Source of the DNA: Obrimoposthia wandeli
Taxonomy: Eukaryota
Length of the DNA stretch: 64,000 nt
NCBI GenBank assembly: GCA_977020255.1
Contig: CDROCS010004875.1
Span: 1 to 64,000 of the forward strand
Reading direction: 5' to 3'
Shown here: positions 1-64,000 of the stretch, one piece after another
Numbering within the stretch: the stretch's first letter is position 1
Layout of the letters: every line of letters begins with the position of its first letter
Notes under the pieces: model-generated
The model's database searches: none
What the model saw: the letters and a program-made list of their open reading frames with translations, nothing else
What the model was told of the DNA's origin: nothing
Position numbers and translations under genes: made by a program

Positions 1-689
1 CTATCTGTATACTGATTATTCGGTCTCCGTGGCTGTGAGTATATCCACCACCTCTGTTATTCCATGGCGGAGGTGAATTATATCTCTATAATTATTTCCA
101 AAATTATTATTACCGAAATTGTTCCAAATCTGTTAGTTCGAACTCTTTACTTCTCGTACAATCTCTCCGAATAGTGACCCATTTGTTTACACATTAGACA
201 ACATTATTCTCCCTCGAATATCTATCTTATTTTGTTCATCTTCGAACTGTACTCGACGACTAATTCTGTCTATTATCATAGCGTCCTCTAAAATCATTTC
301 TTTGGAAGTCGATTCAAAAGCAACTTCCTCGATTATTGAATCTTCCGTCACTACTTCCTGTATTATTTCCAAATCGAGAGTCGCTTCGCTCTCCTCTGTT
401 TTGCTTATAATTCCTATCGTCTCCTCTCCAAGGTTGGCGATTTCTGGATATCTCTAATAAATCTATTCCTGGAATCATCTCTATTTCTATTCACGAATCA
501 TTACTATTTCTACCTCTTGAATCATCTCGATTCCTGTTCCAAGACTCACTGTTATTTCTACCTCTCGAATCATCTCGATTCCTACTTCGAGAAGGAAGTA
601 TCTCTGTTTCCGTTACTGGATTCATCTACTTTCAAACTTATTTTGTCCATAATTTCGATTCTGAAAATTACTCGGTTCTGTTTATTCAC

Positions 690-1373
690 GAATACCTTTT
701 GTCTTATCGTCGTCTGCAGTCATTGCGTAAATTGCAATGCTGCGTTATTTTTACTATATTTTTCTCAATCTCTCTCGCCTTTCGCACGGCGTTATCAAAA
801 TCATTTGTATCCGATACTAATAACACTTTAATATCTTTTTTCAATCCTCCTCTAAATATATCTAACAAAACCTCTGCCATTTCATTTTGGTTCGGTCATT
901 TTCCGCTACTTGTGCTTCTTGAGCTACAGGAATACCAGGTTCTCATTATTCTTCTTGGGTACGCTCTTGCAGCCAGGTTCTCAAAGCTGTACGCGTATTC
1001 ATTCACGCCTTCGTCATGTTTCTGTTTCCGTTCTCTCATGAGTCGCTTATTTACTTTGGCTAAGTCTCCTAATACCAATTTTCCAATAAAAAGCATTTTC
1101 AACGTTGGCCAGTCTAAACGTTCTGCTTCTGTCAAATGTTTATACACTTCAAGTGCTAATCTGGTTAAAGTGTGCCTGTACTCGGACACATTTTTTCTTT
1201 ATCGTTCCATCATGAACATCTGCACAACTCGAATATTCTGCGAGGAAGTCACAAATACTTTCCTCATCTCCTTTAAACTTTGTAATCTGCAATGATCTGA
1301 AAAGTTGGGTCTCAACGTCATTTAAGGCTTGTGCCAACTGCTCGGCATTCATGTCACCTACATTCTGCTGCAT
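690..1373 (-). pseudogene. gag: Retrotransposon gag (capsid-like), broken by frameshifts and stops
   Basis: ORFs 1149-1373 (KFKGDEESICDFLAEYSSCADVH) and 896-1189 (WPTLKMLF...RERKQKHDEGVNEYAYSFENLAARAYP) resemble Retrotrans_gag. FDNAVRKAREIEK near 760-800 resembles the capsid C-terminal helix. An R/N/D-rich low-complexity tract follows at 450-600. Confidence 0.7.
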
Positions 1374-1788
1374 TATTATCTTGAGCTCTGGAAGTGAGCC
1401 ATATCTTCAATTATATCCTCTTCAACTATTTCTTCAATATTATTCAGGTGAACTTCCTCAATCACCTGGATTAGCTTATTTCAAAATTCTTCTGGGTTTA
1501 TGTCACCAAATAATTCAGTCAAATAAAAGCTGTCGGTTGAAACCGCTGATTGATTAACGTCTCTTTCTGATACGTTTTCTTCGACTCTAGTCTTTTCTGT
1601 TACTTTGTTATCTGTTTGGGGAACCTGTTCAAGTCGGTTAACTTTATTATTATTTATCTCTTCCTGGGAATCTGACTTTGTCTTCTAGTATTATACGCGG
1701 GTCCTTTTCTATTATCCGTTGTCTTATCAATTATGTATTCGTTTACGATATCAATTTACTTATTATTTTATCTTATTTCACAATTCTT

Positions 1789-2121
1789 ATTTTACGATTT
1801 TTTATCTCTTTAATTAGTTCGAGGACACGTCTCCCGACTTAACCTATTCAATTAATTACTTCGAGTATCAATCCACTCGATTCTCACTTTATCAAATTTA
1901 TTTACGATTTTTTATCTCTTTAATTAGTTCGAGGACACGTCTCCCGACTTAACCTATTCAATTAATTACTTCGAGTATCAATCCACTCGATTCTCACTTT
2001 ATCAAATTTATTTACGATTTTTTATCTCTTTAATTAGTTCGAGGACACAGTCTCCCGACTTAACCTATTCAATTAATTACTTCGAGTATCAATCCACTCG
2101 ATTCTCACTTTATCAAATTTA
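1789..2121. repeat. Three near-perfect tandem copies of a 110-bp unit in the retroelement leader
   Basis: tttacgattttttatctctt starts at 1791, 1901 and 2011. Confidence 0.95.
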
Positions 2122-2164
2122 CTGACTCGAGGAACAAATCTACTCGATTTCTCAAAAAACTTAT

Positions 2165-2450
2165 CTCAATTTACTTATATCTTCTTCTGAAACTTATTCT
2201 AAATTTGCTTATATCTTCTTCTGAAACTTATTCTCAATTGTCTATATTCTTCTGCTGAAACTTATTCTCAATTTATCTGAAACTTATTCTCAATATCTGA
2301 ACTTATTCTATTTACCTGAAACTTATTCTCAATTATCTGAAACTTATTCTCAATATCTGAACTTATTCTATTTACCTGAAACTTATTCTCAATATCTGAA
2401 CTTATTCTATTTACCTGAAACTTATTCTCAATTATCTGAAACTTATTCTA
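2165..2450. repeat. Degenerate ~20-bp tandem array (CTGAAACTTATTCTCAATTAT-like)
   Basis: ctgaaacttattct recurs about every 19-22 nt. Confidence 0.9.
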
Positions 2451-2476
2451 CGTGAATTCGCTGTGTCCGACGAGCT

Positions 2477-2495
2477 ATCCTCACTCGGGGCACCA
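2477..2495 (-). promoter_or_regulatory. Primer-binding site complementary to the 3' end of elongator tRNA-Met
   Basis: Minus strand reads TGGTGCCCCGAGTGAGGAT, 8 nt inside the LTR end. The vertebrate elongator tRNA-Met 3' end as I recall it (ATCCTCACACGGGGCACCA) matches 18/19. Confidence 0.8.
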
Positions 2496-3169
2496 CTTTA
2501 ATATGTTGGGGTTTCTATACGAGACTTGTATAGATCCTCTGGTGTGCAGAGGGCCCCAACGTGAGTTCGAAAAGAAGTAGGTCTTAAAGTTGGTCGTGGC
2601 CTACTTAGTGTTATGGTTGCCTATCTCTATTTCTTATCTGAAGGTGTTTGGTTTGACGTCTGTTGTTCTGAAGGGTTTAAAACAACGTTTTCTAATGTAG
2701 GAAATCGTTTATTGGTAGCACACTAAACTAAGACACAACAATACGTTTACGTACGTATTTTCTAAAAAGTATAGTAAAAATTCCTAAGACTTCTGTAAGT
2801 CTCTACAACAAGTGGGGATGAACCACGTATCGATTTTACTTTCGGGGTGATCGAGATTTTAGAGTTATTCCTCTGACTCGAGAATAAGCTCACGTTACAG
2901 ATTTTTCAACAATTTAACTCTGCTATCGGCTTGAACTTTTGAGGTTAAACCTTTATTCTTATGTCAATAAAGGTGAGAATGCAAAAACTTCTTTTTAAGT
3001 TGGGTAATTTATAACACAACTCTTTTAAAACTTTCTTTCAACTTGGACAAAAACTTAAATCGTGTTGACACTTATTGTAGGGTAAAGCTTTCTTTAATTT
3101 GGATAACTTTATATTGTTACGAATTCAGACGCGAATTGTCAACTCTGGACAATGTATGCGAATTAAATT

Positions 3170-3806
3170 TAGATGAACGAATTGTCAACTTCGGACAATG
3201 TATGAGAATGAACGAATTGTCAACTTCGGACAATGTATGAGAATGAACGAATTGTCAATTTCGGACAATGTATGAGAATGAACGAATTGTCAACTTCGGA
3301 CAATGAATGAGAATGAACGAATTGTCAACTTCGGACAATGTATGAGAATGAACGAATTGTCAACTTCGGACAATGAATGAGAATGAATGAATTGTCAACT
3401 TCGGACAATGAATGAGAATGAATGAATTGTCAACTTCGGACAATGTATGAGAATGAACGAATTGTCAACTTCGGACAATGAATGAGAATGAACGAATTGT
3501 CAACTTCGGACAATGCATGAGAATGAACAAATTGTCAACTTCGGACAATGAATGAGAATGAATGAATTGTCAACTTCGGACAATGAATGAGAATGAATGA
3601 ATTGTCAACTTCGGACAATGTATGAGAATGAACGAATTGTCAATTTCGGACAATGAATGAGAATGAACGAATTTTCAACTTCGGACAATGTATGAGAATG
3701 AACGAATTGTCAACTTCGGACAATGAATGAGAATGAACGAATTGTCAACTTCGGACAATGAATGAGAATGAACGAATTGTCAACTTCGGACAATGTATGA
3801 GAATGA
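3170..3806. repeat. 35-bp tandem array (~18 copies), each unit with an ATTGTC-N7-GACAAT inverted repeat
   Basis: Unit GAATGAACGAATTGTCAACTTCGGACAATGTATGA; attgtc at 3181, 3216 and onward. Confidence 0.97.
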
Positions 3807-4061
3807 ATTTATATGACTCGTCTCACCTATCCTATCCTAGTGCTATTCCGAGGTCTAGATCCGTGGAACTGTCAGAGGGCTGGCTCTGTTTGAATCCTTC
3901 AGTGGCGAGTTGGTCGGAGAGATGTCTGTCAATCCGAATTTTATTATCAATGCTATTTTATCGACGTGAAATTTGCGTAATTACCTTTGGTTCTTCTGGA
4001 AATAGTGAACGAATTGTCAATTTGGTGGCTTTTGATTTCTTAGCTTTAGTTTATCAACGTT

Positions 4062-4440
4062 CTAGTTTCTCAACGTTTTAGTTTCTCAACGTTTTAGTTT
4101 CTCAACGTTTTAGTTTCTCAACGTTTTGGTTTCTCAACGTTTTAGTTTCTCAACGTTTTAGTTTCTCAATTAGTTTCTCAACGTTTTAGTTTCTCAATTA
4201 GTTTCTCCACGTTTTAGTTTCTCAACGTTTTAGTTTCTCAATTAGTTTCTCAACGTTTTAGTTTCTCAACGTTTTGGTTTCTCAACGTTTTAGTTTCTCA
4301 ACGTTTTAGTTTCTCAATTAGTTTCTCAACGTTTTAGTTTCTCAATTAGTTTCTCCACGTTTTAGTTTCTCAACGTTTTAGTTTCTCAACGTTTTAGTTT
4401 CTCAACGTTTTAGTTTCTCAATTAGTTTCTCCACGTTTTT
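4062..4440. repeat. 16-bp tandem array (GTTTTAGTTTCTCAAC) with shorter deletion variants
   Basis: Visible periodicity, more than 20 units. Confidence 0.95.
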
Positions 4441-5090
4441 GAATTGCTATGGCGTAGACTTATATAGTCTCAGCCTTATTGCTTCCTGTCACTCAATCGC
4501 TGGCAGCTGCAAATTCCACTCAGGTCTCTGTTGGGGATTTACTGCTTCCTGTCACTCAATCTTGGGCAGCTGAAATAAAGTAAACGATTCAATCAATAAT
4601 CGTAACTTACAGCGATTTCTTCTCGACAATTAATTTCCTTGATTTCTTTTTGATTACTTGATTAATTAATTTTTTGCTTGCCATCTTTTTCCTTTTCAGA
4701 TTAACTTATATACATAACACATCATACACGACCTTCGTGGTCCTCTCAATATTTAATCTTATTTAAACTTAATAATTTTAATTTTGATTTTTAAAATTTA
4801 TTAAATTAAATTCTAACCTTGCTTTCAAGGATTTTCATTTCACTATAAAACCAATTTATTATTTTAATTTTTTAATTCCTAAACCTAACATAATGAAATA
4901 ATTCTTCAAATGCAGGTACGATCAAGAATGTACAAGGATTCTGATTTTAGGGTTATTTAATTAATTATAATGAAATAATTCTTCAAATGCAGGTACGATC
5001 AAGGATGTACATAAGAGTTACATATGTGCTTGTTTTTTTTCTGGTTGGGGTGAACAGTATTTTGAGCCTAATCATATTTAATTCATATAC

Positions 5091-6363
5091 GAATCGAATG
5101 ATTTCAGCTTGTAGAACATCCAATATTAATTGAACGACCCTGAAATATCATCCCGTTATACCAGGGAGTCCTACTGACAGGATTTTCCCGATGACAACAT
5201 GACAAAACAAAAGCGATGCTAATATTTTTGATTCAATTGTGTATTAATACAGTTCTTTTTTCAATCATTGACTTGTGCATGATTATTTAGGGAAGGTGCT
5301 GTTGGTTTATTTGGAATAGATAAAGCTATCTCAATCTGCAGTTGTAGAATCATAAGGAGGGTTCTGCTATAATTTGAAGACTATTCAAAGTTATTGATGT
5401 CATTGATTGATTACAAATTAATTCTGTATATTTTACTGTTCGAACGGTTTTGGAATATAATTTTGTTTTTTTATTATTTACATTTCATCTACTTAACTTT
5501 CTGAAACTAAGTGTTGGAATGCCATTCAACATGATTTTTTTATTGAACATTAATATTATTAATATACATTCTTTTATTTTTCCAAAGATAGAAGAATGCA
5601 TTTTTGTGAAAGTAAATGAAAGAAAAAATTAAACAACTCTTTGGCTATTTTGGTTGTTAAGGATTCTCAAAGCTATGGAAGATTCTCGAATTTTACCCTG
5701 AATAATTTTTTCATAAAAACAATCCAGATTATTTCAATTTTAAATATGAAATTGTTTAAATATATTTGTTTTGCAAATATTCAAATAATACACCTTCAGT
5801 TAGTATTACGAACTTAGTAAGTGTCAATTTATTGTTTATTTTCTAATCTTATTTAGATAAACAAGGGATAAAATTAGCCGTACGAAGGTCAATATGAATA
5901 GAACTTCAGAAAATTCTTCTCAACCTATCGATTTCTCGAAATCAAAAGTTCGCGATATGCAGAATACAGAATCTGTGGATGTTACTTGTAATTGTTGCCA
6001 GACAACCCAGACAGTGTTGCTCCCACGACACCAAGGAAACGCCCCATCGATACATAGTAAAGAGCTTACGGTAAACGAAAAAAAATTTCTTGTTATGATT
6101 GGGGGGTATTGGGTTTTGACACTAATCCTTTTTAATTCATGTGCGTATCGAATGTTTTTAGCTTGTAGAACATCCAATATTAATTGAACGACCCTGAAAT
6201 ATCATCCCGTTATACCAGGGAGTCCTACTGACAGGATTTTCCCGATGACAGCATGACAAAACAAAAGCGATGCTAATATTTTTGATTCAATTGTGTATTA
6301 ATACAGTTCTTTTTTCAATCATTGACTTGTGCATGATTATTTAGGGAAGGTGCTGTTGGTTTA
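5091..6363. repeat. Dispersed direct duplication of ~215 bp (5091-5310 and 6146-6363)
   Basis: Near-identical block gcttgtagaacatccaatattaattgaacgaccc...gggaaggtgctgttggtttat in both places. Confidence 0.9.
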
Positions 6364-8182
6364 TCTTGATAATTAAATTTATTTATGTGTACATTTTAAT
6401 TCAATTTTTACCAGGATATTCTGGCTTAATAAATTTAAATGTTGCTAATGCATATGTTGTGTTTAATATACGAGCTGCATCGCATATTATCGAAACATGT
6501 CAATTAATTAACACAATTTTATAATTACTATTTCCTGAAAATTTTTTACTAATATTCAGAGAATTCTGCATAATAAAATCAATATGAAATTTAACATCAC
6601 CAAATAAATTATGTTTTTTAATTTTCCGATAAAACTGATATTTAAATCGAAAATTTATTCTTATGGTGCACAACTTAAGATAATGCATAAATAACATTAT
6701 TTATTAGCTAATAAATTTAACTGTTGACGTGTTTTTAAATACATATTTGTGATTATGCAATTTGTATAATCAATATATGCATGTGTGTAATAAACTTACA
6801 TGCATATTATCGAAATATTCTAAATTTCATTATTACAACACAATTTACTACAAAGTAACAGCAAATTATATTGATATCACAAATTATAATTATCCTAAAA
6901 GATTTTAGTAATAACTTCGATTTAGCGTAGTTTGAAAGAAACTATAATTGTTTATTTAAGTCAGAGTTGTAACAAATGTAACTGCATTTTTAAAATTCTA
7001 AATTAATTACTGAATAATTTTACGTATCAAAGCTTCAAATTCAAAGATTTTATCAAAGAATTTATGAATTTGACATTAAAATTTTGCTATAAAAATCTGT
7101 TATTTAAATAAAAATGTATTGTTTTTTCTTTTGTTACATCACTTAAGATAAAGAGAAACCTTAAAAAATATTATTTTATTATCAAACACCACCGTATCAT
7201 AAGTCATCAATGAACAATGAAATCAGATATTTAACTTTCATAACATTCATTTTCTTCAAAGCAATGTAATAATTATTATAAATGAACTTTTGGAAATATA
7301 AATACAACAATGATAGTACATGTATCTGTATCTTATTTTCAAAATGATTTGCTATTCAACTATTGATTTGCTCACTCTGCTTAATTCTTACACGTAGTGA
7401 TGCACAATTATTCATCGACTTTTTGGTTTGTTTGTTTAGCGTTTGTTACAATGTCCTACAATCTCGGGTATTATGATATTTTATATTTATAAAAAGAAAG
7501 TTTGTTTATTTCTTTTGATACACCCCGTATATTAAATAACTGTCGATGTGGTTTTAATAGATATTCTGATTTTGCAATTGGTAGAATTTTTAAATAAAAT
7601 CAATTAAAAAAAAATAATATTTTAAAGTCTTTTTAGTCATTTTATGATAAAAAATAATTTGTAGAAATATAATTCCATAACAGGACCTACATAGCGATAT
7701 CTGTACAGATACTATCATGTTAACAAATATTTTTCAAAAATTACGTTTAAATATTCTTAAAACGTTGCATATTATGTTGATCAGTATGATAATAGGTTTA
7801 AAATCATCTTCATATGGGCTGGATGTAAATACCTAAAATCTTTTGATATTATCGCTGTAGCAAGTTTTACTCAAATATTCCCATTTAATTATATGAACGA
7901 TGCCTACACATATGGAGTCTACTTAATAAATACATGTAGATAGTTTTGATATATTGCATCTTTATATAATATATTGGATTATTGAATAATACAAAACTCT
8001 CAAGACCAAAACGTTTATGTAAAGAAAACTCTAATAAGAACAGGAGATATATTTAGACGATGGGTATGATGAATCAGACCTGTAATATTTTAAGAATCAA
8101 AGTGACTCAGCACTAAAATAATAGGTTTAAAATTATCTTCATATGGAATGGATGAAAAATACCCAAAATCCTTTGATATTAT

Positions 8183-8250
8183 GTGGATGTGTCCGGTCTA
8201 ATTCACACCCCCTGTCCTTTAAAACTGTGTATGTGTGTGGAGTGAAATTT
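8183..8250 (+). repeat. Left TIR of Polinton A (terminal AGTAG missing)
   Basis: Reverse complement of 16092-16167 apart from a few substitutions and an 8-bp C-run deletion. Confidence 0.85.
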
Positions 8251-8454
8251 TCTACCCCGCCCACCCAACACTCAAAAACTAATTAATCTCATATAACACC
8301 CTTTAAAATTGAAAATCTCATAATGCTCCCAAAAAAGTGAGGAAGGTCCTGGGAGGCCGTTTAGTGGGCCAAAGCGTGCCCTCCGGGCCCGCAGTGGTTT
8401 GACGAGCAACACTTACAGGGTCGCGAAAATTGTTTAAAAGAGTTTAAAAGCAGC

Positions 8455-8640
8455 TGCCCGTTCTTCACATTCGTTTTGGCACCAGACTTTGATATAAACC
8501 AATGCCAACTACCAAAGGAAGGAAATTTACGACTAGAAATTAAGTTCAATGCAGCTTTAACACATCCTACTACGGTGCTTATTTACGGAGTATTTGATTC
8601 GGAAATACAAATAAATAAAAACAGAACTGTCATATTATAA
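8455..8640 (+). pseudogene. C-terminal fragment of Polinton major capsid protein (double jelly-roll, PY)
   Basis: CPFFTFVLAPDFDINQCQLPKEGNLRLEIKFNAALTHPTTVLIYGVFDSEIQINKNRTVIL* fits the Polinton MCP C-terminal pattern (F..DL.PD...GNLRLEIKF..AL....YAEFD..IEI...R.V). Confidence 0.85.
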
Positions 8641-8641
8641 A

Positions 8642-9020
8642 ATGGAGTAAGACATATTTTAAATTTATATTTATTAATTTTATTTAGTTCAAAACAAGTA
8701 AAAGAATCAGCAGAGAAGGTCCTGGGTGATAAATTCAATGGAGTTTATCCTATTGATATGATTCCATTTTTTCAATCTGGAGGTTACATTATCAATACTC
8801 ATACTTCGAATTTACCAGGATAACATTGGATAGCTATTATGTTAGAGAGTGGACAATACATGTATTTGATCCACTTGCAATGTATTATCCACACAAACTT
8901 GTTTCAACTATTCAAAAAGGACGAAGAAGAGTATTTTACAACAAGATACAATATCAGGATCCTGCGACGAGAAACTGTGGACATTTATGTATTTTATGGT
9001 TATCGTTGCAAAACAATTAG
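8642..9020 (+). pseudogene. Polinton adenain-like maturation cysteine protease with a 41-nt intron; one stop and one frameshift
   Basis: ATG GA | intron 8647-8687 (gtaaga...tttag) | T TCA gives MDSKQVKESAEKVLGDKFNGVYPIDMIP...IINTHTSNLPG*HWIAI...FDPL...QYQDPATRNCGHLC, with catalytic H, D, Q and C motifs present. ATG lies 1 nt after the MCP stop. Confidence 0.88.
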
Positions 9021-9279
9021 TGTGTTATAAAAATAAAAATTTTAAATGTTTTATTTTGAATTATTTTTTAAATCTCTAAAAATATAAGGGTAAAATAATA
9101 TAAGGCAATAGACATTTTTTTAATACATTTATTAATCACAACATCACAATGAGATATGTCAGCAAAGATAAGGTCCATCCTAAAAAAGTATTGAAATAAC
9201 AAATAAGTTAGAGTCTAGGTGCCATAGGGATCTAAAATTTAAAAAAACTAAACTAAAAAAATCAAAAAATGAAAACTGT

Positions 9280-12200
9280 TTAAATTCTGAAGTGTCCATA
9301 AGCCAGGCTAGCGTTCTTTTCTACCCAAAAGCGCTTGTCGTCATTACTACTCAAAGCGATTTTGGTTGATTTATGGGAATACAGTTGATGGGCTCTTGAA
9401 ATAAATCTAGTTTGCCCAACGCTTTCAATACACCCAGTATCATAAACTTTCCGGTAGGCCTCATGTGTAAGATTGTTTCTTCCCACACCCTTTGCTCTCA
9501 TTGAACATGTATTATTAGATGCATGTAAACTGTAGCATTTAGGGCGTAGAAAAATACAATCATCATACGAAACCTGTCCCTCGCTTTCATCCTTAAATTT
9601 CCCGATAATGTCCTTTAAATTCATAGAGTGTAGAGGATGGTTAGCGGGATATTTATGGGTATCTAGTAAGTTGTCCCAAACATTGCTGGTAATAATTGAT
9701 TATTTAAACTAACATTCCTACATTCTAAAAAGAAAGAGTCAGTGTCCCCAGCTGCGATTTTAATCTCACAATTAAATTCTTGTCGGTATTTCTCCAATTC
9801 TATGTATTGAAGCTCATACATTCTGAGTTTAGAAATGTCTAAAACCGTTTGACCTATATAACTCGGTCGATCGAGACAAATACTCTGTTTTCCTAATAAC
9901 ACTGCTACCAAGTCATCTGCAATTGTAAAACTACGCTTGAAGTTGTACTTGCTAGTATATGTTATTAGTTTACGCTTATCATTGCAAAACCGTAGACAAA
10001 TACGTTTCCGCAAGTCCTCTACAGTTTTTCCAAAGAGACTATTACTTTTTAACTTGTAAAAATCTCTATCGAATTTGCTAGTGGCCAAATTACGTTTTCT
10101 TGAATTCTTCTCAATATAGTCTTTAAACACAAAGTTTTGACTGAAGCTTATAGCACGATGAATTCGAGTAACTTTCGCTCCCAACTTTAAGTAGAATTGA
10201 AGAAGCCGCCAATGCACAACATAATTCAACTTGTTTTCATGGGTTAACAATAATTTCTTAACCTTTGAATTAGGTGGGCATTGATGAACAGGCGCTACTG
10301 GAAGATCATCTAATTTATCATGCACATTGGGAAGGATTTTTATGTCCACCTCAACCAAATAGCCGACGTCGGATGAAACTGTATCAACAGTAGCCAAATC
10401 TGTCATCAACTTATTCAACTGATCCACATCATAAACCCACTTAAAGTTGGCATGAGGTAGAATTGAGTAAGCGCCCACCCATACAAATTATTAATATCGA
10501 TGTACAGAATCTCTGTGGATTGATTTTTGACAACATGATGTTTGTTGACAAAAGTCATTCCACCGCGTATACCATAATCATACATTTGATACATCGCGGG
10601 ATCTTGCAGTAACTCGATATTTGTTTTCCTAATAACACTGCTACCAAGTCATCTGCAATTGTAAAACTACGCTTGAAAACTACGCTTGAAGTTGTACTTG
10701 CTAGTATATGTTATTAGTTTACGCTCATCATTGCAAAACCGTAGACAAATACGTTTCTGCAAGTCCTCTACAGTTTTTCCAAAGAGACTATTACTTTTTA
10801 ACTTGTAAAAATCTCGATAAATTTGCTAGTGGCCAAATTACGTTTTCTTGAATTCTTCTCAATATAGTCTTTAAACACAAAGTTTTGACTGAAGAGTTTT
10901 TATTGCTGTTGCCCATGAAAGACCAGGTAAACTAAAGAAATGCATGGGATCTAGCCCATCTTCTCCTAAAGACTTTACACGAAAGGACTCAAAAACATCA
11001 GCTAAAAGATAAATGTCTAACTTCATATAATAAAGCATATATTCGAGAAGATTTCAACAATTATTCACCCAAAATGTACGGGCCTCATTATCGTCTTGAA
11101 GACTTACACCCTCAAATTCAGTTATGGGTGGGATTTCAGTTGTATTTTCTAAATCTGCGAAAGTTTTCGCAAATTTATACGGAAAAATCCCCTTATCGTT
11201 AACCGAAGCTGGGAACACTGACTGTGTAATTGGCCATGCATTTAAAGATGCCGTTAAATTTTTTAAAGACCCGCTCAAAAACTGTAGAGAATCTATGAAT
11301 CTTAAACTGCAGAATTCAGTATATGCAGTTAAAGATAAATATTTGAAGTTTGAGGTATACATGAAATTTCCCAAGAGCTTAATGTACCCAACGCGTATTT
11401 AAGTATATGATGCAAATCATATCCTTTGAGGTTATGAAACACGATGGGAATGCGTGGTTTTTTATGGAGACGACGGCCAATTTACAAAGGTTGCACGCCG
11501 CTCCCAAGTATCGCCCCGTAACATGATCGTGATCTCTGACTAACTTAGACTGGGTTCCACACAAATAACATAATCTACAAGAATTAAAATTAACCCAGTC
11601 TATGCCTGTCATGATCATTGCTTGATGAGCATTGAGATCATACCACGGTTTGACAATTGTTGTTCCTAATTCCTCTAATTTTAACATAAAATCTAAAATA
11701 CAATTTGAACCGGAAAATTTATGATACTGGGTAATATTGGGGCCTAAGAATAGTAGTCCTGCCGAAGCCGGTAGGTGAATACTCTCATACTGGTCGTGCA
11801 ATGCTAAAATTGACTCAAAATCTGCATACACCCTGAATTCCACGGGTATGCATTTTGCCCAATCCCTGAATTTTAAATCCTTATCCTTAGGCATGCTATA
11901 TAGCGTATTGTCATCAGGATTCAGTGAACATAATTTCAAATGTTTGCTGTAAGAGAGCTCGGATCGGAACCCATGCAAACATCTATGACACCACTTACAC
12001 CTTATCCTAACCGGTAAGGCTCCATTATCTAAATTTAGAAGACGATCTAAACTGGGAATTGCAGCATAATGGAATTTATTATTCTGTTCTAGCAAAATTA
12101 AGTTGACCTGAGTCACCTCATTTTTGCTCCTATAAATTACATCTACAAAGGGATTTTTAAAAATTTCTTCATCTGTTACATTAACTGGGATATCAGTATT

Positions 12201-13904
12201 ATATTTGAATACATTAATACTCAAGTTATTAAGATGTTCAAATCTTGATATCGCAGTTAATTTAACAGTAAAATCTATTCCATGATACTGCAATTCATTT
12301 AAAAAAGGGGTATATTTACTGACACGCTCTCTATGCTCAGTAATTACATCCCTTTTGAGGATGGCCAACACGCTATACAGAAAGCAAAGGTTATCACTGT
12401 TTTGTACGTTAACAATGGAACGTGAAAGTTGAAGAGATCTAGGTGAAGGAATGTATGAACTCCCCGAAAGATATATCATGTCAGTGAACTTTGTTAGAAC
12501 AAAGCTAACATCGTGAATTCTAACTAGAGTCCATCCACTACCCAATAATACTCGCTATAATTAGCAATTTTTTCATCAAGGTTTCTTCCAATTTCAGTTA
12601 CAAAATTATCATAGAATACAGTTGCTTTATGTGAAATTACCCAAGTTTTAGTTTCCTCATTGACATTTTTAAACTGCACTGTTGCGCAAAATTGAACCTT
12701 AGCCTGTCCTAATTTAGTCACTTCTGATTTTAAAAGATTTTCAATATTTGAATCTACACCTACGTTTAATAAAATTTCATTTCCTAATGGCACCTTAACT
12801 ATAACATATTTATTATTTAGGTGATACTCTATAGTAGCACCGTTTTCTCTACGTTTTTTTGGTGGGACCTTATTAAGAAATTGGCCTCGCCTCTTTCTTC
12901 CGTTTGTCGCTGACAAACCTCCCCCTAATTGAACGGGAAGACAACTATTTATATTAGCAGTTGACACAAACGCAGCTGAGATTGAAGGTGCTGCTATTGG
13001 TGATGCTGCCGATGTTGAGGCAATCGCAGCTGGTGTAGACGATGCTGCTGGAATAGATGCTGCCGCAGATGTAGAGGCTGCATTTGAAGCTGACCTTGCC
13101 GATGAAGAAGCGGCTGTTGTAGAGGTTAGTGCTGCTGAAATAAATATAATAAAAAATAAAAATATTTTTAAAAATTACCTCTAAGGCGTGCTAACATCGA
13201 TGTAGGCACTCGAGATGGGGGAGGCATAGCTGTCCTATCGGATGACGGCTGTATCATGGTACTTCCTGAATAAAAAACAAAAAATAAAAAATATATAATT
13301 TAAAAATAATAATAAAAAATACCTAATGAAGGCAATCCAAGTTGAGCTGGAATGAAGTCCTCTTCATTGACGAAATCCATCCAGCTGTCGTCCGACATCT
13401 CGACGAAATCGGATTCCTCGATGGTCTCTAACCATGAGTTATCGCTCCACTGCTCTATCTCGAAATCTGACTGGGATATGTCATTCATCCACTCATTGTT
13501 AGACATTTGAGTGGATGGGTCAGAATCAGGAGCCGGGAGACCAATCGCAGGACTGTAAAAGGGTTGATCGACTGCAACTGGAATTGGAGGTGGAGCGACC
13601 TGTGAATCGCGCACCAATTGCATGATATCCCTCTTCTTGTTGTTGGCCGTGAAACACGATAGATGAGCTTGATGTTCACTGAAGAAGTCTCGAAACTCCT
13701 TCTCCTCCATTGTTCTGCAGAAGGGGCAGACAAAGAAGTGAAGCCCGCGAGACTTTGTCCTGTAGTATGCAGACATTGTCTCCATGCAGGACTCTCCTCC
13801 ATGCGGAGGAGAGGCACCGCAATACGCAGGGAATAGGTTACAAGTAATCTGAAATAATAAATATTAATAAGGAAATAATAAAAATAAATTCTTACCATAG
13901 GCAT
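9280..13904 (-). pseudogene. polB: Protein-primed family B DNA polymerase of Polinton with a spliced N-terminal extension (exons 13904-13896, 13848-13323, 13265-13179, 13134 onward); several frameshifts
   Basis: Motifs: GSGWTL..GSSYIPSP..IVNVQNSDNLCFLYSVLA; endonuclease VII-like CYLC..VRDHDHVTGRYLGAACNLC; exonuclease VYADFES, LRFIDSLQFL, YMKLDIYLLADVFESFR; polymerase YIDINNLYGWA, KLKSNSLFGK, AGDTDS, IGKFKDE, RPKCYS, RAKGV. Three GT-AG introns (47, 57, 44 nt) join in phase. Confidence 0.92.
10628..10893 (-). repeat. Ectopic ~260-bp copy of polB segment 9893-10145 inside polB
   Basis: taataacactgctaccaagtcatctgcaattg...cacaaagttttgactgaag occurs twice; the copy also has a 13-bp tandem duplication (aaactacgcttga x2). 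Confidence 0.9.
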
Positions 13905-14266
13905 TATTTCAAATTGTCGGGGATTTAAATGAAGAAAGTGTTTGCTTATATACTAAAATTTATGCACACATGCTCTTTTCCTATTGGATTAAAAAATTGA
14001 GAAGGTTTGTTTATCTGTTAAATGGTCGAAAAAATTATTTTTTTATTCCTCCAATCAAAAGATTTAATTGTAATTGAATGAAAATTATGAATTAGAAGAA
14101 TTGTTTATCTACATGTCAAGTAATAATAAGAAAGACTTAAACATTTTTTATATGCGCAATGGTCACCATGATTACTATATGGACAGCAAATATTTCGTGG
14201 AATTTTTAATAGATGATCACGTGAAATATTTAAAGTATTCAACCTCAATTTAGGAAAATATATTTT

Positions 14267-14518
14267 TTAAGTCATATATTTTTTGCCATCCATGTCATCT
14301 AAAACATAAAAAATTCCATTTTCAATTTCAAAATTATATTTAATAGTATCGAAAATACATATTTCACAGAAAGCCTTATGTCCTTCTTTCCATTTTAATA
14401 AATGGAAATATTTAGTTAGATATAAATTAGTAAATTTTTTCTTATAATCTAAACTTTTAAATGGGATATCTATATGAAATATGAAATGCAAAGGATGAAA
14501 AACGTCGCATACATCCAT
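14267..14518 (-). CDS. Small hypothetical Polinton accessory ORF (83 aa)
   Basis: ATG-initiated ORF within the element, co-oriented with neighbours; no motif recognised. Confidence 0.4.
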   Translation of the reverse strand: MDVCDVFHPLHFIFHIDIPFKSLDYKKKFTNLYLTKYFHLLKWKEGHKAFCEICIFDTIKYNFEIENGIFYVLDDMDGKKYMT

Positions 14519-14673
14519 AATACATAATTATTTTATAATATAATCCCCATTTTTGTTAATGAAAGCCTCAAAATCTATGATATATTCCTGCATAATTATC
14601 TAAATTTGTAGCAAATCCCGTTGTTTATAACGAAGTACTTTCATGTTAAGATTGGAATATTTTGTCAATTCTC

Positions 14674-15036
14674 CTATGTAACATAATCAATAAAGACAAA
14701 ATAATAATCAAAAATTAATTTTTTTGTAGAAGGACCCTCTTTCGGTTTAATCTGGAGGATTCTCTTTCTTGCTGCTCGCCGAACATCCTCCATCTCTTCT
14801 CTTCTTTTTTCATCCACCTTCCATTTTTCCAATTCGATCTTCTTATTCCACTCCACGATTCGACGGCGTTCTGCTAGCCTCCTATCCTGTATCTCCACCC
14901 GATGATTCCACTCTGTCGCGACAGCAGTATACAAATTTTGATTGAGGACCCTCTTTCTTAAGTCCCCTTTCTTCTCATTTATTCTGATGTTTGCTTCAAT
15001 CTTCGTCACCAGACTCTTCATTTTAATGAATTCCAT
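14674..15036 (-). CDS. Polinton accessory ORF (120 aa), charged coiled-coil with a weak SERTA-like motif
   Basis: Open ATG ORF, richer in GC than its flanks; contains DLRKRVLNQNLYTAV and an E/R/K-rich helix. Confidence 0.55.
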   Translation of the reverse strand: MEFIKMKSLVTKIEANIRINEKKGDLRKRVLNQNLYTAVATEWNHRVEIQDRRLAERRRIVEWNKKIELEKWKVDEKRREEMEDVRRAARKRILQIKPKEGPSTKKLIFDYYFVFIDYVT

Positions 15037-15230
15037 TTTTTTAATTATGAAAAGGTTAATAAATTTGAACCTATATATATAAATTAAAGATATTTTTTAA
15101 TCCAATTAAATGATATATTTTTATTTATCAAATGAGTGTTTAATAAATCTATAACTTATCATTGCAAATAAACTTAAAGATAGTATTTCTACATTTAAAA
15201 AAATAAATATTAAGAAGAAAACATATGAAA

Positions 15231-16050
15231 CTAATGTTTATAAATTATATTTTTAAACATCTTTACGAAGTCATCATTGGGATCATTCGGGTCGTAATCC
15301 CTCCGACTAAGTATTATAGGAGAAAGCGGTACTGGTTCCTTCTTCTTTGGCCGGCCCGGTTTCTTTTTCAGCTTCACCGGTTGCTTTGTAGCAATTGTCC
15401 TTCCCTCAGGTTTTGGCAATAGTTGTCGCAACGTTTTGGGAGGAGGTGCAGCTGATGTTGATGGTTCCGACGTAGAAGTCCTCTTCCTCTTCCGTGGAGC
15501 TTTCTTCTGTTTCTCCTCCTTCTCACGCTGAAGCTGGCGTGAGACGGCATCCTGTTGCCCACGCGAATCTGGAAGCATTGCCGGTGAATCCAGTTCCGCC
15601 AGGAATTCATCCAATCCAGCGTCATCCCAGGCCCTCTTCAAGTTCTGGCTGGTTGTTGGACGAGGAGAAGCAGTCTCCTGCAGGCGTCGTTGACTTGAGG
15701 GCGGACTTATCTCAATCGGCGAGACTGGGATCCTCTCATATAGGATTGGTCCGTCGTCCACTGGAGATTGGAGAATCTCCTGCTGGCCAATCACCGTCTC
15801 AGAATAAGGACCAATTGAGGTTTTACATTTTCTCGAGCGCCTCGTCTTCTTCACCTCTGCCCTCTTCGTCCGTTTCCGCGAGAAAGGAGTAACTTATCCC
15901 CAAGTCTCCTCAAATATTTGGACGGGTTCCTGCAAAATATTAATAAAATTTAAACATATAAATAATTTACCTCAATGATGGGCAGGTTAGCCTGTTTCAC
16001 CAACTTGGCCTTCTTCCGCGTGAGGGTTTTGACCCGATGGCGTTGCGGTT
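15231..16050 (-). pseudogene. Basic Pro/Lys/Arg-rich Polinton accessory gene with a 41-nt intron, one in-frame stop, 5' end truncated by the palindrome
   Basis: Exon ...KPQRHRVKTLTRKKAKLVKQANLPIIE | intron 15970-15930 (gtaaat...tgcag) | EPVQIFEETWG*VTPFSRKRTKRAEVKKTRR..., in frame with ORF 15231-15854. Confidence 0.7.
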
Positions 16051-16052
16051 TC

Positions 16053-16172
16053 CCCCCCTTGTCCTTTAAAACCGTGCATGTGTGTGGAGTGAAATTTCAC
16101 TCCACACACATGCACGGTTTTAAAGGACAAGGGGGGAGGGGGTGTGGATTAGACCGGACACATCCACCTACT
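16053..16172. repeat. Right TIR of Polinton A containing an 84-bp perfect palindrome (16053-16136)
   Basis: 42+42 bp arms centred on GAAA|TTTC at 16094/16095; terminus ...CCACCTACT. Confidence 0.95.
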
Positions 16173-16174
16173 GT

Positions 16175-16653
16175 GATTATTTAGATTTGAATGATATTTG
16201 GCTTTATGTTTAACTAAAAGTAAGTAATTCAGATGATACTAATTTAATAGAAAATAGACACATGTTAATTACTTCTTTAATTCTTTATTTAATGATGCTA
16301 TTGTTACTCTTAATAATGTTTAAATTGAAGATGGAAATTCTTCCTATACTCATAAAGCTTTGATGGAAAGTCTATTGAATTATAGTACTGATACTCAAAA
16401 TACTAATTTGCTACCCATTGGTAATGATAAAACGGATGAAACTCACAAAGAATGGATTGCAGAATCTAAAGCGTACGAAATGTGTGGATCTATGAAACTA
16501 AACGTTTTTGAACAACCTAAATATTTAATTACCGATGTTAATGTACATCTTCGTTTGAAACGCAATAAATGGAATTTTTCTTTGATAAGTCCAGAAGTTC
16601 TAAAACCTAGACTTGATATATTTGAATGCGAAAATATATGTCCGACGAATTAA
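16175..16653 (+). pseudogene. N-terminal/middle fragment of a Polinton major capsid protein, outside the right TIR
   Basis: DYLDLNDIWLYV*LKV...NSLFNDAIVTLNN..YTHKALMESLLNYSTD...WIAESKAYEMCGSMKLNVFEQPKYLITDVNVHLRLKRNK fits the Polinton MCP pattern (YIDL..T.LYV; YPY.AY.E.LLNY; IA.SK..E..G....D.F.Q...L...V....L.R). Confidence 0.82.
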
Positions 16654-19600
16654 AACCGAACAATCTATTTTAATGGCACATAATATAGGAATGGGAAAAA
16701 ACAATGCTTGTTATACTATTAGATAAACTAAACTTATAACATAATCCTAGTCGGTACATGTGAGGACAAATTGAGGACTTTCAGAAGTTAAATGGGAAGC
16801 CAAGAATCGTAGGCACCTGCTCAAATTCGCTTTTGACGGAATTCAGGTATCCTATACGTTAATTCGTCGAATTTCAGTTTGCCACCTTGACCACTGTACC
16901 ATCCACCGTCAGTAAACTGTTCTTACACAGTTAAAAAGTGTATATATATATCTTAGAACATATATAGATTACTTTCAGGACGCTTTACGAATTATAGTCG
17001 ATATAATTTTTAAATATTTGTGCTTGTCTGCATTTTATAACTCTATTTACAATATTTAAATAACACATAGAAACAAATAAACTGTAATATAGAACAATAT
17101 ATCAGGTAGTTTGATTTAGGATTTGATGATAATTCTTTAGTTTTCCATCTTCAATGATACTTTCAATTTTTTAATCAATTCTCACAATATTGTCATTGTT
17201 ATTGCTTGAGACTTTATATACGAAGTCATACTTTTCATTCTCCTTCAAGCATTTAATGTCAATAATTGCAATATGAAACTTTTTGGTGACATATGTATAT
17301 GGTGAATTTTGACTTAACGGAAAATACTTGAACGTGAATTCACTCATCGCAACAGTCCGTTTGTCAAGAACTTGTATAGTATTCTCTCAATCAAAAACTT
17401 ATAATAAAGTTACAAGTTAAGTTGATGATTGAGAGTTTTCTCACAATTGTTTGACGGTAAAATCACATACAAGTCTCAATCTGTTTCGAATAAATCCATT
17501 ATGTTGATGACTGACCATGTAATTTATATTGTTTATATTTACCAATACCTTTAGATTTATTGATATTTTAGATTAGAATTATATATTATTCGATTTTATT
17601 GATTTAAATTTAATGAAATTTGACAAACACGATTAATTTGACTGAAAGGGATATTACTTTTTTAATGGAGCCAGCCGACTGCTGAGAAGGACTGACACGT
17701 GAGGACAAGCAACCAGTTATTGAAGAAGTCAACATAATATAAGTTCTGACGCGATGGGAACATATTTGTCCAAGGCAGGTCAACGTGGTTCGATTTCAAG
17801 ATTACCGGGGCAACGACAGAATAGAAGTGGTATCGACGGCGCTGCATTCACACAAAGGTCAACACTACCATAAAGCACACCGACCTCTCGCAATATTCAT
17901 ATAACTTCAAACCGAATAGAGAATTGAAATGGCGACAATGGTGGAAAATAATGTGGTGGAAGAACACAGACCTTTCTTTTGGCAGTGAAAAGTTTTCATT
18001 TAATGATAGAAAGAATTAAAAATAATTAAACTATTTATTAAGATTTTGTTCGGACGATTTCCCTTACTCCAGTTTTAAGACTTACAAACGAAACATTTAA
18101 TTCTTTGTTTAGATAAAAAAATATGGAATTCTTTAAAACTATTTTTTCTAAAGCTCGAAGACGTAAAGCTGGTATCGAAGTTCGGTACTCCTGCTTTCAT
18201 AATCCTATTCTTTCATCTCATTCCATTTTGTTTTTGAATTTCTAGAAGATAAATACGAATGCCTTCTATTGCAATTTGAATAAAATATTATGCCTAAATG
18301 TTTATTAAAAATGTGATTAATTATTGTCACAGTACGTTTATGGGCGATAGGTATTCATGACAAATAACGATTGCCTAAAAAAATTATGTGTACTGTCTGG
18401 GTACCAAAAAACGAAATTCGAGACATTTGTTAGAAATAAAGTTTTTTTTGAGTGTTTTAAATTTGAGAAAATATAAATAAATTTTTTCTTGTCAGCGTAA
18501 ACAAACGAATAAGTAGATTTGAATAAACAATGAAACAGTAGAAACATTTGTCATGCAGGCTCGAGTCAACGCGCCTCACAGTGGCTCTTCTTCGGAGTCC
18601 GGGATTGGCAAAAGTGCTGGGTCTCTTTCGGGACAGTGTTGAGAGAAATTTCTTCAAGGAGCCGAATTCAGAGACGGGAGCACTGACACTATCACAGAGA
18701 AAAAAATAGATCCAGATAAAAGAAAAAAAATCAGAGATTTAGATATAAGAAAAACATACAGGAGTTGAAAAAATTGAAAAAAATCTAAACATTTCGATGA
18801 TAAGGAATAAAATTAAATAGCCAAAATCTCAAATATCTACGAAATTTTTTTTTGAGTAAAACCAACAGACTTCCACACACCAATGGAGAAATTTACAGGC
18901 ACACATAATCATTAGCACAGTAAAATAAGACAAATATCAAAGATAAAACAGCGAAGAAAATAAAGCAAAAAGAGAACGAATCACTTGGACAAAGATGAGT
19001 TACAAATGTTTCGGTTTTAGCTGTTTTTGCTTTATCAAACATTCCGGACAAGTCGAAGAAGATAAAACAGAACAAAAAGAGAGGGATCAAATCCAAACAA
19101 ATCGGCGACAACACAATAGCAAAAGAGCAATTTGAGGTTACACATCTGTAGAAAAGAACTGGGAAAGTTACGTTAAGTGGACTTCAAAGTGAGGATGGAC
19201 AAAAGCAGTTTGTACAGGATTACATGCGACCAAACTGATAAAATACAGGGGAGTGTGCCTAAATTACGGTTAGATGGTTTCGTAGTGGGAGAGTAGCAGA
19301 AAATGGTCTCAAAGAAAACTGTTTTCCATTACACAATCCCAAAGGTTTAGAGAAAGTTCCTTTAATGATTGTAGTTGAAGCAGTTTGATGACCGAATCCG
19401 ATTCGTCTTTTTCACGGAATTTCTTCAGCAGAACAATATTGTAGTTGTTGTCGGAAGAAACATTCAAGTCGTTAGGGACTGTGAAGGAAGTAAAAAATGA
19501 CAAAGTACATTACCTTGCGTAAGATACACATCTTCTGGCAACAAATTCATAAAATCTTTGTTAAATTAAACAACTTACTATTTTTACATTTTAGGTTGTT

Positions 19601-19764
19601 TCTGTGTTTCTAATTGAAATTATAACAAAATCGATAAAAAGTGCCGAAATCGTACAGCGAGAGATTGTGGTTCACGACAGAAATAGGCGAGGAAGAAGAA
19701 TAGAGGAACACAGACGAATAGAATCGGTGGCAATTGGTCAACGAATCAGAGACAACCTCCAAGG

Positions 19765-19873
19765 TCACAGGAAGGCGTTGCCAGATTTGTGGACATGGAT
19801 GTTGAGCCACTTTCCGTCTTTCCGTTGCCAAACTCGAGTTTCTTCACCACGACCCACCGTCACAGTGCCATTT
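19765..19873 (-). CDS. CaMKII: CaMKII last coding exon (hub C-terminus, TGA stop)
   Basis: Acceptor ttcag; [35 protein letters not shown]. Confidence 0.93.
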
Positions 19874-22800
19874 CTGAACACAACATGAAACTGGTAACCT
19901 AATCTCCAATACACTATTTTAAACGAACGCATTGTACTTGTACACCAGATAATACAGTAATTGATACAATTTAATGTGTCAATTTTAAATCATAAGCTTT
20001 ACTTTTTCTAACTGACACTGAACTATTTGTTGAATTTGAATTTATAATAAAATAGAATTCGTATAGCAACATCAATCGAATATTAACTTCATTCATGTCG
20101 ATAAGCTATTAAAATTAATTATAATAACTTCGACTATTATAATTTACAACTTATATATTTGAAAAGCTACTGTTTTGAGATACAAATTAATAATGCAATA
20201 TTTCATTCGTTAAAACCTAATAAATCCACTGTCGATTACGTGTTCTTCATAATTGGTTTGTTTCTGTGTAAAGGTTCTAAAAAATGTAACCTTATCTAAA
20301 ATAAATTGATTTCTTCGATATTCCAAACTACCCTAAGTTCTTGTCTGCAGAGTGGTTCAAAATAACAGTTCCAACTTCAATTTCTAGTAATTCACGAAAA
20401 TGCAGAAATCATTCGTATATTTTTATTTTTTGTATGCATACAAACTCTACTTTGTTAATTATTGATAATTAAGCTGTAATAGTTATTTTAAATTACCCTG
20501 TATAATGTGGACTCATGTAAATACCGACAAATATAAAGTTGATACCATAAATAATGGGATAGGCCGACACAAATATTGTCAGCTTTTGTGATCAGCCATT
20601 GAATCCAAGTGTCAATAATTCATTTATAACCAAATTGCATAACAATTTGAAAGGACTGGATGATCATTCATTTATTAAGTCACATAAAATGCCTCTTATG
20701 CTGAGATTAGTTCTTGGATCATCGAATATAGGAGTATAGGAGAAAAACAAATTTGATAATACGATTATCTGAAGAATCTCAATCTCAAATCAAATGTTAA
20801 ATTTCAATATTTATTCAAATTATTTGATTTACTTATACTTTTTCTGATGAAGGTTTGGATTAATAAACAGAGCGTTAATATTAAATAAATCGAAGTTTTA
20901 TCACTCAAAAAGTTTATTTTATCCATCGGTAAGTTGTTGTAAAAATTCAGAGCATATATTTCAAATATTCCATCAATATGTTTATTATTTGAGAACAGTT
21001 ATAATCGTTGCTTCTAAGATGCATTTACATGTTCACTGCACCAGCTTGATAAGATCATATAAATATTTGGACCTTTGCGAGACAATACTTTTGTTGTTGT
21101 TGATAATATGCAGGATTTGAATTCAATTTGGTATTGACCGGCTGCCAATGAAGCTTCACTAACTGTTGTACTTGTACTGGGATGTTTCTTTTATTTGAAT
21201 ATTATTCTGACGGAAATATAATTATAGTCAAGAACTTAGGATTAATATATTTGAAGTATATACTGAGATTTTAGAAATTCAAGTTTGTTGGAAAATTTAG
21301 TCACATAGCTATTTACTAACTTGTCCACGATCTGTACGACCTTGACGAAAGCAATAGATGCGGCCTCTTCTCCGAGAATGTGGATCGTGGGATTCAAAAT
21401 ACTCATATTCACTGATTTGGCATCCCGCTTCGAATACACTGTCAATGGCAATGTGTATATTTGTCAAAGTCACTTGGAGATTGAGAAACAATCAGTCAAA
21501 TCTTCGAATTTCTTTTTGAATAAATTCTGACTTACTATAATCGTGGTCAGGAACCACAGATAATAGACTTAAAATTGCAGATGCATAACGATACGAACAA
21601 ATTCTACGAACGTAACAACGGCTACAACTACTCCACTCACCGTTGTTGAAGAGGAACTTGTAGTAGTCGATCCCTTCAATTAGATTACCACAAGTATCGG
21701 GTTCGAATATCGTTATCTGAGGATCCACGAGCTTCCTGCATTTAATAGTTCGGTTAGAGATACCTAACCATTCTTCCACAGGTTTACACAAGGGTTCCTA
21801 AAATGATACTAAATATGTTTTAGAGCAAGATTTATCTGGATTGGGGAAGTTGATATTTTGCATTGATATTAATAATAATTGCCAATTACATATTCCTTAT
21901 TTTTTCAAAAACTTTAGAACATCTAGGAATATAAATATGATATTCTTAATCAGTGAAAAAAATGCTATCGAATACATCAATATTATTCTGGATTAAATTT
22001 TGAAATTAAAGATTTTCATGCAGTGTAATCTATCATTTATTTTGAGAAAAAAATAAAGATATAAGATTTATTTAAAATTATGCAAAGCATCATCCAGAAA
22101 GGCTTCAAAAAGAGATACTGTCCTACTCTGTGAGGGTAATATTCACAATTTGTTCTCATATATCCCTATATATATATGTGGATAAGCTATAGGTGGTATT
22201 TGAATAAGACCGTCTTAAATTGTGTTTGTGCTATCAGCGCAGCTTGTCCAGCGGGATCGGCAAATGTAATACGGTGTAAAACTATAATAGGAAACACACA
22301 AAAAGGTTTACATGTTACGTCCAATTGGAAATGTTGCAGACGGAAGTCGAAGAAATCCACCAATTGATGGTGACAAAGTTGACAATATTAAGGAACAATT
22401 TTAATCAACTCATCTTCATAAATCCGTCACCAAAGTTTAAAATACCATACTCAACAATACGTCAGAAACAAAAGCCTTAAGTATAACTTAAAATGAGGTA
22501 ATTTTATGTGAAAACGAAATACCAACTTTCAGATAATGATTTTCTGACAAGGAAGAACCTTAGCAATGGTATGGTGGAAAACTGCATTAAAACTACATTA
22601 TGTAAGTCAAAAAAGACCTTTAATATATGGCCATCTCGCTCAGTTTTCATAAAAAAGAAACCCCTCCACATTAGATGTTATTTCAGTAGGATGGTGGTCC
22701 ACTTCATTTGGCTAGATCAGTAGTGTAGTTGTTCGACAATTCATCTTTAATAGTTTGGCTTGCCCATAGTCTATATTTGACTTCACAGGACTAATTTCTT

Positions 22801-25800
22801 TTGGGACACCTTAAAGCAAATACATACCCTCAAAAGTTCAAATGAACTGAAGAAATTTATCCTTGAAATCTTCAATGATATAACTCTTAACATTATTGAA
22901 ACTTTTCTTTCCAGTTTTAAATACGTTTAAATGAGTAATATGTTTGTGTGATACCAAATAAAGATTCCTCATTTGGATTTTTAAATGATCTTTTAACGAT
23001 TTTAAGTAGGACTCTGTAATTCTCCCGTATATGTGTGAAGCTCATCCTAACAAAGTTAAGTTGCAGCAATGGCAGAATAATATGAAAGAACAGATCCATC
23101 TGTTAGATGGTGAAAAGATTTAATTGATGTAGCCCAGCACATTTATCTAATGTCTATAATTATTTGAAATTATTGTTTACAAATGGACTGATTATCTCAG
23201 ATAATGGGAGATTGCATGACCTCGTTTTGATCCACACTGACAGCCAGGTTTCGGGTACTATTAAGGCATTGATTCTCAATTTAGGCTTCCTAAGCATAAA
23301 TTTGGGTCAATATTATTAACAAAAATGGACTAAATCAATTAAAAAACATATTAATCTTCATCTGAATTAGGACAATAAAAAAACCGAAAAAAACATTAGG
23401 AGAGTTATTTTTAGATAAACCGTTGTGTTGTGTTCATCCTATATTTTGTATGACCTTTAACAAAAAAATTTAATGTGAGTTTTTGTGTATTTTTACTCAA
23501 TTTTTGTACTATTTGATAAACTTTTATTTCTAATAATGTTACACATATACACATCAGACATACTCTAATGGTAAACCTTTCGTAACTAAAATGTTGCATA
23601 AATATTGATGTCTATGAAAATAAACTTTAGTTTTAGAATGAGATCTATCCACCAAGGAAAATCTGACAGCACTAAATGCCCCTAACAATATATAGTCTAA
23701 TAACAAAGGTTTGAGCTGGATGGTGACACTAATGACGAGATTCAAAACCTTCCGGGCTTCTATGTTGGAGAGACGAAGCTCCTGAAACAAAAACTATTAA
23801 ACAATTACAGGTTTGAAAGTCCATGGTTTCAAATGCACATAATCTTCCAACTTGCAATAAGACTAGGTGACAGTTTTTTAAACAGAAAAGGAAGTCATTG
23901 AGTCTACTTTAAGAAAGCAGCAACTCAAGGTTTGAGATGCTGGAACAGTTTCCAGTATGGAAGAACGTTTGAGACAGATGAAAAACAATTGTTGGATGAC
24001 TTGTGAGACGTGTAAAAATATGAAAGAAACCGTTTTAAAAATGTAAAAATGTCGTGGTCTGATAGATACTTTGAAGAAGGTTTCTGTATTATTTTATTTT
24101 AAAAAATTGCAACATAACAAAGTGTGACAAAAATAAACAGCAAATTCAATTTGATGGTATTATTTCATTTTTAACATATTCCCGGCTCTGTCTCGTTAAA
24201 TTACAGGAGAATTATTTAAAGTATTTCACAAAGTTTTTATTATAAAAAGACGTATTTGAGAGATGTTACAACATATTAACACTCAATTGGTTTCGAATTT
24301 GAAATCTTCCATGCTACTTTGTACTTTTCAAATAGGGAAAAGGGTCCCTGATGTTAACGATTTTCTTCATCGGTGACTTTTTAGTCGAAGTTATTCTAAA
24401 AGAATAAATAATAAGCTCAGAATAAATTTTATATTCTATATTAAAAACTATATTTGTTGATTTTAAATATTCAATATTTATAATTTATTACTCAAAAGCA
24501 GTTCATGTTTTCCATTATTTTTTGTAATATTTTCCGAAAATTAAAGTCTTTAGCTGCTTCTAGAAATTTTCAATACTGTTTCTTATATTGATCAGTAAAT
24601 TGTTGGAAAGATTCAGAAAATTCTAATATTCCATCACTCTGTTTTATATTTGAGAACTTCTTATCAAATTTGCAGTCATCATCGTTGCTCTTAAGGTGTA
24701 CATGCTCACTGCATCAGTCTCGAGAAGATCGCATAAATATTTGGACTTTTGTGATAGAAAACGTTTTTGTGATCACTAAAATAATGAATTCAATTTTGAT
24801 ACAGATCGGTAACCAATGGAGTTTGATTATATGTTCCTTTGTACTGTCACTTTTATTTAATTATAATATTATTCTAACAGCATTGTACATTTTGCTTTAT
24901 ATTTTTTGTATCTGAAGTACATGACTACATAACTATGAATTTGATATATGCATGTGTTACACCCCATATGTATAATTGCCTATTACACAAAACGTCCAAT
25001 TTTCATGCATTGTATAGTTCAAGCATTAACATATTTTCAATAAACAACTAATTCTACAGTGACCCTTAACACCACTTACGCTTTAAGCACAAGTAATTTC
25101 TCACAGGCTAAATTATTCTGATGGAACATTTTTGATACCAATACTTTTCACAAACCCATTTCTGGTGGTTTTACACTCCCCAATTAATTGCATACAACGT
25201 TCTAATTTATCTACTATCAACAGGATTCCTTAAAACATTAGATAGACTCCTTAAGCTTCGATCAAATGATGTGAATGAACAGACCATAAAAATAACAGTA
25301 TAATTCCGTTATTACATACACATTTCCATGGTTATAGGCCAAAATTCTATCCATATATACAAAATAATACCCATACTAATTTTCGAACTTTAAAAAGACA
25401 CGTACCATTTTTGTCTAAATTACAAGTCAAAACTGTTAAACTTTAGAAAGTTGTGCCTTTTATTATTTGTTTAATAATTTTTTAAAAATCAGATATTTGA
25501 AGGTCTGAAGTGAGTTTGATTATCATTTTAAAGTAAGTTGAGGTTTTTAAACATTTAAAAATATATTTTCACTGAAATTTTTTATTTTAGTTGTTTAAAT
25601 AAATAAAAAAACAATTAAAAAAATATATAAGCAAATATTATTAGATATTTTTAAAATTATTATTACAACAAAAATGAAAAAATAGCTGAACAATATTTTA
25701 TTGCTAATAGTAAATAGTATATTTTCAAGAGTTTTTTTTCAAAATTTTATAAACAAATTATTTAAATGTGAGTTACGAGGTAGATTCAGGGCCGTCTTAA

Positions 25801-28800
25801 TATTACGAAGCGCCCAGGGCTACACGCAAATTTTTTTTTAAAAAAAAAAGGTTGCATATTTATCCGCTCCAGAAAATAATAAGAATTATACCGGAAACAT
25901 ATCAAAAAGACCTTCTTAAACCGAAAAATATATATGATTTAAAATTTTAAATAAAAGGTTTAAAGTTTTATTTATTTGTTAAACCCAAGTCAACACTTTA
26001 TTATTTGGGTTTAGAATAGCTATCTATTAAAATTCTTTCAAAAGTAATTTCTATTATTTCTAGAGTAAATTTTAAACTACAGGTTTAAAAAATGAACTTG
26101 GGTTGTTTTTACTGCTTTGTATCACGGATATCTCATTCGAAATGTGAAATATTTATTAAGAAATATACACAAACCTAATATAATAAACAAGAAGTTTAAA
26201 TAAAAAAACATTATATTAATATTATATTTAATTAAAACAAAAACAACATAAAACAAATAGAAATTCATTTTTAAAACAAAATATAACAGAAAAACCAAAT
26301 ACAAATCCATTTACATAACAAAAAATAATATTTTCATCTTAAATGTGCTTCTTTCTACATTTCTTTTCTGCGAAGTTTTTAATTATATTTTCTGTATCCA
26401 AACTTCCAAAAAATGATGATTCAATCGATAGAATACTTAAATTATTTAATTTCTGCTCTCCTATTACTGAACGTAGATAGTTTTTTATTCTATTCAACGT
26501 AGAAAAAGATCGTTCGCCACTACAATTTGTAACAGCTACACTGGGTAAAATTCGGAGAGCAGTTGTAACATTTGGAAATGTTGATTCAATACCTGCATCT
26601 ATAATTGTTTTTAAACATAATTCAGATTTTGAAATTGTTTCGTCATATTTAAGGTTGATGTGTCTAAAATGTAAACATTCCTCAATAAAATTATCGTCTA
26701 AATCTCTTGAGTATGTGTTATACAAAATTGCAGATTGCGATCTAATTGTTTGCTCGTCTACTTTCTTTAAATTAGTTAATATTCCAAATTTAGAAAATAT
26801 ATCGTCATAAGCACATTTTCTTCTTCCAATTTCAACAAGGAGTTTGTCTATTACTACATAATACGTTTGTGTACGGAATTCAGTATTTTGATCAAATTCT
26901 TCGCCATCACCTTCACCAAATTGTCTTTTTCTAGTATTTAATCTCTTATGTTTATACTGATAAGATCCACATAATCCGGCACCCTTAATTTTATAATTTT
27001 CGAACTCTTCAATGTTGCGTTTGGATTGTATATACAGTTCTAGTGCGTTATATAATTCAACAATAGTTTCAATATCAATATTAACTTTTTGAAGTGACTT
27101 ATTAGTTTTGTTGATAGTTTCCAAAATATCATTCCAAAAACAAGCATTAAGGTGGATTCGAGTAGTGCTAATTGATTTAATATTCCTTTTGCTTCAAATT
27201 TTGCAGTATACTTTTGCGTAGAATCTTCTGAAATATTTTTTAACGCATTTTTAAAGCACTCGTATCCCATAGATATTGCATTAACAGCGTCAGCTCTTGC
27301 CGACCAACGGGTGTCACTTAATTTCTTTGGAACTTTACATTTTGTTGGTAAATGACTTTTGAGTAATTGCCATCTATATGTTGAAGCTGAGAAAAAATTG
27401 TATAATTCCTGTATCAATAGAAAACCTTGTGGCTTCAATACAACATTCTGCAGCAGATTCTCCTATTAAATTTAGTGAATGAGCCGCACAAGGCACGTAA
27501 ATAGCGAGATTGTTTTTTTCTTTTACACGAGCTTGAAGACCTGTATATACACCTGACATATTGCTAGCAGTATCATAGGACTGCCCTCTACAATCATCTA
27601 GATTAATATCAAAATCTTTCAAAATATTTATAACAGAATCTTCAATTTCTGAACTTTTGTGGCCTACATTTACAACAAACGTTAAAAACCTTTCTACGGC
27701 GATTCCATTGACATTTACATATCTGACTACAATCGTGAGCTGATCGGAATGTGAAATATCAGGAGTTGAATCAATTATTAATGAATAATACTTAGCCTCT
27801 TTTAATTCGGCAATAATAGAACTTCTCACGTGATTTCCTAAAATTTCAATAAATTCGTCGCATATATTTTTTGACAAATATGAAACACTTCCCCGTCCTT
27901 TATTGGCAAAATCTAGTAAATGTTGTTGCAGTAATGGATCAAATTTTGCCAATAATTCAATGCAACCTAAATAATTTCCATTATTTCTTTCTCCAATTGT
28001 CTCGTTGTCCCCACGAAAAGCCAGACCTCTTGAGCTTAAAAATTTTATGACTTCAACTATTCGAAGCAAAATATTTCTCCAATACCTTATTTCATTTAAA
28101 GTCGTATTTTCAAAACTTTTTTAAAATATTGATGATTGTTTAACCTGTTAATATGTGTGCTAATATTTGATTTATGTGCAGATGAGTTTTCATGATCTGT
28201 TATATACTCATTATGTTTCCAGTCATTAAAACCCGTAGTAAAAGAATTACAGATATTACCAAATAATGAGCAAGAAATGCAATAAACTTTTCCTGTTGAT
28301 TTAGAATATATAAGCCAATTTCGTTTCTGCCTTTTACCGTTGGCCAGAATTCGGTAGAATATGGAAATGGTTGCACATCTATTTTGGCCTTTATACGTTA
28401 CTTTAGAGGCATAAAAGTTCAATTTACTAATATCAACATCTGAGATATTATTAATTATTTCTGTTATTTTTTTCAGTTAATTCTTCCCATTTAGCTGGAT
28501 CTTCATAATTCACAAAATCTATAGTATCACTTTCACTTACCACGTTTAGTTCGGAGTTTGGTAAAACGTCAGGGAGCAAATCTTGTTGTATATCCTCTTG
28601 TAGTATTTCTGGATTTTCATGTTCGTATTGCGATTGTTGACTTTCCTGTTGTTGATTTTGAGCTGGATCAGATGAAGTGCTTCCACTTGTTTTTTGTTTG
28701 AAAAAGCTTGTCAACGGTTGAATTTTTTCTAACAATGCATTTTCTTTAGCTTCCTTTTCTTCGTTTAACTTGCGTCTGGCATGACCAGACAATTTTTTTG

Positions 28801-31800
28801 ATTTCCTATCCATACTTAGTCGTATAAAAAACAAATTTAGTAAATATTACTTATACGTAAAAGATTTTAAAATAAGACAAATCATTAACAATCAATAATA
28901 ATTCAAAACTAACCTTTTTATTGTTATTTATTATTGTAAAAAATTTTTAATCAACAAGTTATAAGTAGAATAATTATGTGCATTAATTTATTCAAACGCA
29001 ATTTTTTAAAAATTAATAAAATAAAATCAATAAGAGCTGGTGATTTTTCTAAATACACAAACGTCACAAACAAACACGATAATTTAAAAAAGCAATTGTC
29101 TTCATTTTTCCAGCCTATTCATTTTTCTTTTGAATAAATTTGAAAAAGAAAATAAAGTGTTTTGCAACAGAATTATTTTTTTCTATGATGTCTCATATGT
29201 TTTTCAAAATATTTTAATTTTAGTTTTTAATTTTATATAAATGAGCTTTGCTTTTTACCGTAGATTTATATTGAAAGGATGTAGATTTGAAATCATTTGT
29301 ATTATAGAGAGTTAACTGTATTCCAGACTAGACGACAAAGGATGAATTTAGAGTTTGTTTAAATTCTTGGATTTTGAATTGATTATGATTATTCTAACTT
29401 AGAATTATTTTCATTTCTTCTTTCTATATATCCTGAGAACTTTCTATATATAGGACTTTTTGAACTTCAAACCACATCAGGAATTATGTTCAGGTAGCTT
29501 TATGACCTCATGATAATAACTGTTTATGGACAAATGGATTGCTGTAGGTCCACTTTGAACAGTTTTTGTCACGCATTCGGGCCATTAATTTACACTTCAA
29601 ATCGCCATTACTTCTTTTAAATTCTTTTAATCATTGGCCTTATATAAGGAAGTCACTTTAAAAATATATATTTCAAGGGGAAAGTTAAAGAAACAATAAA
29701 ACTTCCTTATGCAATTTATTTATATAATTTTAAAAAATCAATTTTGTCAACGTATTCTATTTTTTGATCAGCATTTTTTTATCTCCACAAATTCAATTTG
29801 AAATTGACTGATTCTAATATACTGCTAAATGAAAATAAAATAAAAAGTAAAACAGTTAACTGTATTTGACAATTAGATAAGCATAATGTTAATGATTTTA
29901 ATATAATCATTCAATACATCTTAATTAAATTTTAATTTTATTGTTTGGAATTTCTTTCAATTAAATTAAAATTAGATAAACTCAATGTTAAAAGAATATA
30001 ACATTTCAAAGAGCAACTTATGAATAATATTGAAAATAATTAGATTTACTTACTAGATTTCATATAAATTATTTTAAAAGTTCGATTTAAAAATATACGA
30101 AACAAAATACAATCGTTTGTAATTTTTCCCAAACTCTTCCTTAGGAAATAAAGTTAGTTCTCTTTAAGTTTCATAGTTGAAGAATATTTTTTTAAAGGGT
30201 TATTAAATGCGGCCCTTGACGTAAATTATTTAAATTTTGCCATCTAAAAAATGTTATTCCTCTTCTTTGGCACTTGTTAAAAATTCTTCAATAATAATAC
30301 CATATTTTTGACTGATTAAAATAACTGAAAATTCCAAATCATCATATGGCATCGAATATGTTAATATCAAAATATTTTCGAAACACACAGTTAGATTTCC
30401 TATAAAAATAAAACTACAACTTGACTGAAATAATAGAAAATCCCACTAGCTCTTCTACCAGCTTCTTTATTTATTCAACTCCTCCCTACTCATCATTCAA
30501 CTAAGATGGATTTAGAAATCATAAAGATAATCTCTGTTCTATGTCTACAATCTGTGGTGTATCATCATGTGATGGTTTGACATAATATATGATGTTTTAA
30601 TTTGCCTTATATTTCTTGAATCACTAAATCGAAAGATTCTATTTTTCTATTAAGAAGCATAATCTTTAGTTGTACATACTTATTGATATTTGTTTTTGTT
30701 ATTAGCCAACATTTTGAAAAATAGTTACTTTCAGTTATACTCTCAATCTTTACAACAATCTTCCAATGAATATAAGACAGTGTAACGATGTTGAAAAATT
30801 CAAGAAGCAGCTGAAGACTCAGTTATTAAGAATAATAAAAAACAGGAAGCGCATTTGAGTAATAAATCATAAATTCAATATAAATTAGCGCTATATTAAA
30901 TAAATGATTGTTATAAGTTTATTAACAATTTTAAAAATTAAACTTTCATAATAATCAAATAAAAAAGTAAAGTATTATAATTTATTTAAATAATGTTATC
31001 TTAAAGGCAGATTTTTGTGCTAATAGATTCAATAAAATAAAAAACCGAGATTACGATGAGGGCGAAGATGCTGTGATGTTGTATTTGAAACAAGCTCGAA
31101 GTATTAGTGCTCCCATTTCTGGCTCATTTTTCAAGTCCAAAGCTGTCCAAGGCTATCGATAGATATACCATGAAATTATTTTTTGAGTTTTAAGTGGGGA
31201 AACCTTTGAGGTACCTAAACTAACAGCGGAGGAGGGTTAAAAGATTACTGGAAATGATGAACGACAATTTACCAAAATATATGTATAACGGTGATAAAAC
31301 AGGCATATTCTTCCAGATTCTGCTTCCAAAAGCTGGCTTCACCATACATGCTTCAGATCAACGAGGAACCCCATCACATTTGCATTTATTGAACTAGGCG
31401 ATAATTTTGAATATGTTGGTTTGGATTCCAATATAAAAGTCTGTCTCATTCAATCAATATTTGACATCTTCCGTGAAATTCAATCATCACTTCAAATCAA
31501 GCTGAATGTGATTCAAGCAGTTGTGGGAGTATCAAATTAACACTACTATATCAAACTATTCGAGAAGCTAAAGTAGTTTTAAATACATTACAATGATACG
31601 GTGTCGACCGATGTTAGACTTCTTGAATCTATTGGCAAATGAAAATACTGACTTAAGTTTTGAATATTATCTTAATTGTTTTAGATGTTCAATTTTAGTT
31701 TACTATGCTTATAACGAACCAAAAGTATGGTCCTTGGAGTACGTTAAAGTGGGATTTTACTGTACATATAATGGGAAAATATATAGCATTTATTTTAAAT

Positions 31801-34800
31801 AGCTTTGTTTAAACAGTTGCAAAATATTATCTCCAATATTTTAAATTTTACTGAAAACCAAAGGTATACAAATATTATTCTATCGGTTTGATTTTATGAT
31901 TTTTAATACATTATACACATATACACAACACTTTATTTGGCTTCAATCATACTTGACATGCTGTCGTTTAAATCTGCTACGATTATATTTGGAACCGGGT
32001 TTGCTGTTATATGGATCATCAACAAGATCCTAGAGTGAATCCTACAGTTGTAAAGTAAAATATCCAATATTGTTCACAATAATTAAAAGATAATTTTCAT
32101 ACAAAAGTTTTTTTTTCTAATAAAATTATTTTATTCACATGTCCCAAAAGTTACATGAAAATATGTATTTGATCATGCCTACTTATTGAATAGCAAAATG
32201 AAGTTTTGATTTCGATTATTGTATGTACTGTATAATTTCCCGTGATTTTTGAATCCCACTGTCCTTGGTGTTGATGTTCTATTGTCAAAATATCCTCATG
32301 AAATTTGTCATCGTGTTCATCAGACATACCCCCTAAGTTGTCGGGGAAGAATTTTAAAAAAATGAGAAAATTTGAATCCCATAGCTTTGTAATGTTTCAG
32401 AAGATCGTTTACTATGTCACGGCAGTTGGCTGATTTACAATGTCGTCCTAATGTCGTCCAACTCGCATTGACTATTTCCCTGATCTGAGGGTCGTTAAAT
32501 AAACCGGCGGTGAATTAGGCAAATCATGTTTGGGAACTTCATTTGCAGATATGGAAAAGTAGGTTGATGGCTTTCACAATTTTGTTCATTCAAACCCGAG
32601 GGTGCATGCAGAGTGTTTAATAGCACCAAGAGTAAACTATTTTCACATTGACCATATTTTAATTGTAGAGAAACTGGCAAAATTTATATGGGTTATATAG
32701 GAATTGAACAATTGTGACAATAAGCAAAAATGAATGTCGCGAATTATAACCGATCAGAAATACGCATACTTGTTTTTAAACCATAATCCGGAAGAAAAGA
32801 CTACTTGTACTACAATTCTCAGGAATTTGAGAGAAAAATAGACTCAATTAAATAATGTATTGTTACAAAATTAAAAATTCCATTACTAAAATGAAAGTTT
32901 ATTAATAACTTTACGATTTTAAGATATCTGTTGTGTTTAAATGTGCCTGTCGATTTGACGTTTTAATAAAATTAATTTGTTAATTTACTTATTATTATTT
33001 ATCGATCTACGACATCGACAATGAATTGGTAGCCCAGCCGCAAATATTGATGAAAACAATAAAGTAGAAATTTAAAAACAAATCAATTACATTCATTCTC
33101 GTTGCCGAGCCAAATTTGCCATATCAACGTACAATATACAAATCAACTTTGTTTTACTTGAGTTTTTCTGTGTTAACCCATCCAACATCTAATATCAGAA
33201 TATAAAATGTCATCATTCACATCTGCTAAATAACTGTAAAAACAGCGAACTTTTAAAATAAAATTTATTAAAATGCTCGTAAATAGAAAGAAAGTCAAAC
33301 CCAACTAGATTTGAAAGAATTATTTCCAACAATTATGCATGTAAGTTATACTAATAAATAAAATATACTAATATTTTTCATATAAATAAAATGAAGTTAA
33401 TAATAATAATACTTGAATAATTTTGAAATTAATTAATTTATTTACCAAATATTTAACTCTTAAAATAGTTTATTTTTTGTTCAAATTCAAAATTATATTT
33501 ATTCTATTGGCAGTATTTCTTAGTGAATTTTAATTTTTTCTAATAGAAATAAAATGAAATAGGTCACCTATTTTATTATTTTATATTTAATATTTACCAG
33601 AAAATGTATTAAATATATATGTTAATTAGACATTAGTTATGAAAATCTTTCCAATGTATGAATGTAATGTAATTAGATTTTAAGAAATTTATTTCATTAA
33701 ATAAATTACAATTAATGTTATTTATTCTAAATAAGTAAAATTGAACATTTATTTCTCTATCATTCAAAAATTAATTTGTATTAAGTTTATTAATATGCTA
33801 TTAAAAGGCTATCAAGTATAAAATAAATGAAATATATTGAAAATGTAGGCATAAATTTAAAATAAATATATATATTTAATATAAATTTATATATTTAGAG
33901 ATAATGCATAAAGATAGTATTAATATTTTATTAGAAACATATAAATTTTATACATCATTGTAAGCCGAGGCAGTTCACGCATTCGACGGCCGATTACATA
34001 AAAGTTAGAAGTAAATCTTCTTTTGGTGTACTTTTATTTTTCATTTTCCATATTTTGGACCATAAAAACATTTACAAAACATTTCTCCATGAATAAGAAT
34101 GTTTTGAAAATAAATATCGCCTTCTTCGTCCGCTTTTCAGTGGTTATATATTCAAGCTACATATTGACCAATTAAAATGATTAAAAAACAATAATTAAAA
34201 AAACATATGACTATTTTAATGCATATGGATTATTATCATACAAAATGTATTCCAAAAATTTCTAAACTTTTTTTAATGATTTTACACATAAAATTGAGAT
34301 AGAAAATAAGTTTAAACTTCTTTGAATAAATTGTTTTAATAATACTTAATTATTGTTTAAATAATACTTAATTATTTTTATGAGTTTAATTTAAAAGTAA
34401 TGAATACGTTCGAATACTGCCATTCTATTTAAAGTTACATTTTTAATTAACTTAAATAAGTACATAATTAAAAATATTGCAGACTTCAAAAAATAGTATT
34501 CCTGGGTTTCTTTGTCAATTGATATATTTAGCATAAAATTCTTTTGAATAAGATTAAGGGATCCATCTTGGAATTAATCCCATGTTAATCATTTTGAATA
34601 TTTATTGAAACTCTAATTTTCAAAATTAAATTAAAAAATGAACCAAAGTAAGAATATCGAGTTCGGTAATAGATAATTTTTTTGATCTTTTTTATTATAA
34701 TTCATTAGGAAATTTCTGATTCAGGATGGGATTAGTTATAAAACGGGATGGATTATGAACATTTATGCTGAAATATTTGACAATTTGAAACCGTGATGTT

Positions 34801-37800
34801 TACTATGTTTGTCCCACTCACACGAACGAAGAGAAGTTGCCATTGGCGATGGCGGATAACAGCGACTCAGTTAGTTTGAGTATTTCCTGCTTCCGGTCTG
34901 TCAGGTCATCAGATTCATGTTAACTTTGTGACAAAAAATCAATAGCCAACTCATTATAGGCAGTGTTGAGTAAAAACAAGTTATGATGGGTAATAGCTAA
35001 TTACACAGCATTCAATTATATAAATTTTAAAAAAAATTTAAGTATTTCTGCAAATTTTATGAAACTTTATAAATAGTACTGACCTTAATTGGAAATGTCA
35101 TTCAACGGTTATTGTGAAAATACATCCCAAAAACATTCCTAAATGACATCGTTTCTCTACATGTTTGAAAATGTAAATATTGCATCCAAAGTCAAAAGTT
35201 TTATTTATATTGAATATTAGTCACAATTATATTAGAACGGTTAGAAAAGTTCACATTTTTAGTTTCCTTCTACTTTGTTTCGACATTTTGTTATTTTATT
35301 ATTATAATAAAACACATTCATATTCATCTCAATTGTTGGTCGTATATTTATTACCGAGGATTTTGAATAGCATAAAATAAAATTCTCTACGTAACACTCG
35401 CAAATTTGAAACTATTTTGAGCAATGAAATAATGTTGTAAAATGGAACTAGTTGATTAATTGAACAATAACTTAGGACACTGTAGATAGGCTCAAAAACA
35501 AAGCCTGATTAATGGTTACCTAAAAGAAAAATATATTTTCACCCAATTTTCGACTTTTCTAACAAGATCCAAGTTACAGAATTGATTATGTGCTAACACA
35601 AATTTTTATTTTACAACAAAAACGTTATTATTTTGGCTAAAATTACAAAGGAAATATAATTTAGTGACAACGACTGATTTCATTGATATTTATTGTTTAG
35701 GCAGAAAATATTTAATTTACGAGTCAACAAAGTTTATATCTTAATGTGTTTTAAATGCCAAACAGCTTATAAAAGAAATTCGTTAAAAAATGTTAAGAAT
35801 AAAAATATATTTTCAAATTTCTGAATCAAAATATGATTTCTTCTAATTAATAAAATTTACCCTTTTATTTTTATTTTATATTACAGTTTGACTAAAAAGC
35901 TTAATGTAATTTAAGAAAAGTAGGTAGAAGGATGGAGTCTAGACCACTTGACCCCCCCCCTAAAGGGTGACATACCATAAGGATGTCTCGCCACACCATA
36001 AGGGTATATGTTGCCTCACCTCCGGTGACCCAACATATACCCTTATGGTATGACACCCTTTAGGAGGAGGCGGGGAGGGGAGGGGTAGCGGGGAGGGGTC
36101 AAGTGATCTAGACTCCATCCTTCTTTGATATACCACTATGGTCATCCATAGTTTAAAGGGTCAAGTGGCTTAGTCTCCACCCTTCTTTTTGAGATATACC
36201 ACTATGAAAGGGTCAAGTGGCTTAGTCTCCACCCTTCTTTTTGAGATATACCACTATGAAAGGGTCAAGTGGCTTAGTCTCCACCCTTCTTTTTGAGATA
36301 TACCACTATGAAAGGGTCAATTGGCTTAGTCTCCACCCTTCTTTTAGTGATCTAGTCTCCACCCTTCTTTTTGGTTAACCACTAATTCAAAGGGTCAAGT
36401 GGCTTAGTCTCCACCCTTCTTTTTTGTGATCTAGTCCATAATGAAAATTTAGGATAAAGTTCACACTTATCAATTAAGAAATGTGGTTTTTAACACACAC
36501 ATACACTATTTTATGTGAAATTTAAACTAAAGTTCACTCTTATAAGTTAATGAATGTATTACGTAATCACACACATACTATTTTATGTGAAATTTAGATC
36601 AAAGTTTTTCCTAGGCTTTCACATTTATAGAATTATGATAAAATTTCTTTAAATAACTTCAATTATATATTAAAATAAAAAATAAAATAAGAAAGAAGTC
36701 AGAGAATAATACAAAATTAAACACATTTATTATGTAATTTCATAATATCATCTTCAAACTTAAGTGAATAACATTTACAAAGTAAGAAAGTCCATTCTTT
36801 ATACATTCTTTTCGTTTCAACGACTAAGTTACAACGGAATTAATAGAAAATTAGTAAAAAATATTAATTTATTTGAATATTTGAATGAGAGTTTGAATAA
36901 ATGAGAGGTAGAATGAATGTAAATGAATAAAATTATGCATGCAAGTATGAATGTCATTTACAAGTAAGAGTCTTAGCAAGTGAATGTAATTTTAAAAAAA
37001 AATAAGAGTGTCGATAGTTTGATTGAATGCAAGTGTAATTTAGACTATAAGTAAATTAAAATAGAGTTTTCGTTGAATAAATTATAGTTAGATTGAATGC
37101 AAGTATGACGAGCAAGTGAATGATAGTTTGAATTTCAATACAAGTAAGCGGGTTTAGCAAGTGAATGTAATTTTAAAAATAAGAGTGTCGATAGTTTGAT
37201 TGAATGCAAGTGTAATTTAGACTATAAGTAAATTAAAATAGAGTTTTCGTTGAATAAATTATAGTTAGATTGAATGCAAGTATGACGAGCAAGTGAATGA
37301 TAGTATGAATTTCAATACAAGTATGAATGTAATTTAAAAATAAGTGTCGATTTTGATTGAATGCAAGTGTAATTTAGACAAGTAAATTAAAATAGAGTTT
37401 TCAGTGATTGAATGTATGACGAGCAAGTGAGTATGAATTTCAAGTGAAAGTGAATAATTTTAAAAATAAGAGTGTCGATAGTTTGATTGAATGCAAGTGT
37501 AATTTAGACTATAAGTAAATTAAAATAGAGTTTTCGTTGAATAAATTATAGTTAGATTGAATGCAAGTATGACGAGCAAGTGATTGATAGTATGAATTTC
37601 AATACAAGTAAGTGGGTTTAGCAAGTGAATATAATTAAAAAAAATAAGAGTGTCGATAGTTTGATTTTTTAAATTACTTGATATTTTTTGTCATTGTCCG
37701 TTTAATATAATATGAATATTCAATTTATTTCTTCAAAAATTCATTTTATATGTTAAATAATATTCTTTATCACATTATTGTGGTTTTTATCAAGTTATTT

Positions 37801-40800
37801 TAACCTTAAACTATAAAAATATTTTAATTATAAAGTTAGTAGCTGTACCCCGCCCACTGCATATAACATAAATTTCAAATATAAAGTACTATTAAGTTTA
37901 TTATTTCGAATAGTAAATGTTTTTTCGAGTTATTTAATTTTGTTTACTAGACATTCGAAAATTTACTTGTAAACTACAATATTTATTTGTTGTTGTATAT
38001 ATTTAGTTTAAAATGTTGTAAGTTATTACTTTAATATAATTTTCAACAAAAACTTCAAGTAGTTTACTTATTAAACATAAGTTTAATGTTTTGTACAATA
38101 AATTGACTTGTAAACATAATTTATTTTGATATATTTTCAATTTAATATGTTGTAAGTTATTACTTTAATATAATTTACAACAAAAACTTCAAGTAATTTA
38201 CTTGTAAACTACAATATTTATTTGTTGTTGTATATATTCAGTTTAAAATGTTGTAAGTTATTACTTTAATATAATTTTCAACAAAAACTTCAAGTAGTTT
38301 ACTTATTAATCATAATATTAATGATTTGATCAATAAATTGACTTGTAAACATAATATAATTTGCATATTTTACAATTTAATATATTGTAAGTTATTACTA
38401 TAATATTACATTACATAAAAAAATTAATTGATAGTTTACTATCGTTTACAATAAATTGACTTGTAAACATAATATATTTATGCATATATTCACTTTAATA
38501 TGTTGTAAGTTATTACTTTATTATAATTTTCAACAAAAACTTCAAGTAGTTTACTTATTAAACATAAGTTTAATGTTTTGTACAATAAATTGACTTGTAA
38601 ACATAATTTATTTTGGTATATTTTCAATTTAATATGTTGTAATTTATTACTTTAATATAATTTACAACAAAAACTTCAAGTAATTTACTTGTAAACTACA
38701 ATATTTATTTTATTGTTGTATATATTCAGTTTAAAATGTTGTAAGTTAATACTTTAATATAATTTACAACCAAATCTTCAAGTAATTTACTTATTAATCA
38801 TAATTTTAATGATTTGATCAATAAATTGACTTGTAAACATAATATAATTTGCATATTTTCAATTTAATATATTGTAAGTTAATACTGTAATATTTCATTA
38901 CATAAAAAGTAATTCATAGTTTACTGTCGTAAATTGACTTGTAAACATAATATATTTATGCATATATTCACTTTAAAATGTTGTAAGTTATTACTTTAAT
39001 ATAATTTTTAAACAAAAACTTCAAGTAGTTTACTTATTAAACATAAGTTTAATGTTTTGTACAATAAATTGACTTGTAAACATAATTCATTTTGGTATAT
39101 TTTCAATTTAATATGTTGTAAGTTATTACTTTAATATAATTTACAACAAAAACTTCAAGTAATTTACTTGTAAACTACAATATTTATTTGTTGTTGTATA
39201 TATTCAGTTTAAAATGTTGTAAGTTATTACTTTAATATAATTTTTAAACAAAAACTTCAAGTAGTTTACTTATTAAACATAAGTTTAATGTTTTGTACAA
39301 TAAATTGACTTGTAAACATAATTCATTTTGGTATATTTTCAATTTAATATGTTGTAAGTTATTACTTTAATATAATTTACAACCAAATCTTCAAGTAATT
39401 TACTTATTAATCATAATTTTAATTATTTGATCAATAAATTGACTTGTAAACATAATATAATTTGCATATTTTCAATTTAATATATTGTAAGTTAATACTG
39501 TAATATTTCATTACATAAAAAGTAATTCATAGTTTACTGTCGTTTACAATAAATTGACTTGTAAAAATAATATATTTATGCATAACATAATATATTCACT
39601 TTAAAATGTTGTAAGTTATTACTTTAATATAATTTTCAACAAAAAAAAAACTTCAAGTAGTTTACTTATTAAACATAAGTTTAATGTTTTGTACAATAAA
39701 TTGACTTGTAAACATAATTTATTTTGGTATATTTTCAATTTAATATGTTGTAAGTTATTACTTTAATATAATTTACAACAAAAACTTCAAGTAATTTACT
39801 TGTAAACTACAATATTTATTTGTTGTTGTATATATTCAGTTTAAAATGTTGTAAGTTATTACTTTAATATAATTTTCAACAAAAACTTCAAGTAGTTTAC
39901 TTATTAATCATAATATTAATGATTTGATCAATAAATTGACTTGTAAACATAATATAATTTGCATATTTTCAATTTAATATATTGTAAGTTATTACTATAA
40001 TATTACATTACATAAAAAAATTAATTGAAAGTTTACTATCGTTTACAATAAATTGACTTGTAAACATAATATATTTATGCATATATTCACTTTAATATGT
40101 TGTAATTTATTACTTTAATATAATTTACAACAAAAACTTCAAGTAATTTACTTGTAAACTACAATATTTATTTTATTGTTGTATATATTCAGTTTAAAAT
40201 GTTGTAAGTTAATACTTTAATATAATTTACAACCAAATCTTCAAGTAATTTACTTATTAATCATAATTTTAATGATTTGATCAATAAATTGACTTGTAAA
40301 CATAATATAATTTGCATATTTTCAATTTAATATATTGTAAGTTAATACTGTAATATTTCATTACATAAAAAGTAATTCATAGTTTACTGTCGTAAATTGA
40401 CTTGTAAACATAATATATTTATGCATATATTCACTTTAAAATGTTGTAAGTTATTACTTTATTATAATTTTTAAACAAAAACTTCAAGTAGTTTACTTAT
40501 TAAACATAAGTTTAATGTTTTGTACAATAAATTGACTTGTAAACATAATTCATTTTGGTATATTTTCAATTTAATATGTTGTAAGTTATTACTTTAATAT
40601 AATTTACAACAAAAACTTCAAGTAATTTACTTGTAAACTACAATATTTATTTGTTATTATATATATTCAGTTTAAAATGTTGTAAGTTATTACTTTAATA
40701 TAGTGACAATTTGACTTGTAAACATAATTCATTTTGGTATATTTTCAATTTAATATGTTGTAAGTTATTACTTTAATATAATTTACAACCAAATCTTCAA

Positions 40801-43800
40801 GTAATTTACTTATTAATCATAATTTTAATTATTTGATCAATAAATTGACTTGTAAACATAATATAATTTGCATATTTTCAATTTAATATATTGTAAGTTA
40901 TTACTATAATATTACATTATATAAAAAGTAATTGATAGTTTACTATCGTTTACAATAAATTGACTTGTAAACATAATTTATTTTGATATATTTTCAATTT
41001 AATATGTTGTAAGTTATTACTTTAATATAATTTACAACAAAAACTTCAAGTAATTTACTTGTAAACTACAATATTTATTTGTTGTTGTATATATTCAGTT
41101 TAAAATGTTGTAAGTTATTACTTTATTATAATTTTCAACAAAAACTTCAAGTAGTTTACTTATTAATCATAATATTAATGATTTGATTAATAAATTGACT
41201 TGTAAACATAATATAATTTGCATATTTTCAATTTAATATATTGTAAGTTAATACTGTAATATTTCATTACATAAAAATTAATTCATAGTTTACTGTCGTT
41301 TACTATAAATTTACTTGTAAACATAATATATTTATGCATTTATTCACTTTAATACGTTTTAAGTTATTAGAATTTGTGTTCTTGTATTCAATGATTAACT
41401 TTTATTAAACTATTATATAACATTGAAATGTTTAAAATACTTGAGCAAAATAAATTAATTTAATAAAAGGATATTAAAATGTATTTTAGTTTAAGATTTA
41501 AAAAAAATGAGGTTATACGAAGTTAATCTAGTTTAAAAAAAAACAATTAATACCAAAATTACTTACCAGAATGTCGAAATAATAAACTTAATAGTACTTT
41601 ATATTTGAAATTTATGTTATATGCAGTGGGCGGGGTACAGCTACTAACTTTATAATTAAAATATTTTTATAGTTTAAGGTTAAAATAACTTGATAAAAAC
41701 CACAATAATGTGATAAAGAATATTATTTAACATATAAAATGAATTTTTGAAGAAATAAATTGAATATTCATATTATATTAAACGGACAATGACAAAAAAT
41801 ATCAAGTAATTTAAAAAATCAAACTATCGACACTCTTATTTTTTAAATTATATTCACTTGCTAAACCCACTTACTTGTATTGAAATTCATACTATCAATC
41901 ACTTGCTTGTCATACTTGCATTCAATCTAACTATAATTTATTCAACGAAAACTCTATTTTAATTTACTTATAGTCTAAATTACACTTGCATTCAATCAAA
42001 CTATCGACACTCTTATTTTTAAAATTACATTCACTTGCTAAACCCACTTACTTGTATTGAAATTCATACTATCATTCACTTGCTCGTCATACTTGCATTC
42101 AATCTAACTATAATTTATTCAACGAAAACTCTATTTTAATTTACTTATAGTCTAAATTACACTTGCATTCAATCAAACTATCGACACTCTTATTTTTAAA
42201 TTACATTCACTTGCTAAACCCACTTACTTATATTGAAATTCATACTATCAATCACTTGCTCGTCATACTCGCATTCAATCTAACTATAATTTATTCAACG
42301 AAAACTCTATTTTAATTTACTTATAGTCTAAATTACACTTGCATTCAATCAAACTATCGACACTCTTATTTTTAAATTACATTCACTTGCTAAACCCGCT
42401 TACTTGTATTGAAATTCAAACTATCATTCACTTGCTCGTCATACTTGCATTCAATCTAACTATAATTTATTCAACGAAAACTCTATTTTAATTTACTTAT
42501 AGTCTAAATTACACTTGCATTCAATCAAACTATCGACACTCTTATTTTTAAAATTACATTCACTTGCTAAACCCGCTTACTTGTATTGAAATTCAAACTA
42601 TCATTCACTTGCTCGTCATACTTGCATTCAATCTAACTATAATTTATTCAACGAAAACTCTATTTTAATTTACTTATAGTCTAAATTACACTTGCATTCA
42701 ATCAAACTATCGACACTCTTATTTTTTTTAAATTACATTCACTTGCTAAGACTCTTACTTGTAAATGACATTCATACTTGCATGCATAATTTTATTCATT
42801 TACATTCATTCTACCTCTCATTTATTCAAACTCTCATTCAAATATTCAAATAAATTAATATTTTTTACTAATTTTCTATTAATTCCGTTGTAACTTAGTC
42901 GTTGAAACGAAAAGAATGTATAAAGAATGGACTTTCTTACTTTGTAAATGTTATTCACTTAAGTTTGAAGATGATATTATGAAATTACATAATAAATGTG
43001 TTTAATTTTGTATTATTCTCTGACTTCTTTCTTATTTTATTTTTTATTTTAATATATAATTGAAGTTATTTAAAGAAATTTTATCATAATTCTATAAATG
43101 TGAAAGCCTAGGAAAAACTTTGATCTAAATTTCACATAAAATAGTATGTGTGTGATTACGTAATACATTCATTAACTTATAAGAGTGAACTTTAGTTTAA
43201 ATTTCACATAAAATAGTGTATGTGTGTGTTAAAAACCACATTTCTTAATTGATAAGTGTGAACTTTATCCTAAATTTTCATTATGGACTAGATCACAAAA
43301 AAGAAGGGTGGAGACTAAGCCACTTGACCCTTTGAATTAGTGGTTAACCAAAAAGAAGGGTGGAGACTAGATCACTAAAAGAAGGGTGGAGACTAAGCCA
43401 ATTGACCCTTTCATAGTGGTATATCTCAAAAAGAAGGGTGGAGACTAAGCCACTTGACCCTTTCATAGTGGTATATCTCAAAAAGAAGGGTGGAGACTAA
43501 TCCACTTGACCCTTTCATAGTGGTATATCTCAAAAAGAAGGGTGGAGACTAAGCCACTTGACCCTTTCATAGTGGTATATCTCAAAAAGAAGGGTGGAGA
43601 CTAAGCCACTTGACCCTTTAAACTATGGATGACCATAGTGGTATATCAAAGAAGGATGGAGTCTAGATCACTTGACCCCTCCCCGCTACCCCTCCCCTCC
43701 CCGCCTCCCGCCTCCTAAAGGGTGTCATACCATAAGGGTGTCTTGCCATACCATAAGGGTATATGTTGGGTCACCGGAGGTGAGGCAACATATACCCTTA

Positions 43801-46800
43801 TGGTGTGGCGAGACATCCTTATGGTATGTCACCCTTTAGGGGGGGGTCAAGTGGTCTAGACTCCATCCTTCTACCTACTAAGAAAATTTAGAAGTTTTGG
43901 TAAATTATGATTTTAAATTGTGCCACTTCAATAAAGAAAGACATACATCGTACCCAATTACAGTTTGAGAATAAATTGAAGACGTTACAAAATGAAGCTG
44001 GATGAATGTATAGTTAACTCCAACCACTGATCCTCTGGCTAGAAGGATGAAACATTCTCTTTTATTCTCGGAAAGACAACAGAAACAATTAAGACACCAA
44101 CGCCACCGGGTTCAGATCAGTGTACTTTTCTGCTAGCCAGCAAGAGCTAGCTGCCTCTAAATTCCGAGCAGTCACAAAGTAGACTTGATTAAATATTTAT
44201 TCTCCGAGGTATTGCGACTCCCACACAAGATTGGCAGCGTCATTGTTTTCTTGGCTGCACCAGACTTGTACCCCCAAAATGTATTGATTTAGTTGCCATG
44301 CCATTGCGACTTGTGTCAACTTAACAGACACTGACGCCAACAACTCGCGCAATATGCAGATTGTCTTTCTGTGAAGAAGTAATGCGATGCTGTGGAATAG
44401 ATTTAACCAAAACTATTTCATTTACATGGTGGAAAATTTTATTTCTTCCCTATATAATTACCCTTTTTCTACTATTAAACGTTAACCACAGATTAAATGG
44501 AAAAATTTTAAAAAAAAATACTATAAAAGTTATAAATGAATTTTTAAAAAATATCACATACAAAGCGTGTATTAAACGCAAATATTTAATTTGTAATAAA
44601 CATCGCAACAAATAATCGAAAAATTAAATTGCATATTTTCTTGAAAAAATTTGTTTATGAATAAAATCTGGAAAATAAAGACAAATAACAATAATTTTAT
44701 TAAGCATTACAAATTGTAATAATTGTAAGCCATCAATTTTGTGGGGGAAATTGAATAAAGTAGAATTTGATAGGGTCTTTGTTTTTAAAAGTTCTGAATA
44801 AATGAAACATCGACAGAACGAGATTTGGTGATAGTTCATTTAACGAATATTTCTCATCTCATGAGCAGCAATTTTTGGCGAGATGAATTTGCGAAGGTTT
44901 TGGGAAAGATCTAACTGTCCAATTAACACAAATAGCAATGAAATTATTTTTCAGTGTCTAGGTAACATTTCCTATGTAACATCCTGCCTGTATGCACTCC
45001 CATGATATAGAACCCTGAAAACAATATCAGCGTTCCTAGCAGCGAAATCAAGCTTCTGGCCCAAAGATTCATCGAAACGCCAAGTCACTAGTCATTACCG
45101 TTATAGTTAAATCCAGCACTCTACCAACCAAAAGAGAGAATTGGTGAAGTTGATAGATTTCATTACTTTAAAAACACCTTAACCGACTAAATTCCAAGCG
45201 ACATTTAATATACTTTACAATCCCATCTATTTGACATTGTATATATAATAATTTGTAGAATCCTTTCTTCTGATTCATGAATTTTTCTCAATGATTTTTC
45301 ATTTTTTTGAATCGTTTTCTTTACATTTAAAGAGTAAATAACATATTAAATAATTAAAGTTCAACTAATTAAAGTTAACTAACATAGCCATCATTTCTAA
45401 TACAGCCAGGAAAAGGAAAATAACCTTGACGTAGAGTAGACGTTGAATTTTAAACAAAAATGAAAAATTACCCAGTTTAAAAATAAATGAGATTTTTTAT
45501 TTATTAATGATTTGAAAAATTAAAACAATAGAAATTTATTGTAAAATTTCATTTACAACTAACTTCAAATTCAAAATTTTCATTAAAATAAACAGTATAA
45601 AAACCTGACAAAAAGTTAAAAAGGTAATATAATTCTCACTTTTGGAATCCACATTGGCCATTGCAGAAGAATCCTGCAAATCTTTGTCAGCAACTCCGGT
45701 AGTAGAAGTTGCCTGTTGGTTCTTCTTGTTCGCAACGACAGCGGCTAATAGAGCGCTGGCTGCAGTGGTTGAGGCAACACTGTTAGCAGAAGACGAGGAT
45801 ACTGTGGCAGCTATTGGAGCAGCAGCAACAGGAGTTGTGGTCGAAGAAGAAGAAGCAGCAGTTGCAGTGGTGGCAGTAGCAAGAGTGTTGACTGACGACA
45901 TGAGAGCATTACTGCTGGTGTTGGTGCTGTTTTGATTGGCTGCAGATTGGTTGCTGCTGTTTGTGATGCTCTTGGCTACTGAAGACAGACAGATTCTAAT
46001 GTGAATGGTGGTGATCAGGGACAAAGTGTCACCGCTACCATTGTATCGTGTGTTGGTGTGTCTTACAGCACAACAAGAACTTACTATATTGTTATTTTAA
46101 TTTGTCAAGGTCATCACAACAACAAAAATTATTTACCTTTTCCAATTTTTCATTTTAAGAACATTAGTGTATTTTTAAAAATTGTCTAGTACAGTCAAAA
46201 TTTTATCTAAAGTAATTTAATTTTAATTGTGTGTTGATATTTCAATTATTATAACCAAAGTCACTCAACTACGAAATAATAATTTTATGTGACACATTCA
46301 CTTTTTAATCAATAAATTGTGTGTAACAAGAAATTAGGGAATATAATTAAGACACCACATACTCAAAAGATCAACACCAGATTTACATGCATTTATTGCT
46401 GTGAAATTGATCAGTAAAGTGTCCAGTCAGCTACTTAATTACATTAACAGAATTTTTATTCGTTGAAAAAACATTAAATTTATTTATTGCATTAGATACC
46501 ATACAGTAAAAATTAAAATGTTGCAAATGAAACTTTAAATCGTGATTTCAATGTAAAAAACAACAACAAAATTTAATAAATTCGTACAATGTAAAAATAA
46601 AAGCTAATGTAAAATTTTGTGTGAAAGGATACATCTACGTTATGTATACATTATTTAAGAACAAATATGAATAATTAAAATGTTTTAATCATATACTTAT
46701 GTTAGTCAGTATGCAATATTTATTATTTTTTAAAAATTCGAGAGAAAAACTTTAAACAATAAAGAAATTTAGAAAACGATATAATTTTTAACTTAATTTA

Positions 46801-49800
46801 TTTTAAATATTCTGTTGAATTTTTTATTCCTTAATCGTCATATTTTACAAATAGGGTCATTTTTAAAAAAAAACATGTAGGTGAATACCAAAGTCTAATT
46901 AAATTATTTTTTATTGTTATTTAAAATTCAAATAAAATCAGGAAATTCATAAATTTTACAATAATAAAGTGAAGTCATATTTTAAAAATATGAAATATGA
47001 AAACAATAATCTTAGTTAAGATTTTAGTATATCTGCACCATTTTCTATATTACTTGGTTTTAAAAGCATGGTATATTTCTAAAAAAAAGCATTTAATTTT
47101 TTCTCAAAAATTTCCTATTATAAAAAAGATTTTTTAAATAAATTTGTCAAAATTTTCAGTTTAATATAATTATAGAAGAAAAAATATCATTTGTAAAATA
47201 GGAAATCTAAAGAAATAATTATAAATTATGACAGTTGAAAATTTCAAAATCATGTTATCTTGCTTTTCAAAGAAATGAAAAAGTAATAAAATTATACAAT
47301 AAATCATTATATAGGATATCCCATATTTATTTATCGAAAAAATATTCCATAAATAAAATTTGTAACCTATTCTGAATTTTCCATATTTGTGATTTAAATA
47401 AAATTCATGTGATATTAGAATATAAATAAGGATATTTAGAATTTTTATTAAAGATATTCAAGAACAAATTATGTACCAGAATGTCATATTCCAAAAAAAA
47501 CATTAAAAATTTACATTTATACGATAAATTACACGTATATGCTTATTAAAATTATGAAAATAAATATCATCATAACATTTTCTTTTTGCGCCCTGTGACC
47601 TTGGCCTCATAATTTAACTCTATTTGTATGAGCACAATTACTGATTTTATAAACTGTATATAATGATTAACAGTTAACTGCCCATAACTATTGTATAGTT
47701 TGCTTCCACAATTTTGATACTGCAGTTGTTCCTGTTGCTTTACCTCCCAATTTCACATTGGATAACCTCAATAATGAACGAATAAATAAAAACAATGCTC
47801 TTTAAAAATAAGTATCTGTTCTTAAAGTATTTTACTTGGGTAGGGCCTGGGACATACCTTGTGTCTTTTCTCCTTTCTGAAGGGACACATTTTGGATATT
47901 TTCGCGCATGATTTATGAGACTTAATTCTTTTGGTTCATAATGTTTTATAACGAAAGCAAAGGAACATAAAAAGATATAAGATTTAATAATATATTTAAA
48001 TCACGAAGAAAGAGGGATTTTAAATAAGTGCCTAAAATAGAACACAAATAAATAGAAATTGTTGTTGAATACAACAGGATTTTGTCATTTTACTCATTCT
48101 ACTGATATTTTACTTTTAATATTTTTATTCAGGCATTAGATGCAAATTAAAAACATGAGAAGAAAAAACTGGAATTAATGAAATATAACTGAAATATTTC
48201 AGCAAAATATGCAATTTCCAATTGTTGAATGATACTGAGACATTTTCGACATATTTAGATGAAGTAAAATCACTGATATCAAAGTTATTTTATTGCAATT
48301 TTCCTAATAATACCGTAAAATGATTAACTTTTAATTATTTTGTTCACATACCTTTTTTTCATCTTAAACTTCAAAAAAACATATCCACAAAGCGCTTCTT
48401 TAATTTATTTTCTTATTATTTTTTTTAGAATATACATAAAATTGTAAGTCATTACCGAGTCACTATCGGAATTTATAAGGCCTGGCTTGTCAACAAAACT
48501 GCTTGATTTGGCCAGTTACCGCATGATGCTGCTACCAGGCCAAATCAAGCCAATACTCAACTGGTAATTGCAGAGGTCGCTAATCCGAAATTCGCATTGG
48601 ACAACAAATAATACACTTCCAGTCGCAACTCATTCGTCCATACCCCTCTTTGACTTCACTGAGTCAACTCGAGTTAGGCATGAAGAATACAAAAAACAAC
48701 AATTACAAAAGCAGCAGCAGCAAAACATTCACAAAACGATAAGCTTGGCACTTAAAAAGTTGTTGGACCATTGAATCCGTCGATACAGCAATTTAAGAAC
48801 AATTTTAAGACAAATAATTAATTTCTTACAATACGGAACCATGAGCTCGCATTGCCGACAATACCCTGAACAGAATGAAACCTCAGTTTATACAAACACT
48901 ATTTCCAAAAGTAGATCCATCCGCTCGAAATGATTGGTCACACACCACAAGGAACATATAGTAACGTAACCATTCCACTGAGATGTCCTTGGCAAGGAAC
49001 AGTTGCGACCTGGATCTCTAACATTTAGTTAAGTAACTCGACCAATACGACATAGATCTCGCAGCGTCCACTTCAATTCCTCTCCATCGGTTAATACCGA
49101 AGCAACACGTCCCACGCCATCCCTTACTTGAACTATGTCGACTATCCTTACGAAAGGCCATGCTCCACGTTCATTCTTTTTATCCAAAACTAACACCACG
49201 TTTCCTCTTTTCAACGGACTTCCTTCCACCGCACTCAAACATGATTTGTTAATTCTTGAATTCTCTTCCCTCTCCCCTGCAACCTTCTTGATGTATTTAA
49301 TAACTCGCAACAAAATTAAGCGGCTCAATTAAAAAATGATTTAGTGTCAAAACTTCAAACTCCTTTTTGTCCATTCACTTTCTGCCAATGGGAAAGGAAT
49401 TTACTAACTGCTCAATGTCTATTAGTACCGTCACCTGCTCCTTGTCGGTCACATCTGCTTCCCATAGAACTTTCTTCATTGCAATTTTTACTGATTTTAA
49501 AAATGATTTCGAAATGAAGCAACCAGTGAGAATTGAATACCCATCTGATATCGTTCTCAGCCAACTCTTTCTTCACTTTATAGCTGTCAATTACAAATTC
49601 GTTTACATCATTTGCAGCTCCAACAAAGTTTGTCCCATTATCAGAAACAACAAACTCTGGTCGTCTACTTCTTCCTACGAATATCTTAAAGGCTCTAAGA
49701 AATGAGTCCTTGTCAAGAACCTGGGATAACTCTACATGTATCGCTCTAACTTGTAAACATATAAAATACAAATGTTTCTGTTTTCTCTCTTCTTTCCTCG

Positions 49801-52800
49801 GCCTTGAACTGTCATTACTGGTACAGCAAAATCAACCCTGTTGAAGAACCTCCGAAAGAATTAAATATACTAAAATATTTTTAGAAATAAATTCAATAGT
49901 GGGTAGTGAGATGACGATGATGAGCGGGTAATGGATCTGGTAATGGAGGTCATCTTTTTATAAAAGTATTTTAATATATTTTAGAGTATTTTTTAATGTG
50001 TATTTTTAATGTGTTTTACCAGGTTAATAATAATTTAACCATGGTTATAATTATGATTTTAAAATGTTATGGATTTATGTAGCTATGTTACAACTCATTG
50101 AATAAAGAAGTTTTATTTATGATTTTTGACTTCACTCTCCGAAACAAACCCAACTCTTTCTTTGAGAGGTTTGAGAGGTTCTCTAAATCGAAACCGTGGC
50201 AATGATGCCATTATTTGTGTCATTCCTACTGCTTTACTAATTTTTTCGCACTAATTTTTACATCACGCAATTACATGTTATATGCCTCAACTTCAGAATC
50301 TAAAATCTAGATTGTACTTCGCTTAGAATATGTTGCATACCATTGTAATGTGTTAACTTCTAATAGATTTCTTTTGTGATTAACCTTATCAAACTGCTCT
50401 TCGCGCTCACAATAATCGGGAATCGTACGTCATAACTCAAAAACTCAACATGTATTATTATTGTATTACTTCTTAAAACGCCATCATCGTCTAATATAAG
50501 ATTCAACCTTACTTACCTTTACTTATAAATTTTATTTCATAGCTAAATAAAACTCCTTCTGGGTGTTTATTATTAATTCAATCTCGACCTCATGTAACTG
50601 CCCCTGTTCGGTGCTCTTGGTTTAGTCTACAATTGAGTACAAATTTTGTAATCCAAGCTCTTGCAAGTCGTAGGCCCATCAGACATGAAATGTGTCTCTG
50701 GCTTGAAACAACTTGTGTTTCCCACATACCCTCTAAAATTGTGTTTTACTGGATTCATCAAAAAATATTTTCTTTCTAATGGTCCTTTGATCTATGTTCC
50801 AGGTCCTTTGGCCACTGATCAGCACACTGTATTACGAACTTTGGACTTTTTCACTACATTTTCCATTTTGCCAAAACATATCCAGACTCACTTCAAGACA
50901 GAATATCAGCCGGGTTCTCCTTCATTGGGACATATCTACAGTTTCAAATATTTGTTTCACTCTGAATTGTTCCCATTCTTTTAGCGAAAAACGGTTTGAA
51001 CAATTACCCTACTGTCGTATTCACCAGAGAACATCTATACTATCAGACCAAAAATAAAACGTCCTCACATGTATTTCCAAAGCCTCAGCAATTCTTTTAG
51101 CCAATTTTATTCCTACACTAGCCGGCATTTTTGTTATCTTTGTAACCTTTGGTAACTCAACATTAAATTTAAAAACGACTTACTTACACTACCAACTCAT
51201 ACCCTACGTTTTTGCCAACAGGTTCTCGTGATCTTCAATCGTTATCTCTTGTGTCCTCTCCACTTCAGATATATGCGCCAACACGAATCTGTTATATGTT
51301 TCCCACATTCAACCCACTATTCCTGCAGTTTCCCACAATTCTTTTAATTCTATCATCAGTCATAATGTTTTTTCTTCTGTACGAATGGAGTCTAGGTTAT
51401 CATCCATGTAGGTGAAGTTTAGCACTGTATCCGCAGCCCTCTGAAAATCTTCCTGATTAATCTCTGTATTTCTGCGTGAAACCATGTGAACCAAAAACAG
51501 TGACGCGTTAATTCCACAAACTAAGTAAGAAAAATTATATTTCTTCAATAAAATGTATTATATATATCCGGAGGTTTTATAAAATTCGCCATTATAGACG
51601 TCGTGGTCACCATATTAGTTGATAGAAGACGAGTTGTAACAATGTCTGCCATTTATATTCAAAATCTAAATTGTGTCAAATTTTGCGTTATTTAAAACAC
51701 TGAGGAATCTAAATATATTTAGTAAATTGAGCAATATCATTTATACCACATATTACATGACATAAAAACATTCAATTCTTAAATTAGATAACATCTCACA
51801 ATACCTATTATGAATTCGTAATACACCAAACTCATACGCTTCGGAACTGTAACATAAATGATCACATAACTTCAATTTGTCCCCGCTTAAGTATTGACTC
51901 AAGTATAACAGCTTTTCCACATTATCACCTCTAATATTTCCAATGGCCGTATCAAATATGGAATGAATTCTGTCATATTCTATAGTCTTATCACCTCAAA
52001 TCGAAATCGTTAACTTTTTTAATTTTCTCAAATCTCCATCTGGCCTAACATCTTCCACAATTCCATTACAAGGCAGTTGGTGCATTAAACTAAGATCTGA
52101 TATATTTGAGCACATACTCATTGATCTCCCAACTCTCTATTTGATTACATTTACACATATTTCTTCCTACTCATAATATTTACTCTCAATCGCTGCTAAC
52201 TCAGCCTCAAACTGTTTCGTTATGTCATAATTTCCAAATCTGCTTGCTAAATCTATAAACCCTGTCCATTTCTCCACAAATTCGTACTCCTGTCTTAATT
52301 CATTAATATTCGGATTCTCTAAGCTAGCTAATACTCTAATTCATAATCTCGTCAAACCCCTTTTTTCTACATTTCTGTCGATTTCCCTTTTTTAAGAAAT
52401 AATTTTCATTCAAATAATGTTATTTATTATTCTTTGCCGTATCAGAGTATCATAAATTATTAAATTATCAGACTTTTAATTTGCATAAACTATAATTTAA
52501 AGTAGTTGCTAAAACGTTTAATGAATTACTATACAAAAACAGATGTATTATTCAAAATTATGGTTAACTTATGAATGAATGTGTCCAAGCAGCAGTGAGA
52601 TTTCTAGAAAGAAATATGAAGACAAAATTGTTCGAATTATTAGAGTTGATTTATAAATTAAATTTATGAAAAATTTTATGTGTAATAGAGTAATCTTATT
52701 ATTGAGAAAATTACGATAGATCGTTTTGTATACGTTCAATTTTATAAAACAATGTATTCTACTTTTATACAAATTCTGTGAAAAAATAATCTACAAATCT

Positions 52801-55800
52801 AGGATTATTATGATTCTACATTTTTCTAAGAAAATATGTGCAAACTAAATTCAATATAAATCTAATTTAGAACGTTTGCTTAACCCATAAATGACGACTG
52901 GGTCAAATGTGACCCATTTAAATATATACAAAAGAAATTTCTTTCACTATTTATTTAAAAGATATAATTCAAAACATAAAATATATTTAATTTTCATAGT
53001 AATTTTATGTCGATTAGATTTAATTTTTAAAATAGCAATTAGGGTGATATGTGCGAGCTAGTCACCCCTCCCTCCCACGGTCAACAAGAAGAAGAAGACC
53101 ATCATTCATTTCGTGGACAATTTGTCAATTCGACCAGCCCAGCTCCATCATGAGCAGTCAAAATTTATTCAACAACTGCTCTTGTTTCAGAAATCGTGCC
53201 ACCTGAACCTTCTTCTGTTTTTGAGCCTGCAGCTGAGTATCTATTATCAAAATAACTATCCAATGTTTTCCTGATAGATTTGAAGTATGAGTAGCATCCA
53301 GTTTAAAAATCACATCAATGGGGTAAACTCCATAGAATTTATCTTCGAATACATTCTCTGGCGATTTTTCTACTTGCATTAAACTAAATTAAAATTTATA
53401 AAGATTTAAAGAGTTTAAAGAGTTTTTCCAAGAGTTGTATATTAGCACAGTCCTGCTTTTTTAACAATATTTTTAAAAATATAAGTCAATATTTGTGTTA
53501 TATAAGATAAAATTGCTATGAAAATTAAAGATATTTTAATGTTTAAAATCATCCTATTTTAGAATTACATATTTGATAAGAATAGAATCTTCTAATTGTT
53601 TTAGAAAATTAAGCTAGTAAACATTACATATTTATATCAAATGTAACGTAGTTCTTCATGGGAAATTTAAATAAAAAATATATTTTAATTTGACAATGTA
53701 ATCCTTCGTCATTAATGGTTTAAAAAAAGTTAAAAAGTCAAATAGAATACACATTTAAGATTATTTTAAATAAAAAAAATAATATTTACACTATAAAATT
53801 TAAATAAATAACCATACCAAAATTAATATTTACTTTATTAAATTAAAACTTAAGCATAGTGTTTTTTACTAAATCTTTAGGTATGAAACTCCAAAGTTGT
53901 AAAATGTCTGTGGAAACTGCTTTATTTCTACATGCTTATTGTCTATAAGAGTTTCTAATTGAAATCAAAGCGTTAAAGTTCGAATACTTAACTTGTAGTT
54001 ATTTAGATTATATTGGATGTGTAACTCTGGCGTAAACGAATATTTTTATTCTGGAAATTTGGCCAATATAGAAAGTCTTACCTTATTTATCCAAGAGTAT
54101 ATATGTGTGAACGGTTAAAAATATTAAAGTCATTTAGGATAATTAACATAAATTAAAAGTTTTAAGAAAATGTTTTGTGGGATTAAAAGGGTTAATATTT
54201 CCCATTTTCTCATTACTTTTTATGATATTTCCCAAATGACAATTGCGTGTGTTTGACTCCTAAAATTCAGCAATGTTCTGTCAGTTACTTTGATCGAAGG
54301 CATTTTATAACCTAATAGCCTTTGTAATTTGAACACTTGTTCAATTTTGGGACATTTTCCATTTGCACCACTGTTCAAATTAGATAGGTTTAATAGGTAT
54401 ATCAATGAGAAAAAAGTGGTAAAATACATAAAGGACACAATTTCAATTATCCCCAATTAATAATTTTGCAAAGAATAACTGAACAGTTCCCAACACATTC
54501 ATGGGTATACCACAAAACTTGGTATACAACATTTAGGTTTATCTGGAGAACAGCAACGTTTCGTTTTGGCTACAAAATAAGAGCACAGAAATGTTCCAAC
54601 CAACAAAAAGTACATACTAAATGCACGATTCCTTAGACCAGCGGTCTCAAACTCAAATCGTATGCAAGTCCAGTGCATCATCTGAAAGCCATTTGATTAT
54701 TAATGAAACCTTTATTAATTTATTTTAAAATACTTTAAATTGCTCATCGATTTAAACAACTGCTATTATTATAATGAAATATTTAGCCGTACACAGTTTT
54801 AAAGTTACGCACAACTTCGATAATAAATAAAAATTCACTAATTTACATTTTAATTATTTTACTAATGTAAATATAGACATCATTAATGAAGGTTTTTCTT
54901 CCAAACTCGTTCTCGTTCTTGCTGGAACAGATTGTACTACGCAAGACATCGTTGAATTTGGGATCAAGATAACTTCCTACTTTAAACATCTCAAAGTTCA
55001 TTTAAATTAGTTATTGTACTTTTATAAATTGTTTACTTTCGATGACCTCATGACCAAATATCCCTTGGAGTTAAATACGGTGTGTGGGTTGATCGATCAC
55101 AGGCTAATCCAAGTCCAAACGCGCAAATAAATGTTTCGGGAAAACATGTGTGTAATCTTCTTCAAAGTATGTAGAGTAGCTCAATCGCATCAGAGTCATA
55201 ATGAAGGATTTGGTCACTCGATACACAGCCAGTTAGAGATCTGAATTCACGATGTCAATGAAAGTAACCCTTGTCACTCGCAAGAATGTTAGACAAACTT
55301 GGTTGATCATAAATTTTTAAAAAACGTTATAACGTTTATATAAACTTACATTTAATGATTACAAAATATCATTAACATAGTTATACACCTACAGATCAAA
55401 GTTGTGCTCGATTAAAAAAATTCTACTGTACTCCTTCATGCTGTAATCCATAACATTTTTCATCTGCAATTTTGGCACAAGGAGTTAAATAACGAGTGAG
55501 TAAAAAGAACTGCACAAACATTAAAGTACATGCTTAATGTTAGTTTTCGATCATTTAGGATCATATCAAAGTTTGTGGTTTTTAGGGAGGCCAGCCCTAG
55601 GCGATGGCCCAAGTTTCGGGACATGAGTGAATGGTCAATGATGGCCCTGTAGATGAAAAAGATAACTGTGCTATGACTAGCACGGTGTTATCCCCCCAAT
55701 ATCGAACGTTGCTGAATAGATTTTGAAATAGAAGTTATTGTTTAGATCTTCATTTGGAAAAGAACATTTGAGTGGACCATTAACGTAACAATTTTGGATG

Positions 55801-58800
55801 TTTTTTTGCGATTAGATCTGCAAATCGGCTGTACAAATTCAACGCTTGTTTTATTAATATAAGTTTTCATTCGATAAATTAACGACTCTGACATTTACCT
55901 GCCCAGTCGCCTTTGTAAACATTCTGCTTTAAAACTCATAAAAATCTTCTGCTTTTTCTGTTTTCTTCCATAAGAAATTTGGTATCACATTAGCATAATG
56001 TGAGGAAGCTTTATCTGATCAAAGAATGCTCATTATTGTAATGTTTATTGTGAATAAAAGGTAAAGACAGTCTTTCAAACATCTCTTGACATACACTTCT
56101 AATAGATTATTTTATTTGAATGTACCAATTTTTAATTTGTAATATATCACTGTCGAAATTAGCCTTTTTTCATAATTTTATAAGCCTTCTTTTCGTTTTG
56201 TTGTACCTCTGATTTCATAATTTCACAAAATATTATAAAGAGTTCTTCTGTTTACACGTTCAAGAAACTATTGAATTTCATTATCGTAATTTTCAAAAAA
56301 TTGCACCACGCAATTTCGGAATGATCCTTCAATATTTTTTGAATTATAACCGCTAAGTCCAAGACTAAACAAATAAAGATAGTTTCCATGTCTTATAAGT
56401 TGTTAAAGTTTGAGAAGATTTTTTGTACCCACTCTTTATTATTTGCCCGATTTCAGTTTTAAGACTGCATTAGAATGATCAGATGCAAACAGTAATTTCG
56501 CTACCAATCTGTATTCTCTAATTCTAAGTTACTATGAAATCACATAATCTATATTCTCAGTTAGATGCTCATGTCAAAGCGTTCGTATAAAAAAAGTATT
56601 GATTGTGCTTTAAACTCCGGTTGGGAAATGTGTTATTTCAGTGAATAGGTGAGGCAAAAGATGAATAGGTGTGCGGGAATGAGGAAATGGGAATTCAGCA
56701 TCTTTGTCAAGCTGAATAGAAAATGCCAATGAATGGGGATTAAACTGGTCTACGACATGCAAACACAGAATGTATACGCATACACACATGTATATAGTAC
56801 TCACGGGAGAAGTTCTTTGTAGCTAACATTGTTGTAAGGATGGCCCCCTGCAAAATGGTAATAGTAAATGCAATTGTGGGACATCAAATATTTATATGAC
56901 AATGATCACTGCACATTGGTCAAAAATTCTCAAATAACAAAGAGATGCAATATTTGAAATTTATGCTCCGAATCTTTACAATAACTTACCGATGAACATA
57001 AGTAAAATTGTCGAAAAATTTCAGAAGCACCTGAAAACCTTTCTATTCAGAAAGTTCTACGAAGAATAATGGAAACCAGAAAGCGCTTTTGAGGTATAAA
57101 TCATGGATTTATTAGAAATTAGTACTATATTACTTCATTATTAAAAAAATCAAAAACATAATTTTGAAAGAAAGAAATAAACTAATGTTTTCATAAAGAA
57201 ACCATGTTTATTCAAACTTAAACATCCTTCTAATTTTGATTGTATTTTGTTTACCTATAAATAAATTCTTTAACATAGGTATTAGAAGACAATTTTAAAT
57301 GTCGCTAGAATAAAAAATAAACTGTTAAAAGGAATTATTTTCTACGAAATTTTAAAATGACAAATTAAGCAGAAATATCATTCAAAGTTTAGTTGAGATC
57401 AGTATGTTTGTATGCAACAGATCAAGACGAGTATTTCTTATTTTCTGCACACCACTTCATAAGTTCTTTCTTGTACTTAAAAATGGAGTTTACATAATTA
57501 CAAAAAATAAAATTCGACATACTTGAATTCGATTAAATTGAAGAGATTATGAATTGTTTTTTTAGTTATTAAAACTAATAATTGTGTGAACTCAGTTCAA
57601 ACATTTTGAGTAATTAAGTTTGTTATTAATCTAAATAGATAACTTGAGTATAAAATCATAGTAAATTCTAAAACTATATTCTATATCGATTATTTAGTAG
57701 AATATTGGGTATTAAATTTGTGAATCACAGTAAAATTGTAACTACTAATTTATATAATCTTTGCTTTTGATTAAAATCAGCAGTATTTGGAATAATTAAA
57801 TAATATTGATTTATCATTTCTAATTATAAGTAGTTGATTTAAATTGATTTATTTTCAAAATGTGTCATTATGTATAAATACAAGTTAAACGTAATAAAAG
57901 CTATAAATATAAAACAAATAAAGTAATAACAAACTCGTCTAGCCTGTTTCTGATATTAGTTAAGACTTATTGCTTTACTTCAGCTGGATATATATTAAAG
58001 ACTGAGTAGTGATAAGTAGCACTGATTATATTGTGCAACCTAAAGTCTTTTAGCTATATTTACAGATCAGTATCTCATCTATTTCCGCATCTAGTTAAAA
58101 AATTTCTTTCATCCTAGTAGCTTCTTTAGGTCTGACGTGATTTATAAAAACGGAAACAAACACGATAATTCATGAATTCAAGCTGCCACGAGAAAAACTT
58201 TTTAAGACTATCTGTAAGTATGTATGGTCATTTCAATTTTCTATGCAATGTCATTTAAACTACCTAAGATCTAGAAATTTGCTTATTTATTCGAGTGAGC
58301 ACAAAATAAATTTCTGCGTATTTGAAACGATTTCATCCCACAAATAAAAAGTTATGATATGTGGAAAAAATAAGTGTGACTGTCTGTAAATTTATATATA
58401 TATATATCAATAACCTTTACTTTTTTATTGATATTACATCAAAAATATGAAATATTTAGTAACTATATGAAGTATTCAAACACTTTGATACATTATTGGG
58501 TAATTCAATTCACTTTTAAGCAAAAAATTTTTATAAAAATATGTTTTGGATATGTTAAATAGCTCAGTTACTACAGGCTTTACATTCAAAGCTTCTTCTC
58601 CTGCTCTTTTGGTTCAGTTTTAAATAATGAAGATTGAATCAAGTAGTTACTTTGTTTAGGAAGGTGAGAGCTTTTCTATTTCGTAACCTCAGCTTCTGCT
58701 TGCAGATAATCATTAGGGGAAAACTCTAAACGACTCTTTCTATAATGTTTAAATGCTAAAAAATCAACGCTTCCACGAATTTCAAAATAACAATGTCGAA

Positions 58801-61800
58801 AGCAACTCTCAATAATGTTAGAAATAATGTTTTTCCCCTAACAAATACAATGTGTAGAGTACAACATGCATACATTGCTTTGTTGAAATAATATTAATAG
58901 TTGTCAAATTTACTATACCATAAGTTTATTATTTTACAGTATTGACAAAATTATTATTAGAGGATACACTGAGAAAAGAGTTTTGAAGATACGCAAGAAA
59001 GGGCAGATGGAAAAGTGAAATTCTGAATGAAATGATATATTTATGCATGATAGTTTTCTTAGCCATAGAGCTGGGATCATATAAATCGAGAAGACAATTG
59101 TGTAAGAGTGCTTGACTACATAGGAAATGTCCAGGTCTTAATTATTTAAAAAATCTTTTTTGAATAGAGTAAAATATTAGCTAACTTAATGAATTAAATA
59201 AGAGTAAGCAGTAAAAGGGAACACAAAAAAAATATTAAGAATATTTATTGTGGTAACTTAATGTAATATAATTGTATTTAATATAATTCTTTCACAATAT
59301 CACAATGAATTAACTGCATTTAATGAACTAAAAATCGAAATTTTAAATTTATCTCAACTATTTTTTTTCAATACTGTACGATGTAAATATGTACCAATTT
59401 TGTTTTCCATAATCTTACCTTCAATTTTCTGCGAGCATTAAACTTGCGCAGACACTCCACGGTCTGTTGTCTGTGAAACATCGAGGCCACTCTTTCTCGT
59501 TGCTGCATAAAATAATAATAATCATTAATAGCGCAGTTAAATATATTTTATAAGTGGTGTAAAATCCCTTGGCGTTGCCGTAAAATTGCCAAAGTTGCCC
59601 AACAGAAATGTCACAATCCTCTTTTAAAAGAATTCGATAAGTCAATAAACTCATAGAAATTCAAATACTTCCAAGTGAAAAAAAGAAAACTCGTTGAGGA
59701 AGGATGAGTGTTTGAAGAGAAATAGAAGTCGTTATATTTCTGTACAACTGTGAAGTCAACAATCCACTGCAATCACACCATCACATCTCAAAAGGAGTAC
59801 AGTGTGAAAAGACATTACGAAACAAATCATGCGTCATACGCAACATTTGAAGGACACATGCAGATATCAAAGGAATTGAGAGACAACCTCAGTCAACACA
59901 GATTTCCTTTGTGAAATTATAGGAAGAATAGGTGGCCTCAGTTACTACCAGCCACGAATTAAGTCAAATGATCGTAGAGTGAGAAATTTTACAAATATGG
60001 TGAGTTTACTAAAGAGTATTGAAAATACAGATGACAAATATTTTATCCAAATTTGAGTATTTTTCAATAGTTATTTATCATGTTTATCAGGTAGAAACAA
60101 AATAATGACTAACTTATAATTGATATCAAATGCTTTGAGGCCAAAATAACTTCTGGGAAATTTCAAATGAAAACGTAGTTCATTTTGCTCATTGTAGACT
60201 TAAAACTAACGATGAACAATCAGACTTGAGCTTTACAAAATATGAAAACATGCTGAAAACGCTTGCAAAAGAATTTTAAAAAAGGTTCAGGGATTTCGCA
60301 ATGTATGAAGAAGCTTTTACCTTATTCACGGCACTATTTTCTTATACTGCAACAGCAAGACATATACAGATGTCACTTATAGAGATCATGTAGATTCAAC
60401 ACTCAAACAAAATTCAATGAAGTGGGATCTCCCAAGATATTTGTCTACCTTCCGCAGAAATAAGAAAATATTCGTAGATTTGCTGCTAAAATACAAGCAA
60501 TGTTTGTTCCAACCTATCTGTCAACCTTTAAAGAAAGCAACAAAAACAGCTGAGTTCCAGGCTTACTGAAATACAATCGATGATAAAATTGGGAACAAAC
60601 CGAATTCTTGAAACTGAAAATGAGAAAATTATGTCCAAAAAGCGTTGTCAAGTATCGGGGTAACATAATAAAGAATGAGCAAATAAATCAACATGGTATT
60701 ATAGTAGTATGACTGAATTTCTGTAGGACGAGTTTGTACATATACCCAATGAAAATATGGTCTTATATTCACTGAATAAATACGACAACTGCATTGGTAA
60801 CACATAATGTCGTCAAATCAAAACGACAGGTCTTTATGACAATATGTGTAATGACAATGTGACCCGTAAGAACTGGTGTAGATTTTAGAGTGTAATTTTC
60901 TTTGATTTGTCCGTGCATGTTCAGACTAGTTACTGCGGCCTTAAGTACCATTTGAGTTTGACATCCCGGGCATAACGGGTGTCAATTAATAATTTGCACA
61001 ACTTTGGATTAGCTCTAAATCATCTGCATCCAGCTAAATTTTGGTTGCATGATTAAAAGTCTCATTATTTATGTCAGATTTTACAATTACCTCTGTACAA
61101 TGGCTGATAAAGAAATATCCCTTTGAAACAAGGTTTACAGTATTATATGGCAGGGAAAATGAAGGTAAACTAACCACAGTCCTTGATTTAGGGAGCGAAG
61201 GGTAACAAGGACATTTTTCCAAACTTTAAAGATATTTAATGAAAGAAACACAATTAAAAGGAAAAAATGCAGTGGATGAAAGGCAGTCAAAATTAAATCA
61301 ATGAACCTCAAACGGTTAAGAAAACATTCATGTATGAAAATCAGCTTAGTTTAAGAAATGTGTACAAGAAACGTAAGTACTCCCTTCAACATGTCAGTCG
61401 AACAATAACGACTAAAACAATGTTAGTGTTCAAAAAATAAAGACCCCTTTGTACAATGGCATCAATAAAGTCAAGCCATAAGCTTTACAACATCTCTCGA
61501 GTTAAGGACTTAAATATTTCTTCTTCTCCGGTTATCATATGCCCCGCAACATTGTATAATATACGGATGCTCCAAAGACTAATTTCGAACTAAGAAATGT
61601 TTGAGCCTAAATTTTTACTCTGATTGGCAAAACCGCACAATGGTGTTTCTAAACCTTCTATTGTTCGGAGTGGTTTAGCGATAAAGAAAAATGACAACAA
61701 CAAAAACATCTCCTGCCCTTTTTTCAGTTCGGATCCTATACTTTTTGGCCCGATAAGGCAAATTTGCATTACGCAAACTCAACTTTGCAATTTCTTTCAG

Positions 61801-62550
61801 ATGAAGAGATCGATAATGTACCTAATCCAACCGACCTTCCGCAATGCCATCCAATAGAAAACGTATTCGAACAACTTGCTCAGGAAGTGTACAAAAATAA
61901 GTGGGTAGGAGCAGATCTAAACCCATTGAAACGCAGCATAGCAAACTACCTAAAGAAGACAGATTTCCCAGCTGTACAAGAGTCTGGCAGAGGAAAACCG
62001 AAAATATTATGTGAATGTTCACATTAGTTCTATTGGGTTTTAAGATTGTAAATATTACGAAATTGTGTTTAAAATACATTGTTCAAAATGTTGGAGTTAT
62101 TTTCTAAAAGTTCAAAGTTTGTGTAAATTTTTAATTGACACCAGTTATTATCTTCAAGTCGTATAATATAGTCTTGAATGACTCTTTTACGAAATTTCGT
62201 ATACGAAATAGGTTTTCAAGGTTGAAAATACTTCTACCTTCAGATTTCTTATTGTTGTTAACTTCATTATATAAATTTATTTTCCTTTAAGCTCTTATCT
62301 TCTTGACTAAATATTGATGTTGAAACTAAATTTTTCAACTTTTGATGGCTTTAGAGACTTTTATATATATAGAAAAACGTTGTCTAGCATTGGATCTCTG
62401 AAATCAAAAGAATGGTGATATACTTACGCAAATCCATGGATTCTTGAGAGCTTCTGAGGCAGAAATGCGCTTGGAAATGTTGACCTGGAGCATGGAGTTG
62501 ATCAGCTTCTTTGCCTCCACAGTAACAGTGTCCCATTCAGGAGAGGGGTA
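19765..62550 (-). CDS. CaMKII: Calcium/calmodulin-dependent protein kinase II, 3' eight coding exons: 62550-62428, 59502-59419, 56847-56805, 45978-45640, 34897-34822, 21735-21641, 21438-21321, 19873-19765
   Basis: All introns are GT-AG and phases join (0,0,1,1,2,1,2). Translation: [21 protein letters not shown]...[52 protein letters not shown]..linker..[114 protein letters not shown]. Confidence 0.95.
20850..21200 (-). mobile_element. LINE (L2/CR1-like) 3' relic
   Basis: Similar to 56880-57070 (ccaaatatttatatgat...gaatttttacaacaacttaccgatg). Confidence 0.5.
21321..21438 (-). CDS. CaMKII: CaMKII hub exon
   Basis: gacag | ..[32 protein letters not shown] | gttagt. Confidence 0.93.
21641..21735 (-). 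CDS. CaMKII: CaMKII hub exon
   Basis: tgcag | [31 protein letters not shown] | gtgagt. Confidence 0.93.
22280..22900 (+). mobile_element. Degraded Tc1/mariner transposase relic
   Basis: [12 protein letters not shown] resembles FQQDGAPPH; [19 protein letters not shown] resembles WPPRSPDLTPLDFFLWGYLK. Confidence 0.65.
24500..25400 (-). mobile_element. LINE relic (RT and 3' end)
   Basis: Shares a block with 20990-21070 (ttacatgttcactgca...ataaatatttggac); degenerate SGV..GS RT-like motif near 25070-25100. Confidence 0.4.
25787..30218 (-). mobile_element. hAT DNA transposon (Tip100/ZMYM1-like transposase)
   Basis: CAGGGCCGTCTTAA end at 25787 and a degenerate inverse (tattaaatgcggcccttg) ending near 30218; transposase inside. 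No exact 8-bp TSD, so the right boundary is uncertain. Confidence 0.7.
26339..28834 (-). pseudogene. hAT transposase split into five ORFs
   Basis: TTF-type Zn finger ([26 protein letters not shown]), [50 protein letters not shown] and the hATC motif [19 protein letters not shown]. Confidence 0.92.
31030..31570 (+). mobile_element. pogo/Tigger transposase relic
   Basis: [22 protein letters not shown] (CENP-B HTH-like) and [15 protein letters not shown] (resembles N.DETGLF...LP). Confidence 0.6.
32200..32720 (-). mobile_element. Chapaev3-like (CMC) transposase relic
   Basis: [61 protein letters not shown] resembles FPENLG.VSDEHGERFHQDI..ME.RYQG.W. Confidence 0.65.
34822..34897 (-). CDS. CaMKII: CaMKII first hub exon
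   Basis: gacag | [24 protein letters not shown] | gtgagt. Confidence 0.93.
36156..36435. repeat. 52-bp subterminal tandem repeat in the left arm (mirrored at ~43290-43625 with one extra copy)
   Basis: aagggtcaagtggcttagtctccacccttctttttgagatataccactatga recurs with period 52. Confidence 0.9.
37960..41340. repeat. Extremely AT-rich composite satellite (units ~90-135 bp) forming the core of element B
   Basis: Recurrent modules ttgtaagttattactttaatataattt, caacaaaaacttcaagta and aaattgacttgtaaacataat in repeating orders. Confidence 0.93.
41815..42760. repeat. ~177-bp tandem repeat (about 5 copies) in the right arm; fewer, partly degenerate copies in the left arm (~36990-37670)
   Basis: aatcaaactatcgacactcttatttt recurs at about 41818, 41995, 42173, 42350, 42525 and 42703. 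Confidence 0.92.
45640..45978 (-). CDS. CaMKII: CaMKII linker exon, 339 nt, Ala/Ser/Thr-rich, phase 1-1
   Basis: ttcag | (L)AKSITNSS...[14 protein letters not shown] | gtgag. The AKSI start parallels vertebrate NFS-AAKSL. Confidence 0.88.
49029..51548 (-). mobile_element. BEL/Pao LTR retrotransposon pol relic (RT, integrase, C-terminal DUF5641-like)
   Basis: [17 protein letters not shown] (RT); [36 protein letters not shown] (integrase); [27 protein letters not shown] (Pao C-terminus). Interrupted at ~49840-50450. Confidence 0.85.
52884..53719. mobile_element. piggyBac-like non-autonomous element (836 bp) with TTAA TSDs
   Basis: TTAA|CCCATAAATGACGA ... TCGTCATTAATGGT|TTAA (14-bp TIR, 2 mismatches); subterminal inverted motif GGGTCA-aatg-TGACCC. 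Confidence 0.7.
53250..53395 (-). pseudogene. Fragment of a Polinton cysteine protease gene inside the piggyBac-like element
   Basis: [37 protein letters not shown] aligns with the protease at 8688-8840, including the intron 3' end (tttaatttag). Confidence 0.8.
54638..55625. mobile_element. Probable hAT (Charlie/Buster-like) relic
   Basis: CAGCGGTCTCAAACTC start typical of Charlie-type TIRs; degenerate ggcccaagtttcgggacatg near 55610. Confidence 0.4.
56805..56847 (-). CDS. CaMKII: CaMKII exon with the CaM-binding end and inhibitory T305/T306 equivalents
   Basis: tgcag | [14 protein letters not shown] | gtgagt. Confidence 0.93.
56880..57070 (+). mobile_element. LINE (L2/CR1-like) ORF2 3' end
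   Basis: [39 protein letters not shown] fits AP.LWN.LP......FK..LKT.LF. Confidence 0.65.
59419..59502 (-). CDS. CaMKII: CaMKII regulatory-segment exon (T286-equivalent in HRQQT)
   Basis: tgcag | [28 protein letters not shown] | gtaaga. Confidence 0.96.
59670..60968 (+). mobile_element. hAT SPIN/Charlie-like (GTF2IRD2-type) transposase relic with right TIR
   Basis: [13 protein letters not shown] (resembles KEYNLRRHYET.H); [16 protein letters not shown] (resembles A.KI.AMFGSTYLC); TIR atttgagtttgacatcccgg. Confidence 0.7.
60975..62145 (+). mobile_element. Tc1/mariner element with both TIRs, TA TSD and degraded transposase
   Basis: TA|acgggtgtcaattaataatttgcacaacttt ... aaagtttgtgtaaatttttaattgacaccagt|TA. 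ORF 61764-62027 [30 protein letters not shown] resembles NPP..PQ.RPIE.FW..LK..VY. Confidence 0.8.
62428..62550 (-). CDS. CaMKII: CaMKII exon at the end of the kinase domain
   Basis: cgcag | [41 protein letters not shown] | gtaagt. Confidence 0.96.
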
Positions 62551-62583
62551 CTGCGTCAAAGACGGGGTCAGTGGGTCAATATG

Positions 62584-64000
62584 AGTAGGGGGAAGTGGGT
62601 CTTCTGGCTCACCCCCCCTGTGTGCAAGTGAGCCAGAAGACCCTAGCAACAAGTCGCGTGCCATGGCACGTGTGCGCACACCATGGCACGTGTGCGCACA
62701 CCACGGCACGTGCCACATGTGTGTATTGTTGCCGTGGCAACTACGGCACGTGTCAAGGTCACGTTTTTGTTTTAATAATCAATTTTTTGCGCAAAATTTA
62801 AATTTTTCAAAATGGCTTTTTTGCGCAAAATTTTAAATTTAAAAAAAAAAAAATCTTAAAAATTTCAAAAAAAAAAAATCTTAAAATTTTCAAAAAAAAC
62901 AAAATCTTAAAATTTTCAAAAAAAATAAATCTTAAAATTTTCCAAAAAAAAACTTAAAATTTTCCAAAAAAAATAAATCTTAAAATTTTCAAAAAAAAAA
63001 AATCTTAAAATTTTCCAAAAAAAAAAAAACTTAAAAATTTCAAACTAAAAATTTTTTACAGAAAACAAAATTGTTTACAAAATATTTTATACTTTAGAAT
63101 TAAAATTTTACACATAATTTTTATACTTTAGAAAAGACAAAGACAAATTGGATACAATATCAGCTATCAGTGTCATCAGCAATTTTTCGAATGTCGCAAT
63201 TAAACTGACATCTATATTTCTCTAATTGTTGCTGAATAATATGTCAATTGAATATAGATTTGATGTAAATGTAACCCTGGGAAAACTATTATGTGTGCAT
63301 GTCTTAAAAATGGTAGGGTTAAATTATGTCATACTGTATAGAATGCACACTGTTGTTAGGATCAAAATATATATTTTCTGGAGGTTACGTCATAAGGTTA
63401 AAAAACATCAGTGTATTAAGATGTTCTTTTATTAATTTTAAAATATGTTTTTTTAGAATGTTATAAATTATTATAGTTTATAAATGAGAAAACAAATTAG
63501 AAAATAAACATTTATTTACTAATCCCATCAAGTATTTTCCAAGTAGGAGTCACTAATCCACTAGGTCCGATCTTGTATCCTTGTATCTTCATATTGATAT
63601 TCCATTGTAATCCAGTTGGGCATTCAATTAATATTGATCCATCTATATTTCTGAAAATGGCTTCATCTCCTTTGATAATGAATTTGGGTTCTTGCAGACA
63701 ATACTCACAATTAATTTTTGTAAGTATTTTATTTATTCTTTCAACATCAGCTTTAATAATATTGGAAATCAGGTAATTGAATTTCTGTTTTTCCACCGAT
63801 ACTGGATATCTGAAATTATAATGGATGGGGTTCTTGAGAAAATGAATCTCGTAACCATGAAAAGTATGAACACGTTGATACAAATCGGTTATGGCTTGCA
63901 TTTTTATGAAAATTTATGAAATTTCTCATCGTTTATATATAAATCAATGTAGATATTAACCAATGAGAGTTAAATGGTGTGTTTATAGAACATTAATAAT
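62584..64000. mobile_element. Element C: probable left end of a third Polinton-type element, extending past the window
   Basis: AGTAGGGGGAAG terminus, 16-bp hairpin (62597-62612 with 62628-62643), 20-bp GC-rich tandem (ccatggcacgtgtgcgcaca), A-rich ~23-bp tandem (62846-63050) and an inward ORF. The other end is not visible. Confidence 0.55.
63512..63901 (-). CDS. Hypothetical 129-aa protein in element C
   Basis: Uninterrupted ATG ORF in very AT-rich DNA with globular-looking composition; no motif recognised. Confidence 0.5.
   Translation of the reverse strand: MQAITDLYQRVHTFHGYEIHFLKNPIHYNFRYPVSVEKQKFNYLISNIIKADVERINKILTKINCEYCLQEPKFIIKGDEAIFRNIDGSILIECPTGLQWNINMKIQGYKIGPSGLVTPTWKILDGISK

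Follow-up and report, generated by a model that had tools for sequence, protein, structure and literature searches.

The locus examined here raises the question of whether the DNA polymerase gene (polB) of a Polinton element is interrupted by introns at its 5' end, as an initial annotation had proposed, and, if so, what its upstream exons encode. The window (the whole 64-kb stretch that was analysed) is one contig of an AT-rich genome of 1.35 Gb. The Polinton polymerase gene of the annotation was recognised by the profile of protein-primed family B polymerases (PF03175), which was matched both in the window (E 1.8e-9) and in a family copy (E 1.5e-26). An rve (retroviral-like) integrase (PF00665, E 1.7e-13 in the family copy) is present in six of eight whole elements and missing from the window copy, and an A32-like packaging ATPase (PF04665, E 1.3e-6) is present in five of the eight. 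These whole elements, chosen by their terminal repeats only, are 15.8-17.5 kb long; the terminal inverted repeats begin with AG, and a 6-bp target duplication was found in six of the eight. By its polymerase, integrase, ATPase, ends and target duplication, the window element is a Polinton/Maverick. The 29-nt Polinton end has 14,451 exact matches in the genome (control, 0), and the family is a very high-copy one with thousands of end copies. A frame of 415-426 aa adjoining the protease gene, which we take from its motif and position to be the capsid gene candidate, had no sequence match in Pfam or PDB.

The window copy itself (8180..16172, minus strand) spans about 8 kb between terminal-repeat remnants and lacks the integrase, the ATPase and most of the capsid region. 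It is a dead relic, deleted, rearranged and broken, and therefore incapable of replicase expression; its gene structure is inherited from the active phase of the family. A perfect 42-nt palindrome of terminal-repeat sequence lies at its rearranged left end (16053-16136). There are also many inverted pairs of the Polinton end with a spacing of just 150-190 nt, which represent minimal non-autonomous derivatives (e.g., C1:72187-72369 and C3:194845-195027 of G000). An 8-kb element at 35919-43879 of the window, whose long inverted arms begin with AGTAGG and enclose a very AT-rich, satellite-filled middle, is possibly another non-autonomous derivative. The window also holds a broken hAT transposase (PF05699, PF14291; 26339-28846, minus strand) and a frame with a match to the CaMKII association domain (21492-21797, minus strand; E 3.5e-6), which is probably a host exon.

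All three AT-rich GT-AG introns of the initial annotation, with phases 0, 1 and 1, were found exactly where it had placed them on the minus strand. Exon 1 (13896..13904) is a 9-nt micro-exon with the predicted start codon, identical in 30/30 loci and 9 nt long in 86/87 copies; the start exon of human adenovirus encodes three residues. A TATA-like box with a putative promoter role (13946..13953) precedes the start codon by about 48 nt, and family 3 (L172 and L173) has the same motif at a comparable distance. Intron 1 (13849..13895; 47 nt, phase 0) is followed by exon 2 (13323..13848; 526 nt), which encodes a Cys/His domain (about 13848-13600), a Pro-rich stretch and acidic Trp/Asp repeats. Then come intron 2 (13266..13322; 57 nt, phase 1; 48-104 nt among copies), an 87-nt linker exon 3 (13179..13265), whose length is kept in 83/87 copies and differs by multiples of 3 in the other four, and intron 3 (13135..13178; 44 nt, phase 1; mostly 31-52 nt among copies). 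Exon 4 begins with an Ala/Ser-rich linker (12900..13134) that shows no sign of amino-acid constraint and carries a polymorphic in-frame ATG in some copies; a basic patch and the terminal-protein (TP, D1) domain follow (12480..12899), and the rest (9280..12479) comprises a vOTU-like domain, an EndoVII-like piece, the exonuclease and the polymerase, with several stops, frameshifts and a duplication in the window copy. The acidic repeats of exon 2 (13,500-13,340, minus strand) have a central Trp and number one additional unit in subfamily B, where exon 2 is 93 nt longer, in frame.

The introns all read GT..TTCAG, with GC contents of 0.13, 0.07 and 0.07 for introns 1, 2 and 3, and the flanking exons of 9, 526, 87 and 611 nt have a GC content of 0.39-0.53. 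When each exon is read in its predicted phase, its whole codons contain no stop until 12524, and neither split codon can be a stop because each begins with G, so the joined frame of the annotation is indeed open. The N-terminal extension exists as well; its size, put at about 270 codons, was counted as 263 (789 nt; exons 1-3 plus exon 4 to 12967). The small frameshift that had also been noticed is present near 12,555, at the last helix-strand loop of the TP domain, and is private to the window copy, being absent from 29/29 other copies and 8/8 whole elements. All eight whole elements, selected by their ends only, have the four-exon layout. Three consecutive joins in phase had been considered unlikely by chance, and the AT-rich pattern GTA..TT[CT]AG indeed matches only these three introns on the minus strand of 9280-13960, with 0 matches on the plus strand and 0.004 per shuffle (500 shuffles); this control is weak because the pattern was written after the introns had been seen and because shuffling destroys AT tracts, and the comparative tests carry the weight.

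For the comparison among copies, 87 copies from two subfamilies were used for the splice-site counts, and 59 copies picked by DNA alone for the indel and selection tests; the remaining 28, picked by their exon-2 protein score, were dropped from the selection test because of bias. The alignment of other copies, suggested by the initial annotation as a check, showed that both splice ends are kept while the intron middles drift: GT and AG are retained in 86 and 87 copies for intron 1, 86 and 85 for intron 2, and 85 and 83 for intron 3 (of 87 related copies, so that these counts are not independent events). Intron 1 barely drifts within the family, having the same length in 83/87. The GT-AG ends, the pyrimidine-rich 3' end and the conserved ends with a drifting middle are as in U2 spliceosomal introns. 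Shared indels are in frame in 10/12 cases for exons versus 3/16 for introns (Fisher p=0.0016; 59 copies), and the length differs by a non-multiple of 3 in 43/59 copies for intron 2, 3/59 for exon 2 and 0/59 for exon 3. Only 25/59 copies combine an intact start with all six splice dinucleotides and a phase that stays open as far as 12,900.

Selection was examined on variants common to at least three copies. In the 5' part of exon 2 (the first 82 codons), 12 synonymous and 5 non-synonymous variants were found (w=0.11, p=2e-5), while the two shifted frames gave w of 5.4 and 2.5; as judged from these alignments, this part is under purifying selection in the spliced frame only. Constraint was also seen in exon 3 (6 synonymous versus 3 non-synonymous, w=0.19, p=0.016) and in the TP region (8 versus 1, w=0.03), again in the spliced frame and not in shifted ones, and no significant constraint was detected among the 59 copies in the 3' half of exon 2 (w=0.34, p=0.15) or the exon-4 linker (w=0.94). 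Rare variants were closer to neutral, which fits the expectation after insertion. As for the fixed differences between the subfamilies (87-copy set), those in the exon-2 domain were significant (8 synonymous, 3 not, p=3e-4), and those in the other four regions were not. The size and composition of the polB introns are within the range of the presumptive introns of host genes: in host chaperonin genes, profile matches point to AT-rich GT-AG introns of 37, 41, 45, 69, 85 and 90 nt. Alongside these intron-bearing genes, some 20 Cpn60/TCP-1 frames occur on separate contigs, each full-length (about 550 aa) and free of introns, a puzzling expansion (G000).

That the upstream exons belong to polB, as the initial annotation held, is borne out by relatives in which the same domains are fused without interruption. 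A library protein, P0002, was retrieved with an exon-4 region alone, and over its first 72 residues it aligns with exon 2 (29% over 65 aa, E 3e-8). It is encoded at L111, a Polinton whose polB is a single open frame of 1,298 aa. In the same genome as the window, L161 has one open frame from the Cys/His domain through the TP, and L172 and L173 have the Cys/His domain followed by the TP; their frames carry private breaks, but there is no AT-rich gap. Families 3 and 4 and L111 lack introns 2 and 3. By contrast with these two, a phase-0 GT-AG intron lies within the first three polB codons of families 3 and 4 (L161, L172 and L173), 0 or 1 codon before the first Cys versus 2 codons in the window family. 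No intron lies inside the polB coding start of L111; a 56-nt AT-rich GT..AG stretch at L111 20-75, which ends 18 nt before the polB ATG and just downstream of the contig start, is a possible 5' untranslated intron. Among 20 flanks of family 2, the TP region was found in five and the Cys/His domain in four. A tree of 15 TP/OTU rows placed the window family within a starred clade of nine with no resolution inside, so introns 2 and 3 are probable later gains on grounds of parsimony.

The initial annotation also placed the terminal-protein region in the N-terminus of the polymerase. The TP is indeed part of polB, and it is located in exon 4, not in the added extension. In the model of the exon-4 frame, residues 29-151 match the little-finger domains of Y-family polymerases (Z 7.8, rmsd 2.6, 93 aligned) and residues 163-296 match OTU domains (Z 6.9, rmsd 4.2, 106 aligned); as far as these models go, with middling Z scores of 6.9-7.8, a TP-like D1 and then a vOTU D2 form the expected pair in the expected order. 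Since both folds lie in exon 4, the extension is in front of the TP and consists of the Cys/His domain, the acidic repeat and the Ala/Ser linker. The TP, OTU and polymerase are in one frame in the family copies and in L111.

The Cys/His domain was modelled with a confident fold (pLDDT 79.6) and, from its residues, is probably zinc-binding. Its fold had no match at Z >=5 among 48,161 PDB representatives and none at E 0.001 in BFVD, and profile searches gave no match in PDB or Pfam; this absence does not show a new fold. Against RING and C2H2 zinc fingers, RING-like leads from Atlas reached only 0.82-0.87, and the best VIA Z was 2.6. The library search yielded 27 proteins with the domain, 19 of which have the full C-C-H-C plus C-x2-C..H-x2-H spacing and three of which have a TP blastp match. 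A search with P0002 residues 1-100 found only P0002 itself, and a search of viral contigs gave no match with P0002 and only two distant loci with alignment A1. Six of the 27 library proteins (P0034, P0037, P0038, P0041, P0042 and P0045) share a Gly at one column just past the domain, followed by a tail rich in Ile, Phe, Leu and Tyr and a stop, and we suspect that these tails are what read-through of an intron shared in another clade would give. Tandem modules in two or three copies occur in P0024, P0026, P0029-P0031, P0033, P0035 and P0043, some after C2H2-like fingers, and in P0025 and P0047 the module is joined to the TP of a different clade.

A second gene of the element appears to be spliced in a similar place. 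The likely maturation-protease gene (8642..9020, plus strand) has a 5-nt start exon (8642-8646), a 41-nt phase-2 intron (8647-8687) and a main exon from 8688, which is broken in the window copy. Its identity is suggested by matches to PF00770 (E 0.036-0.038, under the cut-off) and to the S273R protease (E 0.65, weak), and the order of His, Asp, Gln and Cys presumably fits an adenain-like protease. The intron has an identical codon position and phase in the window family (12/12), in family 2 (L129-L158; 30/30), in family 3 (L172 and L173) and in L111 (4996-4960, minus strand). In every family checked, a tiny exon and a phase-2 intron of 37-44 nt stand 18 codons before a G-V-[FY] motif, and the intron sequences are unalike among families; the distant L128 has an ordinary in-frame protease start. 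This start-proximal intron at one codon in four divergent families is new and would be the best sign of old, inherited splicing. Its retention across families whose TP regions are only 31-38% identical (23% for the short row of L173) argues for a long dependence on nuclear, host-spliced expression.

Other genes of these elements were also inspected. The 3' part of an accessory gene (15231..16052, minus strand) contains a 41-nt intron-like stretch (15970-15930), for which 8/16 matches fit the strict pattern; this left-end gene with acidic Trp/Asp motifs has several intron-like stretches of 38-44 nt (seen also in C225 of G000 at about 68,000-69,000). Gene order varies among the Polinton families. 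A 160-aa frame is common to all of them and always adjoins polB or the protease gene (about 14,640-14,150 of the window, minus strand; L111 4144-4623; L131; L172); it has no Pfam match, and its D-x-E motif is one that we take to recall DEDD exonucleases.

Overall, the comparative evidence strongly supports the observation as real at the level of sequence. The polB 5' end is interrupted by three GT-AG stretches that are very likely removed constitutively by the host spliceosome, and the spliced message would encode a polyprotein of some 1,400 residues starting with the probably zinc-binding Cys/His domain. Transcription by Pol II would start from the TATA-like box, the host spliceosome would remove all three introns, and the predicted order of domains is Cys/His, acidic and Ala/Ser linker, basic patch, TP, vOTU and exonuclease/polymerase. 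If the vOTU cleaves the TP off, as proposed by Krupovic et al. (10.1101/2024.03.18.585575), the Cys/His domain would stay with the TP on the DNA ends, where, speculatively, it would most likely help to bind these ends or chromatin. Intron 1 and the protease intron, both start-proximal and common to sister families, look old, and introns 2 and 3 are probably later gains in the low-constraint linker of the window family.

An unlikely variant, not mutually exclusive with constitutive splicing, is that the full join is real and that retention of intron 2 or 3 decides whether a small regulator or the full replicase is made, in loose analogy to adenovirus E2B. When retained, intron 2 stops the frame in 49/59 copies and intron 3 in 53/59 (intron 1 is in frame in 0/59), and the adenovirus mRNAs for pTP and for the polymerase have common 5' exons but a different last junction (PMC11304566, in the portion available). 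However, stops are expected by chance in AT-rich introns, no conserved retained-intron peptide was found, and families 3 and 4 and L111 manage without introns 2 and 3. A broader scenario, which we regard as doubtful, holds that this Polinton clade gates both replicase and protease behind ancient start-codon introns that predate the divergence of the families, that retention of intron 2 switches between a small zinc/acidic regulator and the full TP polymerase, and that the zinc domain rides on the DNA ends. If true, the clade would comprise viruses that are obligately nuclear and regulated by splicing, as adenoviruses are.

It is distinctly unlikely that two products are made, with exons 1-2 encoding a separate small Cys/His and acidic protein terminated within intron 2, and polB having its own start in exon 3 or at an exon-4 ATG. 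The stops met in a retained intron 2, the Met codons within exon 3 and the many library proteins with the Cys/His domain that are short or repeat-only would suit such an arrangement, although these short proteins may result from gene calls truncated by introns or by the end of a contig. The main point in favour of this splice-free reading is an in-frame ATG at 12997, upstream of the TP, in 20/29 (DNA-picked) and 15/28 subfamily-A copies. The initial annotation had named an internal polB start as evidence against splicing, and it finds partial support here: the ATG occurs in subfamily A but is missing from 30/30 subfamily-B copies and from the window, and only 22/59 copies have an aligned in-frame ATG anywhere in exon 4 above 12,600. 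Moreover, the relatives fuse the Cys/His domain and the TP in one frame, introns 2 and 3 are conserved at both their ends, and indels in the exons preserve the joined frame. That the stretches are unspliced AT-rich insertions or decay merely resembling introns is hardly credible even in an AT-rich genome, as the frame would then break between domains fused elsewhere, the ends are conserved while the middles drift, and the protease intron has the same position in four families.

The comparison also reveals a whole clade in which pPolB begins with an unclassified Cys/His domain. The premise that Polinton core genes are usually described as intronless agrees with the accessible text of two reports: Barreat and Katzourakis (2021, PMC8097293) apply the term to the core genes of vertebrate elements, and in nematodes introns are restricted to cargo genes (Widen et al., 10.1101/2022.07.12.499685). 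Because surveys define intact Polintons by intronless frames (PMC8097293, as far as its available text goes), they would count spliced families as dead or truncated and misplace the starts of the polymerase and the protease. The literature searched, including the accessible parts of 10.1101/2023.08.22.554363, PMC5803895, PMC12220804, PMC11296320, 10.64898/2026.10.13.758929 and PMC6431247, contained no account of Polinton polB or protease genes with inherited spliceosomal introns; Repbase, Kapitonov and Jurka 2006, Pritham 2007 and supplements lay outside this search and may hold spliced annotations.

Compared with known systems, on what the available portions of the sources describe, the present elements resemble animal Polintons/Mavericks in their length, AG-starting terminal inverted repeats, 6-bp target duplication, pPolB, rve integrase, A32-like ATPase, and likely protease and capsid genes. 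Unlike the intronless core genes of the vertebrate and nematode sets (PMC8097293; Widen et al.), polB and the likely protease gene here carry constrained intron-shaped interruptions. The pPolB described by Krupovic et al. (2024, 10.1101/2024.03.18.585575) has a D1 terminal protein and a D2 vOTU, with release of the TP by vOTU cleavage proposed; like it and Alpha PolB (Starrett et al., PMC8502044), the present protein has a little-finger-like TP, an OTU and a PF03175 polymerase, with a Ser/Gly loop between the last TP helix and strand, while the extra Cys/His domain and long linker ahead of D1 set it apart from the former. The nearest published cases, in the texts at hand, are the spliced adenovirus E2B transcripts and the introner-bearing dinoflagellate elements. 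Adenovirus E2B (PMC11304566, PMC13027316) likewise expresses a protein-primed replicase by splicing (predicted here), its pTP frame being formed from two exons; in contrast, the TP and polymerase here share one frame, the introns are local and 44-57 nt long, and no shared leader was found. Dinoflagellate maverick-polinton-like proviruses (PMC11957031) carry spliceosomal introns inside full-length Polinton-like elements, as appears to be the case here; those introners are mostly young mobile introns gained after integration, whereas the introns described here seem to have been inherited through a large expansion, with one of them common to divergent families.

Follow-up and report, generated by a model that had tools for sequence, protein, structure and literature searches.

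A gene-less palindromic derivative of a Polinton in Obrimoposthia wandeli, with both arms from the polymerase-side end and likely copied and inserted in trans

For animals, the replication of Polintons and the formation of their particles have so far been deduced mainly from gene content. Polinton-1N1_DR is a non-autonomous Polinton, as its name and Repbase usage indicate, and copy-back defective-interfering genomes carry one parent end in mirror image, hold no complete genes and depend on a helper. Mutator elements generate duplications of 9 bp. Polinton-1N1_DR is named in PMC9341505, and mobile polintons lacking polB, with TIRs of ~2 kb, have been described in butterflies (bioRxiv 10.1101/2025.02.07.637071). 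Galileo, a member of the P-element superfamily, has 7-bp flanks, TIRs of at most about 1.26 kb and 2-TIR copies averaging 1.7-2.2 kb, and MITEs are usually <600 bp (both according to the available part of PMC3573991).

The window analyzed here comprises 64,000 nt of the Obrimoposthia wandeli genome (assembly GCA_977020255.1, contig CDROCS010004875.1, positions 1 to 64,000). It contains an element of 7,961 bp at 35919-43879 with AGTAGG…CCTACT ends (starting AGTAGGTAG and finishing CTACCTACT), flanked by an exact AAGAAA target-site duplication (TSD; 35913-35918 and 43880-43885). Its two inverted arms, of 1,991 and 2,306 bp, make up 54% of its length. Re-measurement bore out the initial annotation, which had reported these ends, the AAGAAA duplication, inverted arms of about 1991 and 2306 bp and the lack of an ORF. 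The left flank is single-copy and the right flank is distinct. A coding Polinton sharing the terminus, as presupposed when the element was first read as a parasite of Polintons, does exist in the same genome: a ~12-kb element, here called the helper, which has the same termini and 6-bp duplications. The AGTAGG terminus differs by one base from (AGT)2, and the coding helper ends identically. The features of the window element are:

35913..35918, +, AAGAAA TSD, left copy
35919..37909, +, left arm, 1,991 bp, reverse complement of the right arm
35919..36123, +, terminal ~205 bp, common to the helper Polinton, self-folding into a long hairpin
36155..36345, +, 52-bp repeats of the left arm, 3.7 copies, present in helper TIRs too
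36445..36606, +, 73-bp repeats, 2.2 copies, from the inner part of the helper TIR
36691..36746, +, the helper's unique polymerase-side tail, which lies outside its TIR
36747..36809, -, helper pPolB coding relic, left arm, 63 bp
36944..37666, +, 177-bp repeat array of the left arm, ~4 partly deleted copies, family-specific
37639..37909, +, block F, left copy, unique 271 bp, family-specific
37910..37996, +, linker x, found on both arms in fuller family members
37997..41369, +, tandem array S, AT-rich, contiguous with the left arm
41374..41573, +, spacer remnant y, which meets block F at a deletion junction
41574..43879, -, right arm, 2,306 bp
41574..41844, -, block F, right copy, to which the left copy is 100% complementary
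41817..42778, -, 177-bp repeat array of the right arm, 5.4 copies
42913..42975, +, helper pPolB coding relic, right-arm copy
43377..43619, -, 52-bp repeats of the right arm, 4.7 copies
43880..43885, +, AAGAAA TSD, right copy

In a global alignment the arms differ by 3 substitutions. Everything else is due to indels, which affect a single base of the C run, 21 bases and 4 bases within the terminal hairpin, a 52-bp unit and ~240 bp of the 177-bp repeat. Over the innermost 271 bp, complementarity is 100%. The fold of the terminal ~205 bp (-73.2 kcal/mol, z -11.46, reached by 0/200 shuffles) pairs bases 9-36 with an inverted copy that ends at base 205, and each 52-bp repeat contains an inverted variant copy of bases 9-36. 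The tandem array first described as a satellite core is present (~17% GC, subunits of 85-147 bp); it is not a separate cargo, since array S continues the left arm. In fuller copies of the gene-less family, mirror symmetry extends farther inward than in the window element. The left copy of block F contains a GC-box-like CCCCGCCCAC at 37848; capture of a promoter is not claimed from this motif, the promoter scan covering bacterial promoters, nor is spacer y, with its GTAAGT, claimed as a splice donor.

The element is without coding capacity. Its frames reach at most 66 aa between stops and 61 aa from an ATG, none being of sufficient length for a protease; a tblastn search of 35919-43879 with the helper INT, ATPase and MCP gave no match, and an Rfam search of the element matched no family. 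The coding remnant consists of just one 21-codon polymerase relic per arm, the left one corresponding to residues 1109-1129 of the helper's 1,208-aa frame at 95% identity. At 7,961 bp the element lies outside the length range of MITEs.

The helper carries an rve integrase (Pfam E 7.7e-10) and a Pox_A32-type ATPase (7.6e-6), both above the cut-off, together with an adenoviral C5 protease whose E value of 0.0037 falls short of the curated threshold. Its capsid is double-jelly-roll-like (Atlas 0.98), and B-family motifs mark a polymerase frame of 1,208 aa. The helper thus has the Polinton gene set of pPolB, INT, ATPase, protease and double-jelly-roll capsid between TIRs. Pfam did not match DNA_pol_B_2 directly to the helper polymerase, and PDB and Pfam gave no match for its C-terminal half; it is identified by its B-family motifs and by its similarity to the polymerase of a neighboring Polinton (44-61% identity across most of the length), a piece of which does match DNA_pol_B_2. 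A single-sequence fold of the helper capsid yielded no usable structure (pLDDT 31), and in viral contigs the terminus was absent and no capsid relative was confirmed. Exact integrase marks of the helper number 1,961 in the genome. Every core frame was unbroken in 0/13 sampled helper copies (of about 2,000), which may reflect decay or assembly error.

The first ~890 bp of the window element align to the polymerase-side end of the helper, with the unique tail at 36691..36746 stopping at a 223-bp deletion relative to it, and the polymerase coding relic is present on both window arms. Across the family, polymerase-side markers were found on 48/68 gene-less ends, and on both ends in 19/34 copies, while the marker of the helper's other end was found on 0/68. 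Among helpers, by comparison, 8/13 have one marker of each end and 0/13 have the polymerase tail twice. With both arms polymerase-side and the other-end marker missing from the gene-less ends, the layout is therefore that of a snap-back (copy-back) molecule, in which the parent end is present twice as a mirror image. This contradicts the initial proposal that gene cargo had been replaced between the left and right ends of a Polinton. At locus C261, a helper carries a satellite arm in place of its capsid-side end, and the duplication there is exact. The source of the interior is a separate matter: the 177-bp repeat, F, S and the spacer were matched neither by two helper copies, nor by the other Polinton families at locus C199, nor elsewhere in the window. 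Among the best 40 matches per search for two inner segments, 59/60 of those retrieved lay in gene-less family context; a divergent donor would stay hidden, because the search gives the best 40 matches. One-armed copies (C34, C14) are not supported as ancestors, the same long inner segment occurring also in converging pairs.

The gene-less form is abundant. The exact terminal 23-mers occur 5,364 and 5,267 times in the genome (10,631 in total; reversed control, 0). Exact marks of block F number 1,914, all 20 of the 20 sampled F sites lying within gene-less palindromic architecture, and the family comprises at least about 960 copies, roughly a thousand. Spacer y has 610 marks genome-wide, and the F|y junction, the window element's own deletion junction, occurs 221 times. 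An exact 6-bp duplication flanks 56/66 paired-end loci (21/23, 16/20, 10/13 and 9/10) and is missing from the other 10/66. These duplications differ among loci (53 distinct in 55), in keeping with the initial expectation of many copies with different TSDs rather than a single one; among F|y copies with both ends in range, 10 copies have 9 different exact duplications. The recurrence of the F|y junction, together with these differing duplications, establishes that the gene-less derivative itself was copied. For one inner segment, identity across the best 40 matches is 99-100%. Forty gene-less copies range from 2.4 to 30 kb, with a median of 7.4 kb biased by the 10-kb retrieval pieces, and many have private deletions, such as short right ends of 102-108 bp. 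Insertion sites show a weak preference for A at position 2 and a pyrimidine at position 3, the same as in the helper. No empty-site allele was seen: relatives of the left flank are partial (66-81%), with 0/9 of those retrieved continuing into the right flank, and among the loose ends listed for four contig sets from one sample, none fits the right flank.

The gene-less element has 6-bp TSDs, the termini of a coding Polinton and dispersed copies, and carries none of the pPolB, INT, ATPase, protease or capsid genes of an autonomous Polinton/Maverick; it is almost certainly a non-autonomous derivative moved by the helper Polinton family. That the window element is a palindromic derivative of the ~12-kb Polinton, with both arms polymerase-side, which was copied and inserted in trans, we hold with good confidence, and, somewhat less firmly, we favor polymerase-driven replication as the route. 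Mobilization in trans by helper enzymes is inferred from what the element has in common with the helper: its ends, the length of its duplications and its target preference. We propose a model where replication of a helper strand would begin at the polymerase end; the strand would then drop 223 bp, switch to non-helper DNA and fold back to be copied upon itself. The product would be a snap-back molecule that has two origins as well as two integrase ends. The helper polymerase would then amplify this molecule by strand displacement, the long arms of the displaced strand pairing and both ends being rewritten jointly. Slippage would expand the 52-bp, 177-bp and S repeats independently in each arm, deletions would found subfamilies such as that of the window element, and the helper integrase would insert copies with a 6-bp duplication. 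Occasional template exchange with helper molecules would renew the TIR. In keeping with this last step, the same terminal classes include helper ends as well as gene-less ones, and TIR types of both older and newer date are found in helper and gene-less lineages alike and in the same order (midpoint-rooted trees), the F tree being short and weakly resolved (2/27 branches starred). The C261 recombinant likewise speaks for such exchange.

The main competitor, which we consider unlikely, dispenses with copying by the helper polymerase: helper integrase would excise and reinsert the element, host gap repair would add copies, and host gene conversion would lengthen and homogenize the arms, as proposed for Galileo. 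According to the available part of PMC3573991, TIRs are indeed longest in gene-less Galileo copies, which draw internal sequence into them and differ in tandem-repeat number between arms, all without an element polymerase; here, too, some copies have arms that differ and ends that are mixed (helper C58; L134). Against it stands the joint variation of ends. In the single-junction subfamily, 8/9 junction-picked copies have an identical terminal variant at both ends (chance 0.20, p 2e-5), with five variants among the copies; this set was used in place of all 40 gene-less copies (38/40 concordant), a figure biased because many of those pairs were chosen by terminus variant. The same variant at both ends of copies that differ from one another suggests joint rewriting of the ends during replication, and arm-versus-other-copy distances point the same way (median within/between 1.0%/3.3% for F and 0%/1.1% for segment c-d, misaligned rows included). 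The concordance could stem from host gene conversion instead, and the variants, at bases 24-27, have templates within the same TIR and can therefore recur without helper exchange. The one-end-duplicated layout and the recombinant C261 are expected from template switching on free replicating molecules, and Polintons are thought to use protein-primed replication (available part of PMC4405056).

The other explanations fare far worse. Long inverted repeats are unstable, and the private deletions of many copies would suit helpers that inserted and only later, in place on the chromosome, shed their genes and acquired a mirrored arm, the gene-less form never having moved. While this may apply to individual one-armed copies, it is refuted for the family by common junctions at unrelated sites: the same non-helper blocks and junctions (F, y and F|y, counted above) recur at hundreds of sites whose duplications differ, with near-identical inner segments. 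We give such decay very little weight for the window element, and less still to a Foldback-type cut-and-paste element (Mutator, P/Galileo) that merely resembles Polinton ends. The modular, internally repetitive long arms do recall Foldback, Galileo and Tetris (available part of PMC4079207), a likeness of architecture only, as ~890 bp, including a polymerase relic, align to a co-resident Polinton end, and the 6-bp duplications and weak target preference match those of the helper. An assembly or chimeric fold-back-read artifact is just as improbable. No read or contig was seen across the whole element, and the short-read contigs crossing the left junction extend 24 bases into the element, short of the 31 bases required; yet an exact duplication lies between a single-copy left flank and a distinct right flank, the arms differ in substitutions and repeat number around a non-mirrored spacer, and the presence of the F|y junction at 221 places argues against such an artifact.

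A likely spread via helper polymerase and integrase makes this derivative a natural record of Polinton copying. Its ~1,000-2,000 copies would show which cis sequences suffice for amplification, and the co-varying ends, one-end-duplicated layout and helper-satellite recombinant would preserve, as fossils, traces of how replication proceeded. As with LTR pairs, insertions can be dated from the divergence between their two arms. By a rough estimate from ~5,300 terminus pairs, helper and satellite may occupy a few percent of the 1.35-Gb genome, and their long inverted repeats are likely to give rise to rearrangements and to hairpin RNA. Having no ORFs, such elements would escape Polinton surveys that rely on proteins. 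A bolder reading, which we offer tentatively and with some doubt, is that a Polinton virus is accompanied here by a heritable defective-interfering satellite: free linear snap-back DNA would live on the helper polymerase, retake the newest helper TIR and rival the helper in copy number, its tandem arrays serving as filler toward a packageable size, and giant palindromic Polinton satellites might form a recurrent undescribed class in animals.

Among described systems, Polinton/Maverick elements (PMC8097293; available part of PMC4405056) share the 6-bp duplication, TIRs and AGT-starting ends, a likeness that rests also on the co-resident helper with its polymerase, integrase, ATPase, protease and capsid frames. 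In contrast, the window element is gene-less and takes both arms from one helper end; its arms of 2.0-2.3 kb compare with 46-1,447 bp in intact vertebrate Mavericks, the ~2,000 helper integrase marks with a maximum of 287 copies in the vertebrate survey, and the AGTAGG terminus with (AGT)2 or (AG)3 (PMC8097293). Polinton-1N1_DR, compared by name only, and the polB-less butterfly polintons likewise have Polinton ends, lack a polymerase and have apparently moved. The butterfly elements keep other Polinton genes, their 2-kb TIRs carrying hexon and adenain (bioRxiv 10.1101/2025.02.07.637071), whereas the gene-less family has no genes and arms made of tandem repeats. Galileo 2T/2RT, Foldback and Tetris of Drosophila resemble it in being gene-less and mostly long, internally repetitive TIRs (available parts of PMC3573991 and PMC4079207), and Galileo TIRs also grow by recruiting neighboring sequence and by arm-specific tandem expansion (PMC3573991, same part). 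These belong, as far as those parts indicate, to cut-and-paste superfamilies, while the present family probably relies on a self-synthesizing virus-like helper and, unlike Galileo, has 6-bp duplications and copies of 2.4-30 kb. The snap-back defective genomes of AAV (available part of PMC8235507) carry the parent end twice in mirror image, hold no complete genes and are helper-dependent; these and copy-back genomes are transient products in infected cells and come from other virus groups, whereas the family described here is integrated and inherited, includes several kb of DNA not derived from the parent and has split into distinct subfamilies. A literature search found no such palindromic Polinton family, the Polinton accounts of 2006/2007, which could lower its novelty, being outside the reach of that search. 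The element had initially been put forward as an undescribed system; since both non-autonomous Polintons and the lengthening of TIRs in gene-less elements of the TIR type (Galileo) have been described already, we regard the family as a variant of these and not as an undescribed kind.

The gene-less element is genuine and young, one copy of a large family of non-autonomous Polinton derivatives that has a snap-back layout. The ends, flanking duplication and inverted arms of 1,991 and 2,306 bp described in the initial annotation were re-found in the sequence, and its claim that no ORF is present holds, the longest open frame being only 66 codons. Comparison of the element with Rfam gave no match. 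The features of the window are as follows.

35919-43879: gene-less element, beginning AGTAGGTAG and finishing CTACCTACT, with AAGAAA flanking either side
8440-16741: broken Polinton of another family, with polymerase pieces 22-61% identical to that of the helper (the coding Polinton family sharing the element's termini) and capsid pieces
16053-16136: perfect 84-bp palindrome
26339-28846 (-): broken hAT transposase (DUF4371 and Dimer_Tnp_hAT)
62404-62778: kinase-like exon (Pkinase, E 1e-5), adjoining the next feature
62584-64000: Polinton-like stretch, an 89-99% match to Polinton-like DNA at locus C199
137-4439: tandem arrays of 24, 110, 39, 35 and 16 bp

Frames in the last of these resemble the ones in retroelement-like inserts nested inside loci C182 and C48.

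The two arms of the element differ by three substitutions and by indels, mostly changes in repeat number (a 52-bp unit is present 3.7 versus 4.7 times, a 177-bp unit about 4 versus 5.4 times). Block F, the innermost 271 bp, shows 100% complementarity between them. The terminal ~205 bp form a hairpin far beyond that of shuffled sequences (z -11.46). GTAAACA, which we take to be a forkhead-like motif, occurs 20 times in 3.4 kb (37997-41369) versus 12 times across the other 56 kb, as any repeated unit would give.

In the 1.35-Gb assembly that holds the window contig, the terminal 23-mer was counted 10,631 times, and its reversed control not at all. Two motifs of block F gave 1,914 and 639 marks, so the gene-less family has at least about 960 copies; judged from 28 marks per 34 copies in a biased sample, it may number nearer 2,000. 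These counts are approximate because the assembly may contain some insertions twice. All 20 sampled F sites have the same module order: terminus, 52-bp and 73-bp repeats, 177-bp array, F and the AT-rich tandem array S. Duplications were scored for 66 terminus pairs, in loci fetched because they held paired termini or an internal mark; exact 6-mers were found in 21/23, 16/20, 10/13 and 9/10 of the four sets. Copies with different duplications do exist: there are 53 distinct duplications over 55 loci (window included; two loci repeating the same insertion removed), comprising 40 gene-less, 12 coding and 2 mixed copies and one mini-element:

G000:C20:80374-80481: mini-element L117, 108 bp, bounded by the two termini and flanked by GTTAGG, exactly duplicated

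In several copies one end is cut off at base 102-108, where the terminal hairpin has its apex.

Fuller copies (C69, C31, L079, C3, L084 and L089) carry F and a linker, x, on both arms, leading on towards S; their centre is marked by a unique spacer, about 0.5 kb long, and the S array has expanded to one side of it only. In the window copy, x and most of the spacer have been lost from the right arm, where F joins the spacer remnant y. This F|y junction occurs 221 times in the genome; 20 of these loci were fetched, both ends were in range at 10, and nine of the 10 carry exact, differing duplications (the tenth has one mismatch). The deleted form itself has therefore spread, and further central variants also recur. 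An assembly artefact is very unlikely in view of the duplication, the differences between the arms and the recurring junction. The left junction of the window element is crossed by contigs of one sample, reaching only 24 bases.

A coding Polinton sharing the terminus does exist, in the form of the helper copies near 12 kb among the scored loci. They encode an rve integrase, a Pox_A32-type ATPase, a C5-type protease (below the curated cut-off), a TBP-like frame and a protein of 406 aa, for which the nearest Atlas clusters contain a double-jelly-roll domain (0.98; 15-30% of members). A single mention of a TBP-like gene stands in a figure legend of the adintovirus paper (PMC8502044).

L053:7034-7495 (-) (G000:C275): TBP-domain frame of the helper, 154 aa (PF00352, E 1e-12; PDB TBP, 2e-14)

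The helper polymerase frame reaches 1,208 aa, contains the motifs DVNNLY and GDTDS and has no direct match in Pfam. Most of it shares 44-61% identity with the polymerase of the broken Polinton in the window, and a piece of that polymerase hits DNA_pol_B_2 at 1.8e-9. In no helper copy among the 13 sampled are all core frames unbroken. The helper family is very abundant: an integrase 31-mer, assembled from overlapping 26-mers each present in 14/15 sampled coding copies, has 1,961 exact marks genome-wide, in contrast to the top count of 287 Maverick copies given in a vertebrate survey (PMC8097293). One helper copy (L047-L050, G000:C48) contains, nested within it, half of the gene-less element, as well as a retroelement whose frame exceeds 3,000 codons.

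From its tip, the arm aligns for ~890 bp with the polymerase-side end of the helper, running past the helper TIR into the unique tail, skipping 223 bp and ending in polymerase coding sequence; tblastn places helper polymerase residues 1109-1129 on each arm of the window element, 95% identical. Within the first 1.5 kb of the ends of 34 gene-less copies, polymerase-side markers are found on 48 of 68 ends: 19 copies have them at both ends, 10 at one end and 5 at neither. The marker of the other helper end is on 0/68. Among 13 helpers, eight bear one marker of each kind and none has the polymerase tail at both ends. The gene-less element therefore carries one helper end twice, which is the snap-back layout. 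Its remainder has no match in the helper or in the other Polintons tested, and no donor was found among the best matches listed for the inner segments searched.

The gene-less family shares its ends with the helper, is flanked by duplications, has arms that originated from one helper end and has dispersed. We infer that its copies would be replicated by the helper polymerase and inserted by the helper integrase. Replication as free DNA is favoured on three counts. The same terminal variant stands at both ends in 8/9 copies picked by internal junction (chance 0.20, p 2e-5), among which there are five variants; older and newer TIR types appear in the same order in helper and gene-less lineages (midpoint roots, with a weak F tree); and locus C261 is a helper cut within the capsid gene and completed by a satellite arm, with an exact duplication. 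Host gene conversion could also have homogenised the arms, and templates for the variants, at bases 24-27, are present inside the same TIR, which counts against free-DNA replication. Adenovirus replication involves panhandle pairing and end correction.

In intact vertebrate Mavericks the duplication is 6 bp long, the TIRs span 46-1,447 bp and the ends read (AGT)2 or (AG)3 (PMC8097293). A zebrafish element called Polinton-1N1_DR is mentioned (PMC9341505), mobile polintons lacking polB and 2-kb TIRs bearing genes are reported (bioRxiv 10.1101/2025.02.07.637071), gene-less Galileo copies have TIRs lengthened via recruitment and tandem expansion (PMC3573991), and AAV produces snap-back genomes (PMC8235507). 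A gene-less palindromic Polinton family was not found in the literature searched. The window element is a non-autonomous Polinton derivative rather than an autonomous Polinton, a MITE or a P/Mutator-type Foldback: it resembles a Foldback element in look and would work like a helper-dependent defective genome.
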